Shown here: in pieces, positions 1 to 64,000 of the stretch | Numbering within the stretch: position 1 is the stretch's first letter | Layout of the letters: every line of letters starts with the position of its first letter | Source of the DNA: Eubacteriales bacterium | Lineage (GTDB): Bacteria > Bacillota > Clostridia > Peptostreptococcales > Acidaminobacteraceae | NCBI GenBank assembly: GCA_043770095.1 | Contig: JAYVIR010000026.1 | Coordinates: 44,678-108,677 of the forward strand | Reading direction: 5' to 3' | DNA: 64,000 nucleotides | The notes under the pieces: model-generated | Database searches by the model: none | What the model saw: only the letters and a program-made list of their open reading frames with translations | What the model was told of the DNA's origin: nothing | Program-made: the position numbers and the translations under genes

Positions 1-342
1 ATGCTCCAAGCGGTCAAAGAAGGGTTTTTAAATGCAACCGATCTGGCCGATTATCTGGTAGGACTGGGCATTCCTTTTAGAACGGCTCACGAAATTTCGG
101 GAAAAGCGGTCAAATTGGCGGAAGGCAGCGGTCGTGACCTTGAAAGTCTTGCGCTTTATGAGTATCAAGCCATTTTGGAGGCAGTTGTCTCAGGTACGGA
201 TCTTCAACTGGGCAGCGAATTGTTTGAATCGATTGACCCATGCCGCAGTGTCAGTCAAAAACTCAGCCCCGGTTCAACCGCTGTGTCAGAGGTCGAAAAA
301 ATGATTTCGGACAACAAAAAACTGATTGAAAAGATGAAATGA
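1..342 (+). CDS. argH: Argininosuccinate lyase, C-terminal fragment (5' end outside the window)
   Basis: Translation ...LQAVKEGFLNATDLADYLV..GIPFRTAHEISGKAV... follows the conserved C-terminal region of ArgH. The ORF starts at the window edge. Confidence 0.8.
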   Translation: MLQAVKEGFLNATDLADYLVGLGIPFRTAHEISGKAVKLAEGSGRDLESLALYEYQAILEAVVSGTDLQLGSELFESIDPCRSVSQKLSPGSTAVSEVEKMISDNKKLIEKMK

Positions 343-360
343 TAAACGGGTAGACCGTTT

Positions 361-388
361 AAACACTAAACACTAAACACTAAACACT
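361..388. repeat. Tandem heptamer (AAACACT)x4 followed by an A-tract
   Basis: Direct reading: aaacact aaacact aaacact aaacact aaaaacg. It lies between argH and the downstream SBP gene. Confidence 0.6.
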
Positions 389-426
389 AAAAACGAAAGG
401 TTGAGGGTTAGAAAGAACCCTCTCAG

Positions 427-1302
427 GTGATGATTATGAAAACAACTCTATTAATGAAGACAATGAAAAGTGCGTTAGCTTTGACGTGTATTATAGCTTT
501 AGGTGTTGCCATGACTGGCTGTTCCACGCAGGCGTCTGTACCAGCGGCACCAGCGGCGACCGAAGCAGTAACAGCACCTGTTACGGAGGGTCAATTGGCG
601 CTTATTAAAGAAAAAGGGAAAATCGTGCTTGGCACTTCGGCCGACTACCCGCCGTATGAGTTCCATAAGACAATCGATGGCAAGGACACGATTGTTGGCT
701 TTGACATTGAAATTGCAAAAGCTGTCGCGAAGGATCTTGGCGTGGAACTTGAAATTGTGGACATGAAATTTGAAGGACTTTTACCAGCACTCATGGGCGG
801 GAAAATTGACTTCATCGTCGCTGGAATGAACCCGACTGAAGAGCGTAAGAAAAGCGTGGCCTTCTCAGTGGAATACTATGAAGCGCACCAAACCATTCTG
901 GTGGCAACCGATCAAAAGGCTGTGCTAAATTCTCTTGAGAGTTTTAATGGCAAAGCCATTGGTGTTCAAAAGGGAACCCTTCAAGAGCAAATTGCAACCG
1001 AGCAGTTTAAAGACTCTCAAGTGAAGGCGATTGGCAAGATTCCTGATCTCATTATGGAACTTAAAACGGGTAAAATCAGCGGCATTTTATTGGCAGATAC
1101 CGTTGCAAAATCTTATGTGACTAACAATGCTGACCTTTCAATCAATGGCATGGATCTTGGTTCTGAAGGTGGCGTATCAATTGCGATGTCTAAAGAAAAC
1201 CCTGAGCTAACGGCTGAGGTGAATAATACGCTCGAAGCATTAATGGCAGCTGGCAAGATTGATCAGTGGATTACGGATGCGAATTTGATGGTGGAGAATT
1301 AG
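427..1302 (+). CDS. Polar amino-acid ABC transporter substrate-binding lipoprotein (SBP family 3)
   Basis: Signal peptide with lipobox (AMTGCS), then a typical family-3 SBP fold (GTSADYPPYEF..., GFDIEIAKAVAKDLG...). An RBS aggtga precedes ATG 436; the ORF track starts at GTG 427. Confidence 0.8.
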   Translation: MMIMKTTLLMKTMKSALALTCIIALGVAMTGCSTQASVPAAPAATEAVTAPVTEGQLALIKEKGKIVLGTSADYPPYEFHKTIDGKDTIVGFDIEIAKAVAKDLGVELEIVDMKFEGLLPALMGGKIDFIVAGMNPTEERKKSVAFSVEYYEAHQTILVATDQKAVLNSLESFNGKAIGVQKGTLQEQIATEQFKDSQVKAIGKIPDLIMELKTGKISGILLADTVAKSYVTNNADLSINGMDLGSEGGVSIAMSKENPELTAEVNNTLEALMAAGKIDQWITDANLMVEN

Positions 1303-1397
1303 CACTGACCGATAAAAAAAGATGACACTAGAGACATCTTTTGAACTTGTTCACAAAATTCACTTGCAAAGCACGGCCGTTTATGGTAAATTGCTTT

Positions 1398-1612
1398 CAA
1401 TATCAAATGTAATAACTGTGATTGAGGGATGAAATATCAAAAGCACTTTGTAGAGAGTCAGTGTAGGTGAAAACTGGCAGGTGCAGATATGGATAAAGAC
1501 TCATGAGTTGCTAGTATAGCCGGTTTACGACCGTTATCCCGTCAAGAGTTATAAACTAGGATGGTACCGCGTTAACACGCTCCTTACAATAAATGTAAGG
1601 GGCTTTTTTGTA
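1398..1612 (+). promoter_or_regulatory. T-box leader (tRNA-sensing riboswitch) upstream of lysS
   Basis: The conserved T-box sequence aactaGGaTGGTACCGCG is at 1559-1576. It is followed directly by an intrinsic terminator (ccttacaataaatgtaagg + T-tract, 1585-1612). AGAGAG stem-I elements are near 1452. A sigma-A-like promoter (TTGCAA ... TGgTAAATT) sits near 1362-1392. Confidence 0.65.
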
Positions 1613-1664
1613 TTTAAAATTAGAACTTTTCTCTTGAAAGGAGGAAGTATGACGAGGTCATGCA

Positions 1665-3167
1665 ATGAATAAAATGAATGAACAGGTGAACGTTGTAAAA
1701 AAATTGAGTGAACAAGAGCAAATCCGCATGGATAAATTAAAAACTTTAGAGAATTTAGGAATCGATCCGTTTGGCGGCAAATTTGAACAAACGCATCATT
1801 CGGAAGAACTAAAGACGACTTATGCAGAGATGACAAAAGAATATTTCGAGGAAAATGAGGTTACTGTCGCCATTGCTGGAAGAATTATGACAAAGAGAAG
1901 CAAAGGTAAAGCGGGCTTTATGCACATTCAAGACAATGTTGGTCAAATTCAAGTTTATTTGAGACAAGATATTTTGTCTGAGCTTGATTACCAAGTGTTT
2001 GATATGTGTGATATTGGTGATATTGTGGGCATCAAAGGCATTGTATTTATAACAAATACAGGTGAAATTAGTGTTAAGGCAAAAGAATATATTCATTTGA
2101 CGAAAGCATTAAAACCCCTTCCTGAAAAATTCCACGGCATTACAGACGAAGATGAAAAATTCCGCAAAAGATACCTTGATATTATTATGAATCAAGAAGT
2201 GAAAGAAATTTTCATGAAAAAGCAAAAATTCTGGAGCAGCATTCGTAATTTCTTAATTGAAAATGACTTTATGGAAGTAGAAACACCACTTCTTGAAACT
2301 TCTTCAGGTGGCGCTGCTGCAACACCTTTTCAAACCCATCACAACGCCTTAGACATTGATGTATTCCTTAGAATTTCTATGGGTGAGCTATGGCAGAAGA
2401 AACTGCTCGTGGCTGGCTATGAGAAAACTTTTGAAATTGGTAGACAGTTTAGAAATGAAGGTATGAGTCCTGAACATCTTCAAGACTATACCCAAATGGA
2501 ATTCTACTGGGCTTATGCAGATTACAAAATGGGGATGGATTTCTGTAAGGAAATGTACCGTCGTGTGACAAAATCGGTTATGGGCACTTCAAAATTCACA
2601 ACGCGTGGCTTTGAAATCGATATGGATGCTGAATGGGAAATCTATGATTTTGAAACGGTGATCGAAGAGAAATTGGGCATTAATATTTACAATACGGATC
2701 TAGAAACCATTATGAAAAAGCTTGATGAAAAAGGTGTGGAGTACGATCGAAAAGCTGGATTCTGGAGATTGGTAGACTCTTTGTGGAAAGTTGTGAGAAA
2801 GGATCTTGCTGGTCCTGGCTTCTTAGTCGGTCAACCGGTACAACTCAATCCACTGCCAAGACGCTTGAAAGAAGATGAAAGAAAAGTGGCACAGATGCAA
2901 ATCGTTCTTGCCGGTTCAGAAATGGGTAATGGATATACTGAGTTAAACAACCCACTCGACCTCGAAGAACGTTTTAAAGAACAACGCACAATGGGCGAGG
3001 AAGGTGACGAAGAAGCACATGATCACGATGAAACGTTCGTTGAAGCACTCCGTTATGGCATGCCGCCAGCATTCGGATTTGGTGTATCAGAGAGATTCTT
3101 CTCAGTGCTGATGAATAGACCAATCAGAGAGTGTGTTATGTTCCCGCTTATGAAACCAAAAGCTTAA
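1665..3167 (+). CDS. lysS: Lysyl-tRNA synthetase, class II
   Basis: 500 aa. An N-terminal OB-fold anticodon-binding region is followed by class II motifs (FRNEG, GLGIDR-like). High similarity pattern to bacterial LysS throughout. Confidence 0.95.
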   Translation: MNKMNEQVNVVKKLSEQEQIRMDKLKTLENLGIDPFGGKFEQTHHSEELKTTYAEMTKEYFEENEVTVAIAGRIMTKRSKGKAGFMHIQDNVGQIQVYLRQDILSELDYQVFDMCDIGDIVGIKGIVFITNTGEISVKAKEYIHLTKALKPLPEKFHGITDEDEKFRKRYLDIIMNQEVKEIFMKKQKFWSSIRNFLIENDFMEVETPLLETSSGGAAATPFQTHHNALDIDVFLRISMGELWQKKLLVAGYEKTFEIGRQFRNEGMSPEHLQDYTQMEFYWAYADYKMGMDFCKEMYRRVTKSVMGTSKFTTRGFEIDMDAEWEIYDFETVIEEKLGINIYNTDLETIMKKLDEKGVEYDRKAGFWRLVDSLWKVVRKDLAGPGFLVGQPVQLNPLPRRLKEDERKVAQMQIVLAGSEMGNGYTELNNPLDLEERFKEQRTMGEEGDEEAHDHDETFVEALRYGMPPAFGFGVSERFFSVLMNRPIRECVMFPLMKPKA

Positions 3168-3282
3168 TTTAAACAGATCGGTAAGCCTTATGACAACAGC
3201 CGCTATGTCTTTGTTTTGTATCTTTAAAATCATTTGATTTTGTTCAAGTTTTGGGTATAATATTGTTATAGAGAAATTCTAT

Positions 3283-3297
3283 TGATAATTATTATCC
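3283..3297. promoter_or_regulatory. Fur-family 7-1-7 box (TGATAATtATTATCc) in the promoter of the selenoprotein gene
   Basis: Near-perfect match to the Bacillus-type Fur box TGATAATnATTATCA. It lies between a TATAAT -10 (about 3255-3260) and the RBS. A second half-site attgataatttt is at 3306-3317. Confidence 0.45.
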
Positions 3298-3332
3298 ATC
3301 TACAATATTGATAATTTTAAGGAGGTAGGCAC

Positions 3333-3647
3333 ATGAAGATTCAAACGAATTCATCCACTATAGATGAAATTAAGAAAATCATGGACACTCAAGCAGAACG
3401 CCCTAAATTTGTAAGAGTATTTGTTGCAGGCTATGGCTGAGGCGGCCCATCATTAGGTTTAGCTCTGGATGAGCTAAAGGATAACGATTTACAAGACGAA
3501 GTAGAAGGCGTTTCATTTGTTATGGACAAAGAAGTTCACGAAACAATGGGCAATGTTAAAGTAGAATTCGTAGGCAATGGTTATCAGGTTGTCCCTGTTG
3601 ATCAAGCGCCAAGCGATTGCAGCAGTTGCACAAGCTGTGGCGACTAA
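3333..3647 (+). CDS. HesB-like selenoprotein (Sec encoded by in-frame TGA at 3438-3440); paralogue of the downstream Cys form
   Basis: ATG 3333 follows RBS ggaggtagg. Translation MKIQTNSSTIDEIKKIMDTQAERPKFVRVFVAGYG-[TGA]-GGPSLGLALDELKDNDLQDEVEGVSFVMDKEVHETMGNVKVEFVGNGYQVVPVDQAPSDCSSCTSCGD stays in frame through the TGA to TAA 3645-3647. The TGA aligns exactly with the Cys of the paralogue motif AGHGCSGPSLGLALDE. The ORF track does not list it because of the internal TGA. Confidence 0.7.
3459..3477 (+). promoter_or_regulatory. Candidate SECIS-like hairpin 18 nt downstream of the UGA
   Basis: ttagctc-tggat-gagctaa forms a perfect 7-bp stem with a 5-nt loop inside the coding sequence just 3' of the TGA. 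This is where bacterial SECIS elements lie. Confidence 0.35.
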
Positions 3648-3697
3648 GCATCAAATAAACTAATAGAAAAACAAATAGCATTCAATATTTAAATAGA

Positions 3698-3735
3698 CAA
3701 ACCCTCAAATATTTATTGTTTGAGGGTTTCTTTTT
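3698..3735 (+). terminator. Rho-independent terminator after the selenoprotein gene
   Basis: aaaccctcaaa ... tttgagggttt stem followed by a T-run. Confidence 0.65.
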
Positions 3736-3743
3736 GGTGTGCC

Positions 3744-3779
3744 TGTGCTATAATTAAACTAGTAAATGTAATCATTACA
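3744..3779 (+). promoter_or_regulatory. Extended -10 promoter (TGcTATAAT) with a Zur/Fur-family-like 6-1-6 palindrome TGTAATcATTACA overlapping the transcription start
   Basis: TGnTATAAT at 3746-3754. Perfect palindrome TGTAAT c ATTACA at 3767-3779 (compare the Zur box TCGTAATnATTACGA). attgataatt follows at 3781-3790. Confidence 0.45.
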
Positions 3780-3788
3780 ATTTGATAA

Positions 3789-4118
3789 TTGGAGGCAATT
3801 AATATGAAAGTTGAAATCAGTCAAGAAACAATAGATGAAATCAAAAGAACCATCGAAACGCAAAGCGACCGTCCAGCAAACGTAAGAATCTTCTTAGCGG
3901 GTCATGGTTGCAGCGGTCCTTCACTTGGTCTTGCACTAGACGAAATCAAGGACACTGACCTCATCGACGAGTCTGGCGAATTAAAATTCATCATGGACAA
4001 AGACGTTTATGAGCAAATGGGCGAAGTAAAAGTTGAGTTCGTAGGCAATGGTTATCATGTTGCGTCAGTAAACGAAGTTGAATCTGGTTGCAGTAGCTGC
4101 GGCGGCGGATGTCACTAG
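3789..4118 (+). CDS. HesB-like protein, Cys-containing paralogue of the selenoprotein
   Basis: 109 aa. MKVEISQETIDEIKRTIETQSDRPANVRIFLAGHGCSGPSLGLALDE...VEFVGNGYHV...SGCSSCGGGCH is colinear with the upstream gene (about 55% identity by eye). It has Cys where the upstream gene has TGA. Confidence 0.75.
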   Translation: MEAINMKVEISQETIDEIKRTIETQSDRPANVRIFLAGHGCSGPSLGLALDEIKDTDLIDESGELKFIMDKDVYEQMGEVKVEFVGNGYHVASVNEVESGCSSCGGGCH

Positions 4119-4296
4119 TTTTTTGACGCGGCAAACAATTTAAACAAATGCAAAGGCCTCTATTCCTGAGATTGTTCTTGGGGGTAGGGGTCTTTTTTTG
4201 TATTCTCGTCACCGCGAAGACACAAATATTTGATATACTGTGCAAGGAGAATCAAAATTGCAACTTATTTCCTTAATGTAAAGGAGCTATTTATAG

Positions 4297-5013
4297 ATGC
4301 GAACATATATATGCCCCAACTGTTATAAATTAAATCCAGCAAGCCAGTTAACATGTAAGCGATGCAAAACTTTATTGGGAGAAGTTCCCGAAACCATTGT
4401 GACTCGAAAAGAAGCCAAGGAACTACAAGAAACGCTTTACAATCGGCATAAGTATGAGATTGTTGAGTTTCTAAAAAAGCAGTACGATACCTCAGAAATC
4501 TATTATCACGACGAAGAAGTTGACGCCAAGCCAGTTAGATTGCCTTATAAAATTCATTATTTAAGACGGCGTATCATTGGAATTTCAATTCTTTGCTTAG
4601 TTGCAATAGGAATTATTCTAACTGGAGCGGTTGATTCCAATGATCTGTTGAATGAGGATAAAATGTTTAATCTATCAAAGTATTTATTAATAGGATTGAA
4701 GTTCTTTGTTCCGCTAATTTTCATTTGGGGTGGTGCGGGAAGTTTAGGTTTACGCCCTAAGAACCTTCAAATTCATGAGTCACATTTTAAAATCGGCTCA
4801 AAAGAAATTCCATGGCATAAAATTCACAGAATTGGATTTGTGCAGGACGAGTCAAGCGGAAAAGAACGCGTCATTCTTGAAATATGGTATGACCAACACC
4901 CGGAAGTCTATCGACTCAAAATCAATGAAAATAAAGAGGCGTTAAAATTAAGAAAGGTATTAGAGGGTATGGCGATTAAAAATGACTGTGCCTATTACTT
5001 GGATTTAATTTAA
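4297..5013 (+). CDS. Membrane protein with N-terminal zinc-ribbon (CPNC...CKRC), two TM helices and a C-terminal PH-like (bPH/YdbT-like) domain
   Basis: CxxC...CxxC at the N-terminus and two hydrophobic segments. C-terminal ...HFKIGSKEIPWHKIHRIGF...RVILEIWYDQHPEVYRLKI... resembles bacterial PH domains. Confidence 0.45.
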   Translation: MRTYICPNCYKLNPASQLTCKRCKTLLGEVPETIVTRKEAKELQETLYNRHKYEIVEFLKKQYDTSEIYYHDEEVDAKPVRLPYKIHYLRRRIIGISILCLVAIGIILTGAVDSNDLLNEDKMFNLSKYLLIGLKFFVPLIFIWGGAGSLGLRPKNLQIHESHFKIGSKEIPWHKIHRIGFVQDESSGKERVILEIWYDQHPEVYRLKINENKEALKLRKVLEGMAIKNDCAYYLDLI

Positions 5014-5042
5014 GCGGATTTGCAAAATCAGGAGGGGAAGAA

Positions 5043-5246
5043 ATGAAAAACAAACTCAACCTAAAATATAAAGTCATCATTATCATTTCAAGTTCAGTGT
5101 TATTCTTCATTTTATTATCCATTACAAATCTTTCGAGCTCTGACGTAATGGGTGGAAATGTGAACCGGTCCATAATAGTCGCTTTGACGCTGACACTTAC
5201 GATGACTATTTTCTCATTGATCCAGTATTTTAGGAGGCGTAGTTGA
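5043..5246 (+). CDS. Small two-TM membrane protein (hypothetical)
   Basis: 67 aa with two hydrophobic helices. RBS ggagggga lies 6 nt upstream. Confidence 0.3.
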   Translation: MKNKLNLKYKVIIIISSSVLFFILLSITNLSSSDVMGGNVNRSIIVALTLTLTMTIFSLIQYFRRRS

Positions 5247-5346
5247 AATACAAGAAAATCTTCAAAAAAACGATTAAATCTGCCGACAAAGGTTATAAAT
5301 ACCTAAATAAGACCATGCAATTATCAACGATGGAGGGTTTTCAAAT

Positions 5347-7191
5347 ATGCTCAAAAAAACAATTGCACTTTCAACAGCGCTCTTAATAATCGTCAGCGGA
5401 CTCTCGGTAAGCAACCAATCAAACTTTACCAGCTACGCAGAAAGCCTTAAAACTGTCACGACAAAACTGGAAAAAGTAAAATACTCAGGTGGAACAGCAA
5501 CGTTCACAAGCATCCGAGTGCCTCTAAACGATCCTAAAATTCAAATAGTGACCACAACTGCCGCAAAGAAAATTGGACAGGTAGACACTTTGTCAAACCT
5601 TGTGCTTCAAGAAAATGATGAGATGGGCAAGGCAATTGCTGGCATCAATGGCACTTTTTTTAACGCTTACACAGATTTCCAGCCTGCGGGCACGATCATC
5701 AAACAAGGACAAGTTGGGCATATTTCCAATACGGGTAGTGTCATCGGCTTTGGAACGGGTGGGCAGCTTAGTGTTGAACCTTTGGACATTAAGATAGAAG
5801 GCAGTTCGCAGGGACAGTGGGTGTGGCCTTATAATTGGTATGCATGGAATTTGAATCATTTCTACAATGACCCAAAAGCGGTTATGATTTTTGATAAACA
5901 ATATGTTGGTGTTAAACCTAAACACGATTTTGCCGCTATTTCAGTGGTGAAGGGTGTGGTCACTAGCATTCAAGTGGGCGCTTTTAACATCCCTTCAGAA
6001 GGGTTTTTAGTGCTGACAAAAGATGCTGATATTCTTAAGAAGTTAACGCTTAAATCGACTGCGGATTACCGTTTTGTTTATGGCGTCAAAACATATGACG
6101 CAAAGAAAACCATTACCCCATATGATGCCAGTCAGATTCAGTTTGCGGTTGGCGCGGGGCCAATATTGGTGAAAAACGGGCAAGTGGTTGCTGACCCAAT
6201 AAAGGAAGGGTTTACAGAGCTAAAAATTCTGACGAATAAAGGACAGCGCAGTTTTATTGGGGTGACACAGGACAAGCAGTTAATTTTTGCTTCAGTGCCA
6301 AGTGTGACGGTTAAGGAATTGGCAGAGATTGCAAAGCTTTTAAAATGCCAAGAAGCGATTAATTTGGACGGCGGCGCATCGTCAGGCACCTATGCAAATG
6401 GAAAATCGGTGGTCACACCTGGGCGCAAAATCAGCAATGCCTTGGTGGTAAAAGTATTAAATGAATTGCCAATTGGGATTAGCCTCAATGGAAAATCGGT
6501 ATTTTTGAGCTTGCCAGCAGTCTATAATCAGAAGGATGAGCAGGTTTATGTGCCTGAAAAAGAATGGCTGAATCGATTGGGATTTGCAAATAAAGCACAG
6601 ACCTTGAGCAGTGTGACGACCCTTAAAATCAAAGGGGTTGATTATGTCGCCCTTAAAGAACTCATAGACGATCTGATGGGGAAATATGATTATAATAAAG
6701 ACACGCGCAGTCTGGAAGTGGTCATAACCCTTGTATCGGATATTTTGAGAGAGGCAAGTTCGCTTGAAACTCAGGGGCAATTGCCACTCGCTGCGGCGCG
6801 TTATAAAGTGGCTCTTGCGAAAGATACCAATAATATTGTCGCCCTAAAGGCGCTCGCGAACCTATACCATTTGAAGTTGAATGAGCCATTAACAGCGGTG
6901 CCCTATTATCAAAAAATCATTCAATTGGAGCCGAAAAACGTCTCAGTAATATCAAGTTTGGGGTGGGTATTATATGCTCAAACTCAGTTAAACGATGCAA
7001 AAGTTCTTTTTGAAAAAATAGTTTCCTTGTCACCAGATTCGGCGGTGGGCTATTACGGCTTGGCGATGGTGCTTTCGCATAACCAAATTAACGACACCAG
7101 CGGTGCTAAAGCAAATTTTGAAGCCGTCTTAAAACGTTCGCCAACCAAAGAGCAGAAGGCAATTTGCACGACATATATTAATAGTCATTGA
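5347..7191 (+). CDS. Secreted phosphodiester-glycosidase-family protein with copper-amine-oxidase-like N-terminal (stalk) domain and C-terminal TPR repeats
   Basis: Signal peptide. The central region (GINGTFFNAY..., NLDGGASSG) resembles the DUF2233/NAGPA phosphodiester glycosidase family. NGKSVFLSLPAVYNQ...VDYVALKELIDDL is a Cu-amine-oxidase N-domain repeat. The C-terminus has TPR-like repeats. Confidence 0.55.
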   Translation: MLKKTIALSTALLIIVSGLSVSNQSNFTSYAESLKTVTTKLEKVKYSGGTATFTSIRVPLNDPKIQIVTTTAAKKIGQVDTLSNLVLQENDEMGKAIAGINGTFFNAYTDFQPAGTIIKQGQVGHISNTGSVIGFGTGGQLSVEPLDIKIEGSSQGQWVWPYNWYAWNLNHFYNDPKAVMIFDKQYVGVKPKHDFAAISVVKGVVTSIQVGAFNIPSEGFLVLTKDADILKKLTLKSTADYRFVYGVKTYDAKKTITPYDASQIQFAVGAGPILVKNGQVVADPIKEGFTELKILTNKGQRSFIGVTQDKQLIFASVPSVTVKELAEIAKLLKCQEAINLDGGASSGTYANGKSVVTPGRKISNALVVKVLNELPIGISLNGKSVFLSLPAVYNQKDEQVYVPEKEWLNRLGFANKAQTLSSVTTLKIKGVDYVALKELIDDLMGKYDYNKDTRSLEVVITLVSDILREASSLETQGQLPLAAARYKVALAKDTNNIVALKALANLYHLKLNEPLTAVPYYQKIIQLEPKNVSVISSLGWVLYAQTQLNDAKVLFEKIVSLSPDSAVGYYGLAMVLSHNQINDTSGAKANFEAVLKRSPTKEQKAICTTYINSH

Positions 7192-7221
7192 CGCCACTTC
7201 TTAATGAAGGGATGCTGATAA

Positions 7222-7272
7222 AAAACACCCTATAAGCCAGGCTTTGATAGTCTATGCTCATAGGGTGTTTTG
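7222..7272 (+). terminator. Terminator hairpin (aacaccctat ... atagggtgtt + T-run)
   Basis: 10-bp stem with a long loop, then tttgc. Downstream of the 5347 gene. Confidence 0.45.
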
Positions 7273-7432
7273 CATAAGCGATAGTTAATAATGAAGCTGT
7301 ATTATTTTTTTAATTTGACCTTCAAAACTTAAAATAATAAAATAGAAACCGTGCGTAAGCATAATTTGGTATAATTAAGGTAATGAACTTTTCTGGAATC
7401 ATTTACTGGCAATAATGCTAAGGGAGTTGTTT

Positions 7433-8323
7433 ATGAAAAAGTGCATTCGAAAAGGATTCATCTTGACTTTATCGCTCGTGTTGATTGCAAGTAGCATGAT
7501 GGGCAGCTTTGCAGCTGTGACAACAGATCAGTTGCCATTGTCATCGGCCTTTAAATACTTCGAAAAATTACCAAAGGATCAAGTGAGTCTCTACGTAAAA
7601 GACCTGACATCGGGTAAAAGCTACGGCCTCAATGAAAATTTTATTAACAAAGAAAAGGAAGCGGGCATGATGGGCGCATCTGTCATAAAGCTTCATTTGG
7701 CCTATTATGGCGTCAAAAGTATTGAAAAAGGCACCTATAAATGGGATCAAACCTACAAAGATCCTGTGAGTGGGCGAAAATTTACCATCAGAAATGAAAT
7801 GTCTAAAATGATTACGGTTTCGGACAATGGCTCGTTCAATACATTGCTTCGATTTTTCAAGCCTGAAGCTATTAATGCAGGCTTTGCAGATCTGTTAATG
7901 CCAAATACAAAAGTGCACGCGGAACTAGGTCCTGCAGGCGATGGTTGGTCTGCTGCGAATAACAGAAAGCGCTATGGCACGACAAAGGGCGGTCGGATTA
8001 ACGCTTACGAAACCGCTGTGATGCTTGAGGATATTTTTAAAAATAAAGAAAAGGCAGATATGAAAGTGCTTCACAATTTCATGCTTAAAGTCAGCAATAA
8101 AGATAGAATTCCATCCGCGGTGGGCAAGGCAACTATGGTGGCTCATAAGACGGGAACGATGTCGGATAAAGATGGTGTTTTTGACGATGTAGGTATTGTT
8201 TATGGAAAAAATGGCAATTATATTATCTGTGTACTCGTCCAAAAACAAAAGGCTAGCATCGATAAAGAGACTCGCAAAGCGCTTAAATTGGCATTTGATT
8301 ATATGGAAAAATCCATCCGATGA
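7433..8323 (+). CDS. Class A beta-lactamase-related secreted serine hydrolase
   Basis: Signal peptide. SxxK (GASVIK), SDN (VSDNGS) and KTG (HKTGT) motifs are in class-A order. The Omega-loop ExxLN is not canonical (AELGP). ATG 7433 follows RBS agggag. The ORF track begins at 7415. Confidence 0.65.
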   Translation: MKKCIRKGFILTLSLVLIASSMMGSFAAVTTDQLPLSSAFKYFEKLPKDQVSLYVKDLTSGKSYGLNENFINKEKEAGMMGASVIKLHLAYYGVKSIEKGTYKWDQTYKDPVSGRKFTIRNEMSKMITVSDNGSFNTLLRFFKPEAINAGFADLLMPNTKVHAELGPAGDGWSAANNRKRYGTTKGGRINAYETAVMLEDIFKNKEKADMKVLHNFMLKVSNKDRIPSAVGKATMVAHKTGTMSDKDGVFDDVGIVYGKNGNYIICVLVQKQKASIDKETRKALKLAFDYMEKSIR

Positions 8324-8373
8324 TTTACGCCGACTAACAGTGGTTTTGCGAGCTAATTTTGCTGCATATATGA

Positions 8374-9654
8374 ATGAAGGGAATGATAACGGTGAAACAG
8401 AAAACAATTATACATATTGCGCTCTGCTTATTGGTATTGATGAGTGCGATTGTGCTAAGTGACAGCGCTTTTGCGGCTGAAAACACTTCTAATTACGACA
8501 AGATTCCTTTAAAGGTTTTAACGAGAACGACTACGGGTACTGCAGTCTATTTAAACGAAACGTTTCAGCCTGCTCATGATGGGTTTGTTCTGTTTAAGGC
8601 TTCGGATCTCTTTAAAGAGGCTTTGGACAAACATCAAATCAATTTAAAATCATTTGTAAAAGGCAAGGGCAGTTTTTATGCATTTGATAAAGGCGTGTTC
8701 GCAAATGGAAAACCGCTGATACAATCGGATGGTGAACTTTACTGCATGGTGGCAAATGACTATCAAGGCAGTTTGGGTCAGTTAATTGTACATGATGCTA
8801 AGGGCGTCTTTGTGTATGAGTATTTGCAGCGCATTGGCATAGATGGACACTATTTAATCGAATTGGCAAAAGGGTTGCCTAAATTGAGTGGGTTGGCTTA
8901 TGAAGACAACTTGATTTGGGTGAGTCGACAAAGTCCATATCCTGTAAACAATGTACTCGATTTAGGAAGTCTCGATAAAAATGGCATTCGAAGCACAAAA
9001 GCAATGAATGCTCAAAAAGAGGTTATTGCTCCACTTAAAGCACTTTTTGAGAAAGCAAAATCTTCGGCTCAAATCAACCTGCTTGTGGTAAGCGCGCAAA
9101 GAAGCGTCGCTTTGCAACAAGTGTTATTCACCAATAAAAGCAATACTTTACGCAAGCAAGGGGTCAAAGACCCAGATTCAATCGCACAAAAGAGTGTGAA
9201 TCCACCAGGATTTAGCGAGCATCATACTGGATTTGCGGTGGATGTGCTCTCGACTACCATCACAACTACCCAGGGTTTTTATAATTCAAAGCCTGCCAAT
9301 TGGTTGGAAAAAAATGCGCATTTGTATGGGTTTGTGGTGCGTTATCCAGAAGGGAAGACACCTGTAACGGGCATTATTCATGAACCGTGGCATTTGAGAT
9401 ATGTCGGCAAAACGCTTGCATCTGTTCTGGTACAAGAAAAATTGACCTTAGATGAGTGGATGATTCAGTCGCAAAAAGGGAAAATCTATCAAGATCAAAA
9501 AGGCCAGTGGCACTATTTTTTAGTGTATCCTAAAAAGAATCCAGTCGCGATGTTTTTACAACCAGAGAAGTTTAAATCTGTTGTTAGATATATGATAAAC
9601 GCTGATTTAGAAGGTTTAGACTTTATCCTAAATGTGGAAGAAGGCGCAAAATGA
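8374..9654 (+). CDS. VanY-type D-alanyl-D-alanine carboxypeptidase (M15B) with extra N- and C-terminal domains
   Basis: Signal peptide. Zn ligand motifs SEHHTGFAVDV and HEPWHLRYVG are typical of the VanY/M15 family. Confidence 0.7.
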   Translation: MKGMITVKQKTIIHIALCLLVLMSAIVLSDSAFAAENTSNYDKIPLKVLTRTTTGTAVYLNETFQPAHDGFVLFKASDLFKEALDKHQINLKSFVKGKGSFYAFDKGVFANGKPLIQSDGELYCMVANDYQGSLGQLIVHDAKGVFVYEYLQRIGIDGHYLIELAKGLPKLSGLAYEDNLIWVSRQSPYPVNNVLDLGSLDKNGIRSTKAMNAQKEVIAPLKALFEKAKSSAQINLLVVSAQRSVALQQVLFTNKSNTLRKQGVKDPDSIAQKSVNPPGFSEHHTGFAVDVLSTTITTTQGFYNSKPANWLEKNAHLYGFVVRYPEGKTPVTGIIHEPWHLRYVGKTLASVLVQEKLTLDEWMIQSQKGKIYQDQKGQWHYFLVYPKKNPVAMFLQPEKFKSVVRYMINADLEGLDFILNVEEGAK

Positions 9655-12155
9655 GCATTATAATAAGAACTAAAAAAGTAGTGGCGTGGACGTTGCTCAT
9701 CGCTATGAGTATGGCGGTTGTGCCAAGTCAGGGGTTTGCAGAAACCACGCTCACATCTCCTTCAAGTATTACAATCGAAGATCAGCAGAAAAAAAGGGTA
9801 GAAGTATTGCCACTTCAAAATGCGGGACAATATATTTTGAAAGATGCCGATCAAAAACTCTACTGGATGGATGCAAATGAACAAGTTTTTAAAATTTGGG
9901 ATGAGCCCATACTAGGACTTCAAATTGTTCAAGGTCAAGTATATTGGCTAAATCAAAAGGATAAAAAACTGTATGAGTGGAATGGGCGTTTGGCATCTGC
10001 AAAGTTGCTTAAACAGTTGCCTGAGCAAACCATTCATTTCTTTGTAGGTGATAAAATAACCTATTCTACTGTAGATGGCATATATGCGATTGATGGTTCA
10101 AATCAACCACAGGTGATCTTTGCAGGAGAAGCGCATCAAATTCAAGTGTTTAATAAAACTATTTACTTTATAAACGGAGCGGGTGGCATTTTTGAAATGA
10201 AAGAGAATTTGCCGGCAAAACTGCTTGCAAGTGGCCCGTATACGCAGTACCAATTGGGATCAGACGCCATGTTTGCTTTTAATCAAGCCACTGGGAAATT
10301 GGACAAAATTTCACTGGCAGATGGGAAGACGACAACCATTTATCATAGTGGCATACGATTCTTTGACATCGACCAAGATCATATTTACTTCATATTAGAC
10401 AACAATACGGAAGCTTTAAACCTGATACAAAAAGATTTAAAAGGGTCATATACATTTGTTCAAATTGATAAATTAATGGACATCAATGTCTCACAAGGCC
10501 AAGTAACCTTACTGACTCAAAGCGGACATTTTATTGAGGGTAAAGCTGATTTAGGTGGGCTGCTTGTAAAGGAAAGTCTAAAAAGCAGAAAACTTCTTAT
10601 TTCTGGCGTATTTGAAGAAACGGTCAAAGAGCCTCCTGTAATAGTGCCGCCAGTCGCACCTATAACACCACCAGTCGTTACACCAGTAACGCCGCCAGTC
10701 GTTACACCGGTAACGCCGCCAGTCGTTACGCCAGTAGTGCCAACCAAACCAAGCGCGCTTCTTTGGAATTTTGGCGATAAATATACCGATATTGAAGGCG
10801 TTTTGACGTTCAGAGGTGGCAATTACAGACAAAATGCGGCTTACGGCAACGTGAAAACACCTATCACGGGGATTCAAAAAATGTGGCAGGCCAGTATTCC
10901 TTCAACAGGCTCTATGTGGGGCGGCGGAAGTGGTTGGACGGGTCAGCCGTTGCTAATTAAGTGGCCAAGAGACACGAAGAAATTCATGAACATTTCTCAA
11001 AACTATAGAAATGATGATTCTTTTGTAGAAGTCATTCAAGCATCGCTTAATGGAACGGTCAACTTTTTTGATTTAAAAACAGGCAAGCGGACAAGACCGG
11101 TGATTAAAATTGGCAACTCCATTAAAGGAACGCCTTCTTTAGACAGCACAGGGCTTCCAATCCTCTATGTAGGCGATGGCATCAAAGAAAGTGATCGCAT
11201 CGGCTTTAGACTCTTCAACTTAATCAATCAAAAGGAAATTCATTTTGAAAATGGATTCAATTCAAAAGCGCCTAGACGTTGGCCTGCCTTTGATGGTTCG
11301 GCCTTGTTTACGCCAGATGGTAAATGCCTGTTGGCGGGCGGAGAGAACGGGTTGCTGTATCAAATGAAATTGAACGCCGTGTTTAACGCAAAAAATGGTG
11401 CTTTAAGCATTGCGCCTAAAGTTACGACCGTAAGTTCTGCGTACAGCAAAGGGAAATATGTTGCTCAACCAAGACTTGGCATGGAAAATTCTGCGGCTGC
11501 TTATAAAGACTTGCTCTTTATCTCAGACAACAGCGGCTATATTAGATGTTATAATTCCAAAATGACTGAAGTGTGGCGGTATAAGAATTTAGATGACACG
11601 GATGCCAGTATTGGTATAGAAGTAGAAAATGGAAGACCAATGCTTTATAGTGGATGTGAAGTCGATCATCAAGGCAAAGAAGGTAATTCAAGAATTATCA
11701 AATTGGATGGACTGACAGGGAAAGTTGTTTGGTCTAGAACCTTTAAATGCTATTCACTCTTTGGAGAAAGCCCATCAAACGGTGGCATGGTTTCTTCACC
11801 AATTGTCGGCAAAGGCCAAATGTCGGATCGTATAGTTCTTACGCTGTGCAGAACGCCAAAGCTTACATCTGGGCTCATGATGGCACTTGATAAAAAAACA
11901 GGCAAGACGATTTGGCAATACCAAATGCCAACATATGCATGGCCTTCTCCTGTTGCGGTGTACGATGAACACGGTAAGGCGTATATTTTCCAAAATGATC
12001 GACTTGGGAACCTCAGAATTGTAGATGGCGCTAGTGGGAAACTTATTTCGGCTCAAAAGATAGACAGCTATCTTGAGGCATCACCAGTGGTATATAACAA
12101 TTTGATGGTCTTTACATCTCGTACAGGAAAAATGTATTGTTTTAAATTGATTTAA
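9651..12155 (+). CDS. Large secreted repeat protein: N-terminal propeller-like repeats, Pro-rich PPVVTPVT linker, C-terminal PQQ/BamB-like beta-propeller
   Basis: The start ATGA overlaps the VanY stop (translational coupling). Recurrent YW/YF/YEW repeat units (QKLYWMD, KKLYEWNG, TIYFINGAG). The linker is PPVIVPPVAPITPPVVTPVTPPVVTPVTPPVVTPVVP. The C-terminal third has PQQ-like repeat spacing (KVVWS..., KTIWQYQ...). Confidence 0.55.
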   Translation: MSIIIRTKKVVAWTLLIAMSMAVVPSQGFAETTLTSPSSITIEDQQKKRVEVLPLQNAGQYILKDADQKLYWMDANEQVFKIWDEPILGLQIVQGQVYWLNQKDKKLYEWNGRLASAKLLKQLPEQTIHFFVGDKITYSTVDGIYAIDGSNQPQVIFAGEAHQIQVFNKTIYFINGAGGIFEMKENLPAKLLASGPYTQYQLGSDAMFAFNQATGKLDKISLADGKTTTIYHSGIRFFDIDQDHIYFILDNNTEALNLIQKDLKGSYTFVQIDKLMDINVSQGQVTLLTQSGHFIEGKADLGGLLVKESLKSRKLLISGVFEETVKEPPVIVPPVAPITPPVVTPVTPPVVTPVTPPVVTPVVPTKPSALLWNFGDKYTDIEGVLTFRGGNYRQNAAYGNVKTPITGIQKMWQASIPSTGSMWGGGSGWTGQPLLIKWPRDTKKFMNISQNYRNDDSFVEVIQASLNGTVNFFDLKTGKRTRPVIKIGNSIKGTPSLDSTGLPILYVGDGIKESDRIGFRLFNLINQKEIHFENGFNSKAPRRWPAFDGSALFTPDGKCLLAGGENGLLYQMKLNAVFNAKNGALSIAPKVTTVSSAYSKGKYVAQPRLGMENSAAAYKDLLFISDNSGYIRCYNSKMTEVWRYKNLDDTDASIGIEVENGRPMLYSGCEVDHQGKEGNSRIIKLDGLTGKVVWSRTFKCYSLFGESPSNGGMVSSPIVGKGQMSDRIVLTLCRTPKLTSGLMMALDKKTGKTIWQYQMPTYAWPSPVAVYDEHGKAYIFQNDRLGNLRIVDGASGKLISAQKIDSYLEASPVVYNNLMVFTSRTGKMYCFKLI
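10671..10741 (+). repeat. Three tandem about 24-bp DNA repeats (ccagtcgttacaccagtaacgccg) encoding the PPVVTPVT linker
   Basis: Direct reading. Three near-identical tandem copies lie inside the 9651..12155 CDS. Confidence 0.8.
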
Positions 12156-12193
12156 CGTATGGGTTACGTTTACTTGATTCAACTGGAAAAAAG

Positions 12194-12221
12194 GTAACGT
12201 TAAAAAAGTAACGTTAAAAAA
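12194..12221. repeat. Tandem 14-bp direct repeat (gtaacgttaaaaaa)x2, each containing an AACGTT palindrome
   Basis: Direct reading of the intergenic region upstream of the M23/LysM peptidase gene. Confidence 0.6.
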
Positions 12222-12269
12222 GAGGACAATAATAAACAAAGTATGATATACTCTATTAAGTAATATTAC

Positions 12270-12286
12270 TGTAACATTACTGTAAT
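12270..12286 (+). promoter_or_regulatory. WalR (YycF)-type direct repeat TGTAAC-N5-TGTAAT upstream of the M23/LysM peptidase gene
   Basis: Exact fit to TGTWAH-N5-TGTWAH. It lies about 45 nt upstream of a TTGCAC-16-TAAAAAT promoter and 84 nt upstream of the start codon. It also contains the 6-1-6 palindrome CATTACtGTAATG. Confidence 0.45.
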
Positions 12287-12369
12287 GTTTCAAAGTGATT
12301 TCTTAATGAAGACATTCGAGCGTTTCCATTGCACAATGCTTCAAAGACACTAAAAATAGGAGAACAACT

Positions 12370-13731
12370 ATGTATTTTGGAGCTCAGCAGAAAATGAAAA
12401 CGCAGAAAGCGATCAAGTCATTTTTCCAAAAAGCAACAAGAGATCATAAATATATATCATCTTTGTCAGTCGCAACTCTTGTACTTGTTACATCGGGAAT
12501 AATCGTTTTTAGTAAAATACCAGGACTTGAAGTAGAACAAACGGTTGTCGGATTAGACCAGTCTCAGTGGGTATTAAGCCAAGAAAACATGCACGCTGTA
12601 CCAAGTGAGTCAATCATTGCAAATGTGAAGAATGATTCAGGACTTAAGCCGTTTAGCCTTGAAACTGCAATTGAAGATGTGGCAACCTATGCACAGGTGG
12701 CGCTTAATGGTTACACCATTAGCATAGATCACCGAGAAATTGGTTTTTTTAAAAGTGAAATGGACACTCAAAAGGTGCTTGAAAGTTTCAAAACGCCTTA
12801 TGTCAAACCAAGTGTGACGGATATTTACTTTAAAGAGCAAGTGGAGAGTAAGTTTTTAAGAAGACTGGCGATTAACTTCTCGGGGTACTCGGATCAAGCA
12901 AGTGCCATTAACTACTTAAAAAAAGGTTCAGAGGTAATAAAAACGCATAAAGTACTTGAAGGTGAAAGTTTCTGGGCAATTGCAGAGGCAAATCAAATCT
13001 CAGTCGATAAGTTGATCAGTGCTAACCCTAATTTGGTGCCAGAACGTATCAAAGCAGGAGATGTTCTCAATTTAGTCGCACCAAAATCATTTTTAACGGT
13101 TTGCACAGTGGAACAACTCAAATATACGGAGAACATTCCGTTTGATATTCGTTTTAAAGACGATTCGAAAATGTTTAAAGGTCAAACGAAAGTTGTTGTT
13201 GCAGGTGTTACAGGAACAAAAGCCATTGAAGTAAAATTGATTAGCGAAAATGGGAAATTGCTTAATAAGCAAATACTCAATGAGAAAGTTGTCGCTCAGG
13301 CGTCAACTCAATTTGTAAATAAAGGCATCAAAGCATTACCTTCTACAGCACCAACAGGTAAATTCGCAAAACCTTTCAGCCGTGGCGCATTTTCATCTCC
13401 ATTTGGAAGAAGATGGGGCAGAATGCATAAAGGTGTTGACTTCAACATGCCAACGGGTTCAAATATTTTTGCTGCCGATGGCGGTAAAATTGAAAAAATA
13501 AGCTTTGAGAAAGATGGATATGGACTTCATGTCATTGTCAACCATGGCAATGGTTATAAAACCGTCTATGCCCACACAAGCAAGATTCTTGTGAAGGTAG
13601 GCGACAAAGTGTCCAAAGGACAGCAAATTGCTTTAAGCGGCAGTACCGGCAGAAGCTATAGCCCGCATTTGCACTTTGAAGTTTATAAAAATGGGACGCC
13701 TGTTAACCCACTTGGCTATATCAGCAAATAA
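12370..13731 (+). CDS. M23-family peptidoglycan endopeptidase with LysM domain
   Basis: N-terminal TM anchor. LysM (GESFWAIAEANQISVDKLISANPNL). The M23 catalytic motifs HKGVDF and SPHLHFEV are at the C-terminus. Confidence 0.8.
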   Translation: MYFGAQQKMKTQKAIKSFFQKATRDHKYISSLSVATLVLVTSGIIVFSKIPGLEVEQTVVGLDQSQWVLSQENMHAVPSESIIANVKNDSGLKPFSLETAIEDVATYAQVALNGYTISIDHREIGFFKSEMDTQKVLESFKTPYVKPSVTDIYFKEQVESKFLRRLAINFSGYSDQASAINYLKKGSEVIKTHKVLEGESFWAIAEANQISVDKLISANPNLVPERIKAGDVLNLVAPKSFLTVCTVEQLKYTENIPFDIRFKDDSKMFKGQTKVVVAGVTGTKAIEVKLISENGKLLNKQILNEKVVAQASTQFVNKGIKALPSTAPTGKFAKPFSRGAFSSPFGRRWGRMHKGVDFNMPTGSNIFAADGGKIEKISFEKDGYGLHVIVNHGNGYKTVYAHTSKILVKVGDKVSKGQQIALSGSTGRSYSPHLHFEVYKNGTPVNPLGYISK

Positions 13732-13768
13732 TGCGTGCGCCAATAAAGGGTAAATCAAATAGAAAGTT

Positions 13769-13807
13769 AGACCTCTTACAACTGTTAAAAGTAAGAGGTC
13801 TTTTTTA
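13769..13807 (+). terminator. Strong Rho-independent terminator (agacctcttac ... gtaagaggtct + TTTTTT)
   Basis: Perfect 11-bp stem followed by a T-run. Confidence 0.8.
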
Positions 13808-13875
13808 TTGTGTTTTTATTAGCGACAACAGTTGAATTAAAGACTCAACTCTTAATAGAAGCTATTTTAACGGCG

Positions 13876-14793
13876 TTAGTCATTAGAACCTGTGCTGTAA
13901 AATAACCGAAGCGCCTCTATCGCTGAAGCGGTCGCAGGGGTTAGCGGCATTTGCGAATGCTTGACGATATAAACGGACGTGGTCGGGATTTTCTCAGGTA
14001 TGGGGATGACCTTGAGGTTTTGGTCAGCCCATTTACTCAGCGCCATCTTAGGCACAAACCCTACCCCAATGCCAATGCTCGCCATTTCTAAGATTAGTTC
14101 CACGCTGCCCCCTTCAAACTCGGGCAGCCAAGGGACTTTTTTTTCTGCCAAAAATCGATCGAGCAGCCTGCGCGTGGTCGATTTTGGTTCTAAGGTGATG
14201 AGGGTGCAACGGCTGAGTTTTTTGAGCGTAACCTTCTCACGCTTAAGTCCATATGCTTCTAGCACAGCATCCGTTGCCACGAAGACATTCTCGGTTTCCG
14301 TTAGGGGATAGACGGTTAGGCGCTGAGTCTCGAGTGTTGCCTCGTAGTTTACCACGGCAAAATCAATCTCGCCCTTTTGAACAAGCTCAGAAGAAATGGG
14401 CGATGGGCGGTTGTTGATGGTAATGCGAATGAGTGGGTGTTTTTCATGGAAGCTTTTGATATAGGGCAGCAGTAAAAATCGGCTGATGGTGTCGCTCGCA
14501 CCGAGGCGTATACTGCCAGAGTGGAGCTGGTTCATGTCTCTGAGAGTCGCTGCGCCTTTGTCTAGCAGTCGGATGGCGGGTTCAACGTGCTCAAGCAGAA
14601 TTTCACCCTCTCTGGTGAGCTTGACCCGTCGTCCGTCTTTATAGAAAAGTTTGACTTCTAAAGCGTCTTCGAGTAGACGGATGGTTTGACTCACGGCAGA
14701 TTGGGTAACGAATAACTCAGCGGCTGCTTTTGTATAACTTAAATGAATGGCCGCGGCGTAGAATACTTTGTACCACTCATATTGCAAATTCAT
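13876..14793 (-). CDS. LysR-family transcriptional regulator, divergent from purL
   Basis: N-terminal HTH (YTKAAAELFVTQSAVSQTIRLLE) and a LysR substrate-binding domain. 305 aa. Confidence 0.85.
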   Translation of the reverse strand: MNLQYEWYKVFYAAAIHLSYTKAAAELFVTQSAVSQTIRLLEDALEVKLFYKDGRRVKLTREGEILLEHVEPAIRLLDKGAATLRDMNQLHSGSIRLGASDTISRFLLLPYIKSFHEKHPLIRITINNRPSPISSELVQKGEIDFAVVNYEATLETQRLTVYPLTETENVFVATDAVLEAYGLKREKVTLKKLSRCTLITLEPKSTTRRLLDRFLAEKKVPWLPEFEGGSVELILEMASIGIGVGFVPKMALSKWADQNLKVIPIPEKIPTTSVYIVKHSQMPLTPATASAIEALRLFYSTGSND

Positions 14794-14900
14794 ACATTAG
14801 TTCTCCTTATAGAATACATTAGAATGATTAATTATGATTATATAAGAACGGGTGTTAAAATGATAGTAGGAAATCACAAAATGATGGAGGTAAGGGAATC

Positions 14901-17900
14901 ATGGTGAAAAGAATATTGGTGACAAAGCGTCCTGAGCTCGATGTAGAAGGGACTTCACTTTACAAGCAAATACGTGAATTTTTACAAATAGACAGCATTG
15001 AAAAAGTGACCGTTTATAACGGCTACGACGTAGAAGGATTAAATGACTTAGAAATTGATAAGGCAATCGAATGTGTCTTCTCAGAGCCAAATGCAGATTT
15101 TGTGTCAGAGCAAATTACACTTGAAGCAGGAGAGCAGGTTGTCTTTTTCAAACTCCTTCCGGGTCAATATGACCAAAGAGCGGATTCGGCAAAGCAGTGC
15201 ATCGCCATTCTTGGACTTGGTCAAAATGTTGGACTTCAGTGTTTTAGAGCGGTTGTGTTAAAAGGAAATCCTACGCCAGAAGCGTTAAACAGCATTAAAA
15301 AGTTCTTGATCAACCCAGTGGAAGCGCTCGAAATTCCTGCTCAGGCACCTCTTTCAACGGCGGTTATTTTGCCAGTTCCAAGTGACATCCATCGCTACGA
15401 CGGCTTCAATCAAATGGACGAAGCGGCGCTGGAAGCTTTCATCAAAGGGGAAGGCCTTGCAATGAACGCAGAAGACTTAAAAATGGTTCAAGCGTATTTC
15501 CAATCAGAAAAAAGAGAACCTTCAAATACAGAGATCAAAGTACTGGACACTTATTGGTCGGATCATTGCCGTCACACGACTTTCACAACCGAGATTACTG
15601 AGGTGACGTATGGTGAAACGGGTGAAACTTCTGCCTATAGCGCGCTTCTTGCAAAAGCAGAAAAAGAATACCATGACATGCGCCAGTTGGTTTACGGTGA
15701 GCGTGCGAAGACTAGACCAGTTACTTTAATGGATCTTGCCACCATCAACGCAAAGTATTTAAAGAAGCAAGGTAAACTCTCAGACGTGTTGGAATCTGAA
15801 GAAATCAATGCGGCGACCTTTGAAACTGAGGTTACTTTTGAAGACGGCAGCAAAGCGCCTTACTGGATCTTGTTCAAAAATGAAACGCACAACCATCCAA
15901 CGGAAATTGAGCCTTTCGGCGGTGCGGCGACGTGTCTTGGCGGTGCGATTAGAGACCCACTTTCAGGCAGAGCACTGGTTTACCAAGGGATGCGTATTAC
16001 AGGCGCAGCGGATCCGAGAGCTTCTTTGGAAGAAACTTTGGCTGGAAAATTGCCGCAGCGTGTCATTACGAGAGGCGCGGCAAAAGGCTTTAGCAGTTAC
16101 GGCAATCAGATCGGCCTTGCAACGGGCTTGGTTAGAGAATATTACCACGACGGTTTCCTCGCTAAGCGCATGGAAGTCGGCGCAGTGGTTGGCGCAGTTC
16201 CGAAAGATCAAGTGCGCAGAGAAAGTCCGGTTTCAGGCGATGTCATTCTTCTCATCGGCGGAAAAACAGGCATTGACGGCTGCGGCGGTGCAACAGGTTC
16301 ATCGAAAGAACATGATGAAGCGTCACTTGCTACTTGCGCATCAGAAGTGCAAAGAGGCAATGCGCCTGAAGAGCGAAAACTTCAAAGACTCTACAGCAGA
16401 GCAGACTTTGCGGCTCTTGTGAAAAAGTCCAACGACTTTGGTGCAGGTGGCGTATCGGTTGCTGTTGGAGAACTTGCAGACAGCTTGATCATCAATTTAG
16501 ACGCAGTCAGATCAAAATATGAAGGCCTTGATGGCACTCAGCTTGCCATTTCAGAGAGCCAAGAGAGAATGGCAGTCGTGGTGTCTCCAAAAGATGCGGC
16601 GGCGGTAATCGCTTTATCGGCTTCAGAAAACTTGGAAGCTTATCAAGTGGCAGAAGTGACGGACAGTGGCTATTTGACAATGACTTGGAAAGGCGACACC
16701 ATTCTTCATTTAAAGAGAGCCTTTGTGGAAACCAATGGTGCAAAGCGTGAGCAAAGCGTTGTGGTTAAAACCGAGACGCCAGATGTGGACGCTGCCCTTA
16801 AAAATACGTTAAAAGAGAAAAAATCCTTAAAAGCAGTGGTAGACAATTTGGCTCAGAGCCTTAACTTCTGTTCGCAAGAAGGTTTGGTTGAAATGTTCGA
16901 CAACAGCGTGGGTGCACTTTCAGTACACATGCCATTTGGCGGCAGAAGACAAAAGACGCCAACGCAGGCAATGGTCAGCAGAATTCCTGCCTATGAAGTA
17001 CACGGCAAAAATGTTACGACGGCAACGGTTATGGCAGCCGGATATGACCCAGAAGTTCTCAGCGCAGACCCATTCAGCGGCGGCGCAAAATGCACCGTAG
17101 AAGCCTTGGCAAAAGTGATTGCTGTCGGTGGCGAGCTTGGCAAGGTGAAATTCTCTATGCAAGAGTATTTTGAGAAACTCGCAGACGATCCTAAAAAATG
17201 GGGCAACCCTTACAAAGCTCTTCTTGGAAGCGCTTATGCCTTAAAAGGACTTGAACTATGTGCCATTGGTGGTAAAGATTCCATGTCAGGGACGTTCAAA
17301 GAAAAAACAGTGCCGCCCACTTTGATTGCGTTTGCGGCAACGGTAGCTGAATCGGAACATGTGGTTTCGCCAGAATTCAAGGCTGAAAATGAAGCTCTTT
17401 ATTTAATCGATGTCGACAAAGACGCTTTTGGCATTCCAAACTTTGAAAATTTGAAAACGGTGTATGCGCTCTACGGCAAACTCATCGCGGCAGATGTCAT
17501 CGGTTCGGCAATGGCGCTTGAACAAGGCGGCCTCCTTGGCGCACTCATCAAAATGAGCTTTGGCAATCAAATTGGTGTCCAAATGGCACCAGGCTTTGCT
17601 CTAATGACAAACGAATGGCTGCAGGCACGTTATGGTGCCCTTGTGTTTACCATCAAAACAGAAACATCGATTAGCCCTGAGGCACAAGCCTTGGTCAGTG
17701 AAACTTTAGGCTTATTAATAGATATGGGACTTGCAAACAAATTTGGTAAGACGATAGCGACTTGGAGCCTTGAGACTGGAAAAGAGTCCATTGCTTTAGG
17801 CGATGTAGAGAAAATATGGGAAGCACCGCTTTCTGAAATATTCCCAAGAGTCAAAGACGCTACAGGTGAAGCGCTCGTTAGCGGACTTGTTGGAACGTAT

Positions 17901-18713
17901 GATTTAAGAAAACTTTCGGTAAATGTTCTAACAGGCGCAAAGCCAAAAGTCTTCATTCCAGCTTTTCCAGGCACCAACTGCGAAATGGACACGATGAGAG
18001 CCTTCGAACTTGCGGGCGCCGAGGCACACGTTGAAGTCTTTAGAAACAAGACGGCTTCAGACGTTTCATACAGCATCGAAAGTTATATAAAAGCGGTTAG
18101 ATCTTCCCAAATGATCGCACTTCCAGGTGGTTTCAGCGCAGGCGACGAACCGGATGGTTCAGGCAAATTCATCTGCAGCGTTCTTAGAAATCCAGAACTT
18201 GCTGAGGAAGTCATGAAGCTTCTTAGAGAAAGAGACGGCCTAATGATCGGTATTTGCAACGGCTTCCAAGCACTTGTAAAACTTGGTTTGGTCACTTACG
18301 GCGAAATCCGAACGTTAGAAGACGATGCGCCTACGCTCACCTACAATACTTGTGGCAAGCACATCTCTAAAATTGTCAGCATCTCAAGCGTTAAAAACGA
18401 TTCTCCTTGGCTTAAAAATGCGGAAGTCGGTGCTGAGTATCAAGTGGCGATGTCTCACGGCGAAGGCAGATTCTTCTGTAATGAGACATGGTATGAGCAG
18501 TTAAAGGCGAACGGCCAACTCGCAACACACTATGCGCCGGGGAGTAACTTAAATGGCTCAATGTTCGACATTGAAGGCATTACAAGCCCTGACGGCAGAA
18601 TATTCGGTAAAATGGGCCATGCAGAGCGCATTGGTCATAATACCTACAAGAATATTCCAGGTCGCTATGATATGGGCATTTTTAAAGCTGGAGTTGCCTA
18701 TTTTAAACGATAG
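14901..18713 (+). CDS. purL: Phosphoribosylformylglycinamidine synthase, single-chain large form
   Basis: 1270 aa. The FGAM synthetase domain is followed by a C-terminal glutamine amidotransferase domain (GICNGFQAL). Confidence 0.95.
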   Translation: MVKRILVTKRPELDVEGTSLYKQIREFLQIDSIEKVTVYNGYDVEGLNDLEIDKAIECVFSEPNADFVSEQITLEAGEQVVFFKLLPGQYDQRADSAKQCIAILGLGQNVGLQCFRAVVLKGNPTPEALNSIKKFLINPVEALEIPAQAPLSTAVILPVPSDIHRYDGFNQMDEAALEAFIKGEGLAMNAEDLKMVQAYFQSEKREPSNTEIKVLDTYWSDHCRHTTFTTEITEVTYGETGETSAYSALLAKAEKEYHDMRQLVYGERAKTRPVTLMDLATINAKYLKKQGKLSDVLESEEINAATFETEVTFEDGSKAPYWILFKNETHNHPTEIEPFGGAATCLGGAIRDPLSGRALVYQGMRITGAADPRASLEETLAGKLPQRVITRGAAKGFSSYGNQIGLATGLVREYYHDGFLAKRMEVGAVVGAVPKDQVRRESPVSGDVILLIGGKTGIDGCGGATGSSKEHDEASLATCASEVQRGNAPEERKLQRLYSRADFAALVKKSNDFGAGGVSVAVGELADSLIINLDAVRSKYEGLDGTQLAISESQERMAVVVSPKDAAAVIALSASENLEAYQVAEVTDSGYLTMTWKGDTILHLKRAFVETNGAKREQSVVVKTETPDVDAALKNTLKEKKSLKAVVDNLAQSLNFCSQEGLVEMFDNSVGALSVHMPFGGRRQKTPTQAMVSRIPAYEVHGKNVTTATVMAAGYDPEVLSADPFSGGAKCTVEALAKVIAVGGELGKVKFSMQEYFEKLADDPKKWGNPYKALLGSAYALKGLELCAIGGKDSMSGTFKEKTVPPTLIAFAATVAESEHVVSPEFKAENEALYLIDVDKDAFGIPNFENLKTVYALYGKLIAADVIGSAMALEQGGLLGALIKMSFGNQIGVQMAPGFALMTNEWLQARYGALVFTIKTETSISPEAQALVSETLGLLIDMGLANKFGKTIATWSLETGKESIALGDVEKIWEAPLSEIFPRVKDATGEALVSGLVGTYDLRKLSVNVLTGAKPKVFIPAFPGTNCEMDTMRAFELAGAEAHVEVFRNKTASDVSYSIESYIKAVRSSQMIALPGGFSAGDEPDGSGKFICSVLRNPELAEEVMKLLRERDGLMIGICNGFQALVKLGLVTYGEIRTLEDDAPTLTYNTCGKHISKIVSISSVKNDSPWLKNAEVGAEYQVAMSHGEGRFFCNETWYEQLKANGQLATHYAPGSNLNGSMFDIEGITSPDGRIFGKMGHAERIGHNTYKNIPGRYDMGIFKAGVAYFKR

Positions 18714-18869
18714 AATATTCATTGAACAAATTTTAAGAAAATGACATTAAATATTCTTTTAAAAGTAGTTGAAGGTTTGCTTAAGAATTGGTAAGATAAG
18801 AGCAAGAGAAAAACACGAAGTATCATACGAGTTAAAAACATAAATGTTCGTACTATTAGGAGGGACTTC

Positions 18870-19355
18870 ATGAAAGTTGCTATATTGATGGGAAGCCATT
18901 CAGATCTTGAAATCGTTTCAAAAACAGAAGCAATCTTAACGCAGTTTGGCATTGCAGTGGAAATGCACATTTTATCTGCTCACAGAACACCAGAAGAAGT
19001 TAAGGCATTCGTTAGCCGTGCAGAAGAGAATGGTTTTGAAGTGGTCATTGGGGCGGCAGGCAAAGCAGCACATTTGCCGGGTGTCATCGCATCGTATACG
19101 ACGCTTCCTGTTATTGGATTGCCGCTTAAAGGTGGCATTATGGACGGACTCGACGCTCTTCTTGCGGTCGTGCAAATGCCTGCTGGCATTCCAGTTGCGA
19201 CAGTGGCAGTCAATGGGGCTGAAAATGCAGGATTATTGGCAGTTCATATTCTCAGCATCAAATATCCTGAAATCAATCAAAAGTTAAAAGCTTATAGAGA
19301 GCAAATGAGAACAGACGTGCTTGATAAAGATCATACTTATGGGAGGGTTTTATAA
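18870..19355 (+). CDS. purE: N5-carboxyaminoimidazole ribonucleotide mutase / AIR carboxylase catalytic subunit
   Basis: 161 aa. The SAHRTP motif and typical PurE sequence. Confidence 0.9.
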   Translation: MKVAILMGSHSDLEIVSKTEAILTQFGIAVEMHILSAHRTPEEVKAFVSRAEENGFEVVIGAAGKAAHLPGVIASYTTLPVIGLPLKGGIMDGLDALLAVVQMPAGIPVATVAVNGAENAGLLAVHILSIKYPEINQKLKAYREQMRTDVLDKDHTYGRVL

Positions 19356-20071
19356 TGAATAAAGTGACCATGCTCTACGAAGGAAAAGCGAAACGCGTTT
19401 ATACTACAGAGGATCAAGACCTTTACATTATGGAATTCAAAGACGATGCAACTGCTTTTAACGGCGAAAAAAAAGGCACGATTGACAATAAAGGCGTTAT
19501 GAACAATGCCATCAGCGAAAGCCTTTACAAAATTCTCATGGAAAATGGCATTCCAACTCACTTTGTTGAGAAACTTAACGACAGAGATACGTTGGTAAAA
19601 GCGGTTAAAATCATTCCAATCGAAGTGCTTGTCAGAAACGTGGCGGCAGGATCGCTTACAAACCGTCTTGGCATCGCTGAAGGGACTGAACTTCCAATGA
19701 CTGTCCTTGAATTCTGTTTCAAGAATGACGAACTCGGCGATCCGCAAATCAACGAGTATCACATCGAAGCGATGGAACTTGCAACGAAAGCACAAGTAGA
19801 AACCATTAAAATAGATGCGCTTAGAATCAATGAAATCTTAAAGAAAATCTTCATCGAAAAAGGCATTCGCTTAATCGATTTCAAATTGGAATTTGGCGTT
19901 CATAAAGGGGAAGTGATTCTTGCAGACGAAATTTCGCCTGACACTTGCCGTCTTTGGGACCTTGCGACAAACGAAAAACTCGACAAAGACCGTTTCAGAA
20001 GAAACCTTGGCAACATTGAAGAGGCTTACAAAGAAATTTTGAGCCGTTTAGGCGGAGGCGCTAATGAATAA
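19355..20071 (+). CDS. purC: SAICAR synthetase
   Basis: 238 aa. LYEGKAKRVY... is the canonical PurC N-terminus. Confidence 0.95.
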   Translation: MNKVTMLYEGKAKRVYTTEDQDLYIMEFKDDATAFNGEKKGTIDNKGVMNNAISESLYKILMENGIPTHFVEKLNDRDTLVKAVKIIPIEVLVRNVAAGSLTNRLGIAEGTELPMTVLEFCFKNDELGDPQINEYHIEAMELATKAQVETIKIDALRINEILKKIFIEKGIRLIDFKLEFGVHKGEVILADEISPDTCRLWDLATNEKLDKDRFRRNLGNIEEAYKEILSRLGGGANE

Positions 20072-21509
20072 TATGCGCAAAATGGGCTTTGACCCATTTG
20101 AAGGCGGACTCGAAGACGATAAATTAAAAGAAGAATGCGGCGTCATCGGACTTTACATCAATGACCCTGAGCGCATTGCCTACATGGCTTGTTATGGGCT
20201 CATTGCGTTACAGCACAGAGGTCAAGAAAGTGCCGGCATTGCGGTTAAAAATGAACATGGCGTGAAATATTATAAAGACATGGGTTTGGTTCAAGAAGTC
20301 TTTAACGACGAAAAACTCAATCAATTAAAAGGCAATATGGCAATTGGCCATGTCAGATACTCGACGACGGGTGACTCACATGTGTCAAATGCTCAGCCGT
20401 TGGTGGTTCAATACAGAGGCGGCGCCATTGCGCTTGCTCATAACGGAAATCTTGTCAATGCCAATGTCATTCGCGACGAACTTGAAGATGGCGGCGCCAT
20501 TTTCCAAACATCCATTGACAGTGAAGCCATTGCGGCGCTTATTGCTAAGAACTATAAAGATGGCCTTGAACTCAGTTTGATCCGTTCGCTCAAGAAACTC
20601 AAAGGCTCTTTTGCCCTTGTTATTCTCAGCGAAGACAAACTCATCGGCGTGAGAGATGCTTACGGCCTTAGACCTTTATGTCTTGGAAGATTGGATGGCG
20701 GCTATGTGCTTGCATCTGAAACTTGTGCGCTCGACGTACTTGGCGCAACTTTTGAAAGAGACATTGAGCCAGGTGAAATCGTCATCATAGATGAAACGGG
20801 CGTCAATTCTTTAAAATTTACAGAACCTCAGCGCAAAGCCGTTTGTAGCTTTGAATACGTTTACTTTGCTAGACCAGATTCGAATATTGACGGCGTCAAT
20901 GTTTACCTGACTCGCAAAAATGCAGGTCGGATTTTGGCTCAGGAACACCCTGCCGAGGCGGATATGGTCATGGCTGTACCGGATTCAGGCATCGCCGGTG
21001 CGATTGGATTCTCTGAAGAGAGCGGCATTCCAATGGGTATTGGTCTGATCAAGAACAAATATATGGGCAGAACATTCATTCAACCCGATCAAAAACTTCG
21101 CGAATTGTCAGTGGGTCTCAAACTCAACGTGCTTAAAGAAAACGTGGTTGGCAAGCGCGTGGTACTCGTGGACGACTCAATTGTTCGCGGCACGACGAGC
21201 AAGAAAATCGTTGAAATGCTTCTAAAAGCAGGCGCCAAGGAAGTGCACATGCGGATCACTTCACCGCCAGTATGCCATTCTTGTTACTTTGGCATCGATA
21301 CTGGAACGCAGTCGCAGCTCATTGGCTCTGTGTTGTCGGTTGAAGAAATCAACCAAAGCATTGGCTCAAACAGTTTAGGCTACATTTCCAACAAGGGCCT
21401 TGTTGAGAGCATCGGCTGTTCAAAGAATCAACTTTGCACCGCCTGTTTCGATGGTGATTATCCGATGGATGTCCCAAAATCCGCTAATAAATTCTTATTT
21501 GAAAAATAA
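20064..21509 (+). CDS. purF: Amidophosphoribosyltransferase (with propeptide and Fe-S cysteines)
   Basis: CGVIGL N-terminal nucleophile after a short propeptide. PRTase motif VVLVDDSIVRGTT. C-terminal Cys cluster. Confidence 0.95.
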   Translation: MNNMRKMGFDPFEGGLEDDKLKEECGVIGLYINDPERIAYMACYGLIALQHRGQESAGIAVKNEHGVKYYKDMGLVQEVFNDEKLNQLKGNMAIGHVRYSTTGDSHVSNAQPLVVQYRGGAIALAHNGNLVNANVIRDELEDGGAIFQTSIDSEAIAALIAKNYKDGLELSLIRSLKKLKGSFALVILSEDKLIGVRDAYGLRPLCLGRLDGGYVLASETCALDVLGATFERDIEPGEIVIIDETGVNSLKFTEPQRKAVCSFEYVYFARPDSNIDGVNVYLTRKNAGRILAQEHPAEADMVMAVPDSGIAGAIGFSEESGIPMGIGLIKNKYMGRTFIQPDQKLRELSVGLKLNVLKENVVGKRVVLVDDSIVRGTTSKKIVEMLLKAGAKEVHMRITSPPVCHSCYFGIDTGTQSQLIGSVLSVEEINQSIGSNSLGYISNKGLVESIGCSKNQLCTACFDGDYPMDVPKSANKFLFEK

Positions 21510-21576
21510 TATTAATGAAACGAAATTCATATAAACGGGAACGAACCAATTCCCCCACAGGTCAGGGAGGGTACTT

Positions 21577-22644
21577 ATGAGCCATAGCAGAGAAGCTTAC
21601 AAACAGAGCGGTGTCAACGTAGAAGAAGGTTATAAAGCCGTTGAGATGATGAAGCACTTCGTCAATAGAACGCATAATGACAAAGTCATCGGCGGCCTTG
21701 GCAACTTTTCGGGCATGATGCGTCTTGGTCAATATAAAGACCCAGTGCTTTGCTCTGGAACAGACGGCGTCGGCACAAAACTCAAAGTGGCGTTTCTCAT
21801 GGACAGACACGATACTGTAGGCATTGATCTTGTCGCTATGTGCGTCAACGACATTCTCTGCCAAGGCGCAGAACCACTTTTCTTCCTCGACTACATTGCA
21901 ACCGGAAGACTTGAAGCTGAAAAAGCGGCAATGCTCGTGAAGGGCGTTTCGGAAGGTTGCTTGGAATCTGGAATGGCACTTCTTGGCGGCGAAACGGCTG
22001 AAATGCCTGGTTTCTACCCAGAAGGCGAATATGACATGGCTGGTTTTGCAGTCGGCGTTGTGGAAAAAGAAGACCTCATTGACGGCCTTAAAATCAGCGT
22101 AGGCGATGTCGTGATTGGCCTCCCATCGACTGGTTTCCATTCAAACGGCTATTCGCTTGTTAGAAAAACACTCATCGAGAGCGGCAGCGATTCTTCAACG
22201 GAAGGCACTAAGAGCGAATCTGAAGAGGAAGATCGTCTCAATGCGTTTGTTCCAGAACTGGGAGAAACACTTGGAGAAGCGCTCCTTAGATCGACTAAAA
22301 TATATGTTAAAGAAGTAGCGGCACTTAAAACGAAAGTGGAACTGCTTGGTATGTGTCACATCACAGGCGGCGGCTTCTACGAAAACGTGCCAAGAATGCT
22401 TAAAAATGGCATGGGCGTGACCTTCGACGACAGCAAATGGGAAGTTCCGGCTGTGGTTAAATACCTTCAAGACAAAGCAGGTCTTTCAAAAGAAGAAATG
22501 TATGGCACGTTTAACATGGGTATTGGTTTCATGATCGTGGTTAAACCCGAACAAGCAGCATTAGCCCTTTCTACACTACATGAACAGGGCTTTAAAGGCC
22601 AAGTAATTGGCGCTATAAACGGTGACGGGCAGGTTACGGTATGA
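21577..22644 (+). CDS. purM: Phosphoribosylformylglycinamidine cyclo-ligase (AIR synthetase)
   Basis: 355 aa. Canonical PurM sequence (GVNVEEGYKAV..., DYIATG). Confidence 0.95.
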   Translation: MSHSREAYKQSGVNVEEGYKAVEMMKHFVNRTHNDKVIGGLGNFSGMMRLGQYKDPVLCSGTDGVGTKLKVAFLMDRHDTVGIDLVAMCVNDILCQGAEPLFFLDYIATGRLEAEKAAMLVKGVSEGCLESGMALLGGETAEMPGFYPEGEYDMAGFAVGVVEKEDLIDGLKISVGDVVIGLPSTGFHSNGYSLVRKTLIESGSDSSTEGTKSESEEEDRLNAFVPELGETLGEALLRSTKIYVKEVAALKTKVELLGMCHITGGGFYENVPRMLKNGMGVTFDDSKWEVPAVVKYLQDKAGLSKEEMYGTFNMGIGFMIVVKPEQAALALSTLHEQGFKGQVIGAINGDGQVTV

Positions 22645-23261
22645 TGTCTTTAGACAAAAGTTCTGGCAGAAAAAATCTGGCGGTATTTGTCTCAGGCAGC
22701 GGTACCAACTTGCAAGCCATTATGGATGCATGTGACAGTGGCGAGCTTTTCGCCACTGTTTCCCTAGTTGTGGCGGACAATGACAGCTGTTTTGCTCTAA
22801 AACGAGCAGAATCGGCGGGCACTCAGACATTTATTCAAGACAAAAAACAGATGCGACTATTAGACGCAGAGGGCAAAAAAGAGGCACATCAGGCGCTTTT
22901 ACAAGCGCTAAAGAGCCACCAAATTGACTTGGTAGTACTCGCAGGGTATTTGAGTCTGATTGACCAAAGCCTTGTAACGGCGTATCCCAAAGGCATCATC
23001 AATCTGCACCCAGCCCTCATTCCGCTTTACTGCGGTAAAGGCTATTACGGCGACAAAGTTCATAGAGAAGTGCTTGCAAACGGCGAAACAGAGAGTGGCA
23101 TTACCATTCATTTTGTCGATGGCGGCTTTGATACAGGCGAGATCATTTTACAAAAGAAAGTGCCTGTTTATAAGGATGACACGGTGGAAACCTTATCCGC
23201 GCGGATTCACGCCCTTGAGCATGAAGAATTAAAACAGGTGATTAAGAAGTTGCTTCTATAG
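22641..23261 (+). CDS. purN: Phosphoribosylglycinamide formyltransferase
   Basis: 206 aa. GSGTNLQAI and INLHPALIP motifs. Overlaps the purM stop. Confidence 0.9.
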   Translation: MMSLDKSSGRKNLAVFVSGSGTNLQAIMDACDSGELFATVSLVVADNDSCFALKRAESAGTQTFIQDKKQMRLLDAEGKKEAHQALLQALKSHQIDLVVLAGYLSLIDQSLVTAYPKGIINLHPALIPLYCGKGYYGDKVHREVLANGETESGITIHFVDGGFDTGEIILQKKVPVYKDDTVETLSARIHALEHEELKQVIKKLLL

Positions 23262-23320
23262 TTAGGAAGATTAATAAATTAGACAATCGGTTGAAATTTA
23301 TATAAATTGGAGAGTGGATC

Positions 23321-24850
23321 ATGAAGAGCGCATTGATCAGTGTAAGCGATAAAACGGGCATTGTCGATTTAGGCAAACGCCTCACAGCCTTAGGTTGGAG
23401 AATTCTTTCGACAGGTGGCACTTCTAAGACGTTAAACGATAGCGGCATTAAAACCACAGATGTTTCTGATATCACAGGTTTTCCAGAATGTATGGATGGA
23501 AGGGTTAAAACCTTGCACCCGAAGGTTCATGGCGGTTTACTCGCAAGAAGAAGCCTCGAAAAGCACATGCAGCAAGCGGAGAGCCTTGGCATTGAAATGA
23601 TCGATATGGTCGTGGTCAATTTATATCCGTTTAAAGAAACCCTTCAAAAAGCTGGCTCAACGCATGAAGATATTATTGAAAACATTGATATAGGCGGTCC
23701 AAGCATGCTTCGCTCTGCGGCAAAGAATTATCAAGACGTGGTGGTGCTCTGTGATCCAAACGATTACGAAGCCGTTCTTGAAAAAATGGAAGCAGGCGAA
23801 AAGTTTGAAGAGTCTGAACGTGCATTGTTCGCGCTTAAAGTCTTTGAACACACCTCTCACTACGACACCCTCATCGCTGCCTACCTTCAAAAACACACAG
23901 GAAGAGTTGAGCCGGGCAAAACAGTGACCTTGACGTATGAGCTCGCTCAAAGCTTACGTTACGGCGAAAATCCACACCAAAAAGCATGGTTTTTAAAAGA
24001 CGCTTTGGTGACAGATGAGGCGATGTCTTCGTTTAAACAGCTTCACGGCAAAGAACTTTCCTTCAATAATTTAAACGATCTGTCTTCTGCCATTCAAATG
24101 GTCAGAGAATTTAAAGAACCTGCGGCCATTGCCGTTAAACATACAAACCCTTGCGGCGCAGCTGTTGGACATGATATTGCTACTGCTTATCAGTTGGCGC
24201 ACGATGCAGACCCAACGTCTATCTTTGGAGGCATTATTGCCCTCAACAGACAAGTCGACCGAGAAACAGCGGAGAAAATGAGCAAAATATTCCTTGAAAT
24301 CATTGCCGCTCCAAGTTACACAGAAGAGGCGCTTGAAGTCCTCACCAAAAAGAAAAACCTCAGACTCCTTGAGATTCCAACGGACAAGCCGTTTGAAGAT
24401 TCATTGGATATGAAGAAAATAGAAGGCGGCCTCTTGATCCAAGAAGCCGATCACAGCACAGAAGTGCCTTACAGAGTCGTTACAGAACGCATTCCGACTG
24501 ACTCGGAAATCGCAGACCTTCTCTTCGGTTGGAAAATTGTGAAACACGTCAAATCTAATGCGATTGTGCTTTCAAAAAATGACGTGACCGTTTCCGTCAG
24601 CCCAGGCCAAACAAGCCGAATCCTTGCAACAGAAAACGCCATCAGACAAGCTGGCGAAAACGTAAAAGGGACTGTATTAGCATCAGACGCCTTCTTCCCA
24701 TTCGCAGACGTCATCGACGCAGCCTCAGCAGCAGGCATTTCAGCCATCGTCCAACCAGGCGGCTCAGTAAACGACCCCGAAGTCATCGCCGCAGCGAATA
24801 AACACGGGATAGCGATGATCTTTACGGATAGACGGCATTTCAAGCATTAA
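23321..24850 (+). CDS. purH: Bifunctional AICAR transformylase / IMP cyclohydrolase
   Basis: 509 aa. MGS-like N-terminal domain (ALISVSDKTG) plus the AICARFT domain. Confidence 0.95.
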   Translation: MKSALISVSDKTGIVDLGKRLTALGWRILSTGGTSKTLNDSGIKTTDVSDITGFPECMDGRVKTLHPKVHGGLLARRSLEKHMQQAESLGIEMIDMVVVNLYPFKETLQKAGSTHEDIIENIDIGGPSMLRSAAKNYQDVVVLCDPNDYEAVLEKMEAGEKFEESERALFALKVFEHTSHYDTLIAAYLQKHTGRVEPGKTVTLTYELAQSLRYGENPHQKAWFLKDALVTDEAMSSFKQLHGKELSFNNLNDLSSAIQMVREFKEPAAIAVKHTNPCGAAVGHDIATAYQLAHDADPTSIFGGIIALNRQVDRETAEKMSKIFLEIIAAPSYTEEALEVLTKKKNLRLLEIPTDKPFEDSLDMKKIEGGLLIQEADHSTEVPYRVVTERIPTDSEIADLLFGWKIVKHVKSNAIVLSKNDVTVSVSPGQTSRILATENAIRQAGENVKGTVLASDAFFPFADVIDAASAAGISAIVQPGGSVNDPEVIAAANKHGIAMIFTDRRHFKH

Positions 24851-24854
24851 GAGA

Positions 24855-24898
24855 ATTCGCGAAGCGAATACTCGCGGCAGGACATTCGCAAAGCGAAT
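24855..24898. repeat. Two copies of a 15-bp palindrome ATTCGC-nAA-GCGAAT in the purH-purD intergenic spacer
   Basis: attcgcgaagcgaat (24855-24869) and attcgcaaagcgaat (24884-24898). Each arm pair is exactly reverse-complementary. Confidence 0.6.
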
Positions 24899-24941
24899 TA
24901 CCGAGAGCAGGAGCGTTTAAGTTGAAAGGATGTGTCCATAA

Positions 24942-26201
24942 ATGAAGGTTTTAATCATTGGTAACGGCGCGAGGGAGCATGCCATCGCTTGGAAGCTTCG
25001 CATGAGTCCCTTGGTAGAAGAACTTTATATTGCACCGGGTAATTATGGCACGGAGAAAATTGGTAAAAACGTCAACATCGACGTGGAAGACCTAGAAGGG
25101 CTTAAGGCGTTTGCCATTTCACAGAGGATTGACCTGACGGTTGTCGGGCCCGAAATGCCACTTGTACTCGGCATCGTAGACCTTTTTAGAGCGGCGGGAC
25201 TTAAAATTATTGGGCCTGACAAACGCGGCGCCCAGCTTGAAGGCAGCAAAGACTATGCCAAAGAATTTATGGTCAGACATAACATTCCGACGGCGGCCTA
25301 TGCGACTTACATCGATTACGATAGCTCGGTTAGCGGACTTGAAGCTTTTAAATACCCAATGGTTATCAAGGCGGACGGATTGGCGGCAGGAAAAGGCGTG
25401 ATCATTGCACTTACCAAAGAAGAGGCGCTTGACGCGCTGAAACTTATTTTTATAGATCAGAAATTTGGCAGTTCGGGCAACAAAGTTGTGCTGGAGGAAT
25501 TCCTTGAAGGCGTTGAAGTGTCGGTACTTTGCCTCGTAGACGGCGAGACGATTCTTCCGCTTGAAACGGCGCAGGACTACAAACGCGCATTCAATGACGA
25601 TGAAGGCCCGAATACAGGCGGCATGGGCACGTATTCACCGAGCCGCTATTTGGTAGGCGACCTGTATCAAGAGGCGCTCGACTTGGTGGTTCAGCCAACC
25701 CTAAAAGGCATTCAAGCCGATGGTTACGACTTTAGAGGCATTGTCTTTATTGGCATCATGATGACCAGTGACGGCCCTAAAGTACTCGAATACAACTGTC
25801 GTTTCGGCGATCCAGAAACCCAGTCCATACTGGCAAGACTGGAAAGTGATTTGATGGAAGTCTTTGTGAAATTGTCACGAAAAGAATTGTCAAAAGTGTC
25901 GCTCAAGTGGTCAAGTCAAGTGGCGGTGTCCGTGGTACTCGCTTCTGGCGGTTACCCCGACGACTATGCATCGGGCGTTGAAGTGAAGTCGCCAGAGCGT
26001 TTCTCTGGTCTAACCGATGCAGGGATTCTATTTGCAGCAGGCCTTAAGACCCATACCAATGGCCCCGTGACTGCTGGTGGCAGGGTTATGACCGCAACCG
26101 CTCTTGGAGAAACCTTCGAAGTGGCTAGGGCGAAGGCTTACAACTTAGCGAAATTGGTCAGTTTTGATGGCATGTTTTATAGGACGGATATTGGAAAGTA
26201 A
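24942..26201 (+). CDS. purD: Phosphoribosylamine-glycine ligase (GAR synthetase)
   Basis: 419 aa. The ATP-grasp fold and canonical PurD N-terminus MKVLIIGNGAREHA. Confidence 0.95.
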   Translation: MKVLIIGNGAREHAIAWKLRMSPLVEELYIAPGNYGTEKIGKNVNIDVEDLEGLKAFAISQRIDLTVVGPEMPLVLGIVDLFRAAGLKIIGPDKRGAQLEGSKDYAKEFMVRHNIPTAAYATYIDYDSSVSGLEAFKYPMVIKADGLAAGKGVIIALTKEEALDALKLIFIDQKFGSSGNKVVLEEFLEGVEVSVLCLVDGETILPLETAQDYKRAFNDDEGPNTGGMGTYSPSRYLVGDLYQEALDLVVQPTLKGIQADGYDFRGIVFIGIMMTSDGPKVLEYNCRFGDPETQSILARLESDLMEVFVKLSRKELSKVSLKWSSQVAVSVVLASGGYPDDYASGVEVKSPERFSGLTDAGILFAAGLKTHTNGPVTAGGRVMTATALGETFEVARAKAYNLAKLVSFDGMFYRTDIGK

Positions 26202-26212
26202 ATGGATTTAGA

Positions 26213-26264
26213 ATAAAAAAATAACGCCTCTAAGTGGTAAAAAACTTAGAGGCGTTATTTTTTA
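26213..26264. terminator. Bidirectional Rho-independent terminator between purD and the convergent flavodoxin gene
   Basis: aaataacgcctctaag ... cttagaggcgttattt, flanked by an A-run and a T-run. Confidence 0.85.
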
Positions 26265-26304
26265 TGTGAAAAATTCATAATTCGATTCATAACCAAAACA
26301 AGCA

Positions 26305-27153
26305 CTACTCTTTCTTCAAAGTACTTCTAAAATGAGGTTCGACATATGCCTTGCGTTTGCTGCCATGCCCAATGAATTCGAGCTGCTCAATGGAGCGAGT
26401 TGGACAGAGGTTCATGCAGCGTAGACATTGTTCGCAGTTCTTGTGCCATTTAGGACGATCATTTACCATGGTTAGCGCTTTAGTGGGGCAATGATTTGCG
26501 CAGTAACCGCAACCAGTGCAGCTTTTCGTCACTTTAAAATGCTTCCAAAGGCGCTTGATTCCTAAGTCCCAAAAACCGATATGAACCAGTTTAGAGCCGA
26601 TTTTGCCATAATTATTGAAGTTGACGGGCTTTTCATATTTTAAGCCACCAATGAGGGCAGTGGTCTTTTCAGCAACAAAAGCTTCACCTCTTAGGCGAAT
26701 CTGCTCAGCGACATCGCCTTGCGGCGCATCCATCATAGGAATCCAATTATTTGGCATCATGACAACATCGCCATAAACCACGTCATAGCCTTTGTTTCTA
26801 AGGGCTTCACAGGTGCTGAAAACACCCCAGCCGACGTCGTCCCAATCACCGCCATTGATAAAGACAAAGGCCTTCTGTCCGCGGACAGCCTCAGGGAGTT
26901 TTCTTAGAAAAGCTTTCATAAGCCTTGGAATATCGAGTGCGTAAACGGGTGCTAAAATGCCGATCCAATCGGCAGAAATTGTTTTTAGGGCAGTCACTTC
27001 TAAATCACTCATTGCAGGGATGGGTTCAAAATCGGTTAAAATGCCTAGATTTTCTAGAGTTTCTTTCACGAGAGTCGTTAGCCTAAGCGTATTTCCAGTG
27101 CCTGTGAAGTAATAAAGCTTGGCGCTTTGTGAGTTTGAATTGCTGCTCGTCAT
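26305..27153 (-). CDS. Flavodoxin-like domain fused to a 2x[4Fe-4S] ferredoxin domain protein
   Basis: N-terminal flavodoxin fold (YYFTGTGNT). C-terminal CTGCGYCANHCP and CEQCLRCMNLCP ferredoxin motifs. Confidence 0.7.
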   Translation of the reverse strand: MTSSNSNSQSAKLYYFTGTGNTLRLTTLVKETLENLGILTDFEPIPAMSDLEVTALKTISADWIGILAPVYALDIPRLMKAFLRKLPEAVRGQKAFVFINGGDWDDVGWGVFSTCEALRNKGYDVVYGDVVMMPNNWIPMMDAPQGDVAEQIRLRGEAFVAEKTTALIGGLKYEKPVNFNNYGKIGSKLVHIGFWDLGIKRLWKHFKVTKSCTGCGYCANHCPTKALTMVNDRPKWHKNCEQCLRCMNLCPTRSIEQLEFIGHGSKRKAYVEPHFRSTLKKE

Positions 27154-27210
27154 GGATGTGCCTCCTTGTTTGGATACACTTTTAGTATACTATATTTTGC
27201 TCAGGACGGT

Positions 27211-28194
27211 TCAACAGGTAAATAAGTCGTGAAAAAATGGATCGGTTCGGATATCAATGTCATATTTTTCTTTTGTGACAGAAATGTAAATATCCATCAA
27301 TTTTTCAACGCCAAGTAATTGCATGATTAGAATGCATTTTCGTAAGGAATGCAGATAACAAGGTTTATTGAGGCGCAGTTCAGCGGTAAATTTTCTGTAG
27401 TAAAGTGCGTGTAATTCATTAAAAATATGTTTGCTTTTTCCAATATTAATGCCTAATTCAGCGTAAGTTAATGATTCTTCATATAAGTCTAATCGGTGAT
27501 AGTGATAGGAAATGTTGAAATAGATATTCATGAGATATTTTGAGGTTAAAGTATCATTTGGAAATAAAAATGCTAACCAATCTATGGTAAATAGTAAAAT
27601 TTGATTACTGAGTTCAAATCGTTCTAAAGCAGCCCATATAAGTGCATAAGATATTAATATTCTGAGTTCAAAGGCATTATAAGTGTGTTTATCATAGCTG
27701 CTTATTGAAAAATCTGGAATCGTTAATTGGAGAGCATCTTTAAGTTTATCAACTGAGTTTTCAATTGTAATAGGCAAATTTAACAAATGAAGAAGAGTGG
27801 TATCAATATAGCACTTCAATTGCAGTAATTCATTGCGGTTTATTAAATTTTGAGAAATTAATTTTGAAATATCATCCGTCAATAAATAATCACGAATTTC
27901 TTTTATGCCATCAGTATCATAACTGTGCAAACACTCATCAAAACTAGAATATAAAGAGAGTATTGTTGTCTCCGTTCGATATTCTGTAAACTTTTTTACT
28001 AAATCTACCTTGTATACTTGTGAGAGTATAGCCAAAGTCTCATATTTTGGAATAACTTGCCCTATTTCAATTCTTCGAATGGTGTCCGCATTAATGCCTG
28101 TTGAATCACTAATTGAGGCTTGTGTAAGGTTTAATTTGATTCGCAAAGTTTTTAAATATTGCCCAAAAGCGGTGCTATTTATACTGTCAAACAT
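27211..28194 (-). CDS. XRE-family HTH regulator with long helical TPR-like C-terminal domain (Rgg/RNPP-like quorum-sensing regulator architecture)
   Basis: N-terminal HTH (LKTLRIKLNLTQASISDSTGINADTIRRIE). About 260 aa of predicted helical repeats follow. 327 aa. Confidence 0.55.
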   Translation of the reverse strand: MFDSINSTAFGQYLKTLRIKLNLTQASISDSTGINADTIRRIEIGQVIPKYETLAILSQVYKVDLVKKFTEYRTETTILSLYSSFDECLHSYDTDGIKEIRDYLLTDDISKLISQNLINRNELLQLKCYIDTTLLHLLNLPITIENSVDKLKDALQLTIPDFSISSYDKHTYNAFELRILISYALIWAALERFELSNQILLFTIDWLAFLFPNDTLTSKYLMNIYFNISYHYHRLDLYEESLTYAELGINIGKSKHIFNELHALYYRKFTAELRLNKPCYLHSLRKCILIMQLLGVEKLMDIYISVTKEKYDIDIRTDPFFHDLFTC

Positions 28195-28286
28195 AGTGCC
28201 TCCATGAAGCCCGAATTGATGCGGGATTATTTGATGATGAATTATGTTACAATTTTACCATAACTACCAGAGGAGGTAAAATAAGA

Positions 28287-29537
28287 ATGATAATGATCTT
28301 AAATGCTAAAAGAGTAAAGACGGCCATCGTTTTGACTGTTGCATCGTGTATGATGCTAACGGGGTGCTCATTTGACAAGGCAAACTCAAAAATAAATGAA
28401 GATGCAATGAAGAATGCCTATGCTTATGAAGTCCCAATAACACCCGATCAAATACCAAACAGTATGGTTGAGCTTTTAGGGCAATATAAGGTTGTCGTTT
28501 CGGGAGAAATACATTATGCAAAACAACACCAAAAAATGACAAGTCTACTATTAGAGAGATTGCACGAGAAGGGCTTTCGTTACTATGTTCAAGAAGCAGG
28601 CACAAGTGAAGGCTATATGATAGATAAGTATATTAAAGGCAAGATTAAAACACTTGAAGATGAATACTTGAAAAATGATGAAATAATGATTGAGTCGTTA
28701 CAACAGTTTAATGAAAAGCTGAGAGCTAGTAATAGAGTGGATCAGCAAATTACATACGTTGGCTTTGATATGAATCATAGGGGGACAATATATTTACAAG
28801 TGATGAAACAGTTGGGTGAGTACTATGAAATAGATGCAATGAAGGTCTATGCAAAATCACTTCAAAATGAAGGGGCAAAAGGTTCTAAATATAGTGACTT
28901 GATTAAGACGTACATTAAAGTGCTAGAGGCATCTGAAGAAGAAGGTAATCCTTATAAAAAACTGTCAGGTGCTCAAAGAGCACAGCTTATTGAGCTAAGT
29001 ACGACAGAATTGACTTCTAGTGCCATCAGATTAAACTGGAGTGACATTGAACGTGAAGACTTTATTTATACGCAAGTTCATAAAGTAATTGCCGGATTAA
29101 AAAACGATGAAAAAATGCTTGTTAATTGTGGAATGTGGCATGCGCAGTACGTTAATAAATGGAAGGTTTCTAAGGATAAAAAATTTGCATGGTTGGGAAT
29201 GCGACTAAAAAAAGATTTTGAAAATGACCCATTTGGTGTGTATAGTTATTCAACGGCTACATACAAAGCAAATTTAAAGAAAAATTTGTATACGAAAGAA
29301 AGGTTTGACTACACTATTAATATGAATAGAAACGGCAATTTTGTAAAGCAATTACATGATGCGTTTGGCAAGAAAAATATTTTTGTAGATTTTACACCTC
29401 TAAATGGACGTAAAGAGAAAATTTTAATTGACTATGTTGGCGAAGCATCTAAAATAAAGCCAAATGTCCAGTTCAATGGTCTACTGGTGTATCCTGAGTT
29501 AAGCGTTGCAGAAGGCAGTCTGTTTTACGAAAATTAA
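28287..29537 (+). CDS. Lipoprotein of unknown function, possibly ChaN/Tiki/erythromycin-esterase-like fold
   Basis: Lipobox LTGCSF. A GEIHY motif follows a beta-strand (VVVSGEIHYAKQH), reminiscent of the GExH of the TraB/ChaN superfamily. No other recognisable motif. Confidence 0.35.
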   Translation: MIMILNAKRVKTAIVLTVASCMMLTGCSFDKANSKINEDAMKNAYAYEVPITPDQIPNSMVELLGQYKVVVSGEIHYAKQHQKMTSLLLERLHEKGFRYYVQEAGTSEGYMIDKYIKGKIKTLEDEYLKNDEIMIESLQQFNEKLRASNRVDQQITYVGFDMNHRGTIYLQVMKQLGEYYEIDAMKVYAKSLQNEGAKGSKYSDLIKTYIKVLEASEEEGNPYKKLSGAQRAQLIELSTTELTSSAIRLNWSDIEREDFIYTQVHKVIAGLKNDEKMLVNCGMWHAQYVNKWKVSKDKKFAWLGMRLKKDFENDPFGVYSYSTATYKANLKKNLYTKERFDYTINMNRNGNFVKQLHDAFGKKNIFVDFTPLNGRKEKILIDYVGEASKIKPNVQFNGLLVYPELSVAEGSLFYEN

Positions 29538-29617
29538 TCACAATAAAACTTTGTATAAGTTAGCAAAAGCATTGAACGGATATAATTCAATTGCTTTTGC
29601 TTATTTTTTGTATCCAC

Positions 29618-29650
29618 TTGACTCTCCCGCTAACTGGAGGGTATATACTC
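29618..29650 (+). promoter_or_regulatory. MerR-type promoter with over-long (18-20 bp) -35/-10 spacer containing a short inverted repeat
   Basis: TTGACT (29618-29623), then 18-20 bp, then TATATACT. The spacer holds CTCC...GGAG. It lies immediately upstream of the MerR gene RBS aaggaggtg. Confidence 0.4.
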
Positions 29651-29676
29651 AAAGTAAGTCAAGGAGGTGGTACCCC

Positions 29677-30474
29677 ATGTATAGAATTGGCGAGTTTTCA
29701 AAATTGGTGAGCCTTTCGGTCAAAACGCTTAGGTACTATCAGGAAATAGGGCTATTAGAGCCAGTTTCAATCGATGAAGAGACTGGTTATAGATACTATG
29801 ACACCCATAGTTACGAGCGCGCAAAGAAAATTAATCAGCTAAAGGCGTTTCATTTCAGCTTGATGGAAATTAAAGAAATGATTGATCAGATTCAAGAACC
29901 AGAGGATTTGCAAGCGTATTTAAAAGAAAAGCACCATCAAATGGAAACGCAAATTGTCAATTTGAAAAAAGAGCAGGAAAAATTGCTCCAAGCCATGGTT
30001 CAAAAGGAGGGAAAAAGCATGTCAAAAAATTATGAAATTAAGGAAAAAACAGTAGAAAATCTTCTGGTTGCCTCTATAAGGTATAAAGGTAGATATGACG
30101 AAATGGGGCACTATATCGCTGAGCTGTTCAAAGTAGTCAAAGGTGCAGCATCAGGGCCCGTCATGGCACTTTATCACGATGACAGTTACCAAGAAGAGGA
30201 TGCGGATATTGAAGTTTGTGTCCCTGTTAAAAAAATGGTCGCGGGCAAAGATGTGACGACTATTACTCTTGAAGGTGGCAAGTATTTGAGCACCATTCAC
30301 ATTGGCGCCTACGAAGACTTATCGGATGCCTATAAGGCGATGACCGACTATGTTAACGAAAAAGGCATTATCTCATGCGTGCCAAGTCGTGAGATTTACT
30401 TAAAAGGACCGGGCATGCTTCTTAAAGGGAATCCTCAGAAATATGAGACTGAAATTATGATGAAGGTGTTATAA
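29677..30474 (+). CDS. MerR-family transcriptional regulator with GyrI-like effector-binding domain (BmrR-like)
   Basis: MYRIGEFSKLVSLSVKTLRYYQEIGLL HTH, a coiled-coil linker, and a C-terminal GyrI-like domain. The ORF-track N-terminal extension from 29506 overlaps the upstream gene and lacks an RBS. Confidence 0.8.
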   Translation: MYRIGEFSKLVSLSVKTLRYYQEIGLLEPVSIDEETGYRYYDTHSYERAKKINQLKAFHFSLMEIKEMIDQIQEPEDLQAYLKEKHHQMETQIVNLKKEQEKLLQAMVQKEGKSMSKNYEIKEKTVENLLVASIRYKGRYDEMGHYIAELFKVVKGAASGPVMALYHDDSYQEEDADIEVCVPVKKMVAGKDVTTITLEGGKYLSTIHIGAYEDLSDAYKAMTDYVNEKGIISCVPSREIYLKGPGMLLKGNPQKYETEIMMKVL

Positions 30475-30765
30475 TAGGCTTGCTTTTTGGCAGAATATTG
30501 TCTATAATTATAATAGTAAACTTCGATATTTACTTATCGCAAGCGTAGGCGCCCTAATATTATGGTTTTTCCTTTGTACATATTCCGCCAAAGTAGTGCA
30601 CAGTTGAGTTGATTATGGGCGTCATCTTTAATTTTTGAAAAAAAATGAATCATGCATCAAAAGCCCTTGAAATTTAATGCGTTCAGGGTTTTTTTTCTGG
30701 GTAAAAGTATGTCATATGTATCATTAATAAAAATTCCCAATAACACCAATAGTGAGGGCAAAAAA

Positions 30766-31467
30766 ATGAGTATTATTTCAGCCAATCAAATCAGCAAAAG
30801 CTATTTAATGGGCGAAGTGACCGTAGACGCGCTGAGTTCAGTGAGTTTTGGCATTGAGCCAGGAGAATTTGTGGTTATTTTAGGACCCAGCGGCTCAGGC
30901 AAGAGCACGCTTCTCAATATCATCGGTGGCATGGATCAGGCATCTGTAGGAGACGTGATTTACAGAGATCGCAATTTGAGCGCATTTACAGAAAAGGAAA
31001 TGACGCTTTACAGAAGAAATTCAGTCGGATTCGTGTTTCAATTTTATAACTTAATGGGCAATTTGACCGCGCGCGAAAATATTGAACTTGCGACGGAGAT
31101 TATAGACGAACATTTATCCGTAGACGATGTTCTTAGAGATGTAGGACTGACAGATCGTGCCAATCATTTTCCAGCACAGCTTAGCGGCGGAGAACAGCAA
31201 CGGGTTGCTATTGCAAGAGCGGTATGCAAGAACCCAGATCTGCTTCTATGCGATGAACCCACTGGCGCCCTAGATTTTAAGACAGGCGTACAGATTTTAA
31301 AACTGCTGACTGAGATCAATCAAAAGTATCATAAAACCGTTATTGTCATCACCCATAATGCTTCAATTGCAGGCATTGCCAATAGGGTCATCAAAATGCG
31401 AAGCGGCGAAATCATTGAAAATTACATCAACCTTGAACCAGAGGATCCCGAAAAGGTGGGCTGGTAA
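30766..31467 (+). CDS. ABC transporter ATP-binding protein (MacB/LolD-type)
   Basis: Walker A GPSGSGKST, signature LSGGEQQRVAIARA, Walker B LLLCDEPTGALD. ATG 30766 follows RBS gagggc. Confidence 0.85.
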   Translation: MSIISANQISKSYLMGEVTVDALSSVSFGIEPGEFVVILGPSGSGKSTLLNIIGGMDQASVGDVIYRDRNLSAFTEKEMTLYRRNSVGFVFQFYNLMGNLTARENIELATEIIDEHLSVDDVLRDVGLTDRANHFPAQLSGGEQQRVAIARAVCKNPDLLLCDEPTGALDFKTGVQILKLLTEINQKYHKTVIVITHNASIAGIANRVIKMRSGEIIENYINLEPEDPEKVGW

Positions 31468-33818
31468 TGTCAAAACTCAATAAACGGGTGCTTCGGATGC
31501 TCGTTCAATCAAAAGGTCAAAATATTGCCGTAGCACTGGTTATTGGCATCGGGTTAATGTTCTATATTGCCATGAGTTCAGCGATTGTCAATTTAGACAC
31601 AACCGTAAACGCCTATTATAATATGACGAATGCTGCAGACCTATATGTGGACATTCCCAAGATAAACAGCAGTGAAATCAAGAATTTGGAAGGCCTTGCA
31701 GGGGTAGAATACGCCGAGGGGCGCATCGTCAAGGACGTTCGGTTTATAGGCGATGAAAACGAAAAAGTGACGCTTAGAATGATTTCTGTTCCTAGCACAA
31801 AAAAGGCAATCAATGCGCTCTATCATCACGATGTGAGCAGCAATCTCAGCGGAAATAATGAAGCCTTTCTCTTTAAAAGCTTTTCAAAGGCAAGAAACAT
31901 TGGAAAGGGTGAAAGTCTTAAAATACAAACGCAGGGGCAAAATTACCAGTTCGACATAAAAGGCATCGTTTCCAGTTCGGAATTTATATATCTCATGGAA
32001 AGCGATCAGTCTCTGCTCCCAGATTTTAAGAACTTCGGCGTACTCTATGTGACGGAAGAATTTGCGCTGAAGTCGCTGAATACGGCGGGCACTTACAATC
32101 AGGTATTGGTGAAAATAAAACCCAATTACAGCGGCGAAGCGGTCAAGAAAGCCATTGAAAAGCGATTGGAGTCCAAGGGGGTTCAGCGTGTTTTTCTCAG
32201 AAAAGATCAGCTGAGCAGCCGCATGGTACAAGAAGAAATCAATGGCAATAAAAAAACCACGACCGTCGTGCCCATTTTCTTTCTAGGCATTGCGGCGGCC
32301 ATCATGTACGTCATGGTGTCCAGAATGGTGAAAAATGATAAAATGACCATCGGGATTCTTAAGGCGATGGGCTTTGATAATAAGAAAATTATTGGGCACT
32401 ACTGCCTGTATGCGGTTGGCATTGGCATTTTTGGTGCCATCATTGGGGTTGTGTGCGGCAGTCTGGTCTCTGTTTATGTGACTATCCTGTATTCGACTGA
32501 AACCTTTAATATTCCCATTTTAAAAACTATTTTTAACCCTTGGACGTTTGTGAGCGCTTTACTTTTATCAGTTGGCTTTTCAGTGGTGGCAGGCGGAATC
32601 GGCGCCTATGGGGTGGTTCAAATTGACCCCGCTGTGGCCATGCGTCCTGAAGAACCCAAATCGGGCAAGCGTATTTGGCTAGAACAGACGTTTTTGTGGA
32701 AGCACATTAGTTTTACCGAAAAAATGGTCATTCGAAATGTGCTGAGAAATAAGCTTAGAATGCTCATACTTTCCGTTGGGATCGCCATGACCTATGTGGT
32801 CATTATCATGCCGGTTTTCTTTGTGGATGCCTTTGTCAATATGTTTGAGTTTCAATATGGTCAGATGCAAAAAATGGACTATAACGTGGTCTTCACAAAA
32901 TTTGTAGATGAAAACATTGTTAAAAATCTAAAGGAGTATCCATCTGTTAAAAGCACAGAAGGTAAGATTGAATTTCCCTTTGAGGCCGCAAATGGTCATT
33001 ATGTGAAAACCATTAACGTGATTGGGCTAAAAAAAGACACTCAAATGATTGCCTTTTACGACGCGCAGACAAAACAGCCTTTAAAGGGCGGCGTTGATGG
33101 GCTAATCATTAACGATGGGCTCGCAAAAATCCTCCACGTCAAGGTGGGAGACGAATTGACGCTGAGGCCTTTTATTCCTGACAAAGACAGCCACCATTAC
33201 AAAGTGGGCAAAATCGTGATTCAAAATTTAGGCGCCAACATTTATATGCCCCTTGAAATATTGCAAAGAGACTATTTTGATCCATTGTCTATCAATGGTG
33301 TGTATGTAAAAGGCGGCAATGACCTCAAACAGGTGTTAAACAAGGGTAAGAACATTGCGACTCTCTTATCCGTGAGTGACATGAAAAATGCCTATAAAGA
33401 ATTTATGGACTTGACCAATACGTCCATTGGCATGATGATGTTTTTTGGCGTCATTTTGGGCGTGGCAATTGTCTACAACACCGTGGTGCTGATGATGAAC
33501 GAACGCTCCATTGAAATCGCTTCCATGCGCGTGCTTGGTGTCACCCACAATGAAATTTTCTCTATTTTCGTCAGGGAGATTTTCATAATGAGCGTCCTTG
33601 GCATTATCATGGGGATCCCACTCGGAAAGTACTCCCTTCAGGCGATGTCAGGTCTTTTTACGACAGAACTCTATTCGTTTGAAGCCAATGTGCTGTTGTC
33701 ACATTATATAACGGCGATTGTTGTGACGATCTTTACCATATTATTGTCACTGTTTTTGTCTTATGAAAAAATTCTTAAATCAAACTTTATAGAGGCTTTA
33801 AAGAGCCGTGTGACATAG
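31467..33818 (+). CDS. ABC transporter permease, FtsX family (duplicated FtsX domains, MacB-like)
   Basis: 783 aa. Two FtsX-type 4-TM modules, each preceded by a large extracytoplasmic domain. Overlaps the ATPase stop. Confidence 0.85.
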   Translation: MSKLNKRVLRMLVQSKGQNIAVALVIGIGLMFYIAMSSAIVNLDTTVNAYYNMTNAADLYVDIPKINSSEIKNLEGLAGVEYAEGRIVKDVRFIGDENEKVTLRMISVPSTKKAINALYHHDVSSNLSGNNEAFLFKSFSKARNIGKGESLKIQTQGQNYQFDIKGIVSSSEFIYLMESDQSLLPDFKNFGVLYVTEEFALKSLNTAGTYNQVLVKIKPNYSGEAVKKAIEKRLESKGVQRVFLRKDQLSSRMVQEEINGNKKTTTVVPIFFLGIAAAIMYVMVSRMVKNDKMTIGILKAMGFDNKKIIGHYCLYAVGIGIFGAIIGVVCGSLVSVYVTILYSTETFNIPILKTIFNPWTFVSALLLSVGFSVVAGGIGAYGVVQIDPAVAMRPEEPKSGKRIWLEQTFLWKHISFTEKMVIRNVLRNKLRMLILSVGIAMTYVVIIMPVFFVDAFVNMFEFQYGQMQKMDYNVVFTKFVDENIVKNLKEYPSVKSTEGKIEFPFEAANGHYVKTINVIGLKKDTQMIAFYDAQTKQPLKGGVDGLIINDGLAKILHVKVGDELTLRPFIPDKDSHHYKVGKIVIQNLGANIYMPLEILQRDYFDPLSINGVYVKGGNDLKQVLNKGKNIATLLSVSDMKNAYKEFMDLTNTSIGMMMFFGVILGVAIVYNTVVLMMNERSIEIASMRVLGVTHNEIFSIFVREIFIMSVLGIIMGIPLGKYSLQAMSGLFTTELYSFEANVLLSHYITAIVVTIFTILLSLFLSYEKILKSNFIEALKSRVT

Positions 33819-33830
33819 GAGGGGTTTCTC

Positions 33831-35075
33831 ATGAAAAAAAACTTGAAAAAAAAATTGAAGAAAAGGAATATGGCAATCGCTGGAGTCATCATATTGCTTG
33901 TTGCAGGCGGTTCATATGTAAAATTTGCAAACAGCTCAGTGGCAGTTGAATCGGTTAAAATTGAAAATGGGCCTATCGAGGAAATTGTGAATTCAACAGG
34001 GACGGTGGTTTCCGACAATACGGCAGGCGTTTACAATCGTCAAGGCGGGTTTTTGACACAGCTTAATGTCAATATAGGAGACTCGGTTAAGGTAGGGCAA
34101 TTGGTGGCGGAGATTACCTCTGAGGATTTGTACTATACGAAAACGTCTGCAAACAGCAGACTTGCGGTAGCGCAGGCGGAGTATAAAAAGGCGCTTGAAA
34201 AAAGCGATCCCAATCAAATTAAAATTGCTGAGACGGCAGTGGTAGCGGCATCTTTAACACTAGGCGATGCAAAAAAAACCTATGAGGAAACAAAGGTTTT
34301 GTTGGGACAGGGCGCAGTGAGCAGTGAAACTCTGAGTCAAGCCAAATTGAGACTAGACAGTGCCGAAAATTCTAAAAAATCTGCTGAAAGCGCTTTGCAA
34401 CTCCTTAAAAAAGGCGTTTCTCAGAATATCATCAACGGACTCAAAGCAAATATTAAAAGCGCGCAAAATGAAGTGGATCGCATGAGTGCTGTGGATAAGG
34501 GACTAAAAGTCTATGCGCCAATTTCAGGTGTCGTGACGGAAAAAATCTCAGAAAAAGGTGCTTATTTAGCACCAGGAAGTAAACTGTTTACCATTTCTGA
34601 CATGCAAAAGTTAAAAATATATTCAGATGTCATTGACCAAGACCTTCAAAAAATCGTCCTTGGATTAAAGGTGCGTTTGGAAATGAACAGCGAGGATGCG
34701 GCAATAGGCAAAGTGGCTAAAATTCACCCTAGCGTCTTTGAGAAAACGTCAGATCTTGGCATTGTTCAAAAGCGTGTGAGGGTCGAGATTCAACTGTCAA
34801 ATGTCATAAAACCACTGCTTTTAGGACAGGATTTGGATGTGAAATACATTGTTAAGGAAAAAGACGATGTGATTTTGGTGGATAAAGATTTTGTTTATGA
34901 AGACGGAGATTTATATTACGTACTGGTAAATGAAAGTGGTCAGTTGGCTAAAAAAACAGTGAGCATCGGCATTAAAGGTGAAGACTTCGATGAGGTCTTA
35001 ACTGGACTTGCTGCAAACGAGCTTATTGTAGGAGAGGTGGATCAGAGTTTGAAAATTGGCGATCGTATTAAATGA
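33831..35075 (+). CDS. Efflux transporter periplasmic adaptor subunit (HlyD/MacA family)
   Basis: N-terminal TM, coiled-coil hairpin, lipoyl and beta-barrel regions. 414 aa. Confidence 0.8.
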   Translation: MKKNLKKKLKKRNMAIAGVIILLVAGGSYVKFANSSVAVESVKIENGPIEEIVNSTGTVVSDNTAGVYNRQGGFLTQLNVNIGDSVKVGQLVAEITSEDLYYTKTSANSRLAVAQAEYKKALEKSDPNQIKIAETAVVAASLTLGDAKKTYEETKVLLGQGAVSSETLSQAKLRLDSAENSKKSAESALQLLKKGVSQNIINGLKANIKSAQNEVDRMSAVDKGLKVYAPISGVVTEKISEKGAYLAPGSKLFTISDMQKLKIYSDVIDQDLQKIVLGLKVRLEMNSEDAAIGKVAKIHPSVFEKTSDLGIVQKRVRVEIQLSNVIKPLLLGQDLDVKYIVKEKDDVILVDKDFVYEDGDLYYVLVNESGQLAKKTVSIGIKGEDFDEVLTGLAANELIVGEVDQSLKIGDRIK

Positions 35076-35117
35076 CTTTATAAATAGAAATAGGTGATAA
35101 ACGCCAAGAATAGATTG

Positions 35118-35165
35118 TAAAAAAAGCAGCCTCTCATGATGTCATGTTGAGGCTGCCTTATTATA
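35118..35165. terminator. Bidirectional terminator between the efflux operon and the convergent SLH gene
   Basis: aaagcagcctc ... gaggctgcctt, flanked by A- and T-runs. Confidence 0.8.
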
Positions 35166-35203
35166 TTTGCCAGTTTTGTTTTAAGAGATCGGGAGGATCA
35201 TTC

Positions 35204-37150
35204 TTATTGATTGACTGGCGGAGCATATTTTATTATTTTTGTAACTTCAGTCGTAATGCCAGAGCGATTGGTCGCTTGGATCAAAATGACATTATCGCCT
35301 GGAAGGAGCGTCAATGTTTTTGTAAAGTTGCCAGATGGTGTAATGGCAACAACTTCACCTTTGATTTTGAGAACGACAGCAGATGTATCTTCGCCACCAT
35401 AGAGGTTTCCGCTAATGGTCACTGCTGCGCCGGATGTGTTTGTTTGGATATCAGAGAATGTGATTGGAGGGGCACTTGGTGTGTAAGTGACTGTGAAATC
35501 AGTTTTTGTCACTTTACCATCAGGATTACTCACTTCAACCGTTATAATGTTTTTATCAGCAATAAGCGTCACTGGGTAGCTAACGGTACCGTCGGAATTA
35601 ACAAGTGCACTCTTTCCGTTGACCTTAACCGCTAAATATTGTGATTTGTAGAGAGCATCTGTCACTTTCAATTCTACCGAGTATGCTGCTTTTGTGCTTG
35701 TTACAGGGCTAGTAAAAGTAATTGCAGGTGCTACCGTTTGGTAAACAACTGTTTTAGTCACTGAGCTCATTTTGTTCTGGCTATTTACAACTTTAAAGGT
35801 AATCACGTTATCGCCTTTGATCAATTTATAAGGGATTGTGACTGCTTTGCCATTGGTCATTTTGTATTTTAGCTCATTCACGTAAAGGTAAAGCGTTGAA
35901 TCGACAGGATCAGTTACTTTCAAATCGATGTCAATAATTGCTTTGTTAGAAGTAGCAGGGATATTGATGATAGAAATGGTTGGCGTGCCTACTTCATAAA
36001 GAACGCGAATCAATTTTGTAGTGACGAGGCCAACTTGATTCTTAACTTCAATAAGAATATCGTTAGAACCTTCTTTTAATTGCAAAGTAGTAGAGTAATA
36101 ATCATTGAAGTAGCCTTTTGTAACAGCTGTCCCATTCACATTTACAATTGAAAGGGCACTGCCATTAGGATCTTTTGCATTAAATTTTACAAGCAATTTT
36201 GATTGATTGACTTTTTCAGGAATAGAATCGATCAGCGTAATCACTGGTGCGCCTGCTGTAAAGATAACTTGTCTTGTAATGGTTTCAATTTTAGAGTTTG
36301 GATACTGAAGGCTAATTTTGAAGGTATAAGTACCTGGACCGTCAGAAATTTTCCAATTGCCAGTATAGTTTGTGCCAGTGTATTCTATTGTTTTTTCATT
36401 GATCACGAGTTTTGTATTTGCAGGAAGTTTGATGTTAATTGGAACAATATTGCTAGAAACTTGTTCCGGCATTTTAACTTCTGCGCTATAATTAACATTT
36501 GCTTTGCTGAAGGTAGATTTGATTACCTTATAAACCATTGCAGATGCTTGTGCTCTAGTAATAGAAGCAGAAGGTTGCAAAGTGCCATTTGGGAAACCAG
36601 AAATTAAGTGGTTATTGACTGCTAAAGCCACTTCGTCTCTTAAATTAGGAGAGATATCGGCAATATCACTGAATTCGAGATCGTCAAAAGAAGTGGAACT
36701 TCCAATAGCATCTAAATTTAATGCCCTAACAAGTGCGACAGCAACATCTTCACGAGAGGCTTGGCCTTCAGGGTCAAAAGTTGGTTTTCCGTTAGGTGGA
36801 AAATAGCCTGTTAAGTAAGGTTTTGCTGCTTCTATGTAGCCATATGACCAACGGGAAGCGTCTACGTCTTTAAAACTTGGCGTTGAAGGTTTTGCTTCGT
36901 CTAATCCAAAAGTCTTAAATAAAACAACGGCAAATTCTTCTCTTGTGATCCCTTTCTCAGGAGCAAAATTACCATTGGTGTAGCCCGATAGGATTCCACT
37001 GTTTACAAGGACCTGAATGTACTCATTTGCCCAGTAGGTAGATTGAACATCTTTAAACTTTTTGTTTTCCGTAGCAAATGCCATGCTTGGAAGGCTGCTG
37101 ACAAAGAGTACGATGATCAGCAACAGGGTGGATAATTTTCTCGATTTCAT
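35204..37150 (-). CDS. S-layer homology (SLH) domain cell-surface protein with tandem Ig-like domains
   Basis: Signal peptide. Three SLH repeats (FKDVQSTYWANEYIQVL..., FKDVDASRWSYGYIEAA..., FDDLEFSDIADISPNLRDEVALAVN). Repeated about 90-aa beta-rich modules follow. Confidence 0.7.
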   Translation of the reverse strand: MKSRKLSTLLLIIVLFVSSLPSMAFATENKKFKDVQSTYWANEYIQVLVNSGILSGYTNGNFAPEKGITREEFAVVLFKTFGLDEAKPSTPSFKDVDASRWSYGYIEAAKPYLTGYFPPNGKPTFDPEGQASREDVAVALVRALNLDAIGSSTSFDDLEFSDIADISPNLRDEVALAVNNHLISGFPNGTLQPSASITRAQASAMVYKVIKSTFSKANVNYSAEVKMPEQVSSNIVPINIKLPANTKLVINEKTIEYTGTNYTGNWKISDGPGTYTFKISLQYPNSKIETITRQVIFTAGAPVITLIDSIPEKVNQSKLLVKFNAKDPNGSALSIVNVNGTAVTKGYFNDYYSTTLQLKEGSNDILIEVKNQVGLVTTKLIRVLYEVGTPTISIINIPATSNKAIIDIDLKVTDPVDSTLYLYVNELKYKMTNGKAVTIPYKLIKGDNVITFKVVNSQNKMSSVTKTVVYQTVAPAITFTSPVTSTKAAYSVELKVTDALYKSQYLAVKVNGKSALVNSDGTVSYPVTLIADKNIITVEVSNPDGKVTKTDFTVTYTPSAPPITFSDIQTNTSGAAVTISGNLYGGEDTSAVVLKIKGEVVAITPSGNFTKTLTLLPGDNVILIQATNRSGITTEVTKIIKYAPPVNQ

Positions 37151-37313
37151 AAGAACCTCCTCTTTAATAAACTAAATAATCTATAATACCATTATAGCGG
37201 TTCTAGTATTTCATGCCGTTTCATTCTTATGTTTTTTTCGTGACAGATAAGTCATTTGCATTACAATTCGAAAAAACGTGGAACTTTTATTAAAAGGTAA
37301 TATTACAGCTTTT

Positions 37314-37355
37314 ATCCATTAAATTTTATACTCTGATGTATCAAATTTAATGGAT
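37314..37355. promoter_or_regulatory. Perfect 13-bp inverted repeat (atccattaaattt / aaatttaatggat) bracketing a TATACT element in the divergent promoter region
   Basis: Direct reading. The arms are exact reverse complements separated by a 16-nt spacer, tatactctgatgtatc. Confidence 0.5.
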
Positions 37356-37469
37356 AAATAAGACTTTTTTAAGAAATGATATGGTAAAATTGTAAGAGTA
37401 GGAATGTAAAATTTATTTTATACCTTTTGCTATACAAAGTATTTCTTTAAAAATCGGAGGTGGCAAGTT

Positions 37470-37928
37470 TTGGTCATTGGTTTTAATAATTCTGGCGTTA
37501 TGGTTAGCATTCTCTGTGTAAGCTTGTTGGCAACTGGCTGTTCAACGCCTAAAAAAGAGCAGGGAAATGGTGTGAGCGTGGGAACAGAAGTATCTCACGA
37601 GCAATCAATTGTGAGTCATAAAGAATCCGAGCAAGATAAAAAAGCACCCAATTACACGATTGATCAGTTTACAGATGCGGTCTTAAACAACGATCAAGCA
37701 CTCGTAAAAAAGATGCTAAAGAGTGGATACATAGACATTAACACAAAAAATTCAGATGGCGATTACCCTCTTGAAGTGTCGCTCATTCTTGAAAATATTG
37801 AAATGGCAGATTTGCTCTTGCAAAATGGCGCAGATGCAAATTTGAAAACGAACTGCGGCAAATCGGTTAAGGAATTGGTGCTCAAAAATGGCTCTCGGGC
37901 TATGAAAGATTTATTCACGGCAAGTTAG
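37470..37928 (+). CDS. Ankyrin-repeat lipoprotein
   Basis: Lipobox LATGCS. Ankyrin-like repeats (DGDYPLEVSLILENIEMADLLLQNGADANLKTNCG). Confidence 0.65.
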   Translation: MVIGFNNSGVMVSILCVSLLATGCSTPKKEQGNGVSVGTEVSHEQSIVSHKESEQDKKAPNYTIDQFTDAVLNNDQALVKKMLKSGYIDINTKNSDGDYPLEVSLILENIEMADLLLQNGADANLKTNCGKSVKELVLKNGSRAMKDLFTAS

Positions 37929-38016
37929 AGGTTCAAAAACCTCAACTGTATAGGTTGACATAAACAGTTGACTTATAACATATAGCAATTCAACCTACTA
38001 TTTATTAAAAGGGGGA

Positions 38017-40140
38017 ATGAAGGTGAGTTTAATCAGTATTTCGATTATCGCAGTTGTAGGGTTAATACTTTTTGTTATCCTACTCAAACTCATTGGTATC
38101 ATTGTTATCGGATCAAACGAAGTCGGTATTATTGAGAAATGGTGGTCTACGCGTGGATCAGTCAAATCGGGCTTCATCGCTTTAAATGGCGAAGCGGGTT
38201 ATCAGCCAGATATGATCAGAGCCGGGATTCATATCAAACCGCTATTCATTTATAAAGTCAGCAAACAGCCACTCATCACCATTCCAAGAGGTCAAATGGC
38301 GTATGTGTTCTCGCGCGATGGTAAGACTTTGGCAGCCTCCCAGCTACTTGGTTTTGACGTAGAATCAAACAGTTTCCAAGATGCAAGAGCTTTCCTCACC
38401 AATGGTGGTTTCAAAGGGCCGCAGGTTGGCTATTTAAAAGATGGTACTTATGCCATCAATACGGCACTGTTTATCGTATTAACAGCAGATCGCACTTACG
38501 GCATTAGACTGGGTTCTTCAAAAGAAGAACTTCAAATGTTAGAAGCGATGAAAAAAGACATTGAAACACGTAATGGATTTTCACCAGTGGTAATTGCCGC
38601 TGAAAACGATGTCCTTGCAATCGTCAATACAAACATGGGTAAACCGCTCTCAAATGGCGACATCATAGCGCCGATTATCGGAAACAACCCAGATGAACCG
38701 AATAATTTCCACAATAACTTCCAAAATGTTAATAACTTTATTGTTTCTGGCGGTTATATGGGTAAGCAATTGCAAGTACTAACAGATGGGACGTACTTTA
38801 TCAACAGGTTGTTCGCAACCATTAAATTTGTGCCTAAAGTTCAGATTCCAATTGGGACAGTAGGTGTTGTGACATCGTTTGCAGGAGATAAAGGGTTAGA
38901 CGTTTCTGGAGATGACTATAAACATGGTGAACTGGTTGAAACGGGCAAAAGAGGGGTTTGGAAAGACGCCCTTGGCGTTGGTAAATACGCAGTCAATACG
39001 GATGCGTGTGCAGTTGCGCTCGTGCCGACTGCCAATACAATGCTCAAATGGTCGGCTCAAGAGTCGGGCACGCACTATGATGAAAATTTAAAAGAAATTT
39101 CATTCCTTACCAAAGATGGTTTTGAAGTTCAGTCTACATTAACCGTGGTTGTCCACGTTGACCGTTTAAAAGCGTCTAGAATCATTCAAAGATTTGGTGA
39201 CATGGTCAAATTATTCGAGCAATCCATTGACCCGCTCATCTCAGCGTATTTCAAAAATGTAGGTCAGACAAAAACGCTTATTGAGCTCAACCAATTCAGA
39301 GACGCCATTCAAAAAGAAGCGACAGACGCGATGAGAATTCAATTCAGAGAATACGATTTGGAACTTGTGTCTATCTTGATTGGTAATCCTGAATCCGCCA
39401 ATAAGGGCGATAACAGCGTTGAAACGATGTATGAACAGCTCAGAAGCCGACAATTGGCTAAAGAGCAAATCATCACTTATCAGTCTCAACAAGAATCCAA
39501 AGAAAAAGAAAAAGAACTCAATGAGGCAGCAGCAGTTGCTCTTCAGCAAAAGTCACTTACAGAGTCTAAGATTAATATTGAAATTGAGAAGAATAAAGGT
39601 CAGGCAGACGCGACAAGAGCAACACAAGAAGCGGCTAAAATTGAGACAATCGCTACTGCAAACGCAAATGCGACAAAACTCACGGCAGCGGCTCAAGCGT
39701 TCAAAATTACACAAGAAGGTTTGGCGCAGTCTATTGCGACAGAAGCCAATGTTGCCGCTTATGGCGGGCCTCAACTCCTGCTTACCAAAGAAGTTATGGG
39801 CATTATTGGAGACGCAATTGCCAAATCTGGATCTCCTATTGTACCAAGTCAAATGGTTGTTTTCGGTGGCGGCGGACATGATGGGGATGAGCAATCGAGT
39901 TTCCCAAATGCGATTGAAAGCCTTGTAAAAACAGCACTTGTTAAGAATCTTGGCATTGACATGGGTATGGTCAAAGATCACTCTAAGCACTCCGAGAACA
40001 TTGAAAACATGAAAAAAGAAATTTTGAATAAGATGACGGCTGAAGCTAAGGCAGAAGCAGGCGCAGATGCGAAAGTGGTTGCTAAACCAGAGCCTTTAGT
40101 AGAACCAAAAATAGAACCAAAAGTAGAGACGCAAGCATAA
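38017..40140 (+). CDS. Flotillin-family (SPFH/band-7) membrane scaffold protein
   Basis: N-terminal TM, SPFH domain, and a C-terminal Ala/Glu/Gln-rich coiled coil typical of FloT/YqiK. 707 aa. Confidence 0.85.
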   Translation: MKVSLISISIIAVVGLILFVILLKLIGIIVIGSNEVGIIEKWWSTRGSVKSGFIALNGEAGYQPDMIRAGIHIKPLFIYKVSKQPLITIPRGQMAYVFSRDGKTLAASQLLGFDVESNSFQDARAFLTNGGFKGPQVGYLKDGTYAINTALFIVLTADRTYGIRLGSSKEELQMLEAMKKDIETRNGFSPVVIAAENDVLAIVNTNMGKPLSNGDIIAPIIGNNPDEPNNFHNNFQNVNNFIVSGGYMGKQLQVLTDGTYFINRLFATIKFVPKVQIPIGTVGVVTSFAGDKGLDVSGDDYKHGELVETGKRGVWKDALGVGKYAVNTDACAVALVPTANTMLKWSAQESGTHYDENLKEISFLTKDGFEVQSTLTVVVHVDRLKASRIIQRFGDMVKLFEQSIDPLISAYFKNVGQTKTLIELNQFRDAIQKEATDAMRIQFREYDLELVSILIGNPESANKGDNSVETMYEQLRSRQLAKEQIITYQSQQESKEKEKELNEAAAVALQQKSLTESKINIEIEKNKGQADATRATQEAAKIETIATANANATKLTAAAQAFKITQEGLAQSIATEANVAAYGGPQLLLTKEVMGIIGDAIAKSGSPIVPSQMVVFGGGGHDGDEQSSFPNAIESLVKTALVKNLGIDMGMVKDHSKHSENIENMKKEILNKMTAEAKAEAGADAKVVAKPEPLVEPKIEPKVETQA

Positions 40141-40142
40141 TA

Positions 40143-40192
40143 AAAAACGAAACCCCAATGATGCCTTTAACATCGTTGGGGTTTCGTTTTTT
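40143..40192. terminator. Strong bidirectional terminator after the flotillin gene
   Basis: aaaacgaaaccccaatgatg ... catcgttggggtttcgtttttt. Confidence 0.85.
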
Positions 40193-40194
40193 GC

Positions 40195-40728
40195 TTAGCG
40201 AATAAAAAAACCGCCAAAAGCCAGTGCGGCTAAAATAATCAGCGAAGGGTGCACCTTAAAGTAGAATAAGAGAACGGCAGAGACGAGCCCAATAATCCCC
40301 GTCGTGACATTTACGTAAGACTGAGGTGTCATTCGGTAAACCGTCTCAAATAGAATGAGCACGACGACTGGTCTAACAGCCACCATCATGCCATTCATCC
40401 AAGGGGCTGATTTAAACTGGTCATAGATCCTAAAAAGAAACACAATGGCAATGGTCGTTGGCAAAACGCTAGAAGCTAAGCCAACGACAACGCCTGTCCA
40501 ACCTGCAACTTTGTAGCCAATGACAGAGGCAAGTTTGGTTGCAATTGGCCCAGGAAGGCTATTGGCAAGGGCGACAGCGTCGGTAAATTCGGGAATCGTC
40601 ATCCAATGATAATTTTCGACGACTTCTTTTTGAACGAGCGAAATGGCTGCTGGACCTCCGCCAAACGTAAAATTACTGGCTCTAAAAAAGGCGACAAATA
40701 GGTCAATATAAGTGTGAAAACTGGTCAT
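40195..40728 (-). CDS. Chromate-transporter-family (CHR) short-chain protein
   Basis: 177 aa. FGGGPAAISLVQKEVVEN...LPGPIATK motifs of the ChrA family. No paired second half-transporter lies adjacent. Confidence 0.7.
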   Translation of the reverse strand: MTSFHTYIDLFVAFFRASNFTFGGGPAAISLVQKEVVENYHWMTIPEFTDAVALANSLPGPIATKLASVIGYKVAGWTGVVVGLASSVLPTTIAIVFLFRIYDQFKSAPWMNGMMVAVRPVVVLILFETVYRMTPQSYVNVTTGIIGLVSAVLLFYFKVHPSLIILAALAFGGFFIR

Positions 40729-40757
40729 ATTTTAGCTCCTTGTGATCATACGATTTC

Positions 40758-41753
40758 TTAATCTGTAAAGTATTTTGGCACGAAGCCCATCAGGCCACCC
40801 GTGTGAATAAATAAAATATTTTGAGACGCATTAAACTGTCCCTTTTCAATTTCGCGGATCAGACCACGAAAAGCTTTTCCTGTGTAAACAGGGTCTAAAA
40901 TCAAGCCTTCGCTTTGAGCAATTTCCATAATGAACGCCATTTCTTCTTTTGTGGAGAGGGCATATCCGAGGCCAGCGTAGCCATCGATTATGGCAATGTC
41001 AGAGGTTTTAGCCGTTTCAGGCAGTTCCAAACGACGGAGGGACTCGTTAACAATTTTAGAAATATCATCCTTGAACGCTTCTGCGGTGCTGCTAATATTA
41101 AAGCCGATGATTTGGCGATTGCTTTCACTCAGGTAATTGCCAAGAAAAAGACCGCCGTAAGTGCCACCAGAACCAACCGTACAAACAATGGTGTCAAATG
41201 TTAGCCCAAGCGCTTTTTCCTGATCCAGAATTTCCTCAAAAGCATGGTAATAGCCAAAGTTGCCTATGCCATTAGAAGCCCCAATTGGCAGGATATAAGC
41301 AGGCGTGCCAAGTGCGTCGTACTCGGATTTGAGCTTTTCCATGACTTGTTCGTATTCAGAGGCAAAGACATCGGCTGGAAGAAGGGTGATCTTGGCACCC
41401 ATGAGTTGGTTCATTAAATAATTGCCTTCTATTAAAGGATTCGGTTCGCTTCTTAGCACCAAATGGACGCCGAGCCCCAGTTTTCTAGCTGCGGCAACCG
41501 TCGCTCTGGCATGATTAGACTGAATGCCACCGCAAGTGATGAGTGTCTTTGCCCCCAATGAAAGCGCTTCACAGATAGCATATTCAAGTTTGCGAATTTT
41601 ATTGCCGGAAACTTCGCTGCCGGTATAGTCATCTCGTTTTAGATAGAGGTTGGTTTTGAGCGTAGCAGACAATCGCTCCATTTTTTCGATGGGCGTCGGT
41701 AGGTGGGCAAGTGGTACTCTGTTTGGGATGTTTTTGATGGGCGTAATGGTCAT
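40758..41753 (-). CDS. PLP-dependent D-cysteine desulfhydrase / ACC-deaminase-family enzyme
   Basis: LTPIEKMERLS..., GSEVSGNKIRKLEY (Lys of the PLP site), and TCGGIQSNHARA motifs of the ACC deaminase/DcyD family. Start ATG at 41753 follows RBS aattaggagg. The ORF-track 5' extension lacks an RBS. Confidence 0.8.
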   Translation of the reverse strand: MTITPIKNIPNRVPLAHLPTPIEKMERLSATLKTNLYLKRDDYTGSEVSGNKIRKLEYAICEALSLGAKTLITCGGIQSNHARATVAAARKLGLGVHLVLRSEPNPLIEGNYLMNQLMGAKITLLPADVFASEYEQVMEKLKSEYDALGTPAYILPIGASNGIGNFGYYHAFEEILDQEKALGLTFDTIVCTVGSGGTYGGLFLGNYLSESNRQIIGFNISSTAEAFKDDISKIVNESLRRLELPETAKTSDIAIIDGYAGLGYALSTKEEMAFIMEIAQSEGLILDPVYTGKAFRGLIREIEKGQFNASQNILFIHTGGLMGFVPKYFTD

Positions 41754-42147
41754 ATTGGAACCTCCTAATTGGATTAGTGGCACACAGTCTATGGTCGGTT
41801 TTGCATAAAAAGTTTTGTGTATTTGTTCCTTAAGTTTATCATAAAAGATGACACTTTGGGTTAAGGCAATTATAAATCGGTTTTTAAGGTCAAAATTATG
41901 GTATAATACCGATATGTCTTTTAATGGATGTCGACCGATGTGAAGGTTCGATAAATACATTAAAAATTAGAAGGTTATGAGCTATATTATGTAAATTTGA
42001 AATAAGTTGATTTTTCAGTTCAACTTATGTAGTCATTTTTAGGGCTTATGTCGTGCAGTTTACCGTTTGTCTGACCCACACGTTGGATCACAAGCCACCA
42101 AACGCAGAAGACGAATCACGGGGCATTTACCCCAGGGAGACCCAAAA

Positions 42148-42426
42148 ATGAACAATTTAATTTTAAAAGCAATTGCAAGACCTGAGCAAGCAGGCAATTT
42201 CAAAGAAGCTGGTTTTGTACAAGGCGTTATTTACGGAAAAGGCATTGACTCTTCAGCTGTCAAGTTGGACGAAGCAATGTTAAATAAAATTATTGCAACT
42301 GGTGGCAGAAAATCAGCTGTAACAGTTGACTTTGCAGGCGTAACAATGACTGGCGTACTCAAAGAAGTTCAAATCGCTGTTATGGACCAAACAGTTTCAC
42401 ATGTAGATATCCACATCCTCGGTTAG
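42148..42426 (+). CDS. Ribosomal protein L25/Ctc-like beta-barrel protein lacking the basic rRNA-binding residues
   Basis: 92 aa. LKAIARPEQAGNFKEAGFVQGVIYGKG...VKLDEAML...VSHVDIHILG is colinear with L25 (L-A-x-R...G-x-V-P-A-I-I-Y-G...L-Q-H-I-D-F). The Arg/Lys cluster is replaced by neutral or acidic residues. Confidence 0.4.
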   Translation: MNNLILKAIARPEQAGNFKEAGFVQGVIYGKGIDSSAVKLDEAMLNKIIATGGRKSAVTVDFAGVTMTGVLKEVQIAVMDQTVSHVDIHILG

Positions 42427-42524
42427 TGGATTGGAACTCATGAGCAAAGGGGCACCTAGCGTTTAGTCGGGGGCTCTTTTGTTTTTTTTTTTGTTTTAAA
42501 ATAATGAATTGAAAATATAATTGT

Positions 42525-42552
42525 GGGGCTCTTATAAAAGAGCCCTTTTTTA
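42525..42552 (+). terminator. Terminator hairpin (ggggctcttataaaagagccc + T-run)
   Basis: Direct reading. 8-bp GC-rich stem. Confidence 0.7.
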
Positions 42553-42616
42553 TTGGGGAAATTGGGGTTATAATGGGTTGAAAACAAACAATTAAGACAA
42601 TTCTAACGAATAGGCG

Positions 42617-44785
42617 GTGTACTTTATGAATAAATCAGAGCAAAATAGCCTCTTAAAAACAAACCCAAAGCGAATTGCGGTAATCACCGGAAGCGATTCC
42701 ACAAAAAATCGACTGGTGCTTCAACTTGAAAAATTACTGGAAGGACATGCCACGATTGAGGGGTATGCTGTCAATTTAGGACTGGTGGGAAAAATAAAAG
42801 CGGATCTGATTGTCTTTTCAAGCGTGTCTCTTCAAAAAGAAGCCACTGCGTGGATTGATCCTAAATGCCCGCAAATCATTGCACGTCGAGCAATTGATAT
42901 CATTCACCTTGATCAGTTATTTTCAATCAGACGAGGTGAGATGGTACTATTAGTCAACGACTCAATGGAGGCGACCTTTGAATCCATTGAGCTTTTGCAA
43001 CTACTGGGGATTGATAATATCAACCTTTTGCCGTGGTGTCCTGAAATGTTTGAAACCGAGCGCAACCACAATATTAATCAATGCCACGTGGCAATCACGC
43101 TTGGAGAATTAGAACTTGTACCGGAATCGATGCTGCATGTGGTCGATTTAGGCCCAAGAATCATCGATTTAAGCACCATTGTAGAAATTTTGCATGAACT
43201 TGATCTACTAGATGAAAAATCTCACTACCTCTCTGCAACCTATCTGGCGACGGTGGTCAAAATGGGCAAAACCATTCATAAAGCGATGGCAGAGCAAGAG
43301 TTGCTCAATGATCGTTTAAAGCAAGTGCTCCATCAAATTCACGATGGCCTATTGGCATATGACGAGCTCGGCATCATTCGCGTGTTTAGTCAAAAGTGTG
43401 AACTGATTTTTGGAAAACGCTCTGAGCGCGTAATTGGCAAGCCGTTGGTGCAAATCATAAAAAATGAGAATCTGATTCAATTTCTCAAAATGTCCATTGA
43501 ATCGGATGAATCCCAAGAACAACTCATTATGATTGAGGCAGGCAATTATCAAGTTCAGCGCTTTACATCGGGTAGAGGAGATTGGACGGTTTGCACCCTC
43601 AGAAGTCTAACAGAGAGTGGTGCCTTAGAGCAGCAAAATCGAAGGCTGCACTTACAAAAGGGGCACATTGCCAAATATGACTTTGAAGACATTCGACATG
43701 AATCAGAAGTCATGAAGGCCGTTGTTCGCACGGCTCAGAAAATTGCCAGAACACCTCTTTCAATTCTTATTTATGGGGAAAGTGGGACTGGAAAAGAGCT
43801 GTTTGCCAGCGCGATTCACAAGGCGTCCAATGTATCGAAGGGTCCCTTTTTAGGGGTCAATTTTAGCGCTCTGCCAGAAGACTTAGTGGAAAGTGAGCTC
43901 TTCGGCTATGAAGAGGGCGCTTTCACAGGGGCAAAAAAAGGCGGCAGACCTGGCCTTTTTGAACAGGCTCACGGCGGGACTCTGTTCCTAGACGAAATTG
44001 GAGATGTTTCTTTGAAAATCCAAGCAAGACTCCTCAGAGTGTTGCAGGAAAAAGAAGTCATGCGCGTTGGCGGGAGCGAAATCATTCCAGTGGATGTGAG
44101 GATCATTGCAGCGACCAATAAGCCACTTATGACACTTTGCGAACAGGGGCAATTTAGAGAGGATTTGTATTACAGACTCAAACGATTGTCGCTTAACACT
44201 CCACCATTAAGGGAACGTCGAGAAGACATTCCGATGCTGTTAAAATTCTTTTTATTGAAAAATGGGTGGCGCCATCCCTTGGAAACTTCAATCAGCGAAG
44301 CCTTGATTCAGGAGCTTCAATCGGCTAATTGGAAGGGCAATGTGAGAGAACTGGAAAGTGTCGTGGAGTACTTGGTAGCGGTTGCAGATGGGGCGATACT
44401 AAATCTGAGTGACTTGCCAACGGATTTTATAGGGGGTGTAAAGGGGTTAAACAAGTTCGCTTCGAAAGTGTTAAATGGGGATGTGCCTATTGAAACCCCC
44501 ATTAAAATAGACAGAGCAGCAGATCTCTTTCACCGCATGTCTGGTAGAGACTATCGGTTTTTGCTCAAACAAATCGATGCTCATAATAAAAAAGGCATTA
44601 GCATCGGCAGAGAAAAACTTTCGCTTGAGGCAAATGAGGCTGGACTTTTACTCACGCAAGATATGGTCAGAGGCAGATTGAAAACCCTTGAACAGCTTGG
44701 CGTTATTGAGGTGACAAAAGGACGAAAAGGACCTGTGCTGACACTTTTGGGGCTTGAACTGCTTACAAAATTGGATAAGAGTTAA
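42617..44785 (+). CDS. Sigma-54-dependent transcriptional activator (PrpR-N-like sensory domain, PAS, AAA+, HTH)
   Basis: AAA+ Walker A GESGTGKE, GAFTGA sigma-54 contact motif (EEGAFTGAKKG), Walker B LFLDEIGD. The N-terminal 200 aa resembles the PrpR N-domain. A PAS-like segment lies around LHQIHDGLLAYDE. The C-terminus has an HTH. Confidence 0.85.
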   Translation: MYFMNKSEQNSLLKTNPKRIAVITGSDSTKNRLVLQLEKLLEGHATIEGYAVNLGLVGKIKADLIVFSSVSLQKEATAWIDPKCPQIIARRAIDIIHLDQLFSIRRGEMVLLVNDSMEATFESIELLQLLGIDNINLLPWCPEMFETERNHNINQCHVAITLGELELVPESMLHVVDLGPRIIDLSTIVEILHELDLLDEKSHYLSATYLATVVKMGKTIHKAMAEQELLNDRLKQVLHQIHDGLLAYDELGIIRVFSQKCELIFGKRSERVIGKPLVQIIKNENLIQFLKMSIESDESQEQLIMIEAGNYQVQRFTSGRGDWTVCTLRSLTESGALEQQNRRLHLQKGHIAKYDFEDIRHESEVMKAVVRTAQKIARTPLSILIYGESGTGKELFASAIHKASNVSKGPFLGVNFSALPEDLVESELFGYEEGAFTGAKKGGRPGLFEQAHGGTLFLDEIGDVSLKIQARLLRVLQEKEVMRVGGSEIIPVDVRIIAATNKPLMTLCEQGQFREDLYYRLKRLSLNTPPLRERREDIPMLLKFFLLKNGWRHPLETSISEALIQELQSANWKGNVRELESVVEYLVAVADGAILNLSDLPTDFIGGVKGLNKFASKVLNGDVPIETPIKIDRAADLFHRMSGRDYRFLLKQIDAHNKKGISIGREKLSLEANEAGLLLTQDMVRGRLKTLEQLGVIEVTKGRKGPVLTLLGLELLTKLDKS

Positions 44786-44865
44786 CGCATAAAGCAACCT
44801 ATATGCGTTGAAATTTTGATTAAGAGCGACCGAAAACTAAAATTTTGTTTTGGTTAAAATGATTT

Positions 44866-44881
44866 TGGCATAAACCTTGCT
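44866..44881 (+). promoter_or_regulatory. Sigma-54 (-24/-12) promoter TGGCAT-aaacc-TTGCT upstream of the yfcC-type gene
   Basis: GG and GC dinucleotides are exactly 12 nt apart (tGGcataaaccttGCtt). It lies 40 nt upstream of the RBS and 80 nt downstream of the activator gene. Confidence 0.55.
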
Positions 44882-44921
44882 TTTAACAACTAGCAGTTCT
44901 TAAAAAGGGGGAATTAGCAAA

Positions 44922-46643
44922 ATGTCAGACCAAAAAAAGAAGCAAGATGAAAAACGGTTCCAAATGCCACACACCTACGTCATTATATTTTTCGTTGTAA
45001 TGTTCTGTTGGGCACTCACATTCATGGTTCCAGTCGGTAAATTCGATACGCATGACGTGACGTATACCAACGCTGACGGCAAAGAGAAAACAAAAACAGT
45101 CCTCTTGCCTGAAACCTTCCGTCTTCAATACCCGCTCGACAACCAAAAGTTGGCTGAAGCGCTTAAAACGACAGATGCTGCCAAACTCACGGAAAGCGGC
45201 GTAGACGCAGAGGCGCTTACCGCACTGATGGCAACAGATCCTGCAACGTGGGAATCTGGCGCATTAGACGAAATGGGTCTTTCAGAATCTACCATTCATC
45301 AACTTTATGACACAAAAGTTTACGACACGACAAGCCCTATCAAAAAACAGGCTAAAATATGGGGCACAGATGACTTCTATGGATTCGGCGTATTTAACTA
45401 CATGTTTGAGGGTCTTGTCACAGGTGACAAATGGGGCTCAGCAGTAGGAATCGTTGCCTTCATTCTCGTTATTGGCGGTGCTTTCGGAATCATTATGAGA
45501 ACTGGCGCAATTGACGCCGGCATTTATGAATTCATTACGCGTGTCAAAGGGGCTCAGTTTTTAGTCATACCGGCACTCTTCATCGTATTCTCACTTGGCG
45601 GCGCTATTTTCGGCATGTCGGAGGAATCCATACCGTTTGCGATGATTGTCATACCGTTTGTGATCGCTATGGGCTATGACTCCCTTGTCGGGGTTGCCAT
45701 TACGTTCGTTGCAACACAAGTGGGCAATGCGACTTCTTGGATGAATCCATTTGGGGTTGCCATCGCTCAAGGTATTGCAGGCGTTCCGGTACTTTCAGGG
45801 GCTACTTTTAGAATTATTATGTGGGTTGTTCTCACAACGGCATCTGTTATTTACATCACCATGTATGCCAATAAAATTAAAAAAGACCCAACAAAATCAA
45901 TTGTTTATGATACAGATCAATATTTCAGAGATCACTTAGCTTCTCAAGATCCAGAACACAGAGCGTTTAAATTAGGCCACGGCTTAGTGCTTCTTTGGAT
46001 GCTGTTTGGCGTCATCTGGATCGTATGGGGCGTTACGAGCGAGGGTTATTATATTCCTGAAATTGCTTCTCAGTTCTTTGTTATGGGTCTTGGCGCAGGT
46101 GTGCTTGCGGTCGTATTCAAACTCAACAATATGAGAATCAACGACATTGCCTCTTCATTCCAAAGCGGTGCCGGTGACCTTGTCGGAGCGGCAATGGTAG
46201 TGGGTATGGCAAAAGGCATTTTGTTGGTACTTGGCGGTTCAAGTGCCACAACGCCAACCGTTTTAAATACAATTTTAAGCTCAGTCGGCAGTTCGCTTGC
46301 AGGTCTTCCAAGCGCTGTAACCGCTGTGCTCATGTACACTTTCCAAACTATTTTCAACTTCTTTGTCACTTCTAATTCAGGTCAAGCGGCTCTAACGATG
46401 CCAATCCTTGCCCCTTTATCTGACATCGTAGGCATCAGCAGACAAGTTGCCGTTCTTTGCTACCAATTGGGATCTGGTTTTGCAGATGCGATTGTACCAA
46501 CATCGGCTTCCCTCATGGGCGTTCTCGGTGTGGCAAGAATGGACTGGACGAAATGGGCAAAATTCCAAATCAAAATGCAAGGGTTCTTCTTTGTATTCGG
46601 CAGCGTGTTCATTGTCATAGCGATTATGATTGGCTATAACTAA
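44922..46643 (+). CDS. YfcC/DcuC-type (ion-transporter superfamily) membrane transporter, candidate dipeptide/basic amino-acid carrier
   Basis: 573 aa with 12 or more hydrophobic segments. Two hairpin-like Gly-rich re-entrant motifs (GGAFGIIMRTGA, GGAIFGMSEESIPFAMIV) resemble the YfcC (putative basic amino acid antiporter) family. Confidence 0.5.
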   Translation: MSDQKKKQDEKRFQMPHTYVIIFFVVMFCWALTFMVPVGKFDTHDVTYTNADGKEKTKTVLLPETFRLQYPLDNQKLAEALKTTDAAKLTESGVDAEALTALMATDPATWESGALDEMGLSESTIHQLYDTKVYDTTSPIKKQAKIWGTDDFYGFGVFNYMFEGLVTGDKWGSAVGIVAFILVIGGAFGIIMRTGAIDAGIYEFITRVKGAQFLVIPALFIVFSLGGAIFGMSEESIPFAMIVIPFVIAMGYDSLVGVAITFVATQVGNATSWMNPFGVAIAQGIAGVPVLSGATFRIIMWVVLTTASVIYITMYANKIKKDPTKSIVYDTDQYFRDHLASQDPEHRAFKLGHGLVLLWMLFGVIWIVWGVTSEGYYIPEIASQFFVMGLGAGVLAVVFKLNNMRINDIASSFQSGAGDLVGAAMVVGMAKGILLVLGGSSATTPTVLNTILSSVGSSLAGLPSAVTAVLMYTFQTIFNFFVTSNSGQAALTMPILAPLSDIVGISRQVAVLCYQLGSGFADAIVPTSASLMGVLGVARMDWTKWAKFQIKMQGFFFVFGSVFIVIAIMIGYN

Positions 46644-46683
46644 CTAAATGACTTACAAACTTGAAACTCTGGAGGTGCATTAA

Positions 46684-47856
46684 GTGATTTTATTAAAACA
46701 AGTGGAAGTATATGCCCCAGAGAAGATTGGGTGCAGAGATGTTCTGATAGGCGCAGAAAAAATACTGCAAATATCAGAAAATGAGATAGATACTGGTGAC
46801 ATGCCCGTAACGGTAATAGATGGAAAAGGCATGGTATTGGTGCCGGGACTCATTGACGCACACGTTCACATCTGTGGTGGCGGAGGTGAAGGTGGTTACA
46901 AAACGCGTACGCCAGAGCTCAAAATGACGGAAATGATTCAAGCGGGCGTAACGACAGTAGTGGGTTGCCTCGGGACGGACGGGATTACCAGAACCATGGA
47001 AAATCTTGTGGCCAAAGTGTACAGCCTGCGTGAAGAAGGGGTTTCTGCTTGGTGCTACAGCGGTTCTTATCAGGTGCCTGTGAGGACTTTGACGGGAGAC
47101 ATCATGAAAGACATTATGCTCATTGACCCAATCATCGGCATTGGAGAAATTGCGCTTAATGATCACAGATCTTCTTCGGTAACGGTTCAGGAACTGGCTC
47201 GAATCACGTCGGAGGCGAGAGTGGCGGGTATTTTGTCAGGCAAAGCGGGCGTTATCAACTGCCATTTAGGCGATGGCCCCTTTGACTTGGATCAAATTGA
47301 TCAAGCGGTAGAACAGTTTGTCCTGCCAATTGCACAATTTTATCCGACCCATATCAACCGAAATGCAGGTCTTTTTGAAAAAGGGATTGCTCATGCTTTA
47401 AAAGGTGGCATGGTGGATATGACCACATCGACAACCCCTCAGTTTATTGAAGAAGGGGAAGTGCCTGCAGCAGAAGCGCTGTTTCTGATGAGGGCTGCGG
47501 GTGTGCCGTCAAATCGCATCACGTTTACATCGGATGGGCATGGCAGTCTTCCAATGTTCGGCCCGACAGGTGAATTTGAAGGCCTTGGCGTTGGACGACT
47601 CGACAGTCTTCTAGAATCGGTCAGAGAAGCGGTAAAAAGACATAACATGCCGCTAGAAGAAGCCTTAGAACCTGTAACGTCAACGCCTGCCAAGTATTTA
47701 AAACTTCACGGCAAAGGGCAGATTCAGGTAAACAAAGATGCCGATTTGGTGCTTCTTGATGCAAGTAGCCTCAACGTTAAAGGGGTTATTGCCAGAGGAA
47801 AACTCTGTATGCTAGACGGTGTGCTTTGTGTAAGGAATACGGTAGAACTTAACTAA
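46684..47856 (+). CDS. iadA: Isoaspartyl dipeptidase (beta-aspartyl peptidase)
   Basis: Closely colinear with E. coli IadA: LVPGLIDAHVHICGGGGEGGYKTRTPEL, VTTVVGCLGTDGITR, GVSAWCYSGSYQVPVRTLTGD, PTHINRN. Confidence 0.85.
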   Translation: MILLKQVEVYAPEKIGCRDVLIGAEKILQISENEIDTGDMPVTVIDGKGMVLVPGLIDAHVHICGGGGEGGYKTRTPELKMTEMIQAGVTTVVGCLGTDGITRTMENLVAKVYSLREEGVSAWCYSGSYQVPVRTLTGDIMKDIMLIDPIIGIGEIALNDHRSSSVTVQELARITSEARVAGILSGKAGVINCHLGDGPFDLDQIDQAVEQFVLPIAQFYPTHINRNAGLFEKGIAHALKGGMVDMTTSTTPQFIEEGEVPAAEALFLMRAAGVPSNRITFTSDGHGSLPMFGPTGEFEGLGVGRLDSLLESVREAVKRHNMPLEEALEPVTSTPAKYLKLHGKGQIQVNKDADLVLLDASSLNVKGVIARGKLCMLDGVLCVRNTVELN

Positions 47857-47902
47857 GGAAATCTAACTATAAAGCTATCTATAAAACAAAGAGCGGTGAC
47901 AT

Positions 47903-49582
47903 ATGATGTTTAAATGCTTTTTGAATGTCAGAGAGGAGAAGGGTTCTTATGACCCTTCTTTTTCTTTTGAGAAATTGGAAGAGACGACGGCAAAATTGTT
48001 AAATGTGGTGGGCGAATATGTAACTTCTACAGATGAAATTGATATGGCGATGAAGGAAATGAGCACTTCCGGTATTCAATTGTCGTGCTCGGCAGAAGAA
48101 CAACTCCACAATATACAAAAGATTAAATCGTTTACAGGAAAAATTTACGAAAGTGCGGAGGAAAACCATCAGTCGGTAAGTGCCATTTTAGAAAATTCAG
48201 AAGCGGTTTATCACGGCGCAGTGAGCAAACAAGCTGCCATAAATGATGCCGTCACTGCTTTTGATAAAGTTCAAGAACAGATGGGTGAGGCTTGTCAAAC
48301 GGTAGAAATTCTTAGAACAAATGCCTCTGAAATTTTAAGCATGATGGGAGCGGTTCGAAACATTGCCTCTCAGACAAATTTACTAGCACTTAATGCGTCA
48401 ATTGAAGCGGCAAGGGCAGGGGATAGCGGCCGAGGTTTCGCGGTCGTCGCCTCTGAAGTTCGAAAGTTGTCAGAGGAAACGGAACTTGTGGTAAAGCAAA
48501 TGTCTGCGCTGATCCAACTGGTAGATCAAAGAGCTGGGCAGACGCAATCGACAATGATGCAAACCATCAGCGGTATCAAACATCAGTCGGGACAACTCGA
48601 ACATATCAGCGAAGACGTCAGCGAAATGGTCACTCAAATTGGCGCGACGCTCTTGTCCGTAAAAGATTTAGATCAAAATAACCAAGACCTTGTGGTTTCG
48701 TGCGATGAAGTGGATCGGCTGACAGAGGCCATTACGCAGAGTGTCTCAGGCAATGTGGCGTCTACCAAACAACTCAGTCAAACCATTAAAGAAGAAGCAG
48801 AGTCTTTGAAGCGGCTGGTTCATATTGGCGGACGTTTTGAGCATTTGACAGAGCAGTTTTATGAAATTCTTGAAACGGAAGTAACGCATGATTCTCAAAA
48901 GGGGTTGGTGCTCGTGACTTCTGCCTACCCACCGTATATTATTGCGCAAAAAGATGGTGTGGTTAGCGGCATTGACATCGACTTGGTCAGAGAGGCTTTT
49001 AAAAGAGCAGGCATTGATGTTCGAGTGCATTTGAGCTCTTTTGATCAGTCGCTTCGATTGGTTCAAAAAGGGTTTGCAGATTTGGTGCCAACGTTGTCTA
49101 GAAATGAAGAACGCTCCAAAACCATGAATTTTACGGAGAATTACAGAGAGCCAACTCGGTATGTGTTTGTTGCGTTGAAGCAGTCAAATCTGGAAATAAG
49201 TCGATTTGAAGCATTAAGAACTTGGAGAGTCGGCGTTATGAGGGGTTATGGCTACTGGGAACAATTTGTTAAAGACAACCAGATTCAAAAAGACATCAGC
49301 GAAAAAGAAGAAATCATGTTCAAAAAGCTTTTCAAAGGCCAAATCAATTGTTTGATTATGAATGAATACGCAGCGCGTTATTTTATTGTTTCAAATGGGC
49401 TACAAGAGCAAGTTAAAATGCTGGCATACAGTCACAGCGAGCAAGCGGGTTCAGATACGCGCATTGCCTTTACGAAAAAACGTGACACAGAGGCGCTTTG
49501 CAAACTATTCGATGAAAAAATGGCTCAGATGAGAACGGATGGGACTTTGAAACAGATTGAGGAACGGTATTTGAAGATTTAA
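47903..49582 (+). CDS. Soluble chemoreceptor-like protein: MCP signalling domain fused to a C-terminal family-3 solute-binding domain
   Basis: No TM segment. Canonical MCP hairpin-tip sequence ASQTNLLALNASIEAARAGDSGRGFAVVASEVRKLSEET. The C-terminal about 230 aa is SBP_bac_3-like (LVTSAYPPYIIAQKDGVVSGIDIDLVREAFKRAGIDV...). Confidence 0.7.
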   Translation: MMFKCFLNVREEKGSYDPSFSFEKLEETTAKLLNVVGEYVTSTDEIDMAMKEMSTSGIQLSCSAEEQLHNIQKIKSFTGKIYESAEENHQSVSAILENSEAVYHGAVSKQAAINDAVTAFDKVQEQMGEACQTVEILRTNASEILSMMGAVRNIASQTNLLALNASIEAARAGDSGRGFAVVASEVRKLSEETELVVKQMSALIQLVDQRAGQTQSTMMQTISGIKHQSGQLEHISEDVSEMVTQIGATLLSVKDLDQNNQDLVVSCDEVDRLTEAITQSVSGNVASTKQLSQTIKEEAESLKRLVHIGGRFEHLTEQFYEILETEVTHDSQKGLVLVTSAYPPYIIAQKDGVVSGIDIDLVREAFKRAGIDVRVHLSSFDQSLRLVQKGFADLVPTLSRNEERSKTMNFTENYREPTRYVFVALKQSNLEISRFEALRTWRVGVMRGYGYWEQFVKDNQIQKDISEKEEIMFKKLFKGQINCLIMNEYAARYFIVSNGLQEQVKMLAYSHSEQAGSDTRIAFTKKRDTEALCKLFDEKMAQMRTDGTLKQIEERYLKI

Positions 49583-49596
49583 GGAGGGCGAACAGT

Positions 49597-50970
49597 TTGA
49601 AACCAGTAAAAGTGACGGAAACAGCGTTAAGAGATGGGCACCAATCACTGATTGCGACCCGCCTTCGGACGGATGAAATACTACCCATCTTAGAAAAAAT
49701 GGATCAGGCGGGGTATTATGCCTTAGAAGTTTGGGGTGGCGCTACATTTGACGCCTGCCTGCGCTTTTTAAATGAAGACCCTTGGGAGAGACTGAGAGCC
49801 ATTCGTGGCATTGTAAAAAACACCAAACTGCAAATGCTTCTCAGAGGGCAAAATTTATTAGGCTACAAACATTATGCAGACGATGTGGTGGAAGCCTTTA
49901 TCTTAAAATCGGTTGAAAATGGCATTGACATTATTCGTGTATTTGACGCGCTCAATGACTTAAGAAATTTGGAAGTCTCTATGAAGGCCATTAAAAAATC
50001 TGGGGCTCACTGCCAATGTGCGATCAGCTATACAACCAGTCCTGTGCATACCAAGGACTACTATATAGAACTCTCTAAACAAATGGTGCTCATAGGTGCA
50101 GATTCAATATGCATAAAAGACATGGCTGGAATTTTGACGCCAAACGGGGCTTTTGAATTGGTAAAAGAACTGAAAGAAGCTGTTTTGGTGCCAATTGAAA
50201 TACACACGCACTGCACAAGCGGCATTGCTTCCATGACTTATTTAAAGGCAGTAGAAGCCGGTGTGGACATTATTGACACTGCGATTTCACCATTTTCTGA
50301 GGGCACTTCTCAACCGCCAACGGAGTCGATGGCAATGGTTTTGGACGAAACGGACCGTGGCCCAAGGCTCAATATGGCAATTTTAAGCGAAGTTGCGGAT
50401 TACTTTAAACCCATCAGAGACAAGTATAGAGTCGAAGGCATTTTAAACGCCAAAGTGATGGATGTCGAACCCAACACGCTCACGTATCAAGTGCCGGGCG
50501 GCATGCTCTCAAATTTACTTTCGCAACTTGAGGCTCAAGGCGCAAGCCATCATTATGAAGCGGTTCTAAGGGAAATTCCAAGGGTTAGGGCAGACTTAGG
50601 CTATCCGCCACTGGTCACGCCGCTGAGTCAAATGGTCGGCACGCAAGCGGTTTTTAATATTTTAACTGGCGAGCGTTACAAAATGGTGCCTAAAGAAATC
50701 AAAGAATATGTCAAAGGCCTATATGGGGCATTCCCAGCACCTCTAAATGAAAGCGTCAAGCAGTTCATTCTTGGAGATGAGGCAATCATAACGGTAAGAC
50801 CAGCAGACTTGCTCGAGCCAGAACTTGATAAATACACCCTAGAAATAGGCGACTTGGCAACGTCTTTAGAAGATGTGCTCTCTTATAGTTTGTTCCCACA
50901 GGTGGCTAGAAAGTTCTTTGAGGCGCGTTTAAAAATGTCGGATGTTCACTATATTACTGTAACGATGTAA
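49597..50970 (+). CDS. Oxaloacetate decarboxylase alpha-type carboxyltransferase subunit (no biotinyl domain)
   Basis: TIM-barrel carboxyltransferase: VTETALRDGHQSL, metal ligands in HTHCTSG. 457 aa, so it lacks the C-terminal biotin carrier domain of full-length OadA. TTG start with RBS ggaggg. Confidence 0.8.
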   Translation: MKPVKVTETALRDGHQSLIATRLRTDEILPILEKMDQAGYYALEVWGGATFDACLRFLNEDPWERLRAIRGIVKNTKLQMLLRGQNLLGYKHYADDVVEAFILKSVENGIDIIRVFDALNDLRNLEVSMKAIKKSGAHCQCAISYTTSPVHTKDYYIELSKQMVLIGADSICIKDMAGILTPNGAFELVKELKEAVLVPIEIHTHCTSGIASMTYLKAVEAGVDIIDTAISPFSEGTSQPPTESMAMVLDETDRGPRLNMAILSEVADYFKPIRDKYRVEGILNAKVMDVEPNTLTYQVPGGMLSNLLSQLEAQGASHHYEAVLREIPRVRADLGYPPLVTPLSQMVGTQAVFNILTGERYKMVPKEIKEYVKGLYGAFPAPLNESVKQFILGDEAIITVRPADLLEPELDKYTLEIGDLATSLEDVLSYSLFPQVARKFFEARLKMSDVHYITVTM

Positions 50971-51017
50971 GTTGAATGAGTAGGTCAACTTATAGAGATC
51001 ATAAAGGAAGTGGATAT

Positions 51018-51227
51018 ATGGAAATTTTAAAATGGATTAAGGGGTTATTAGGAAGTAAGGCTGAAGCCGCTACGGTTACAGCGACCACGCCAGAAGTCGC
51101 TGAAAAGTGCTCACTGCCAATGGACGACGAAGAAAAAAATCTGGTTGCGGTCATCACCTCATGCATTGCAGGAAAAGACACGCCAGACGCTCAACTGCAC
51201 ATTCAGCGCATAACGCGTATTGACTAA
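51018..51227 (+). CDS. Small soluble protein resembling the Ala/Thr-rich linker and C-terminal region of OadG-type gamma subunits
   Basis: 69 aa from ATG 51018 (RBS aaggaag). AEAATVTATTPEV linker, then EEKNLVAVITSCIAG, similar to the C-terminal conserved segment of Na+-decarboxylase gamma subunits. Confidence 0.3.
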   Translation: MEILKWIKGLLGSKAEAATVTATTPEVAEKCSLPMDDEEKNLVAVITSCIAGKDTPDAQLHIQRITRID

Positions 51228-51250
51228 AGAAAAAAGGAGTAAAACATAAA

Positions 51251-51625
51251 ATGGAAATGAAAAAATATGTCCTTAAATTGAATGGAAAGGTTTACGAGGT
51301 TGAAATGGGAGAAGTCGGCACGGTTTCAAATACAGGCGCGGTGGATCCTTCTAAAAACGAAATAGTGACACTTTCTCCACTCAAAGCAGTGGAAAGCCCT
51401 GTCGGGGCATACAGAGAGACGGTCATTTCGCCAATGCCGGGGACAATCATCAGTGTGCTTGTCAAAGCGGGTGACATTGTCAAACGCAATCAGGTGTTGG
51501 TTGTCCTTGAAGCCATGAAAATGGAAAATGAAATTGTATCACCAATAGATGGCACGATCCTTTCAATCTCTGCAACCAAAGGGGTTGCCGTTAATGTCAG
51601 CGAAGAACTCGTGAGAATCGGATAG
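51251..51625 (+). CDS. Biotin carboxyl carrier protein (biotinyl domain)
   Basis: EAMKMEN biotinylation motif. 124 aa. Confidence 0.85.
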   Translation: MEMKKYVLKLNGKVYEVEMGEVGTVSNTGAVDPSKNEIVTLSPLKAVESPVGAYRETVISPMPGTIISVLVKAGDIVKRNQVLVVLEAMKMENEIVSPIDGTILSISATKGVAVNVSEELVRIG

Positions 51626-51635
51626 GAGGTAGCTC

Positions 51636-52760
51636 GTGGATATATTAATCAGTGGTATTCTCTCGGTTACCTTTAAGCAAATATTCATGTGGGGTGTCGG
51701 CGGACTGCTCATATACTTAGCCATAAAAAAAGAATACGAACCAGCGCTTCTTCTCCCGATGGGTTTTGGCGCAATTATCGTCAATTTTCCAATGACAGGC
51801 GTACTGACTCAAAACATCGGCGGAAAAGAGATTGAAGGTATTTTAGATTTCCTGTTCACAGGGGGTATAGCAACAGAACTCTTTCCACTGCTGATTTTCA
51901 TTGGTATTGGCGCCATGATTGACTTTGGGCCTTTGCTTCAAAATCCGTTCATGCTTTTATTTGGCGCGGCGGCGCAGTTTGGGATTTTCTTCACAATTTG
52001 CGTGGCAACGCTCATTGGCGGATTTGATATTAGAGAAGCGGCTTCCATTGGCATTATAGGCGCGGCAGATGGTCCGACGTCCATTTTCGTTACCAGTCAG
52101 TTGGCTTACCATCTACTGGGCCCCGTCACAATCGCGGCATATTCTTACATGGCCTTAGTGCCAATCATTCAACCAATTGCCATTAAAATGGTGACGACAA
52201 AAGCAGAACGTCAAATTAGAATGACTTATAAAGCAGAGCGTATTTCCAAGACGACTAAAATTCTATTCCCAATTGTCATCACGGTCATTGCGGGTCTCAT
52301 TGCGCCTGTATCCCTTCCACTCATTGGATTTTTAATGTTTGGAAATTTACTCAGGGAGTGCACTGTATTAGACCGATTGTCAAATGCCGCACAAAATGAG
52401 TTGGTCAACATTGTCACTATTTTGCTTGGCATAACAATTGCCACTAAAATGACAGCAGATGAATTCTTGCAAATGGACACGCTGCTCATTATTTCTTTTG
52501 GCCTTGTAGCGTTTGTATTTGATACGATTGGCGGCGTTTTATTTGCCAAATTCATCAATTTATTCAGAAAAGAAAAATTCAATCCGATGATTGGCGCAGC
52601 CGGTATTTCAGCCTTTCCAATGTCGGCGCGTGTCATTCAGAAGATGGCTCAAAAAGAAGATCCGCAAAACTTTGTACTTATGTATGCGGTAGGTGCGAAT
52701 GTCGCAGGACAGATTGCATCGGTAATCGCGGGCGGATTGGTTTTGGCATTCTTTGCTTAA
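51636..52760 (+). CDS. oadB: Na+-translocating decarboxylase beta subunit
   Basis: 374 aa polytopic membrane protein with the conserved OadB/GcdB/MmdB pattern (GFGAIIVNFPM..., IGAADGPTSIFV..., IGAAGISAFPMSARV). Confidence 0.9.
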   Translation: MDILISGILSVTFKQIFMWGVGGLLIYLAIKKEYEPALLLPMGFGAIIVNFPMTGVLTQNIGGKEIEGILDFLFTGGIATELFPLLIFIGIGAMIDFGPLLQNPFMLLFGAAAQFGIFFTICVATLIGGFDIREAASIGIIGAADGPTSIFVTSQLAYHLLGPVTIAAYSYMALVPIIQPIAIKMVTTKAERQIRMTYKAERISKTTKILFPIVITVIAGLIAPVSLPLIGFLMFGNLLRECTVLDRLSNAAQNELVNIVTILLGITIATKMTADEFLQMDTLLIISFGLVAFVFDTIGGVLFAKFINLFRKEKFNPMIGAAGISAFPMSARVIQKMAQKEDPQNFVLMYAVGANVAGQIASVIAGGLVLAFFA

Positions 52761-52796
52761 GGCTGAAGGTATAAAAGATGAAAGGAAGAAAATAAG

Positions 52797-52955
52797 ATGA
52801 ATTTTATGGACAACATTAGCCAGAACGTGCCAGATTTCTTAATTGCACTACAGATTATGAGCTTCGGCATGGTAGGCATATTCATAGTGCTAGGTCTGTT
52901 ATTTGTATCGGTCAAAGTACTCATAAAGCTATTCCCAGAAAAAACAGTTCAATAA
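52797..52955 (+). CDS. Unannotated 52-aa single-TM peptide resembling the N-terminal membrane anchor of OadG (gamma subunit)
   Basis: ATG 52797 after aaggaag. MNFMDNISQNVPDFLIALQIMSFGMVGIFIVLGLLFVSVKVLIKLFPEKTVQ. It lies 36 nt after oadB and is followed by a terminator. It is below the 60-aa ORF-track cutoff. Confidence 0.45.
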   Translation: MNFMDNISQNVPDFLIALQIMSFGMVGIFIVLGLLFVSVKVLIKLFPEKTVQ

Positions 52956-52997
52956 ATGTCCCAAGCCTCGCAAAACCCTATGCGAGACACCCTCTAA

Positions 52998-53060
52998 AAA
53001 ACAGCCGCGTTGTAGATGCACCCAACTCTACAGCTGTTAAAGCGGCTGTTTTTTTGTTTT
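52998..53060 (+). terminator. Compound Rho-independent terminator at the end of the sigma-54 operon
   Basis: aaacagccgc ... gcggctgttttttt with an inner hairpin, then a long T-run. Confidence 0.7.
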
Positions 53061-53222
53061 TTGTGGGGGGTTATTTGTATATGATAATCCAACGGAGCAA
53101 GCGGCGAAGTTACAAGTGGTAATGCGATGGATACAATCACAAAAGCAGGCGTTGTTGAACTTGCAACAGAACCAATCAGAGTATCATACAAGCTGACTTA
53201 AGTCTAACATTCTAAACACGAG

Positions 53223-53600
53223 GTGATTATTATCAGCAAAGAGTTTGAAATACAAGGGTGTGTTGAAGTACCAATGAAGTTGTCTGAAGAAGAATTTTGG
53301 GGCAAATTTATTGGGTTTATTGAAGCCAACGAGTGGTCGTTTGGTGGTGGCATTAATGAAATTATTGATGGATATTATATCAAAGCGGATAGTACAAAAG
53401 GCAAATCTGTGATTGCGGATTTACCCCAAAATATGTATGACGGTGTAATAAATGAATTGTTTCAGCATCATTCCTTAGCGGCCTTAATTTTTTTAATAAA
53501 CAATGGTCGCGAACTGGAATTTTCTATTAATGATCAAAAATATTTTATATCTCACAGCGGTTCTAGCAAGGTCGTTTCGCTATGGTATAGAAGAAAATGA
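53223..53600 (+). CDS. Hypothetical cytoplasmic protein (125 aa)
   Basis: ORF only. No recognisable motifs. A weak RBS-like aggtga lies immediately 5' of the start. Confidence 0.3.
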   Translation: MIIISKEFEIQGCVEVPMKLSEEEFWGKFIGFIEANEWSFGGGINEIIDGYYIKADSTKGKSVIADLPQNMYDGVINELFQHHSLAALIFLINNGRELEFSINDQKYFISHSGSSKVVSLWYRRK

Positions 53601-53849
53601 ACAGGCTTTTGATGGCATAGAAGAATTGATTGATAATGCAGTAGCGTGCAATCAAAAATTTGTACATATTTTCCGAGAAGCTACTTTGGAAATGCTTTTT
53701 TAGCAGCAATAATTTCAAGGTGAATGTGAAAATAAAGTACAGCATTCTTAAGCACAAACAAAAGGACATCGCCAAAACAACCGGCAATGTCCTTTTCTAA
53801 TTAAATTTTCAAAACTAACTTTACTAAAGTACCTTTTTAAAAACACCCA

Positions 53850-54455
53850 CTAGAACGTCGCAGCAACCAAACCAGCCTTTTCCTTCGCACTGGCAAGAAT
53901 CTGAGCATAGTCGAGACCTTGAACACTCATGTTTTCTGTTGCAACAGCCTGAACATCGCTAACGCCAAAGAACCCAAGAATGGTTCTAAGGTAACGCTCG
54001 CCCATTTCAAAGTCAGAACGAGGCGCTTCTCCATAACTGCCGCCTCTTGACGTTAAAAGAAAGGCTTTTTTATTTTCAAGAAGGCCTATTGGGCCGTGCT
54101 CAGTATAAGCGAATGAAATGCCGGGAACGCTGACATAGTCCACGTAAGCCTTCACAATAGCAGGAAGTCCCAAGTTCCACATAGGGGCTGAGAAAATATA
54201 TTTGTCCGCTTCAGCAAATTGATAAGCGTGCTTTAAGATGGGGTGGTTTCTGCTGTCCTCTGTTTTCGGCCCGAAAGTCACAGCGAGGTCAGCCCCTTGC
54301 AAAAATGAAATCCCTGCATCGTATAAGTCAAGTGTCACAATTTCGTCTTGCGGGTTTTGACGTTTATACTGCTCTACAAAGTGGTCTGAAAGTTGAAATG
54401 AATTAGACTCGCCTTCTGGTTTAATATTGGCTTTAATGTACAATACTTTTTTCAT
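53850..54455 (-). CDS. azoR: FMN-dependent NADH azoreductase / quinone reductase (flavodoxin-like)
   Basis: MKKVLYIKANIKPEGESNSFQLSDHFVEQYKRQNPQDEIVTLDLY... is the canonical AzoR/AcpD N-terminus. 201 aa. Confidence 0.8.
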   Translation of the reverse strand: MKKVLYIKANIKPEGESNSFQLSDHFVEQYKRQNPQDEIVTLDLYDAGISFLQGADLAVTFGPKTEDSRNHPILKHAYQFAEADKYIFSAPMWNLGLPAIVKAYVDYVSVPGISFAYTEHGPIGLLENKKAFLLTSRGGSYGEAPRSDFEMGERYLRTILGFFGVSDVQAVATENMSVQGLDYAQILASAKEKAGLVAATF

Positions 54456-54633
54456 GTGTGTTCTCCTTTTTAAATGAACGTCTATAGATACAAGTGGATC
54501 ACGTTTGATAACGTTGTTAAATCTTAATGTGGGATGTGGATTATATCTGTTATAGTAGTATCATACCCTATGTAAAAGAAAAAGAAAGTACGCACTTTTT
54601 TGATACATACTATACAAAAGGAGAGTGTTATTA

Positions 54634-54954
54634 ATGGATCAAAATCTCATGAACGTGGACGAATGTCCTGTGAAATATACGCTATCAGTCATTGGCGGCA
54701 AGTGGAAACCGATTATTGTCTATCATTTGTCTGCGGCTGGCGTCATGCGCTACGGCGAAATTAGAAAATCCATGCCAACCATTACGCATAAAATGCTCAG
54801 CACACAGTTAAAAGAGCTTGAAGCCGATGGTTTGGTTCTTAGAACGGAATATCCTCAGGTGCCGCCTAAGGTGGAATATCAGCTAAAAGAAAAGGGCCTT
54901 TCTCTAATGCCTGTGTTCACAGCGATGGGAGCGTGGGGCACGGCCAATAGATGA
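54634..54954 (+). CDS. HxlR-family (DUF24/MarR-like) redox-responsive transcriptional regulator, divergent from azoR
   Basis: CPVKYTLSVIGGKWKPIIVYHL...MRYGEIRKSMPTITHKMLSTQLKELEADGLV is the HxlR signature with an N-terminal conserved Cys. ATG 54634 follows RBS aaaggagag. Confidence 0.8.
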   Translation: MDQNLMNVDECPVKYTLSVIGGKWKPIIVYHLSAAGVMRYGEIRKSMPTITHKMLSTQLKELEADGLVLRTEYPQVPPKVEYQLKEKGLSLMPVFTAMGAWGTANR

Positions 54955-56372
54955 GAATGAGAATTTTGTTAACGGTGCTGTTTTTGAGCTTTTTTCTTGA
55001 AAATACGCTTGTTGCAAATGCAAATGAGCAATCAATGATGTTAAATATCAATGAGAATGCTTCGTCATTTAAGAATGTGTCGACTTTGCAAAAGACGGTT
55101 ACCTACGAAGACAACAGCTTCTTTTTTGTCCGAGAGGTCGATTTCAAAACAACGAATCTTTATACGACAAGTTTTAAAGTGAAGGGAACGAAAGGCACCT
55201 ATTCTTATTTTGATAAAAATAAGAAAATGATAACAAAACCATTGACAAATGGCACTTTGCCTATGACAGACATGATAGTCATTGATACGGATCAATATCA
55301 TATGTTTTTAGGGCAGCCCTACATGTATAAATCTTTAGGTCAGGGCGTCATTCAAGCAACCAATAGCCCGGCGACAATGAAAATTTCAAAACAAAGTGAC
55401 GCATGGGTGGTTACCTATTCTTTCAAACCTCAGAAAACAATTGAAAACGGTCTCCTGTACGGCGTGGGGTCAAGCAAGCTTCTAATCGATGTAAAGAATC
55501 CGAGTACAATCAATGTATGGAAAAATTACGACTTCACTCAAAAAGCAAAGTTAGGCATAGATGGTTATTACTATGAATGTCCTCCAACCTACACACCCTG
55601 CGCAAAGGGTGCCTATTGGAATAGTCCGTCCATGTATTTGATCAATGCAATGGTCAAAAATGGCGGATCGCCTCTTTCAGACATACTCGCAACCTCATAC
55701 TTATCAATAGCGGAAAATAATATCAATCAAGAAGGCTTTATACCATCGCAACCAGAAAGCAAATGGTTAAAAGAGACCTACGACATAGGCAGTGGTTTCT
55801 TTGACACGAGGTTTAATGCGGATATGATTGAAATCTATATGTTAGCCTATCAAAAGTTTGGCATTGAAAGTTACCAAATTGCCTACTTGGAACTTGCCAA
55901 TTATTATTTAAAGCATGGAGAAAATAACCATGTTGAAATGTATCTTTCAAGCGAAAATGCAGACTCAGAGGAGAACTTACCTGGGTGGTTGATCGAAGAT
56001 TATGGAAAAGGTGACAGTCTAATCAATACGCACACTGCGCTCAATCATCAGCTGCAGGCAATTCATGTGTTTTTGAATCTATATCAACTTGAAGGCGAAG
56101 ACCTGTATTTGGATTACGCTTATAAAATGATTCGCGGGATTGAATACACACAGAACCAATGGATTATGCCAGACAGAAACCTTGAATATGCCTACATGCC
56201 AGACGGGCAAATGGGCTATGTGGATTACGAGTACCTCACCTACAATGACTTCTATAAAGTGCAAAAGGATCTTGTTGGCATAACGGGAACGCGCAATGTC
56301 ATTTTTGATATTCTAATGGACAGTAAACGGGAATGGATGAACGCAAACAATATAAGCAATTACAATCAGTAG
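54951..56372 (+). CDS. Secreted protein of unknown function
   Basis: Signal peptide (LLTVLFLSFFLENTLVANA). 473 aa with no recognisable catalytic motif. Overlaps the hxlR stop. Confidence 0.4.
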   Translation: MRMRILLTVLFLSFFLENTLVANANEQSMMLNINENASSFKNVSTLQKTVTYEDNSFFFVREVDFKTTNLYTTSFKVKGTKGTYSYFDKNKKMITKPLTNGTLPMTDMIVIDTDQYHMFLGQPYMYKSLGQGVIQATNSPATMKISKQSDAWVVTYSFKPQKTIENGLLYGVGSSKLLIDVKNPSTINVWKNYDFTQKAKLGIDGYYYECPPTYTPCAKGAYWNSPSMYLINAMVKNGGSPLSDILATSYLSIAENNINQEGFIPSQPESKWLKETYDIGSGFFDTRFNADMIEIYMLAYQKFGIESYQIAYLELANYYLKHGENNHVEMYLSSENADSEENLPGWLIEDYGKGDSLINTHTALNHQLQAIHVFLNLYQLEGEDLYLDYAYKMIRGIEYTQNQWIMPDRNLEYAYMPDGQMGYVDYEYLTYNDFYKVQKDLVGITGTRNVIFDILMDSKREWMNANNISNYNQ

Positions 56373-56383
56373 AAAGCAAGGAC

Positions 56384-57583
56384 ATGCAGGGGGAAAAAGT
56401 TGTGAATTCAAACGTTGTAACGGGTAAACCGGCGCTGATGAAGCGCATCAACCGAAATCTGATTATCAAACTGATCATCAAGCAGGGCGAAATTTCAAGG
56501 TCGCAATTGGCTAAAATGACGGGACTCGCACTGCCGAGCGTCATGCGAATTGTGGACAGTCTTGTTGAAGAGGGACTTGTCGAAGAAACGAGGAAGGGTG
56601 ACTCAACAGGTGGTCGAAAACCGAATCTCATTCGCCTCAATAGAGACTATAAGGTGATCGTAGGCATTGAAATTGCCATCCAAAGCAGCATTGTGATTAC
56701 GGATTTTGGTGGTGCGCCACTCGCACGTTGGTCGTCGGGGCAAATGGCTTATATGACGCCAGAGGTTATGCTTGAGATGCTTTTAGAGCAAATGCAGGAC
56801 ATGCTTTCTGAGCGAAATATTGAACCTGAACAGGTTGCCGGCATTGGTATTGGAACGCCAGGCATGAATTTCAAATATCAAAATGAAGTCAAACGTTCCA
56901 TTTTAAAAGGATGGGAGCAAATTGACGTCAAAAGCTGGTTTGCATCGCGTACGCCTTATTCAATTGTCGTAGACAACGTTGCCAGAACACGCACCTTAAG
57001 CGAACAGTGGTTTGGGCTTGGGCGCGAGTACAAGAGTTTTCTGTATATATTTGTCGATCAGGGCGTTGGCGTGGGCATCATGAACAACGGTGTCATTTAT
57101 GAAGGCGCAATGGGGGCTGCAGGTGAGTTTGGGCATATGTCGATTGACATAAATGGAAGGCCTTGCTACTGCGGGAAGAAGGGTTGCATCGAAATGTACG
57201 TTTCAGCAGGGGCGCTGACCAATGAGGCGGATCAGTTGGGCATTTGTGCTGGTGCGTCCGAGGCAATTTCGTTTGAAGCGATTATTAAAAGGGAAAATGA
57301 ACCTGAAGTCCGTGATATTTTTGTGCGCGGCGGTCAGGTATTAGCCTTTGGGATTGCGAATCTCATAAATTTATACAACCCGCCAGTGGTTATTCTTGGT
57401 GGCATTGTGCCAAAGTTGAGCAAAGCGTTGGTTGAAGAGGTCAATTTAGCCTTAGAGTCTTTTATTTTTCATAACGATGCGTGCAAAACGCCTGTTCTTC
57501 TCAGCTCGCTCGACAATGAACAGTTTTGTCTTGGCAGTATTGCCTTGGTGATTGATGATTGTTTTAAAACGGTGGAATTATAG
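56384..57583 (+). CDS. ROK-family transcriptional regulator (N-terminal wHTH + ROK sugar-kinase-like domain)
   Basis: wHTH (EISRSQLAKMTGLALPSVMRIVDSLVEEGLV). ROK glycine-rich motifs and the Zn cysteines CYCGKKGC. The alternative GTG 56402 has a better RBS. Confidence 0.75.
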   Translation: MQGEKVVNSNVVTGKPALMKRINRNLIIKLIIKQGEISRSQLAKMTGLALPSVMRIVDSLVEEGLVEETRKGDSTGGRKPNLIRLNRDYKVIVGIEIAIQSSIVITDFGGAPLARWSSGQMAYMTPEVMLEMLLEQMQDMLSERNIEPEQVAGIGIGTPGMNFKYQNEVKRSILKGWEQIDVKSWFASRTPYSIVVDNVARTRTLSEQWFGLGREYKSFLYIFVDQGVGVGIMNNGVIYEGAMGAAGEFGHMSIDINGRPCYCGKKGCIEMYVSAGALTNEADQLGICAGASEAISFEAIIKRENEPEVRDIFVRGGQVLAFGIANLINLYNPPVVILGGIVPKLSKALVEEVNLALESFIFHNDACKTPVLLSSLDNEQFCLGSIALVIDDCFKTVEL

Positions 57584-57676
57584 CAAAGTCTATGGTAGAA
57601 TCAACTTAGTAACAAATTGTAAGTAAGTTGACGAAACGTCAGTAACCTAATAGTTGCTCTCATGGAGGATGGTAAA

Positions 57677-58375
57677 ATGAAACGTTCTGAAATCAATATA
57701 AACCTAAGCTGGGCAGTGTCGCTCCTTGAAAAACACCAAATCACGTTGCCTCCTTTTGGGTACTGGACACTGGAAGATTGGCAGGCAAAACGTGAGGAAA
57801 CCAAGGTCATTCGGGAGATTATGCTCGGTTGGGACATTACGGATTTTGGCAACAATCGCTTCGACGAATTTGGGGCTGTTCTTTTTACGCTCAGAAATGG
57901 CTCTCTTAAAGATTCAAGTCTCGGGACGCCATATGCGGAAAAACTGATTTTGCTCAAAGACGGGCAACGACTGCCACTTCATTATCATGCCAGCAAAACG
58001 GAAGACATTATCAACCGGGGGGGCGGCGTCCTTGCCATCAAGCTCTACAATGCCTTGCCAAGTGGTGAAGTGGATTATGAAGCGCCTGTAAGCGCTGACC
58101 TTGACGGCGTTAGGAAAATCTTTAAACCGGGGGAAGAAATTCACATCGCGTCGGGCGCTTCCATTACGCTTAGGCCTTTTCAGTACCATCTGTTTTGGGC
58201 AAAAGAAGGAAAAGGCGACTTGGTTTGCGGCGAAGTGTCTTCGATCAACGACGATCAGACGGACAATTACAACGCAGAACCCGTCAGCCGATTTTCAACC
58301 GTTCAGGAAGATGAGAAAATCATTTACCCATTATGCAATGAATATGACCGTGTCCTAGGAGGTCTGTCAATATGA
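57677..58375 (+). CDS. Cupin-fold D-lyxose/D-mannose ketol-isomerase family protein
   Basis: RLPLHYHASKTEDIINRGGGVLAIKLY and HLFWAKEGKGDLVCGEVSSINDD resemble the D-lyxose isomerase cupin family. ATG 57677 follows RBS ggaggatgg. Confidence 0.5.
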   Translation: MKRSEININLSWAVSLLEKHQITLPPFGYWTLEDWQAKREETKVIREIMLGWDITDFGNNRFDEFGAVLFTLRNGSLKDSSLGTPYAEKLILLKDGQRLPLHYHASKTEDIINRGGGVLAIKLYNALPSGEVDYEAPVSADLDGVRKIFKPGEEIHIASGASITLRPFQYHLFWAKEGKGDLVCGEVSSINDDQTDNYNAEPVSRFSTVQEDEKIIYPLCNEYDRVLGGLSI

Positions 58376-59331
58376 AGTCGTTTGATATCATAGCCGTGGG
58401 CGAATTGCTGATAGATATGACCCCCGTGAAAGTAGACGGACATTTGCATTTTAGGGCTAATCCAGGCGGTGCGCCGTGCAATTTCCTAGCGATGGCACAG
58501 CTGATGGGCGCTAAGACGGCCTTTATTGGAAAAGTGGGCGATGACGCTTTTGGAAAACAACTTAAAGAGACGGTCGAAAACGTGGGAATAGACACTTCTA
58601 ATCTTATGATGGACGCTTCAAAGGCAACGACGCTTGCCATTGTCAATTTAGATGAATTTGGGAATCGTAGTTTTGGTTTTTACCGAAAAGGCTGCGCCGA
58701 CGTCTCTCTTAGAACGGATGAAATTAATTTTGAACTCTTGGATCAGACGAATGCCGTTTATTTTGGATCGCTTGCCTTTACGGATGAGCCTATACGATCT
58801 GCTGTAGTGGCACTTCTGTCGAAGGCTGTCGAAAAGAAACGTTTGATTTGCTATGATCCGAACTACCGACCACTGCTTTGGGATTCTCAGGAGCAAGCGG
58901 TAAAAGCCATGATTGGTGGTTTAAAATATGCAGACATCTTAAAGGTGTCTGATGAAGAAGCACTCCTACTAAGTGGCGCTTCTACTTTGGAAGATGCTGC
59001 TACAATCCTTGTGGCAGAGGGCATTCAATTGGTCTGCATCACCATGGGAGAAATGGGCACATTGGTTGCCTTTAAAACAGACGTTTTCCATGTCCCTGCC
59101 ATTGAAACCAAGGTTGTGGACACGACGGGTGCAGGCGATGCCTTTTTCGGAGCGCTCGTCCAGCAAATTACGTGTTGTGGGCGTCTTTTACAGGACATTT
59201 CAGTTGAAGCTATGAGACAGATGGTGCTTACTGCAAACGTCGCAGGTGGTCTTTGCGTGCAAAATTACGGCGCTATCCCAGCGCTTCCAAATCGGGAGAA
59301 AATACTTGCGGTATTAGCAGAACAAGTTTAG
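58372..59331 (+). CDS. PfkB-family carbohydrate kinase (fructokinase-like)
   Basis: N-terminal GG motif region (GELLIDM...GGAPCN) and the C-terminal DTTGAGDAF anion-hole motif. Overlaps the isomerase stop (ATGA). Confidence 0.85.
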   Translation: MKSFDIIAVGELLIDMTPVKVDGHLHFRANPGGAPCNFLAMAQLMGAKTAFIGKVGDDAFGKQLKETVENVGIDTSNLMMDASKATTLAIVNLDEFGNRSFGFYRKGCADVSLRTDEINFELLDQTNAVYFGSLAFTDEPIRSAVVALLSKAVEKKRLICYDPNYRPLLWDSQEQAVKAMIGGLKYADILKVSDEEALLLSGASTLEDAATILVAEGIQLVCITMGEMGTLVAFKTDVFHVPAIETKVVDTTGAGDAFFGALVQQITCCGRLLQDISVEAMRQMVLTANVAGGLCVQNYGAIPALPNREKILAVLAEQV

Positions 59332-59513
59332 AATATCAAACCATATAGAATCAATCTAAACGGAGCATCCTTTTTAAATGAAGGGTGCTTTTTTCATATG
59401 GAGAAGTGTAAATATCCATAAAGGTGCCCGTTTTGATTGATTGCAAACAGGGTAAAATAGTAATATAAAAAATATTTGAAATAGCAGGTAAATAAATATT
59501 GGGGGTTATTTCT

Positions 59514-60824
59514 ATGAGGATTAGCCAAAAAAATAAATATTATGTTTTTGTTTTTGCCATTGCCCTCATGATGACTGTCCTAATAGGCTGTCAATCAACG
59601 CCAAAACCTCTGGTATCTGAGAAGAAACCTGTTGCAGTCATTGCAAAACAGCTTTCTTTTCAACATTATTTTTCGGGATCGATCAGTGGTGGCATCGATC
59701 AGATGGTTCAAAAAATGAATGAGCAGTCGGATCAATTTAAAATTACAGCAGTACCACTAGATCATGAAGCTTTTAAAGTGAGAATCAAAGAGGCAATCGA
59801 TTCAGTCGATGCGGCAGATTTATATTCTTACTGGGCAGGTGCGAAGACCCAAAATCTTTCAGCGTCACTTGAACCTTTAAATGATGTTTGGGACGCTCAA
59901 AAATTGGACGATAAATTTCCAAAATCCATTATGGAATCGGCAGTGACTTATGACGGCAAGAAGTTGCTACTGCCTATTACGCAGCACTATGTCGGCATTG
60001 TCATCAATCAAAAAATCTTTGATGAGAATGGTCTTAAACCACCAAAGGATTGGACTGCGTATTTGAAAACATGTGAAACACTTAAATCAAAAGGCATTAT
60101 ACCCATCGCGCTAGGCTCAAAAAGCAAATGGCCGGCGCAATTTTGGTTTGATTATATTTTACTCAGGACGAGCGGCTATGATTATAGACAAACCTTGATG
60201 GCGGGTAAAGCGAGTTACACCGACCCTCAGGTCATGAAGAGTTTTGAACTATGGAAAATCCTATTGGACCGAGAGTATATCAATAAAGATGCGAATGCGC
60301 TGGAATGGGATACGGGCGCCGCAGAAATGGTTTATAGCGGAAAAGCGGCTATGACGCTCATGGGAACGTGGGTGATTGGCTATTATGAAGATTCAGCACA
60401 TCAGTGGAAACTAGGAACGGACTATAACATCATCGACTTTCCAGTGATGGATAGTTCTATTTCAAGTTGTGCCTTAGGGCCAATTGACGGCATTGTTATT
60501 CCGAAGGCTTCGATCAATAAGGAGCAGGCTAAGAGCATTATTGTGAATTTTGCGAGCGTAGAAAATCAAAAGGTGATGAGTCATGATTCGGGCGCCTTTG
60601 CACCAAGTTTGGAAGTTGAAGATGCCTTTTATTCACCTGAGCGCAGCGCGCTGCTTAAGCGAATAAGGCAAATGGAGCGCTGGGCATTTAATTATGATTT
60701 GGCGACACCCCCAGAACGTGCAGAGATTGGCTTAGATGCTTTCCAAGATTTTATTCAGTATCCTCAGGAATACAAATCAATTCTTGAAGTCGTTCAAAGG
60801 AAAATAGAAAAATTAGGCCATTAG
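59514..60824 (+). CDS. Sugar ABC-type solute-binding lipoprotein (family 1)
   Basis: Lipobox LIGCQS. Family-1 carbohydrate SBP fold. No cognate permease or ATPase genes are adjacent. Confidence 0.75.
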   Translation: MRISQKNKYYVFVFAIALMMTVLIGCQSTPKPLVSEKKPVAVIAKQLSFQHYFSGSISGGIDQMVQKMNEQSDQFKITAVPLDHEAFKVRIKEAIDSVDAADLYSYWAGAKTQNLSASLEPLNDVWDAQKLDDKFPKSIMESAVTYDGKKLLLPITQHYVGIVINQKIFDENGLKPPKDWTAYLKTCETLKSKGIIPIALGSKSKWPAQFWFDYILLRTSGYDYRQTLMAGKASYTDPQVMKSFELWKILLDREYINKDANALEWDTGAAEMVYSGKAAMTLMGTWVIGYYEDSAHQWKLGTDYNIIDFPVMDSSISSCALGPIDGIVIPKASINKEQAKSIIVNFASVENQKVMSHDSGAFAPSLEVEDAFYSPERSALLKRIRQMERWAFNYDLATPPERAEIGLDAFQDFIQYPQEYKSILEVVQRKIEKLGH

Positions 60825-60866
60825 CACATCCTATGGGTCCATTATAGAAGGAAAGGAGTGAAACTG

Positions 60867-63029
60867 ATGAGAAATTCACTAAAGCTTAAACTCAGAACAA
60901 AAGTAATCATCATTTTCACATTTGCCTTGCTCATTCTCATTTTAAACGCCCTGTTTTTTTCATCAAGCATTCAAAGCATTGCCAACCTTTCGCAGACCAT
61001 TCGCCAAATCGATGGACTGACTCCTAGTATTCAAGCGGTTAATCTTAATAAATTAACCTTTATACAAAGTCGTCAAAGAGCTGAATCCGAAGCGGTACTG
61101 GAAGGCCTGAACGGACTTCGCCGAGAAATTCAACTGTTATACAAAAACAAATGGCATTCAGAAATAAGCATACAAAACTTAGAAAAATTATATGGCATAT
61201 TGGATCAGTATGAAGCGACTTTTCAGGAATTTGTTGTTATGGAAGATCAAAAGCTAGCGCTTGAGGGCGATTGGAAGTCAACAACGGTCAAATTTTTTGA
61301 TCAATTGGCGGATTTAAGAAATCAATTGGATCAAGGCAAGATACAATTGACTAAAGTGCAAGACATCAAAGTATTAATGAACCAAATGAGTGAGATCGTT
61401 ATTCATGAGTCACTAGCAGAGACGCTTAAAGGCATTGACGTCAAAATGCTAAACACAGCTAAAGAGACTTCGTTAAAAGCAAAGGGCGCTGAACTGTTAA
61501 AACTGTTTACAGAAAACGGGAATGCTGTTATTGGCTATAAATTTATTAAGCTCTCAGAGTCGTATGACGAAACTCTCTCGCAATATCGAATTTTTCAATC
61601 TTCTCAAAACCAGAGATTAATCATACTCAACCAATCAACGATATCTTTACTGGACACTTCCAATAAATTGGTTGAAACATTGCAGACACAAATGAATCAG
61701 CAGACTAAAATGTTAATGAACAGATTGCTATTGACGGTTATAACGTCGATAATACTTGCTGGTCTATTGACCTGGTTTTTCGCTGCAGATTTGTTTAAAC
61801 GCTTAAAAAGTGTGGTAAGCGCTACTGAACTGATAGCGGAAGGGATTTATCACTTGCCATTAGAACTTTCTAGCAACCAAGACGAACTGGATCACTTGTC
61901 CAATAGCGTTAATCATATGGCGTTAAAATTACAGGCAGCTCAAGCTGAACTGGTAGAGAATAATAAAGATCTTGAAGAAAAAATTGTTGCAAGAACCTCT
62001 CAATTATCGAAGACTCTTGAAGATTTAAAACGCATCCAATTTCAAATTATTCAGTCTGAAAAAATGGCTGCCGTGGGACAACTCATTTCTGGAATTGCCC
62101 ACGAAATAAACACTCCGCTAGGTGCGATTAATTCCTCTATCGGAAACACCAAACATGCCATTGAACAGTTGCTACAATTGTATCCTGTAACCTACTGCAA
62201 TTGGTCTGATCAAGAAAAACGTGCTATGAAAAGAACCTTAGAATTGATGGAGAAAAAAACACAGCACCTGACAACGCGCGAAGAACGTCAACTTAAAAAA
62301 CAATTAACGACCTTGATGGCTGACTTTGAACTCGACTCACAGTCGGATATAAAAGAATCGTTGATTAATATTTTGTCAGATCTCCGAATTTACAATCCTA
62401 AAGAAGTTATTTTTCTTTTTAAGGAACCAAGAATTTTGGAAATTCTAGACCTTGCCAAAAAGAACAATCAGGTAACAAGAAGTCTTGAAACCATTACGAT
62501 TTCAAGCGAACGCGCTTCAAAAGTGGTAACGGCGCTCAAGAATTTTGCGCACTATAGTCCAGATGGCAAAATGGAATTGGCAGATTTAGTAGATGGCATT
62601 GAGCTTATACTGACGCTCTTTCATAGTAAAATTAAGCAAGGTGTTGAGCTTATCAGGGAATATCAGCCCTTGCCCCTTGTTTTATGCAATCCAGATGAAC
62701 TCAATCAGGTTTGGACGAACATACTATCAAATGCCTTTCAAGCCATCACCTATCAAGGACGCGTTGTCATTCGAACCAGAATTGAAGGTGCATTTGTAAA
62801 AATCGAGTTTGAAGATGATGGCCCTGGCATTCCGCTTGAAAGCCAAGACCATATTTTTGAACCGTTTTATACAACGAAAGTGACCGGCGAGGGCACTGGA
62901 CTTGGGCTCGATATTTCTAAAAAAATCATACAAAAACACCACGGTCAGATTACCTATACAAGCCAACCAGGAAAAACAATTTTTACTATTGAACTTCCTG
63001 TCAATATAAAGGAGGATCGCAATGCCTAA
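60867..63029 (+). CDS. Sensor histidine kinase with large extracytoplasmic domain, HAMP, HisKA (HEINTPL) and HATPase domains
   Basis: TM1, about 270-aa extracytoplasmic region, TM2, HAMP, H-box HEINTPLGAI, and G-boxes (GTGLGL). ATG 60867 follows RBS aaggag. Confidence 0.85.
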   Translation: MRNSLKLKLRTKVIIIFTFALLILILNALFFSSSIQSIANLSQTIRQIDGLTPSIQAVNLNKLTFIQSRQRAESEAVLEGLNGLRREIQLLYKNKWHSEISIQNLEKLYGILDQYEATFQEFVVMEDQKLALEGDWKSTTVKFFDQLADLRNQLDQGKIQLTKVQDIKVLMNQMSEIVIHESLAETLKGIDVKMLNTAKETSLKAKGAELLKLFTENGNAVIGYKFIKLSESYDETLSQYRIFQSSQNQRLIILNQSTISLLDTSNKLVETLQTQMNQQTKMLMNRLLLTVITSIILAGLLTWFFAADLFKRLKSVVSATELIAEGIYHLPLELSSNQDELDHLSNSVNHMALKLQAAQAELVENNKDLEEKIVARTSQLSKTLEDLKRIQFQIIQSEKMAAVGQLISGIAHEINTPLGAINSSIGNTKHAIEQLLQLYPVTYCNWSDQEKRAMKRTLELMEKKTQHLTTREERQLKKQLTTLMADFELDSQSDIKESLINILSDLRIYNPKEVIFLFKEPRILEILDLAKKNNQVTRSLETITISSERASKVVTALKNFAHYSPDGKMELADLVDGIELILTLFHSKIKQGVELIREYQPLPLVLCNPDELNQVWTNILSNAFQAITYQGRVVIRTRIEGAFVKIEFEDDGPGIPLESQDHIFEPFYTTKVTGEGTGLGLDISKKIIQKHHGQITYTSQPGKTIFTIELPVNIKEDRNA

Positions 63030-64000
63030 AAAACCGATTATTCTCTGTGTAGACGATGAAGAGATTATTCTTTCTAGTTTAAAAAATGAATTGCAAAACA
63101 TATTGGGAAATCAGTATGATTTTGAGTTTGCTGAGTCTTCGCAGGAGGCTATAGAATTGGTTGCGGAGCTGTTAGCAGACAATCGTGAATTTGCACTTGT
63201 GATTTCAGATTACTTAATGTCTGGTGGCAATGGTGACACGCTTTTGATAACGTTGCACGAACAAATTCCTAAAGCTGTAAAAATATTATTAACCGGACAA
63301 ACGGCATATGAAGGTATGGTTAATGTTGTCAACCGAGCTCAACTGTATCGCTTCATTGTCAAGCCATGGAATCGGGAAGATTTTATGATGACCATTTTAA
63401 GCGGCTTAAAAAGTTTTGTCACCGACAAAACCATTGAAGAACAAAATGCCAAATTAATGGATCTCAATCGAAATTTAGAAGCATTGGTAGACCAGCGTAC
63501 TCAAGATTTGCTCAATACGCAAAAGGAACTTCAAGAGGCCAATCAAATTCTCAAGGCAGAAAAAGAGCAATTAAGAATCGCTTCGATTACAGATCAATTG
63601 ACGCAACTTTTTAACCGTGCCTATACGCTTCAAAGGCTACAAGATGAAATACACGCATTTGATCGATACTCTGAGCCACTTTGCGTTTTGATGTTAGACA
63701 TAGACAATTTTAAAAGCGTCAACGATCGATTTGGCCATTTGGTGGGTGATCAGGCGCTGATTAAAGTGTCATCGGCGATACAAACGAGCGTTCGTAATAC
63801 AGATGTTGCAGGGCGCTATGGCGGCGAGGAATTTATAGTGATATTCACACATACCGCCCTAGAACAAGCCCTGAAGACCTCTGAGCGGATTTGCATGACC
63901 ATCAAAAACCTTGTTTTTGATACCCTCGACTTAAGTGTAACCATTAGCGGCGGTCTAAAGATGTATGAGGGGACAAGCATAGACGAATTTTTATCAAGTG
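63022..64000 (+). CDS. Response regulator receiver + GGDEF diguanylate cyclase (3' end beyond window)
   Basis: Overlaps the kinase stop. REC domain (LCVDDEE...ISDYLMSGG...KPW), coiled coil, and a GGDEF domain with an intact RYGGEEF active-site motif. No stop codon within the window. Confidence 0.85.
   Translation, partial: MPKKPIILCVDDEEIILSSLKNELQNILGNQYDFEFAESSQEAIELVAELLADNREFALVISDYLMSGGNGDTLLITLHEQIPKAVKILLTGQTAYEGMVNVVNRAQLYRFIVKPWNREDFMMTILSGLKSFVTDKTIEEQNAKLMDLNRNLEALVDQRTQDLLNTQKELQEANQILKAEKEQLRIASITDQLTQLFNRAYTLQRLQDEIHAFDRYSEPLCVLMLDIDNFKSVNDRFGHLVGDQALIKVSSAIQTSVRNTDVAGRYGGEEFIVIFTHTALEQALKTSERICMTIKNLVFDTLDLSVTISGGLKMYEGTSIDEFLSS

Follow-up and report, generated by a model that had tools for sequence, protein, structure and literature searches.

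A 64,000-nucleotide stretch of the genome of a member of the Acidaminobacteraceae (hereafter the window) probably encodes a selenocysteine (Sec)-decoded A-type carrier next to a Cys-containing paralogue, each in a transcription unit of its own, the first behind a Fur-type box and the second behind a PerR-type box. Sequence comparison supports the assignment of the in-frame TGA at 3438-3440 as a conserved Sec codon, which stands where HesB/IscA-like proteins have the ligand Cys. The HesB-like selenoprotein family is already known, and what is new is an unannotated clade member with an adjacent Cys twin.

The HesB/IscA-like selenoprotein gene is located at 3333-3647 on the + strand. Its frame opens with ATG 3333, runs through 35 codons to the TGA, and continues for 68 codons to the TAA at 3645-3647, so that the 104-codon gene proposed in the initial annotation is recovered when the TGA is read through, with Sec as codon 36 in the motif U-G-G-P. 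The position of the TGA opposite the Cys of the GHGCSGPS motif, also proposed there, is borne out by the alignment, in which U36-G-G-P pairs with C36-S-G-P of the paralogue and the same column matches Cys in 20 further Cys homologues. The product would be a 104-residue A-type (IscA/HesB-like) Fe-S carrier whose first cluster ligand is selenocysteine. As the annotation stated, ORF calling misses this gene: the gene callers break it into fragments of 35 and 41 aa, and a collection of 5.8 billion proteins yielded no full-length Sec protein of the Acidaminobacteraceae clade. A scan of the window for split ORFs bridged by TGA gave no second selenoprotein candidate.

The Cys-containing HesB/IscA-like paralogue follows on the same strand at 3804-4118 and has 104 codons by translation, with the motif C-S-G-P; its product is identical to the database protein P0001. 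The two products align without gaps, with 60% identity over 91 residues (E=2e-42). The alignment and the end at 4118 agree with the colinear paralogue described earlier, but the start differs, as the probable start codon is ATG 3804, 8 nt past the GGAGG at 3791-3795, and not TTG 3789, which is unlikely; the gene callers report a 104-aa product beginning MKVEIS (P0001). The Cys gene is probably the outcome of a duplication with a change from Sec to Cys inside the Acidaminobacteraceae lineage.

The gene callers end the Sec gene at the TGA, and, if this were a true stop, the locus would encode a 35-residue peptide or be a decaying pseudogene, with the downstream similarity left as a fossil of the duplication; no Sec machinery is seen in the window or the preceding 10 kb, which points the same way. 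Nevertheless, this reading is extremely improbable, because homologues do not end at this position. A TGA at the ligand-Cys column, with GP[ST]LGLALD behind it and a frame that stays intact from there on, occurs in 69 non-redundant loci of several phyla (Bacillota, Desulfobacterota, Myxococcota, and others), and orthologues of the window Sec gene with the same TGA occur at loci L004-L009 and L084-L088. Neither frameshifts nor extra stops follow the TGA in any of the orthologues compared. Furthermore, when the window gene is compared with five orthologues, dN/dS downstream of the TGA stays at 0.12-0.25 while dS is saturated at 0.6-1.6, and the codons of the hairpin described next are invariant in the TGA forms only.

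A predicted bacterial SECIS hairpin at 3458-3478 (+ strand), within the codons for LGLALDEL, would direct the insertion of Sec at the UGA. The hairpin begins 18 nt past the TGA, as the initial annotation had it, but the stem is of 8 bp (3458-3465 paired with 3471-3478) and not of 7 bp, and it closes a 5-nt loop, UGGAU (3466-3470). Comparison with the published bSECIS model found agreement on four of four points (PMC13188914). This model describes an apical loop of 3-9 nt on an upper stem of 4-16 bp, a G at loop base 1 or 2, usually with G or U after it, a distance of 16-37 nt between UGA and loop, and an MFE of at most -7.5 kcal/mol (PMC13188914). In the window, the UGA and the apical loop are 25 nt apart (3441-3465), the hairpin folds at -9.8 kcal/mol (z=-2.9; 2/200 shuffles), and the 53-nt region that includes it folds with an MFE of -11.9 kcal/mol. 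Taken by itself, the hairpin stands out only modestly, and the equivalent 53 nt of the Cys gene adopt an equally stable fold of another shape (z=-2.5). Thermodynamic stability thus fails to separate the Sec and Cys regions, and the comparative evidence was relied on instead.

The SECIS codons GCT-CTG-GAx-GAG, for Ala, Leu, Asp, and Glu, are fixed in 69 of 69 Sec genes, whereas the Cys genes use GCT for Ala in 5 of 13 cases, CTG for Leu in 8 of 13, and GAG for Glu in 7 of 13; all three are minor codons in the genes of the window (usage of 0.23, 0.10, and 0.27, respectively). The loop columns 29-32 (U-G-G-A) are invariant in the 69 sequences and the fifth base is U or C (GAT in 56, GAC in 13), while the stem pair 24/38 covaries (GC48/UA9/AU4/GU4). 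Moreover, 84.5% of cells are paired, against 17-49% in slid controls, and the 6-bp core of the stem is kept across 66 distinct sequences. The hairpin forms in all 12 of the listed Sec genes (-6.5 to -9.1 kcal/mol), so that it is indeed conserved in orthologues, and in none of the nine listed Cys paralogues (0 to -3.9 kcal/mol). Genomes that carry both genes encode one peptide twice, with the codons frozen in the Sec copy only, and the comparison is a clean internal control that shows how strongly a SECIS element constrains synonymous sites. The comparison supports the view that the hairpin at 3458-3478 behaves as a SECIS element, with binding of SelB predicted. A search of Rfam returned no family for it, either at gathering thresholds over the whole window or at E values up to 10 over 3200-4250.

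The UGA might also be read through without selenocysteine, by a near-cognate tRNA-Trp or tRNA-Cys or with Cys supplied by the Sec pathway at low selenium, and the hairpin would then be a generic stimulator of read-through. Such a reading draws on the search for Sec machinery mentioned above, as the 64-kb window, the 10 kb before it, and the related loci examined yielded no selA, selB, selD, or tRNA-Sec. The approximately 45 ORFs of the window comprise, by Pfam annotation, cell-wall enzymes, a pur operon, transporters, and an oxaloacetate decarboxylase cluster, with no sel genes; the upstream 10 kb hold argG, argH, and transporters only; and ARAGORN detected no tRNAs of any kind in the window and nine related loci. 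A further point in favor of this reading is that one gene caller placed Trp at the TGA of an orthologue (P0017/L088). The DNA has TGA at this position, and the Trp in P0017 is therefore an artefact of calling with code 4. A reassignment to code 4 or 25, which this Trp had prompted, was rejected for the same reason and because TGA terminates 8 of the 45 window genes as an ordinary stop, so that the genetic code is not reassigned.

Against read-through without Sec, which is very unlikely, the loop sequence and the spacing of the hairpin fit the SelB-dependent bSECIS model (PMC13188914), and the module of UGA and hairpin is common to bona fide NF038090 members of Syntrophus and Desulfobulbaceae, for which selenoproteomes are on record (PMC1794560). 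In addition, the HesB-like protein of Methanococcus maripaludis is a selenoprotein confirmed by 75Se labelling (PMC11097638). According to PMC11097638, no function has yet been established for the HesB-like selenoproteins. No paper linking Acidaminobacter with selenocysteine was found in the literature.

The assignment to the HesB-like selenoprotein family, made in the initial annotation, holds for the UxGP motif, the in-frame UGA, and the SECIS element, but the two products score below the cut-offs of the formal models. For both, the best NCBIfam model is NF038090 (IscA_HesB_Se), which gives the Sec form, scored with C in place of U, 65.1 bits and the Cys form 77.7, against a cut-off of 85; with TIGR01911 (HesB_rel_seleno) the scores are 31.0 and 42.3 bits, against 66.35. 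Relatives within the clade reach 63-67 bits with NF038090, and the Sec forms of Deltaproteobacteria, Syntrophus, and Myxococcota 104-139 bits. Likewise, PF01521 of Pfam gives 17.0 bits for the Cys form, compared with a gathering threshold of 26.3, and no match for the Sec form. Judged on these scores and motifs, both proteins form a divergent Acidaminobacteraceae clade of the known HesB-like (UxGP) kind that lies outside the formal models. The clade goes unannotated because its scores fall under both NCBIfam cut-offs, and it sits in databases as "hypothetical" fragments of 35 aa and 41-61 aa; lower cut-offs or an added clade model would recover it. The HesB-like selenoprotein family reportedly goes back to Kryukov and Gladyshev in 2004. 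The family is also treated by Zhang et al. (2006), its motif is given as UxGP in PMC13188914, and its Cys homologues occur in the same or in sister genomes (PMC1794560).

The fold was approached through the Cys form. A profile search of the PDB matched it to IscA, ErpA, and SufA structures with E values from 4e-13 to 2e-4 (1nwb, E=3.8e-13). An AlphaFold2 model of the Cys paralogue has a pLDDT of 82, with low confidence in the C-terminal tail, and its best Foldseek matches are 2apn, 1r94, 1x0g, 1s98, and 2d2a (probability 1.00, TM 0.6-0.72). On this modelling, the proteins have the IscA/SufA fold. In E. coli IscA, the cluster ligands are Cys35 and a C-terminal C-x-C. In the window pair, the first ligand would be Sec or Cys36, and at the C-terminus three invariant Cys follow the pattern CxxCxx(x)C and not CGC. 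No isc or suf genes were found near the pair.

The two genes appear to be separate transcription units, each served by a promoter and a terminator of its own, with a palindrome of the repressor type lying between its -10 element and its RBS. The promoter of the Sec gene (3234-3261, + strand) consists of a -35 element, TTGATT, at 3234-3239, a 16-nt spacer, and a -10 element, TATAAT, at 3256-3261; it scores 10/12 in a consensus scan, and its -10 element is invariant across six orthologous upstream regions. The RBS, AGGAGG, at 3320-3325 (+ strand) belongs to an AGGAGGT that is likewise invariant in six orthologues. An intrinsic terminator with a 13-bp stem and a T-run follows the gene at 3699-3737 (+ strand), and the stem-loop and T-run are kept in the orthologues. 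Weak Rfam matches at 3619-3750 merely mirror this terminator.

A predicted Fur-type 7-1-7 operator, TGATAAT-T-ATTATCC, is located at 3283-3297, between the -10 element and the RBS of the Sec gene. Fur operators in the 7-1-7 form read TGATAATNATTATCA. The sequence TGATAATtATTATC occupies 3283-3296, and the box matches TGATAATNATTATCA at 14 of 15 positions over 3283-3297, the sole match with at most one mismatch in the 64 kb. The classical Fur box, GATAATGATnATCATTATC (PMC545781), has an identical core. The box is kept at the same promoter position in six orthologous Sec promoters, as expected from the Fur-like box that had been noted ahead of this gene, and a block ATTGA[TA]AA[TC]N[AG]TTATC[CT]AT occupies the corresponding position in L085, L084, L004, L006, and L009. 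The orthologous boxes drift toward TGAAAAC..TTATC, so that 5 of the 15 positions vary; the box is absent in L087, and Acidaminobacter has a different palindrome at another position. A second TGATAAT half-site, read from the sequence at 3309-3315 just 5' of the RBS, is partly kept, as AATATTGATAA in L085 and AATATTGATGA in L009.

The Cys gene has an extended -10 element, TGcTATAAT, at 3746-3754 (+ strand), whose T-G-x-TATAAT is kept in seven loci, and the terminator scan places its intrinsic terminator at 4152-4205 (+ strand). A predicted PerR-type 7-1-7 operator, ATGTAAT-C-ATTACAA, is found 11 nt past the -10 element, at 3766-3780; within it, TGTAATcATTACA occupies 3767-3779, and the 64 kb hold no second match with one mismatch or fewer. 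The box is kept in seven Cys promoters (L004, L006, L009, L084, L085/86, and L087, in the last of which the flanks are unrelated), and the orthologues carry a perfect TTGTAATCATTACAA. A TGATAAT half-site (3783-3789) and the RBS, GGAGG (3791-3795), follow on the + strand at 3783-3795, and TTGAGAA[TC]TGGAGGC is kept in orthologues. Boxes for cre, TnrA, Rex, ArgR, FNR/CRP, and IscR were considered for TGTAATCATTACA and rejected on spacing or sequence.

The regulator that might bind the second box was given in the initial annotation as Zur- or PerR-like. The published consensus sequences are TTATAATNATTATAA for PerR of B. subtilis and TAAATCGTAATNATTACGATTTA for Zur of Gram-positive bacteria (PMC545781). 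The box at 3766-3780 matches 13 of 15 positions of the B. subtilis PerR consensus and as many of the Zur 7-1-7 form, and its core, GTAATnATTAC, is identical to that of the Zur consensus (PMC545781). These matches would allow the box to be a zinc-responsive Zur operator, and the Cys form a paralogue for zinc starvation. This possibility is an unlikely one in view of the genes behind the same 15-mer in other organisms. A metagenome scan with the pattern TATAAT-N6-16-TTGTAATNATTACAA yielded 35 downstream ORFs, eight of which encode FUR-family proteins (PF01475); six of these eight were checked in NCBIfam, and the best model for each was the clostridial PerR, NF052545 (94-118 bits), with negligible scores for the Zur model. 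Other downstream ORFs encode a rubrerythrin (260.7 bits, cut-off 200), Dps, two ferritins, one AhpC/TSA peroxiredoxin, and one NifU-like protein, and neither znuABC nor zinc-independent ribosomal paralogues are among them. Thus, the conserved palindrome of Fur-family type in the earlier description stands, its PerR side is favored over its Zur side, and the Cys-gene box, TTGTAATnATTACAA, is better assigned as putatively PerR-type than as Zur-type, an assignment drawn from the promoters of other organisms. No paper containing the sequence of the TTGTAAT box was found, and the papers on C. difficile PerR do not give the box sequence.

The window alone gives the two boxes no statistical support, since there is no clear enrichment over shuffled sequences: at up to three mismatches, the Fur-type box has 7 matches against 5.95 expected, and the PerR-type box 13 against 7.15. 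Support comes from the orthologues, as the TGA, the hairpin, and both palindromes recur in related loci, in line with the suggestion that different palindromes of a putative Fur-family 7-1-7 type precede the two genes. The palindromes could nonetheless be something other than Fur and PerR operators, namely sites of one common or unrelated regulator, or conserved 5'-UTR, and there would then be no reciprocal switch; this is a possibility of some weight, if not the probable one. The window has each box a single time, with no further regulon member nearby; entire promoter regions are fairly well conserved between the nearest relatives, and this makes the boxes less telling as footprints; and the Fur-type box has the variation and the gaps in L087 and Acidaminobacter described above. 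Contrary to this reading, the discriminating bases at positions 2-3 and 13-14 are GA..TC in 6 of 6 Sec promoters and TG..CA in 7 of 7 Cys promoters, the Cys box persists in L087 despite the unrelated flanks, and elsewhere the same 15-mer occurs just past the -10 element of genes for PerR-like regulators, rubrerythrin, Dps, ferritin, and peroxiredoxin. The window itself holds no gene for a Fur-family regulator, according to the Pfam annotation of its approximately 45 ORFs.

If the boxes are indeed Fur and PerR operators, the Sec gene is predicted to be de-repressed at low iron, because of its Fur-type box, and the Cys gene under peroxide or oxygen stress, because of its PerR-type box. Sec insertion in this organism, occupancy of the two boxes by Fur and PerR, and opposite expression of the Sec and Cys genes are inferred. 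Since the second box is of the PerR and not the Zur type, any switch would set iron against oxidative stress and would not be purely metal-dependent. A regulated switch of isoforms, in which the Sec form would belong to Fur and iron, and the Cys form to PerR and peroxide together with rubrerythrin, Dps, and ferritin, is a tentative proposal that may well prove wrong. If it is true, the exchange of Sec for Cys would be driven by iron and oxidative stress and not by the selenium supply, and a cysteine A-type carrier would join the clostridial PerR stress regulon. A tandem Sec/Cys pair with recognizable operators also lets one ask, by a simple experiment, when a cell favors selenolate over thiolate as the ligand of an Fe-S carrier, under iron limitation or under peroxide.

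Several known systems resemble the window pair in part. With IscA, SufA, and ErpA the proteins share the fold, a ligand Cys or Sec in a loop of the G-G-C-S-G type, and a flexible Cys-rich C-terminal tail, whereas the first ligand of those carriers is Cys and that of the window Sec copy would be Sec. The bona fide NF038090 members of Syntrophus, Desulfobulbaceae, and Myxococcota have UxGP(S)LGLALDE and the SECIS core GCUCUGGAUGAGC in common with the window Sec gene; unlike the HesB-like family at large, the window clade is specific to the Acidaminobacteraceae and ends in a C-terminal CxxCxxC(G)(D/E/H) tail, and its Sec and Cys copies adjoin, each with its own predicted operator. The hairpin is similar to bSECIS elements of the E. 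coli fdhF type in being a stem-loop within the coding sequence right after the UGA, with a small loop that carries G at positions 2 and 3, but it has no sequence similarity to the fdhF element.

Regarding the regulation, in the suf operon of E. coli, sufA is under the control of Fur, OxyR, and IscR. The likeness lies in an A-type carrier dedicated to stress, whose transcription answers both iron limitation, through Fur, and peroxide; the window differs in that the two signals would be split over two paralogues, with PerR in place of OxyR, as predicted from the operator sequences only. The HrsM system of Methanococcus maripaludis offers the other parallel, as Sec and Cys isoforms occur in one organism under separate transcriptional control (PMC11097638). 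HrsM, however, is archaeal, a LysR-type repressor that senses the selenium status, whereas the sensors predicted for the window pair belong to the Fur family and would respond to iron and to peroxide, with no tie to selenium.

The locus consists of two small, colinear genes on the + strand. Gene 1 runs from an ATG at 3333 to a TAA at 3645-3647, behind a ribosome-binding site (AGGAGG, 3320-3325), and comprises 35 codons, a TGA (3438-3440) and 68 further sense codons. Gene 2 occupies 3804..4118 (+), with ATG 3804, preceded by GGAGG at 3791-3795, as the most plausible start; a TTG at 3789, taken from a mechanical listing, is unlikely: it overlaps the ribosome-binding site, and the database calls give a 104-aa protein beginning MKVEIS (P0001, the gene 2 product). 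When the TGA is taken as a residue, the two products share 60% identity over 91 gapless residues (E=2e-42), and the TGA lies opposite Cys36 in the gene 2 motif GHG-C-SGPSLGLALDE, exactly as the initial annotation had placed it. Gene callers break gene 1 into "hypothetical proteins" of 35 and 41 aa, and no full-length Sec form from this clade was found in the protein collection searched.

The same annotation had taken the TGA for a sense codon, and this reading held: homologues do not end there. The family alignment was used to scan prokaryotic genomes, one for each species, and yielded 80 loci. The codon in the Cys column is TGA in 69 non-redundant loci, where the frame runs on into GP[ST]LGLALD, and TGC or TGT in 13. 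TGA forms were found in Acidaminobacteraceae, Tissierellia, Syntrophus, Desulfobulbaceae, Desulfohalobiaceae, Desulfuromonadales and Myxococcota, among other groups; the nearest relatives are Acidaminobacteraceae, namely L004 (83% identity), Acidaminobacter hydrogenoformans DSM 2784 (L008), several MAGs and the metagenome contigs L084-L088. Against five orthologues, the part of gene 1 after the TGA has a dN/dS of 0.12-0.25 at a dS of 0.6-1.6, which indicates that it is translated and under purifying selection. A reassigned genetic code is excluded, as TGA is the stop of 8 of the 45 window genes, purM among them. In contig L088 (25-342), the public gene call (P0017) has Trp at the Sec codon and so yields a full-length "GYGWAGP" protein; the Trp is apparently an artefact of calling with code 4, because the DNA reads TGA.

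Downstream of the TGA, where a SECIS-like hairpin had been proposed, positions 3458-3465 pair with 3471-3478 (+; 8 bp, loop UGGAU, -9.8 kcal/mol). The hairpin is made up of the codons for L-A-L-D-E-L-K, and its Ala, Leu and Glu are encoded by GCT, CTG and GAG in all 69 Sec genes, compared with 5, 8 and 7, respectively, of the 13 Cys genes with the same peptide; these are minor codons in the window genes (23%, 10% and 27%). In the alignment of the 69 Sec genes, overall pairing across the six core pairs is 84.5%, versus 17-49% with the 3' arm slid, and pair 24/38 covaries (GC 48, UA 9, AU 4, GU 4, one unpaired). Within the Acidaminobacteraceae clade, the hairpin folds in 12 of 12 listed Sec genes (-6.5 to -9.1 kcal/mol in a 21-nt frame) and in none of nine listed Cys paralogues (0 to -3.9 kcal/mol), including those from genomes that also bear a Sec gene. 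The element, with a UGA spacing of 25 nt, agrees with all four constraints of the published bacterial SECIS model: a loop of 3-9 nt on a stem of 4-16 bp, a G in one of the first two loop positions, a spacing of 16-37 nt and an MFE of at most -7.5 kcal/mol (PMC13188914); Rfam holds no model for it. Folding energy alone is not convincing, because the equivalent 53 nt of the Cys gene fold with equal stability into another shape. This distinct fold, at 3909-3961, is fairly stable (-16.4 kcal/mol, z=-2.5). The hairpin is conserved and looks like a functional SECIS element, and the reading of gene 1 as a selenoprotein gene with a SECIS is very probable. Genes for selA, selB, selD and tRNA-Sec were not found in the 64-kb window, in the 10 kb upstream or in the related loci examined.

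HesB-like selenoproteins have been known since 2004. They form an established family with the motif UxGP (PMC13188914; PMC1794560), confirmed by 75Se labelling in Methanococcus maripaludis and still of unknown function (PMC11097638). The proposed membership of gene 1 in this family stands as to kind: the top NCBIfam model for both products is NF038090 "IscA_HesB_Se", followed by TIGR01911 "HesB_rel_seleno". However, the Sec and Cys products score only 65.1 and 77.7 bits with the first (cut-off 85) and 31 and 42 bits with the second (cut-off 66), and neither reaches Pfam PF01521. With NF038090, Sec proteins of Syntrophus, Desulfobulbaceae, Syntrophorhabdus and Myxococcota pass at 104-139 bits, whereas those of Acidaminobacteraceae score 63-67 bits. 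The clade profile matches solved A-type Fe-S carriers (Aquifex IscA-like 1nwb, ErpA-like 2apn, E. coli IscA and SufA), the Cys/Sec column falling on their ligand cysteine, and the AlphaFold2 model of the Cys paralogue (pLDDT 82) has a TM of 0.6-0.72 to IscA and SufA structures, with a disordered Cys-rich C-terminal tail. The pair thus belongs to a divergent, hitherto unannotated clade of the known HesB-like kind.

The Sec-then-Cys tandem is also present in L006, L007, L008, L009, L084, L085/86 and L087. In a rough neighbour-joining tree, based on about 100 positions and indicative only, the clade's Sec genes cluster together as sister to the Cys genes of the window's subgroup, with none but Sec forms among the outgroups; this topology is suggestive of a duplication and a subsequent Sec-to-Cys conversion, predating the divergence of these species. 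In one Acidaminobacter MAG (L005, around 4440-4600), the Cys paralogue almost abuts the Sec-gene terminator, has no recognisable promoter and carries the altered motif NGCSGQSLGLAL; it may be a decaying copy. The gene order is argG-argH, an amino-acid binding protein, lysS (in the window), the pair, cell-wall genes and the pur operon, and this neighbourhood gives no clue to the function of the pair. The gene directly 3' of the pair (4297-5013), in that place solely in the window's own species, encodes 238 aa; its product has no match in Pfam, carries a zinc-ribbon-like CxxC...CxxC motif at the N-terminus and is predicted to have two hydrophobic stretches. The purine biosynthesis genes form a complete cluster (purL, purE, purC, purF, purM, purN, purH, purD; 13876-26201), together with a LysR-type regulator gene in divergent orientation; the LysR-purL pair of L085 immediately follows the Cys gene, so that the cell-wall block at 4.3-13.7 kb is an insertion relative to that locus. 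Farther on, 42617-52760 encodes a sigma-54 activator, a DcuC-type C4-dicarboxylate carrier, an amidohydrolase, a chemoreceptor with a solute-binding domain, and oxaloacetate decarboxylase alpha, biotin-carrier and beta subunits. This set resembles a cluster for sigma-54-dependent fermentation of dicarboxylates or amino acids.

The two genes of the pair have separate promoters (TTGATT-16-TATAAT, 3234-3261, for gene 1; extended -10 TGcTATAAT, 3746-3754, for gene 2) and separate terminators (3699-3729 and 4152-4195), all on the + strand, and are encoded as independent units. The Fur-family 7-1-7 palindrome reported before each gene was found again in both cases and is conserved in orthologues. 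The gene 1 box, TGATAAT-T-ATTATCC (3283-3297), lies between the -10 and the ribosome-binding site, agrees with the Fur 7-1-7 consensus at 14 of 15 positions and is the core of the classical Fur box (PMC545781). The form ATTGA[TA]AA[TC]N[AG]TTATC[CT]AT is kept at equal position in L085, L084, L004, L006 and L009, and the box is absent from L087. The gene 2 box, ATGTAAT-C-ATTACAA (3766-3780), lies 3' of the -10; the palindrome is perfect (TTGTAATCATTACAA) in five orthologous loci, and L087 keeps TTGTAATCGTTACAA despite unrelated flanks. Each box is unique in the window at up to 1 mismatch, and weaker matches show no clear enrichment there, so the support is comparative. In the Acidaminobacter loci L005, L007 and L008, a perfect 7-1-7 palindrome, TGAAAACTGTTTTCA, adjoins the -35 of the Sec-gene promoter, about 170-185 nt 5' of the gene start (4001), in place of the post--10 Fur-type box of the window's subgroup; the Cys paralogues of these genomes are without the TTGTAAT box. 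An extra TGATAAT half-site lies directly 5' of each ribosome-binding site (3309-3315 and 3783-3789), a position where Cys-gene orthologues keep TTGAGAA[TC]; these may be additional Fur half-sites or merely conserved leader sequence.

The gene 2 box, first described as Zur/PerR-like, agrees equally well with the PerR and Zur consensus of B. subtilis (13/15 each; PMC545781). Metagenome contigs were scanned for the architecture TATAAT-N6-16-TTGTAATNATTACAA, counting each ORF of 55 aa or more whose start is no more than 200 nt downstream (n=35). The motif TTGTAATNATTACAA, 6-16 nt 3' of TATAAT, marks promoters in diverse low-GC contigs (spanning L091-L170, e.g., L095, L166, L167, L120 and L152). 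FUR-family proteins (PF01475) account for 8 of the 35 ORFs (regulators, e.g., in L105, L114, L119, L141, L143, L161 and L164). For all six of these checked against NCBIfam, the top model is the clostridial PerR equivalog NF052545 (94-118 bits), above Fur, and Zur models give negligible scores or no match. The remaining ORFs include bona fide rubrerythrin, Dps, two ferritins, an AhpC/TSA peroxiredoxin and a NifU-like Fe-S protein. In gene content this set is a PerR regulon in which perR is autoregulated, and it is unlike a zinc regulon; of the two regulators first named, PerR is favoured over Zur. TTGTAATNATTACAA, a sequence for which no paper was found, looks like a widespread PerR-type operator, and the putative assignment of the gene 2 box to PerR is transferred from promoters of other organisms. 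For the two boxes, assignment to Fur and PerR has about an even chance of being correct.

The finding is real, and its initial interpretation was essentially right. Sec and Cys A-type carriers are encoded side by side, both with conserved repressor-type palindromes 3' of the -10. What is new is that current models miss this divergent clade, that the Sec/Cys tandem is conserved and that control is predicted to be split between Fur and PerR. Under such a split, Fur-Fe(II) would repress the Sec gene and release it in iron limitation, PerR would repress the Cys gene and release it upon exposure to peroxide or oxygen, and the cell would choose a selenolate or a thiolate ligand according to the stress; a true reciprocal Sec/Cys switch is a tentative and rather doubtful extension. 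One of the nearest parallels to this mechanism is E. coli sufA, which is under the control of Fur and OxyR. The other is the selenium-dependent switching between Sec and Cys isoforms in Methanococcus (PMC11097638).

Follow-up and report, generated by a model that had tools for sequence, protein, structure and literature searches.

The DNA segment spanning positions 7433-13731 of the 64 000-nucleotide window (the whole stretch that was analysed) carries four genes on the same (+) strand, which encode, in this order, a serine hydrolase with the class A beta-lactamase fold, a VanY/M15B zinc carboxypeptidase, a propeller protein and a LysM-G5-M23 endopeptidase. We consider it probable that the first three form an operon of secreted enzymes that trim the peptide stems of the cell wall, with the propeller as their dedicated partner. 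The preliminary description of this DNA had proposed a stem-peptide editing module that also comprised the M23 endopeptidase. The recurrence of class A-like, VanY, M14 and propeller genes in the comparative data speaks for such a module, whereas the M23 gene drops out of it, being linked to the others in this lineage only and having its own promoter.

Organization of the gene cluster

N-terminal signal or anchor sequences can be read in the translations of all four genes. Gene 1, for the class A-like hydrolase, spans positions 7433-8323, the start at 7433 being preferred over the alternative at 7415 on the grounds of the ribosome-binding site (AAGGGAG, 7420-7426, in the leader) and of the gene caller. 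For gene 2 (VanY/M15B, 8392-9654), GTG 8392 is the likelier start, since it follows the ribosome-binding site GAAGGGA and was the choice of two gene callers; it yields a product of 420 residues versus 426 from the alternative ATG at 8374, and the ATG at residue 4 of VanY is not conserved in L089, a relative that is 85-90% identical. Gene 3 (9651-12155, 834 residues) overlaps gene 2 through an ATGA at 9651-9654, which is kept in L089 along with the whole gene arrangement, and gene 4 (LysM-G5-M23) occupies 12370-13731. The head-to-tail order of secreted genes and the ATGA overlap reported earlier therefore stand, but the 50-nt gap given for genes 1 and 2 is more likely to be 68 nt, as counted from GTG 8392.

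On the 5' side, a hairpin with a T-run (CACCCTAT...ATAGGGTG TTTT, 7226..7272, + strand, read by eye from the sequence) closes the upstream NAGPA/TPR gene and separates it from the operon; in L089 another gene (MCP) sits between the NAGPA and the class A-like genes. The promoter scan placed the operon promoter and leader at 7296..7432 (+), with TTGACC at 7315-7320, a 17-nt spacing and TAAAAT at 7338-7343, and with a further extended -10 element, TGgTATAAT, at 7367-7375. L089 retains this block with about 95% conservation, the sequence farther upstream being unrelated. No terminator-like hairpin was found between genes 1 and 2 or 3' of gene 3, and bases 7296-12155 would correspond to a single sigma-70-type operon. 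An intrinsic terminator (GACCTCTTAC...GTAAGAGGTC TTTTTT, 13770..13806, +, read from the sequence) marks the end of the cluster. The locus adjoins the pur operon, a stable chromosomal context.

The class A-like serine hydrolase

The gene 1 product is a secreted protein of 296 residues with the class A beta-lactamase fold (Pfam Beta-lactamase2, E 8e-22), in which the SxxK (SVIK), SDN and KTG motifs noted earlier are present and are invariant in 23 homologs. The Omega-type loop is, as previously stated, non-canonical: it is long, and no Glu is found at position 166 in any of the alignments made. The residue there is Leu by HMM or ungapped alignment, like Leu158 of PBP-A, and Ser when MAFFT is used with TEM-1 (WSAANN versus WEPELN). 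Scoring against a class A profile, proposed in the preliminary description as a check, gave 47.4 bits with NCBIfam bla_class_A versus a cutoff of 200, and a canonical beta-lactamase was rejected as the identity of the protein on this score and on the residue at 166.

With the profile of the gene 1 family, PBP-A (Tll2115) was retrieved with an E value of 6e-44 and the best beta-lactamase with 2.5e-36, so that PBP-A stands above all beta-lactamases, by small margins. When the AF2 model was submitted to Foldseek, ranks 1-7 were all PBP-A chains (TM 0.78), again with small margins. Among the nearest relatives is also LRA-5, an inactive 'precursor' according to PMC12777564. The earlier preference for a PBP-type DD-peptidase over a true beta-lactamase is borne out by the bla_class_A score, by the first place of PBP-A in both profile and fold comparisons and by Leu or Ser at 166; judged from sequence and model, the gene 1 product looks like a PBP-type DD-peptidase. 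PBP-A itself has been shown experimentally to be a DD-carboxy/endopeptidase and has been described as restricted to cyanobacteria (PMC11189452).

PBP-A of Thermosynechococcus elongatus (PDB 2j7v) is thus the closest solved relative by profile and fold, and shares with the gene 1 product the SxxK/SxN/KTG triad, secretion and, in the HMM alignment, a hydrophobic residue at the site of the class A Glu166. However, the two proteins are only about 18% identical (E about 0.04 in a single-sequence search), the host of gene 1 is Clostridia-like, and gene 1 shares an operon with VanY and the propeller. Moreover, the loop exceeds that of PBP-A by about 16 residues, and a Glu conserved within the subclade lies one residue before the position-166 equivalent, so that hydrolysis of beta-lactams by the gene 1 product may still be possible. 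Class A-like genes are followed by VanY in L085 and by M14 and then VanY in L088; distant class A-like homologs show no such gene association.

The VanY/M15B carboxypeptidase

The VanY domain of the gene 2 product is unambiguous in Pfam (108.8 bits versus a gathering score of 25, E 2e-31) and its zinc and catalytic motifs, SEHHTGFAVD (His-x6-Asp) and EPWH (Glu-x-x-His), are intact and conserved. It is preceded by an unassigned N-terminal domain of about 170 residues and followed by a further 60 or so at the C-terminus; among VanY homologs that share this N-terminal domain, the closest are encoded by stand-alone genes. For the catalytic domain, the greatest similarity is to enterococcal M15 and VanY proteins. 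With the VanY of van glycopeptide-resistance clusters the protein shares the Pfam domain, the zinc ligands and the catalytic Glu-x-x-His, but it is about 150 residues longer, it scores 79-90 bits with the vanY/vanXY models, whose cutoffs are 250-425, and at best 89.8 bits versus curated subfamily cutoffs of 250-500, and no vanHAX or vanRS genes were found within 10 kb of the cluster. A relevance to vancomycin or beta-lactam tolerance, suggested earlier, finds no support in these scores and surroundings.

Sequential trimming by a DD- and then an LD-carboxypeptidase is carried out by DacA/PBP3 and then LdcB/DacB (Streptococcus pneumoniae, Bacillus subtilis). The likeness lies in the pairing of a serine DD-peptidase with an M15B zinc carboxypeptidase, both with extracytoplasmic stem peptides as their target. 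The present system differs in the fold of its serine enzyme, which is class A and not S11, in the presence of a third gene, for the propeller, in the operon that holds the other two, and in the M15B protein, which has additional N- and C-terminal domains and falls below the cutoff of NCBIfam LD_carboxy_LdcB (74.4 versus 275 bits).

The two-propeller protein

Gene 3 encodes a protein with DUF5050 and PQQ_2/BamB-like propeller regions (Pfam), preceded by a type I signal peptide that ends GFA-ET, with no lipobox Cys in the translation. The N-terminal DUF5050-like propeller domain (approx. residues 40-335; 9768..10655, +), delimited by Pfam and by comparison with L089, evolves fast, with 78% identity to L089 versus 95% for the C-terminal domain. 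A Pro/Val/Thr-rich linker with PPVVTPVT repeats (10656..10775, +; translation and alignment), the length of which varies between close relatives, leads to the C-terminal PQQ-like propeller (10776..12152, +), which was defined from the AF2 model, Foldseek, the family census and conservation.

The AF2 model of the C-terminal propeller (pLDDT 92.5) is probably eight-bladed, and its Foldseek matches are 8-bladed designer proteins, tetrathionate hydrolase and BamB, with E values from 1e-17 to 1e-14. Conservation computed over 146 sequences less than 50% identical to one another revealed about ten near-invariant polar residues, three of which are Arg (R388, R393, Q432, E460, R482, N566, Y570, S614, D648 and Y666). 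The likeness to BamB and tetrathionate hydrolase (6l8a) is one of fold, with the PQQ_2 model passed at 38 bits versus 27.6, but identity to them is 15-16% and the sequence motifs (TFRGG..R, GSGWTGQPL) are distinct from those of BamB and PQQ-like propellers; the gene 3 product also differs from BamB in the absence of a lipobox and in a context of peptidoglycan-peptidase genes. Two more specific identities were rejected, namely BamB itself (34.6 bits with the equivalog model versus 423, and no lipobox Cys) and a PQQ-dependent dehydrogenase (Pfam PQQ, 20 versus 26.7 bits; TIGR03075, 23.7 versus 480).

The propeller family and its probable partners

The family to which the C-terminal propeller belongs has 335 representatives at E<=1e-30, or no fewer than 335 clusters when 50% identity is the criterion, and its members come from Clostridia, Actinomycetota and further groups. 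The 150 best of these 335 all have the propeller at the C-terminus. Three members are fused to Beta-lactamase2 (P0244, P0238, P0219), two to S11 DD-carboxypeptidases (Peptidase_S11; P0245, P0256) and one to PG_binding_1 (P0328). In L002 and L003, 20 nt separate the propeller gene from an M14 gene downstream of it, and in six loci of Clostridia MAGs the order is class A-like, propeller, propeller, with M14 beside. Identity between the gene 1 enzyme and the fused or adjacent class A-like domains of these other clades is only 21-24%. By tblastn, a peptidase neighbour was not detectable at about 60 of the 78 family loci, and the associations are concentrated in approximately three adjacency clades and three fusion types, so that the number of independent events is small.

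The propeller protein, described earlier as having no known function, thereby acquires relatives fused to Beta-lactamase2, Peptidase_S11 and PG_binding_1, and the repeated fusion or adjacency to trimming enzymes provides the family with a first testable role. From the fusions and the conserved M14 and class A-like adjacencies, and therefore from genomics alone, the most likely role of the propeller is that of a partner that assists or targets D-Ala-D-Ala peptidases. More tentatively, and less likely than not, the family may constitute a previously unrecognized, widespread set of partner domains for D-Ala-D-Ala carboxypeptidases, recruited independently by class A-like, S11, M15B and M14 enzymes, in which a putative invariant Arg-rich site would bind the anionic stem peptide and gate or target trimming; if so, it would be the first class of adaptors or regulators known for peptidoglycan carboxypeptidases. 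NlpI, LpoA/LpoB and EnvC/NlpD are adaptor or regulator proteins of peptidoglycan enzymes, but we know of none for DD-carboxypeptidases. The proposed logic, that of a non-catalytic extracytoplasmic protein steering wall enzymes, is the same, but their folds (TPR and others) are unrelated to the propeller, the interactions of which are deduced from genomic data.

Proposed function and alternative explanations

The gene structure, the domain identities, the intact catalytic motifs, the place of PBP-A as nearest solved relative and the recurrent fusions and adjacencies are shown by the data; what we infer in the following scheme are the substrates, the order in which the proteins act, any contact between them and the accessory role of the propeller. 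Three secreted proteins would work on the stem peptides on the outer side of the membrane. The PBP-A-like serine DD-peptidase would release the D-Ala at the end of pentapeptides, hydrolyse 4-3 cross-links, or both. VanY/M15B would carry out the same reaction in a penicillin-insensitive manner or, like LdcB, convert tetrapeptides to tripeptides. The conserved C-terminal propeller, whose synthesis the ATGA overlap would tie to that of VanY, most likely would bind the wall or the stem peptide and position or control the enzyme. The downstream LysM-G5-M23 endopeptidase would be a neighbouring autolysin, with its own promoter and operator-like repeat array.

The propeller might instead be an enzyme itself, for instance a hydrolase or lyase of a wall polymer or of the stem peptide that works alongside the carboxypeptidases, as the near-invariance of some ten polar residues over the 146 divergent sequences, the cofactor-less propeller enzyme tetrathionate hydrolase as best natural fold match and the many family members with no peptidase neighbour would allow. 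We regard this as unlikely: identity to any enzyme is only 15-16%, the cutoffs of the PQQ dehydrogenase families are not reached, and accessory or targeting domains typically show just such recurrent fusions, here to a catalytic peptidase and to a PG-binding domain. That the four are unrelated envelope genes placed side by side by coincidence, with no common pathway, is the least probable explanation; most homologs of each gene do sit in other contexts and the M23 linkage is confined to this lineage, but conservation extends to the ATGA overlap, genes of these families pair up again elsewhere, in unrelated surroundings, and domain fusions are hardly explicable by chance.

Two further readings assign the enzymes to antibiotics or to competitors, and both are improbable, the latter slightly more so. 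A resistance pair, in which a beta-lactamase and a VanY that lowers the D-Ala-D-Ala content would confer tolerance to beta-lactams or glycopeptides, could be argued from the three serine-enzyme motifs of the class A fold, from the enterococcal affinities of the VanY domain and from L085, where the pair adjoins a PF00144 beta-lactamase-GNAT gene, with recombinase and IS genes not far. Nevertheless, the bla_class_A score of 47 versus 200, the missing Glu at 166 and vanY/vanXY subfamily scores far under their cutoffs point elsewhere, as do the kinship with PBP-A and LRA-5 (the latter inactive according to PMC12777564) and the position by the pur operon, with no vanHAX, vanRS or mobile elements within 10 kb. 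Attack on the walls of competitors has a precedent in combinations of NAGPA with propellers and secreted VanY, proposed to be 'conflict systems' of spore-forming Bacillota (PMC12419801), and would agree with the NAGPA-TPR gene just upstream, the rapid divergence of the N-terminal propeller domain (78% versus 95% identity) and the variable composition of partners. Yet no toxin-delivery domain, immunity gene or polymorphic cassette is present, NAGPA is set apart by the terminator-like hairpin (identified by eye) here and by an unrelated gene in L089, and the fusions to housekeeping-type, membrane-anchored S11 DD-carboxypeptidases suggest maturation of the cell's own wall. Trimming of stem peptides with the propeller as partner remains the preferred explanation.

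The LysM-G5-M23 gene and its upstream region

The gene 4 product is a membrane-anchored protein of 453 residues with LysM, G5 and M23 domains (Pfam), which agrees with the M23/LysM endopeptidase recognized earlier and adds the G5 domain that had been missed. The M23 domain scores 117.4 bits versus a cutoff of 28.7, and the HxxxD and HxH zinc motifs are present as HKGVD and HLH. The promoter scan identified an extended -10 element, TGaTATACT (12244..12252, +), which is conserved in L089, where it lies directly 3' of the propeller stop codon. With a promoter of its own, the M23 gene stands apart as a lineage-specific unit, a neighbouring autolysin and not a conserved part of the module.

Between this element and the gene is an operator-like array, GTAAT-ATTAC-T-GTAAC-ATTAC-T-GTAAT (12260..12286, +; from the sequence and comparison with L089), formed by two 11-nt direct repeats that match TGTWAH-N5-TGTWAH at 12270-12286 and by interlocking palindromes. 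The 'WalR box' previously placed before the M23 gene is therefore a real motif, TGTAAC-N5-TGTAAT, kept in one relative, L089, where the two differences fall on the degenerate sixth positions; however, it is at chance level, as the only match in the 64 kb with 0.53 expected and at least one match in 42% of shuffles, and it coincides with the palindrome array. Control by WalR finds no support in a box that is at chance level and 3' of the -10. No WalRK pair was seen in the scanned parts of the window. In B. subtilis WalR activates yocH, cwlO and lytE and represses iseA and pdaC. The likeness to such WalR-controlled autolysin genes is that of a LysM/M23-type wall hydrolase gene preceded by TGTWAH-N5-TGTWAH, but here the box does not exceed chance and overlies palindromes, and it begins 18 nt downstream of the conserved -10, a position of the repressor type, whereas one upstream of or at the -35 element would be compatible with activation.

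Organization of the gene cluster

Four open reading frames were found on the plus strand where a preliminary description of the window had placed them. They encode a class-A-beta-lactamase-fold serine hydrolase (gene 1, 7415/7433–8323, 296 aa from 7433; Pfam Beta-lactamase2, E 8e-22), a VanY/M15B carboxypeptidase (gene 2, 8374/8392–9654, 420 or 426 aa; Pfam E 2e-31), a protein of 834 aa in which Pfam recognizes a region similar to DUF5050 at the N-terminus and a PQQ_2/BamB-like propeller at the C-terminus (gene 3, 9651–12155), and a LysM-G5-M23 protein of 453 aa (gene 4, 12370–13731; domains from Pfam). From the translations, all four products carry a signal peptide or signal anchor at their N-terminus. 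The sequence AAGGGAG is present upstream of the gene 1 start at 7433, and GAAGGGA precedes gene 2, for which GTG 8392 was taken as the start in both of two independent gene calls (TTG in L089, a close relative with the whole arrangement). Thus, the gap between genes 1 and 2 is more likely 68 nt than the 50 nt initially given. The 4-nt ATGA overlap between genes 2 and 3 was confirmed, and it is also kept in L089.

The L089 proteins are 85–91% identical to those of the window, and the gene order is the same, namely class-A-like, VanY, propeller, M23, LysR (minus strand) and purL. The 137 nt upstream of the gene 1 start codon are approximately 95% conserved in L089 and include TTGACC-17-TAAAAT and TGgTATAAT; beyond this block the two upstream sequences are unrelated. 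Since conservation stops there, the operon was taken to start at approximately 7296, leaving the upstream NAGPA gene outside of it. The latter (5347–7191, just upstream of the cluster) encodes a secreted 614-aa NAGPA phosphodiester-glycosidase protein with C-terminal TPR repeats, and is set off from the cluster in the window by the hairpin and T-run that ends it (7226–7272, plus strand) and in L089 by the insertion of a chemoreceptor gene. A clear terminator (13770–13806, plus strand) ends the cluster, and neither the gap between genes 1 and 2 nor the one separating the propeller gene from the M23 gene contains a terminator-like structure (folding z-scores, +0.7 and −1.6). A scan of the whole 64-kb window against Rfam at gathering thresholds gave no matches, and therefore no riboswitch or leader RNA before any of the cluster genes.

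The class-A-like enzyme

PBP-A-like enzymes are regarded as connecting the PBPs with the class A beta-lactamases. The SxxK, SDN and KTG motifs of the gene 1 product (enzyme 1) do not vary in 23 homologs, and the score of enzyme 1 with the curated class A model is 47 bits, the cutoff being 200. A search of the PDB with the single sequence gave nothing at E ≤ 0.001 and only weak matches to PER enzymes and PBP-A (E about 0.02–0.05); with the family profile, PBP-A (Tll2115) was the top match (6e-44; best beta-lactamase, 2.5e-36). With the AF2 model (pLDDT 90.7), Foldseek ranks 1–7 are all PBP-A chains, and after them come a class-A-like protein from Veillonella and the ‘precursor’ LRA-5, which is reported to be inactive (PMC12777564). 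The HMM alignment places a Leu at the position of class A Glu166, matching Leu158 of PBP-A; a MAFFT alignment with TEM-1 pairs WSAANN with WEPELN, which brings a Ser to position 166. Thus, in both alignments this position lacks Glu, and a Glu conserved in the subclade (the E of HAEL) sits one residue before it. The loop is also longer than that of TEM-1 (by approximately 10 residues) and of PBP-A (by approximately 16), so that the Omega loop is non-canonical as originally described. The low class A score, the top ranking of PBP-A by profile and fold and the missing Glu166 together support the earlier view that enzyme 1 is probably not a true beta-lactamase but a DD-peptidase of the PBP type, as judged from sequence and from the structural model.

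PBP-A has been characterized experimentally as a DD-carboxypeptidase/endopeptidase with a preference for amidated stem peptides, and has been described as confined to cyanobacteria (PMC11189452). The subclade to which enzyme 1 belongs is new and extends the PBP-A-like enzymes beyond that phylum. It also follows for annotation that PBP-A-like genes of this type should not be labelled as beta-lactamases or resistance genes.

The VanY-type carboxypeptidase

The VanY catalytic domain contains the zinc/catalytic motifs SEHHTGFAVD and EPWH, conserved among 28 homologs. Its scores are well under all curated vanY, vanXY and LdcB cutoffs, so that the enzyme may have either DD or LD specificity. It is flanked by an N-terminal domain of approximately 170 aa and by a C-terminal extension of approximately 60 aa, both common to a handful of relatives; a Pfam search with the N-terminal 205 aa gave no match even at E 10. 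The closest homologs with the same N-terminal domain are encoded by stand-alone genes adjoining his genes, which argues that the coupling of VanY with the propeller is specific to the lineage of the window.

The propeller protein and its family

The C-terminal 460 residues of the gene 3 product give a confident model (pLDDT 92.5) that resembles eight-bladed PQQ-like propellers (designer Cake8, tetrathionate hydrolase and BamB; E 1e-17 to 1e-14, 15–16% identity). Its interpretation as BamB or as a PQQ-dehydrogenase was rejected, since the protein does not reach the curated cutoffs for either. When 1.84 billion representatives were searched exhaustively, 335 belonged to the family at E ≤ 1e-30 and 1445 at E ≤ 1e-3. 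In all of the best 150 of the 335, the propeller is C-terminal and preceded by a variable N-terminal part, and ten polar residues (R388, R393, Q432, E460, R482, N566, Y570, S614, D648 and Y666) reach a conservation of at least 94% in 146 sequences less than 50% identical pairwise. The best relatives in the genome collections are approximately 40% identical and belong to Clostridia and Actinomycetota MAGs. Between the window and L089, the DUF5050-like domain is only 78% identical and the C-terminal propeller 95%. The Pro/Val/Thr linker, which together with the DUF5050-like domain spans 9768–10775 of the window and 6001–7107 of L089, varies in length among close relatives, being shorter by 7 residues in the family representative P0001.

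Forty-five of the best 150 representatives (P0223 and 44 others) share an N-terminal architecture without Pfam match, in which a long cytoplasmic tail, charged and disordered, leads into a single transmembrane helix, and an Ig-like segment and then a PT-rich linker connect the helix with the propeller. A second conserved context, in Ruminiclostridium and related MAGs, consists of two propeller genes followed by those for signal peptidase I, acyl-ACP thioesterase, a Germane (GerM-like) protein and DUF218 (loci L012, L013, L015, L016, L019, L022, L023, L032 and L033).

Association of propellers with stem-peptide peptidases

In L002 and L003, whose propeller proteins are the closest relatives (approximately 50% identical, with the N-terminal domain in common), a Peptidase_M14 gene follows the propeller gene at a distance of 20 nt. 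A CobW/COG0523-type GTPase gene is found upstream of the propeller-M14 pair, directly in L003 (7159–7827) and L004 and approximately 5.8 kb away in L002 (1519–2190); this neighbour possibly points to zinc-dependent control of the zinc carboxypeptidase pair. The order class-A-like, propeller, propeller is seen in six loci of Clostridia MAGs (L011, L014, L035, L048, L062 and L066), with an adjoining M14 gene in five of them and purL beside it in four, and L029 and L040 the order M14-propeller-propeller with purL in front. Within the class-A-like subclade of the window, the enzyme gene is followed by VanY in L085 and by M14 and VanY in L088, and is found alone in L087, L123 and L124.

Fusions were found among the best 150 propeller representatives, with Beta-lactamase2 (P0244, P0238 and P0219), with the PBP5-type DD-carboxypeptidase Peptidase_S11 (P0245 and P0256, the latter with two hydrophobic segments between the domains, as read from the sequence) and with PG_binding_1 (P0328). 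Thus, by fusion or tight adjacency, the propeller family is joined to four peptidase families acting on D-Ala-ending stem peptides, which is the strongest argument for the operon being a functional unit in which the propeller works with the peptidases. The argument has its limits: approximately 60 of the 78 propeller genome loci are without a peptidase neighbour, the positive cases are confined to a few clades, the nearest VanY relatives stand alone, and a narrower alignment of the class-A-like enzyme retrieved from the JGI metagenomes only homologs of at most 36% identity, none of them beside a VanY, M14 or propeller gene. No earlier description of an association of this propeller with a DD-carboxypeptidase or VanY was found in the searchable literature. 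This recurrent association of a large uncharacterized family is the foremost novelty of the analysis, along with the operonic pairing of a PBP-A-like enzyme with zinc carboxypeptidases. The preliminary description had left the propeller without a known function; the comparative data now suggest, for a family annotated as ‘BamB-like/PQQ-like, function unknown’, the concrete hypothesis of a D-Ala-D-Ala peptidase partner, and the recurrence of the pairing in other genomes speaks for the stem-peptide editing module proposed there.

Single-chain purL adjoins the class-A-like/propeller/peptidase block in the window (14901–18713) and in L011, L035, L048, L066, L029 and L040; its presence beside the block also in distant Clostridia MAGs suggests an old syntenic position. 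In L085 (9001–13600), from another metagenome, a DUF4085 gene comes after the class-A-like/VanY pair, and then a gene for a PF00144 protein of beta-lactamase fold with a fused GNAT acetyltransferase; an HTH_3 regulator is found upstream, and recombinase and IS genes 7–9 kb off. In L087, L088 and L123, a conserved operon lies in convergent orientation approximately 1–7 kb downstream of the class-A-like gene. It encodes a short peptidase of the M15/VanY type, an acyltransferase (Acyl_transf_3), a C39_2-like protein and a protein of 150 aa, and looks like another wall-modification set.

Proposed function and alternatives

Stem-peptide trimming determines the degree to which the wall can be cross-linked, with effects on cell form, autolysis and drug tolerance; to our knowledge, little is understood of how Gram-positive bacteria target or control their carboxypeptidases. 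The catalytic components encoded here are all of known kinds, in an ordinary-looking wall-maturation locus. We consider it fairly probable that co-transcribed secreted peptidases trim stem peptides with the propeller as their partner. Genes 1–3 would form one transcript, with secreted products. The PBP-A-like enzyme would remove D-Ala5 and/or open 4-3 cross-links, and the M15B enzyme would carry out the same reaction without penicillin sensitivity or convert tetrapeptides into tripeptides. The second option mirrors the sequential action of DacA and then LdcB, by which stem peptides are trimmed in Streptococcus pneumoniae and Bacillus subtilis. The propeller would be held in a fixed ratio to VanY through translational coupling and may bind the wall or the anionic stem peptide, its invariant arginines being candidate contacts, so as to position or regulate the enzymes; the DUF5050-like propeller, which evolves fast, would serve together with the Pro-rich linker as a spacer or surface-binding module.

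The main alternative, a propeller that is itself catalytic, is rather unlikely; the conserved polar residues would fit it as well, but the peptidase fusions point to an accessory role. Much smaller chances still are given, each on its own, to resistance, antagonism and coincidence. As for resistance, the VanY protein does not reach the vanY and vanXY cutoffs, and no van genes are found near it. Antagonism would be in line with the discussion of NAGPA, propeller and VanY combinations as possible conflict systems (PMC12419801), but the NAGPA gene of the window lies outside the operon. Coincidence has to be set against the repeated fusions.

The M23 gene and the surroundings of the cluster

The M23 protein has LysM and G5 domains behind an N-terminal anchor, and both zinc motifs are present in its M23 domain. 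Its inclusion in the module, as initially proposed, is not borne out by the comparison, its linkage to the operon having been found only in the lineage of the window. An extended −10 element (TGaTATACT, 12244–12252, plus strand) precedes the gene and in L089 directly follows the propeller stop codon. The proposed WalR box (TGTAAC-ATTAC-TGTAAT, 12270–12286), starting 18 nt downstream of the −10 element, does fit the consensus, and the version in L089 differs only at the two degenerate sixth positions; its occurrence is nonetheless not above chance (one match in 64 kb versus 0.53 expected, with 42% of shuffles matching). It lies in the array GTAAT-ATTAC-T-GTAAC-ATTAC-T-GTAAT, which can just as well be read as a series of palindromes and is predicted to form an RNA hairpin. 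The array may serve a repressor-type response regulator or a dimeric HTH repressor, or act as a leader hairpin. With respect to L089, the window has approximately 87 nt extra after the propeller stop (12156–12243), containing a 14-nt tandem repeat, AAAAAAGTAACGTT (12187–12221), and L089 has a 31-nt insertion just past the array (window 12303); promoter and array between the two indels are conserved.

A LysR-type regulator (13876–14793, minus strand) is divergent from purL, and the single-chain PurL gene is followed by the pur operon; at the Rfam gathering score, neither a tRNA in the 64-kb window nor a purine riboswitch ahead of the pur operon was detected. The window belongs to a metagenome contig (ENA ERZ27315213). 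Its G+C content is 38–48%, and MCPs, a sigma-54 activator and a sodium-pumping decarboxylase are also encoded; along with the single-chain PurL ahead of the pur operon and an SLH protein, these traits suggest that the host is an anaerobic member of the Bacillota resembling Clostridia. The SLH protein, a surface protein with glucodextranase-B and cadherin-like domains (35204–37150, minus strand), indicates that the host has an S-layer or SCWP-anchored envelope.

Follow-up and report, generated by a model that had tools for sequence, protein, structure and literature searches.

Cyanophycin is a widespread reserve of nitrogen and carbon, and recent work has argued that scavenging of the beta-Asp-Arg dipeptide is common. 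Loci for scavenging cyanophycin and beta-Asp dipeptides, in which a cyanophycinase is combined with iadA or iaaA and a transporter, have already been described (Ben Hania et al., as cited in Sharon et al. 2023, PMC10206079), and Pseudomonas aeruginosa uses beta-Asp-Arg by means of the aot/CphZ system (PMC9974463). Here, we analyze a locus in a 64-kb stretch of DNA from a Bacillota-like anaerobe, referred to as the window and matched only by metagenome contigs, that resembles these loci in encoding a candidate dipeptide importer together with a predicted beta-Asp dipeptidase, pointing to nutritional use. It differs from them in four respects: there is no cyanophycinase; the carrier is of the YfcC/DcuC family rather than an ABC transporter; control is predicted to be exerted by sigma-54 and a dedicated enhancer-binding protein (EBP); and the locus has a built-in, putatively Na+-pumping oxaloacetate decarboxylase (OAD) and a chemoreceptor, MCP-SBP, that is predicted to be cytoplasmic. 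An earlier, sequence-only reading of this DNA had called the gene combination unusual and one of which it knew no description as a pathway. Relative to the described scavenging loci, novelty is confined to three elements, namely the OAD, control by sigma-54 and the EBP, and the chemoreceptor; the association of cyanophycinase, iadA and transporter is known (PMC10206079). Full-text searches returned no literature linking cyanophycin or iadA to OAD or sigma-54.

Two other described systems share parts with this locus. The OAD genes are similar to those of citrate fermentation in Firmicutes (Enterococcus faecalis oadHDB...oadA, PMC3198936, PMC6193673; Clostridium omnivorum) in that OadA lacks a biotin domain and is accompanied by a separate biotin carrier protein (BCCP), OadB and small accessory subunits; the gene order is that of C. 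omnivorum. In contrast to these loci, the oxaloacetate would not come from citrate lyase; no cit genes turned up in the window ORFs that were scanned, and an EBP takes the place of the GntR-type regulator CitO. The EBP, in turn, resembles clostridial PrdR of proline reductase (regulons in PMC6615313) in being a one-component regulator with PAS and AAA+ domains that is encoded beside its target operon. PrdR is also its best NCBIfam match; however, the score of 358 bits is far under the 795-bit cutoff, and no Pfam match was obtained for the N-terminal sensor domain of the EBP. Isoaspartyl, dipeptidase, cyanophycin and oxaloacetate are not mentioned in the paper on Clostridiales regulons (PMC6615313).

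Results

All nine genes, i.e., the EBP gene and the eight genes from yfcC to oadG, match Pfam/NCBIfam models in agreement with the identities proposed from sequence alone (Table 1). The eight genes are co-directional with spacings of 5 to 47 nt, the operon-like packing that had been proposed. A scan for hairpins and T runs revealed no terminator-like sites on the + strand within the operon; such sites flank the locus on both sides. An Rfam scan of the whole window identified no RNA family and, thus, no riboswitch or leader that would account for control.

Table 1. Features of the locus, in window positions, with the evidence for each assignment
Feature	Position	Strand	Evidence
Terminator-like hairpin, 9-pair stem then T run	42525..42546	+	Parts a short L25/Ctc-like gene (upstream) from the EBP gene
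Sigma-54 EBP	42617..44785	+	Sigma54_activat PF00158, 226 bits; PAS; GAFTGA motif in translation
Hairpin AACGCATA-N10-TATGCGTT	44786..44811	+	Directly 3' of EBP stop codon
Sigma-54 -24/-12 promoter TGGCATaaaccTTGCT	44866..44881	+	Exact consensus, 40 nt upstream of yfcC ATG
YfcC/DcuC-family carrier	44922..46643	+	NF008611, 687 bits vs cutoff 500; about 10 hydrophobic segments
Isoaspartyl (beta-aspartyl) dipeptidase IadA	46684..47856	+	TIGR01975, 499.7 bits vs cutoff 331.25
MCP-SBP: MCP signaling domain with C-terminal amino-acid-type SBP_bac_3	47903..49582	+	MCPsignal PF00015, 105.7 bits vs 34.6
OadA-type carboxyltransferase, without biotin domain	49597..50970	+	NF008985, 792 bits vs 718
Small soluble OAD subunit, 83 aa (69 aa if start 51018)	50976..51227	+	C-terminal part of OAD_gamma, E 0.018, sub-threshold
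BCCP (OadD-type), EAMKME motif	51251..51625	+	Pfam/NCBIfam; AMKM in translation
OadB, membrane carboxybiotin decarboxylase/Na+ pump subunit	51636..52760	+	TIGR01109, 433 bits vs 191
OadG-related subunit, 52 aa, single transmembrane helix	52797..52955	+	NF040909, 45.7 bits vs 25
Terminator-like hairpin, operon end	53030..53049	+	Downstream of last gene

The EBP, the start of which is placed at 42626 by gene callers, consists of a two-lobed alpha/beta sensor (approximately residues 18 to 209), a PAS domain, an AAA+ domain with GAFTGA and a winged-helix-like DNA-binding C-terminal region. The sequence-only reading had described the sensor as PrpR-N-like. Residues 1 to 227 gave no match to PF06506 (PrpR_N) even at E values up to 10, and Foldseek found only weak similarity to PrpR_N (E 7.5e-3, TM about 0.4); on these grounds, membership in the family was rejected. 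The same sensor domain also heads an HD-GYP protein that is encoded beside MCP-SBP and cyanophycinase genes. Full-length EBP homologs adjoin iadA in L008, L009, L010, L022, L025, L029, L037, L038 and L039.

The consensus -24/-12 promoter that had been reported downstream of the EBP gene is an exact match. The pattern TGGCAY-N5-TTGCW occurs twice in the 64 kb compared to 0.31 expected matches, and the second match is antisense and within purD. The promoter is kept at the same position, i.e., in the spacer between the EBP gene and yfcC, in five orthologous loci (L036 to L039 and L029), among which L036 is cut after yfcC and contains only these two genes; in L036 to L038, the leader downstream of the promoter is also conserved. 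No rpoN gene was found among the window ORFs scanned. The hairpin that directly follows the EBP stop codon is most likely the terminator of this gene: orthologous loci carry unrelated hairpins after the EBP stop, and in two of them, L037 and L038, these are clear stem plus T-run terminators. Because this hairpin follows the EBP gene, the EBP is probably made from a separate transcript. The same comparison makes an enhancer site a second choice for this palindrome.

The assignment of IadA is supported by alignment to the solved IadA structures 7cdh (E 4e-105) and 1onw of E. coli (E 5e-97) and by retention of the motifs HxH, GGGGEGG, GTDG, GEIAxxDHRS (as in 7cdh), PTH..NR and SDG-GS. IadA is predicted to hydrolyze beta-Asp-X dipeptides. 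Any isoaspartyl dipeptide could be the natural substrate, given that the IadA enzymes of cyanophycin clusters accept beta-Asp-X dipeptides promiscuously (PMC10206079). More than 15 loci share the yfcC-iadA pair, and we propose that YfcC imports beta-Asp dipeptides. The closest relatives of the pair (L016-18; 78% and 81% identity for IadA and YfcC) have neither an EBP nor OAD genes; L004, which is also at 78% identity for IadA, was uninformative because its iadA gene is 5'-truncated and alone.

MCP-SBP contains no hydrophobic or transmembrane segment and, thus, does not have the topology of an extracytoplasmic sensor. As its homologs also have at most one N-terminal anchor, the SBP domain is predicted to be cytoplasmic. 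The homologs neighbor cyanophycinase and/or oadB-oadG, and MCP-SBP adjoins a cyanophycinase gene in four loci (L029, L032, L033 and L034/35).

The OAD genes form the split-subunit set of Firmicutes, i.e., OadA, OadB, a biotin carrier on a polypeptide of its own and a membrane subunit resembling OadG, bearing out the OAD-like identity that had been proposed for OadA, BCCP and OadB. The oadA gene starts with TTG behind an AAGGAGG ribosome-binding site, and the closest OadA homolog (P0241) has 93% identity. The claim of a small OadG-C-like protein stands in part: OAD_gamma is matched over its C-terminal part, but below threshold, and the protein may correspond to this part of OadG. Homologs of the protein take the corresponding place in L039 (46% identity) and C. 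omnivorum (L040; 37% identity). In C. omnivorum, the five-gene cassette directly follows citG-citD-citE-citF-citX in the same order, and OadA and OadB are 79% and 75% identical to the window proteins. In that position after citrate lyase, the cassette must act on oxaloacetate, and this context identifies oxaloacetate as the substrate of the window cassette as well. The window OAD is predicted to export Na+.

We determined whether this cassette is linked to the EBP-yfcC-iadA core elsewhere. When genome and metagenome collections were scanned with IadA, 25 loci were obtained and OAD was absent from all of them, which by itself suggested that the linkage was unique to the window. This idea was overturned by the neighborhoods of MCP-SBP, EBP and OadA homologs: OAD genes are attached to the core in at least four lineages, including the window, and in three gene orders. 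Thus, the neighborhood of iadA, oadB and EBP genes, the conservation of which had been proposed as a check, recurs in L039 (EBP, yfcC, iadA, oadA, small subunit, BCCP, oadB), in L038 plus L030 (EBP, yfcC, iadA, cyanophycinase, oadA ... oadB, oadG, MCP-SBP) and in L029 (iadA, EBP, yfcC, oadB, oadG, MCP-SBP, cyanophycinase). The 12.8-kb L029 has oadB and oadG and lacks oadA and BCCP genes. In L037, the core is accompanied by a cyanophycinase gene but not by OAD; its lack of OAD, together with that of L016-18, indicates that OAD is an optional add-on. An enzyme converting aspartate to oxaloacetate is encoded in none of the four OAD-linked loci.

As stated in the sequence-only reading, the window lacks a cyanophycinase homolog (tblastn, best E 0.5), and Pfam/NCBIfam scans of 29 window ORFs, from a total that includes approximately 20 more ORFs of at least 100 aa, identified no aspartate aminotransferase, or any other aminotransferase, and no citrate lyase. 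Its suggestion of a link to cyanophycin is strengthened by other loci. Cyanophycinase is present in the related core loci L037, L038 and L029 and also in the orthologous loci L009, L022 and L006. S51 proteins of L029, L032, L009, L034 and L022 score 142 to 171 bits against the cyanophycinase model TIGR02069 (cutoff 126.6), and CphZ-like genes adjoin iadA in L008 and L006. In Spirochaetes and Bacillota, loci with full-length EBP homologs carry sigma-54 promoters ahead of genes for IadA, cyanophycinase and Opp-type transporters; a Sedimentibacter locus combines a sigma-54 promoter with opp genes, an S51 peptidase gene, a CphZ-like gene and iadA.

Discussion

Based on gene content, promoter and conserved neighborhoods, we suggest that this locus is probably an operon for the catabolism of beta-aspartyl dipeptides that depends on sigma-54 and is joined to a Na+-pumping OAD. 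Because the core recurs, OAD is attached to it in several lineages and cyanophycinase is present in related loci, we favor reading the module as a variant of the known scavenging locus for cyanophycin and beta-Asp dipeptides. In the suggested mechanism, the two-lobed N-terminal domain of the EBP would sense the dipeptide itself or one of its products, and the EBP would then activate the -24/-12 promoter before yfcC. The dipeptide would be imported by YfcC and cleaved by IadA to L-aspartate and a second amino acid. Formation of oxaloacetate from aspartate would require an enzyme encoded outside the operon, for which an aspartate aminotransferase is the simplest candidate. OadA would move the carboxyl group of oxaloacetate to the biotin of the separate carrier protein, releasing pyruvate, and OadB with the small OadG-like subunits would decarboxylate carboxybiotin and export Na+. 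In this way, the aspartate half of the dipeptide could be turned into a sodium-motive force usable for uptake or ATP synthesis, while the soluble MCP-SBP receptor might inform the chemotaxis machinery of ligand levels inside the cell.

The locus could instead consist of two unrelated neighboring modules, i.e., a sigma-54-controlled yfcC-iadA unit, with or without MCP-SBP, and a general OAD that functions in, e.g., citrate or malate/PEP metabolism from an unrecognized promoter of its own and has no special tie to aspartate. The cassette is indeed a mobile, self-contained five-gene unit that is also found behind citrate lyase, close relatives of the yfcC-iadA pair do without it (L016-18 and L037), and in L039 it is separated from iadA by a 290-nt gap. 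Sigma-70-like matches inside the operon also agree with a separate promoter, although their number (33 vs 24.5 +/- 5.2 in shuffled sequence) is not a significant excess. However, the linkage is found in four lineages and three gene orders, oadB-oadG sit between yfcC and MCP-SBP in L029, and in the window only 14 nt, with no terminator, separate MCP-SBP from oadA. We regard two unrelated modules as unlikely.

The nature of the dipeptide raises a different question. Isoaspartyl dipeptides also arise from spontaneous protein damage or environmental proteolysis, and the operon might salvage these rather than cyanophycin products, with the OAD disposing of the aspartate carbon. The absence of cyanophycinase from the window and the promiscuity of IadA (PMC10206079) fit such salvage, as does the pairing of yfcC-iadA with an M16 peptidase in the closest relative and with M19, M20 or M3 peptidases in others. 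We nevertheless consider it improbable given the cyanophycinase genes that accompany the orthologous core in L037, L038 and L029, the repeated position of MCP-SBP beside cyanophycinase and the CphZ-like genes beside iadA. Alternatively, the OAD might mainly energize transport: YfcC would be a Na+ symporter, the pump would recycle the Na+, and uptake would be driven by decarboxylating substrate carbon, net energy conservation not being the point. There is precedent in the citrate fermentation of Klebsiella, in which, reportedly from the work of Dimroth and co-workers, OAD drives Na+-coupled substrate uptake, and in L029 yfcC is followed directly by oadB-oadG without oadA and BCCP genes. But NCBIfam names the YfcC family a putative basic amino acid antiporter, and this scenario refines our main explanation rather than being a true alternative to it; we regard it as very unlikely.

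Returning to a catabolic operon for beta-aspartyl dipeptides, a wider version of this model can be formulated, to which we give somewhat less than even credence. The locus would belong to a previously undescribed sigma-54 regulon for cyanophycin and beta-Asp-Arg/Lys in anaerobic Bacillota and Spirochaetes. The two-lobed EBP domain would be a novel domain dedicated to sensing the dipeptide that has been reused on an HD-GYP protein, one branch of the regulon would ferment aspartate via the Na+-translocating OAD, and a chemoreceptor with a cytoplasmic SBP domain would steer cells to the polymer. If so, cyanophycin would be a source of energy, and not just of nitrogen, in anoxic habitats. The locus itself offers a testable pathway from the aspartate half of the dipeptide to a sodium-motive force. 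It further provides candidates for a dedicated transcriptional sensor of the dipeptide and for a chemoreceptor that recognizes it, and it suggests a possible class of substrates for the YfcC transporters, a poorly characterized family. It also presents the clostridial OAD cassette as a portable module: one organism has it downstream of citrate lyase, another downstream of a dipeptidase.

Results

The locus consists of nine co-directional genes on the + strand (42617-52955). ORF listing and profile searches bear out the genes and identities proposed in the sequence-only reading, which had described a sigma-54-controlled operon linking an isoaspartyl dipeptidase (IadA) and a YfcC-type carrier to a Na+-pumping oxaloacetate decarboxylase (OAD)-like complex. 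The predicted IadA can be aligned over its whole length with crystallised IadA enzymes (7cdh, E 4e-105; E. coli 1onw, E 5e-97) and keeps their catalytic motifs. The label "OadG-C-like" for the 83-aa protein is reasonable in that other OAD cassettes have a homologue at this position, but its profile match is weak.

Features of the locus, with identity of the OAD subunits to those of Clostridium omnivorum
Feature	Position	Strand	Evidence	Identity (%)
Hairpin + T-run upstream of EBP	42525-42546		terminator scan	
Enhancer-binding protein (EBP)	42617-44785	+	Sigma54_activat 226 bits; PAS domain; GAFTGA motif in translation	
Hairpin immediately 3' of EBP stop codon	44786-44811			
-24/-12 sequence	44866-44881		exact consensus match	
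YfcC/DcuC-family carrier	44922-46643	+	NF008611, 687 bits vs cutoff 500	
Isoaspartyl dipeptidase IadA	46684-47856	+	TIGR01975, 500 bits vs 331	
MCP signalling domain fused to family-3 solute-binding domain (MCP-SBP)	47903-49582	+	profile searches	
OadA-type carboxyltransferase, without biotin domain	49597-50970	+	NF008985, 792 bits vs 718	79
83-aa small protein	50976-51227	+	OAD_gamma C-terminal part, sub-threshold, E 0.018	37
Biotin carrier (BCCP)	51251-51625	+		49
OadB	51636-52760	+		75
OadG-related single-helix subunit, 52 aa	52797-52955	+	NF040909	58
Hairpin + T-run past last gene	53030-53049		terminator scan	

The claimed consensus promoter is present as TGGCATaaaccTTGCT, 40 nt upstream of the yfcC start. 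Exact matches to TGGCAY-N5-TTGCW number two in 64 kb against 0.31 expected; the other (25245-25260, - strand) lies antisense within purD (24942-26201) and is probably due to chance. A -24/-12 element recurs within the EBP-yfcC spacer of every one of five related loci (L029 and L036-L039), and in L036-L038 the leader as far as the ribosome-binding site is also conserved. We regard this phylogenetic footprint as the strongest available evidence that the predicted promoter is genuine. The tight spacing likewise holds: the eight genes downstream of the EBP gene are separated by gaps of 5-47 nt, and the scan finds no + strand terminator from yfcC to oadG, the clean hairpin and T-run sites lying upstream of the EBP gene and past the last gene. 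The hairpin just past the EBP stop codon probably terminates its transcript and, thus, the eight-gene unit would run from yfcC through oadG, with EBP on a separate transcript.

All matches to the window are metagenome contigs, and relatives are Bacillota/Clostridia-like. Scanning genome and metagenome collections with IadA gave 25 related loci, among which yfcC-iadA is a widely conserved pair. In a further group (L008, L009, L010, L022 and L025), a full-length EBP homologue (37-38% identity over residues 18-720) lies directly 3' of iadA, and all but L008 have a consensus sigma-54 promoter 5' of iadA. In L009 and L022, an S51 peptidase and an Opp-type ABC transporter come next, each with its own sigma-54 promoter. 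Closer EBP homologues (61-74% identity) are found in loci sharing the gene order of the window: EBP and yfcC in L036, where the contig is cut; EBP, yfcC, iadA and an S51 peptidase 62% identical to the L029 cyanophycinase in L037; the same genes, with an equally similar peptidase, followed by the start of oadA in L038; and EBP, yfcC, iadA, oadA, small subunit, BCCP and oadB in L039.

Directly upstream of the EBP-yfcC locus, L036 (1-7900) and L039 (205-2936) carry a bacterial microcompartment cluster encoding BMC shell proteins, EutN, a PduO-type adenosyltransferase, an aldehyde dehydrogenase, an RnfC-like protein and a dehydratase subunit. The closest species-representative genome match (L004:8654-10921, 78% identity) has only a 5'-truncated iadA (residues 95-390), perhaps a disrupted copy, beside an opposite-strand ORF of 317 aa.

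OAD genes are absent from all 25 loci recovered with IadA, which initially suggested a one-off juxtaposition; the neighbourhoods of MCP-SBP, EBP and OadA homologues overturned this idea. L029 has the order iadA, EBP, yfcC, oadB, oadG-like, MCP-SBP, cyanophycinase, with sigma-54 promoters ahead of iadA and yfcC and with identities to the window proteins of 57% (MCP-SBP), 46% (EBP), 76% (YfcC) and 65% (OadB). In L039, the full OAD set lies directly 3' of iadA. L038 terminates within oadA (first 36 codons, 97% identical), and L030 and L031, which stem from the same groundwater study, start in the end of oadB and continue with oadG, MCP-SBP, ychF, rpsD, M16, M16 and lgt. Because the string from ychF to lgt directly follows the cyanophycinase gene in L037, we take L038 and L030 to be opposite ends of a single locus, predicted to read EBP, yfcC, iadA, cyanophycinase, oadA ... 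oadB, oadG, MCP-SBP. OAD is thus joined to the core in at least four lineages and three different arrangements, a recurrence not easily accounted for unless the two are functionally coupled. Even so, it is an optional part, being absent from L037 and from the closest yfcC-iadA relatives (L016-18), which have the layout M16 peptidase, yfcC, iadA, divergent GntR gene.

The MCPsignal plus SBP_bac_3 architecture is common to ~48 protein clusters. In six neighbourhoods, MCP-SBP adjoins cyanophycinase (L029, L032, L033, L034/35), oadB-oadG (L029, L030) or both, and several have sigma-54 promoters ahead of MCP-SBP or of cyanophycinase. No hydrophobic segment occurs in the window protein, and in some homologues there is one N-terminal anchor; with or without it, the binding domain, which is similar to binding proteins for polar and basic amino acids, is cytoplasmic. 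A homologue of the EBP sensor domain heads an HD-GYP (HD_5) protein (L034:11871-13073, L035:8263-9498; BLASTP E 2e-14, 25% identity) whose gene sits right after MCP-SBP and cyanophycinase. The similarity is consistent with a shared ligand-sensing module, and the same sensor may also feed c-di-GMP signalling. A GGDEF diguanylate cyclase gene (L029:3-1112) directly upstream of sigma-54-driven iadA is a second hint of such a connection.

Discussion

What the cassette decarboxylates is best judged from its relatives. OadA is strongly conserved among clostridia, and C. omnivorum has the same five OAD genes in the same order directly behind citG, citD, citE, citF and citX plus a GntR regulator, the gene layout classically seen in citrate fermentation; the substrate there is oxaloacetate from citrate lyase. 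The Enterococcus faecalis OAD (oadHDB plus oadA; PMC3198936) has the same split-subunit plan. Together, these similarities argue that the window cassette is a bona fide oxaloacetate decarboxylase module, here predicted to stand behind a different oxaloacetate-yielding pathway. The sequence-only reading had raised the concern that methylmalonyl-CoA or glutaconyl-CoA might be preferred; this is unlikely because the decarboxylases for these substrates have different carboxyltransferase subunits.

We suggest a model for the locus in which EBP would detect a beta-Asp dipeptide, or a product thereof, and activate the sigma-54 promoter. YfcC would import the dipeptide, IadA would free aspartate and arginine, lysine or another residue, and aspartate would be converted to oxaloacetate, which OAD would decarboxylate to pyruvate with Na+ export, and the soluble receptor would connect the intracellular pool with motility. 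The conversion of aspartate to oxaloacetate is the least secure part of the model: none of the four OAD-linked loci encodes an aminotransferase, aspartase or aspartate oxidase and, therefore, this step would have to rely on a housekeeping enzyme. The locus gives no indication of what becomes of the arginine half.

Several relatives connect the core to cyanophycin. The S51 proteins of L029, L032, L009, L034 and L022 all score above the TIGR02069 cyanophycinase cutoff (142-171 bits vs 126.6). L006, a Sedimentibacter MAG, combines a sigma-54 promoter, oppABCDF, an S51 peptidase, a CphZ-like AstE/AspA-family protein and iadA, and in L008 a CphZ-like gene adjoins iadA and EBP. In L032-L035, cyanophycinase is separate from iadA, and the window has no cyanophycinase; either the organism encodes one elsewhere in its genome or dipeptides released by other organisms serve as food.

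PMC10206079, citing Ben Hania et al., describes scavenging clusters in which cyanophycinase is combined with iadA or iaaA and a transporter gene, and a dedicated beta-Asp-Arg utilisation system has been reported in Pseudomonas (PMC9974463); thus, the overall kind of locus is already known. Our literature search found no paper linking cyanophycin or isoaspartyl dipeptidase to oxaloacetate decarboxylase or sigma-54, and a genomic reconstruction of clostridial sigma-54 regulons makes no mention of these genes. The elements that appear to be new are the sigma-54/EBP control, the YfcC-type carrier, the predicted built-in Na+-pumping OAD and the cytoplasmic SBP chemoreceptor.

The module lies in an ordinary chromosomal context, with lysS and cell-wall genes (VanY, M23/LysM/G5) in the first 14 kb of the window and a purine biosynthesis operon (purL-like FGAR amidotransferase, purF, purM, purH, purD) at 14901-26201. 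Just upstream of EBP is a short L25/Ctc-like ORF (42067-42426; 92-119 aa) with the N-terminal domain only, scores below family cutoffs and a strong terminator at its end. The genes for a D-cysteine desulfhydrase/ACC-deaminase-family PLP enzyme (40758-41960; TIGR01275 above cutoff) and a half-size chromate-transporter-family protein (40195-40728), both on the - strand, are unrelated to the operon. Also upstream, at 38017-40140 and 35204-37150 (- strand), are genes for a 707-aa Band_7 (SPFH) domain protein and for a surface protein of 648 aa with an SLH domain, which is indicative of a cell envelope of the Bacillota type.
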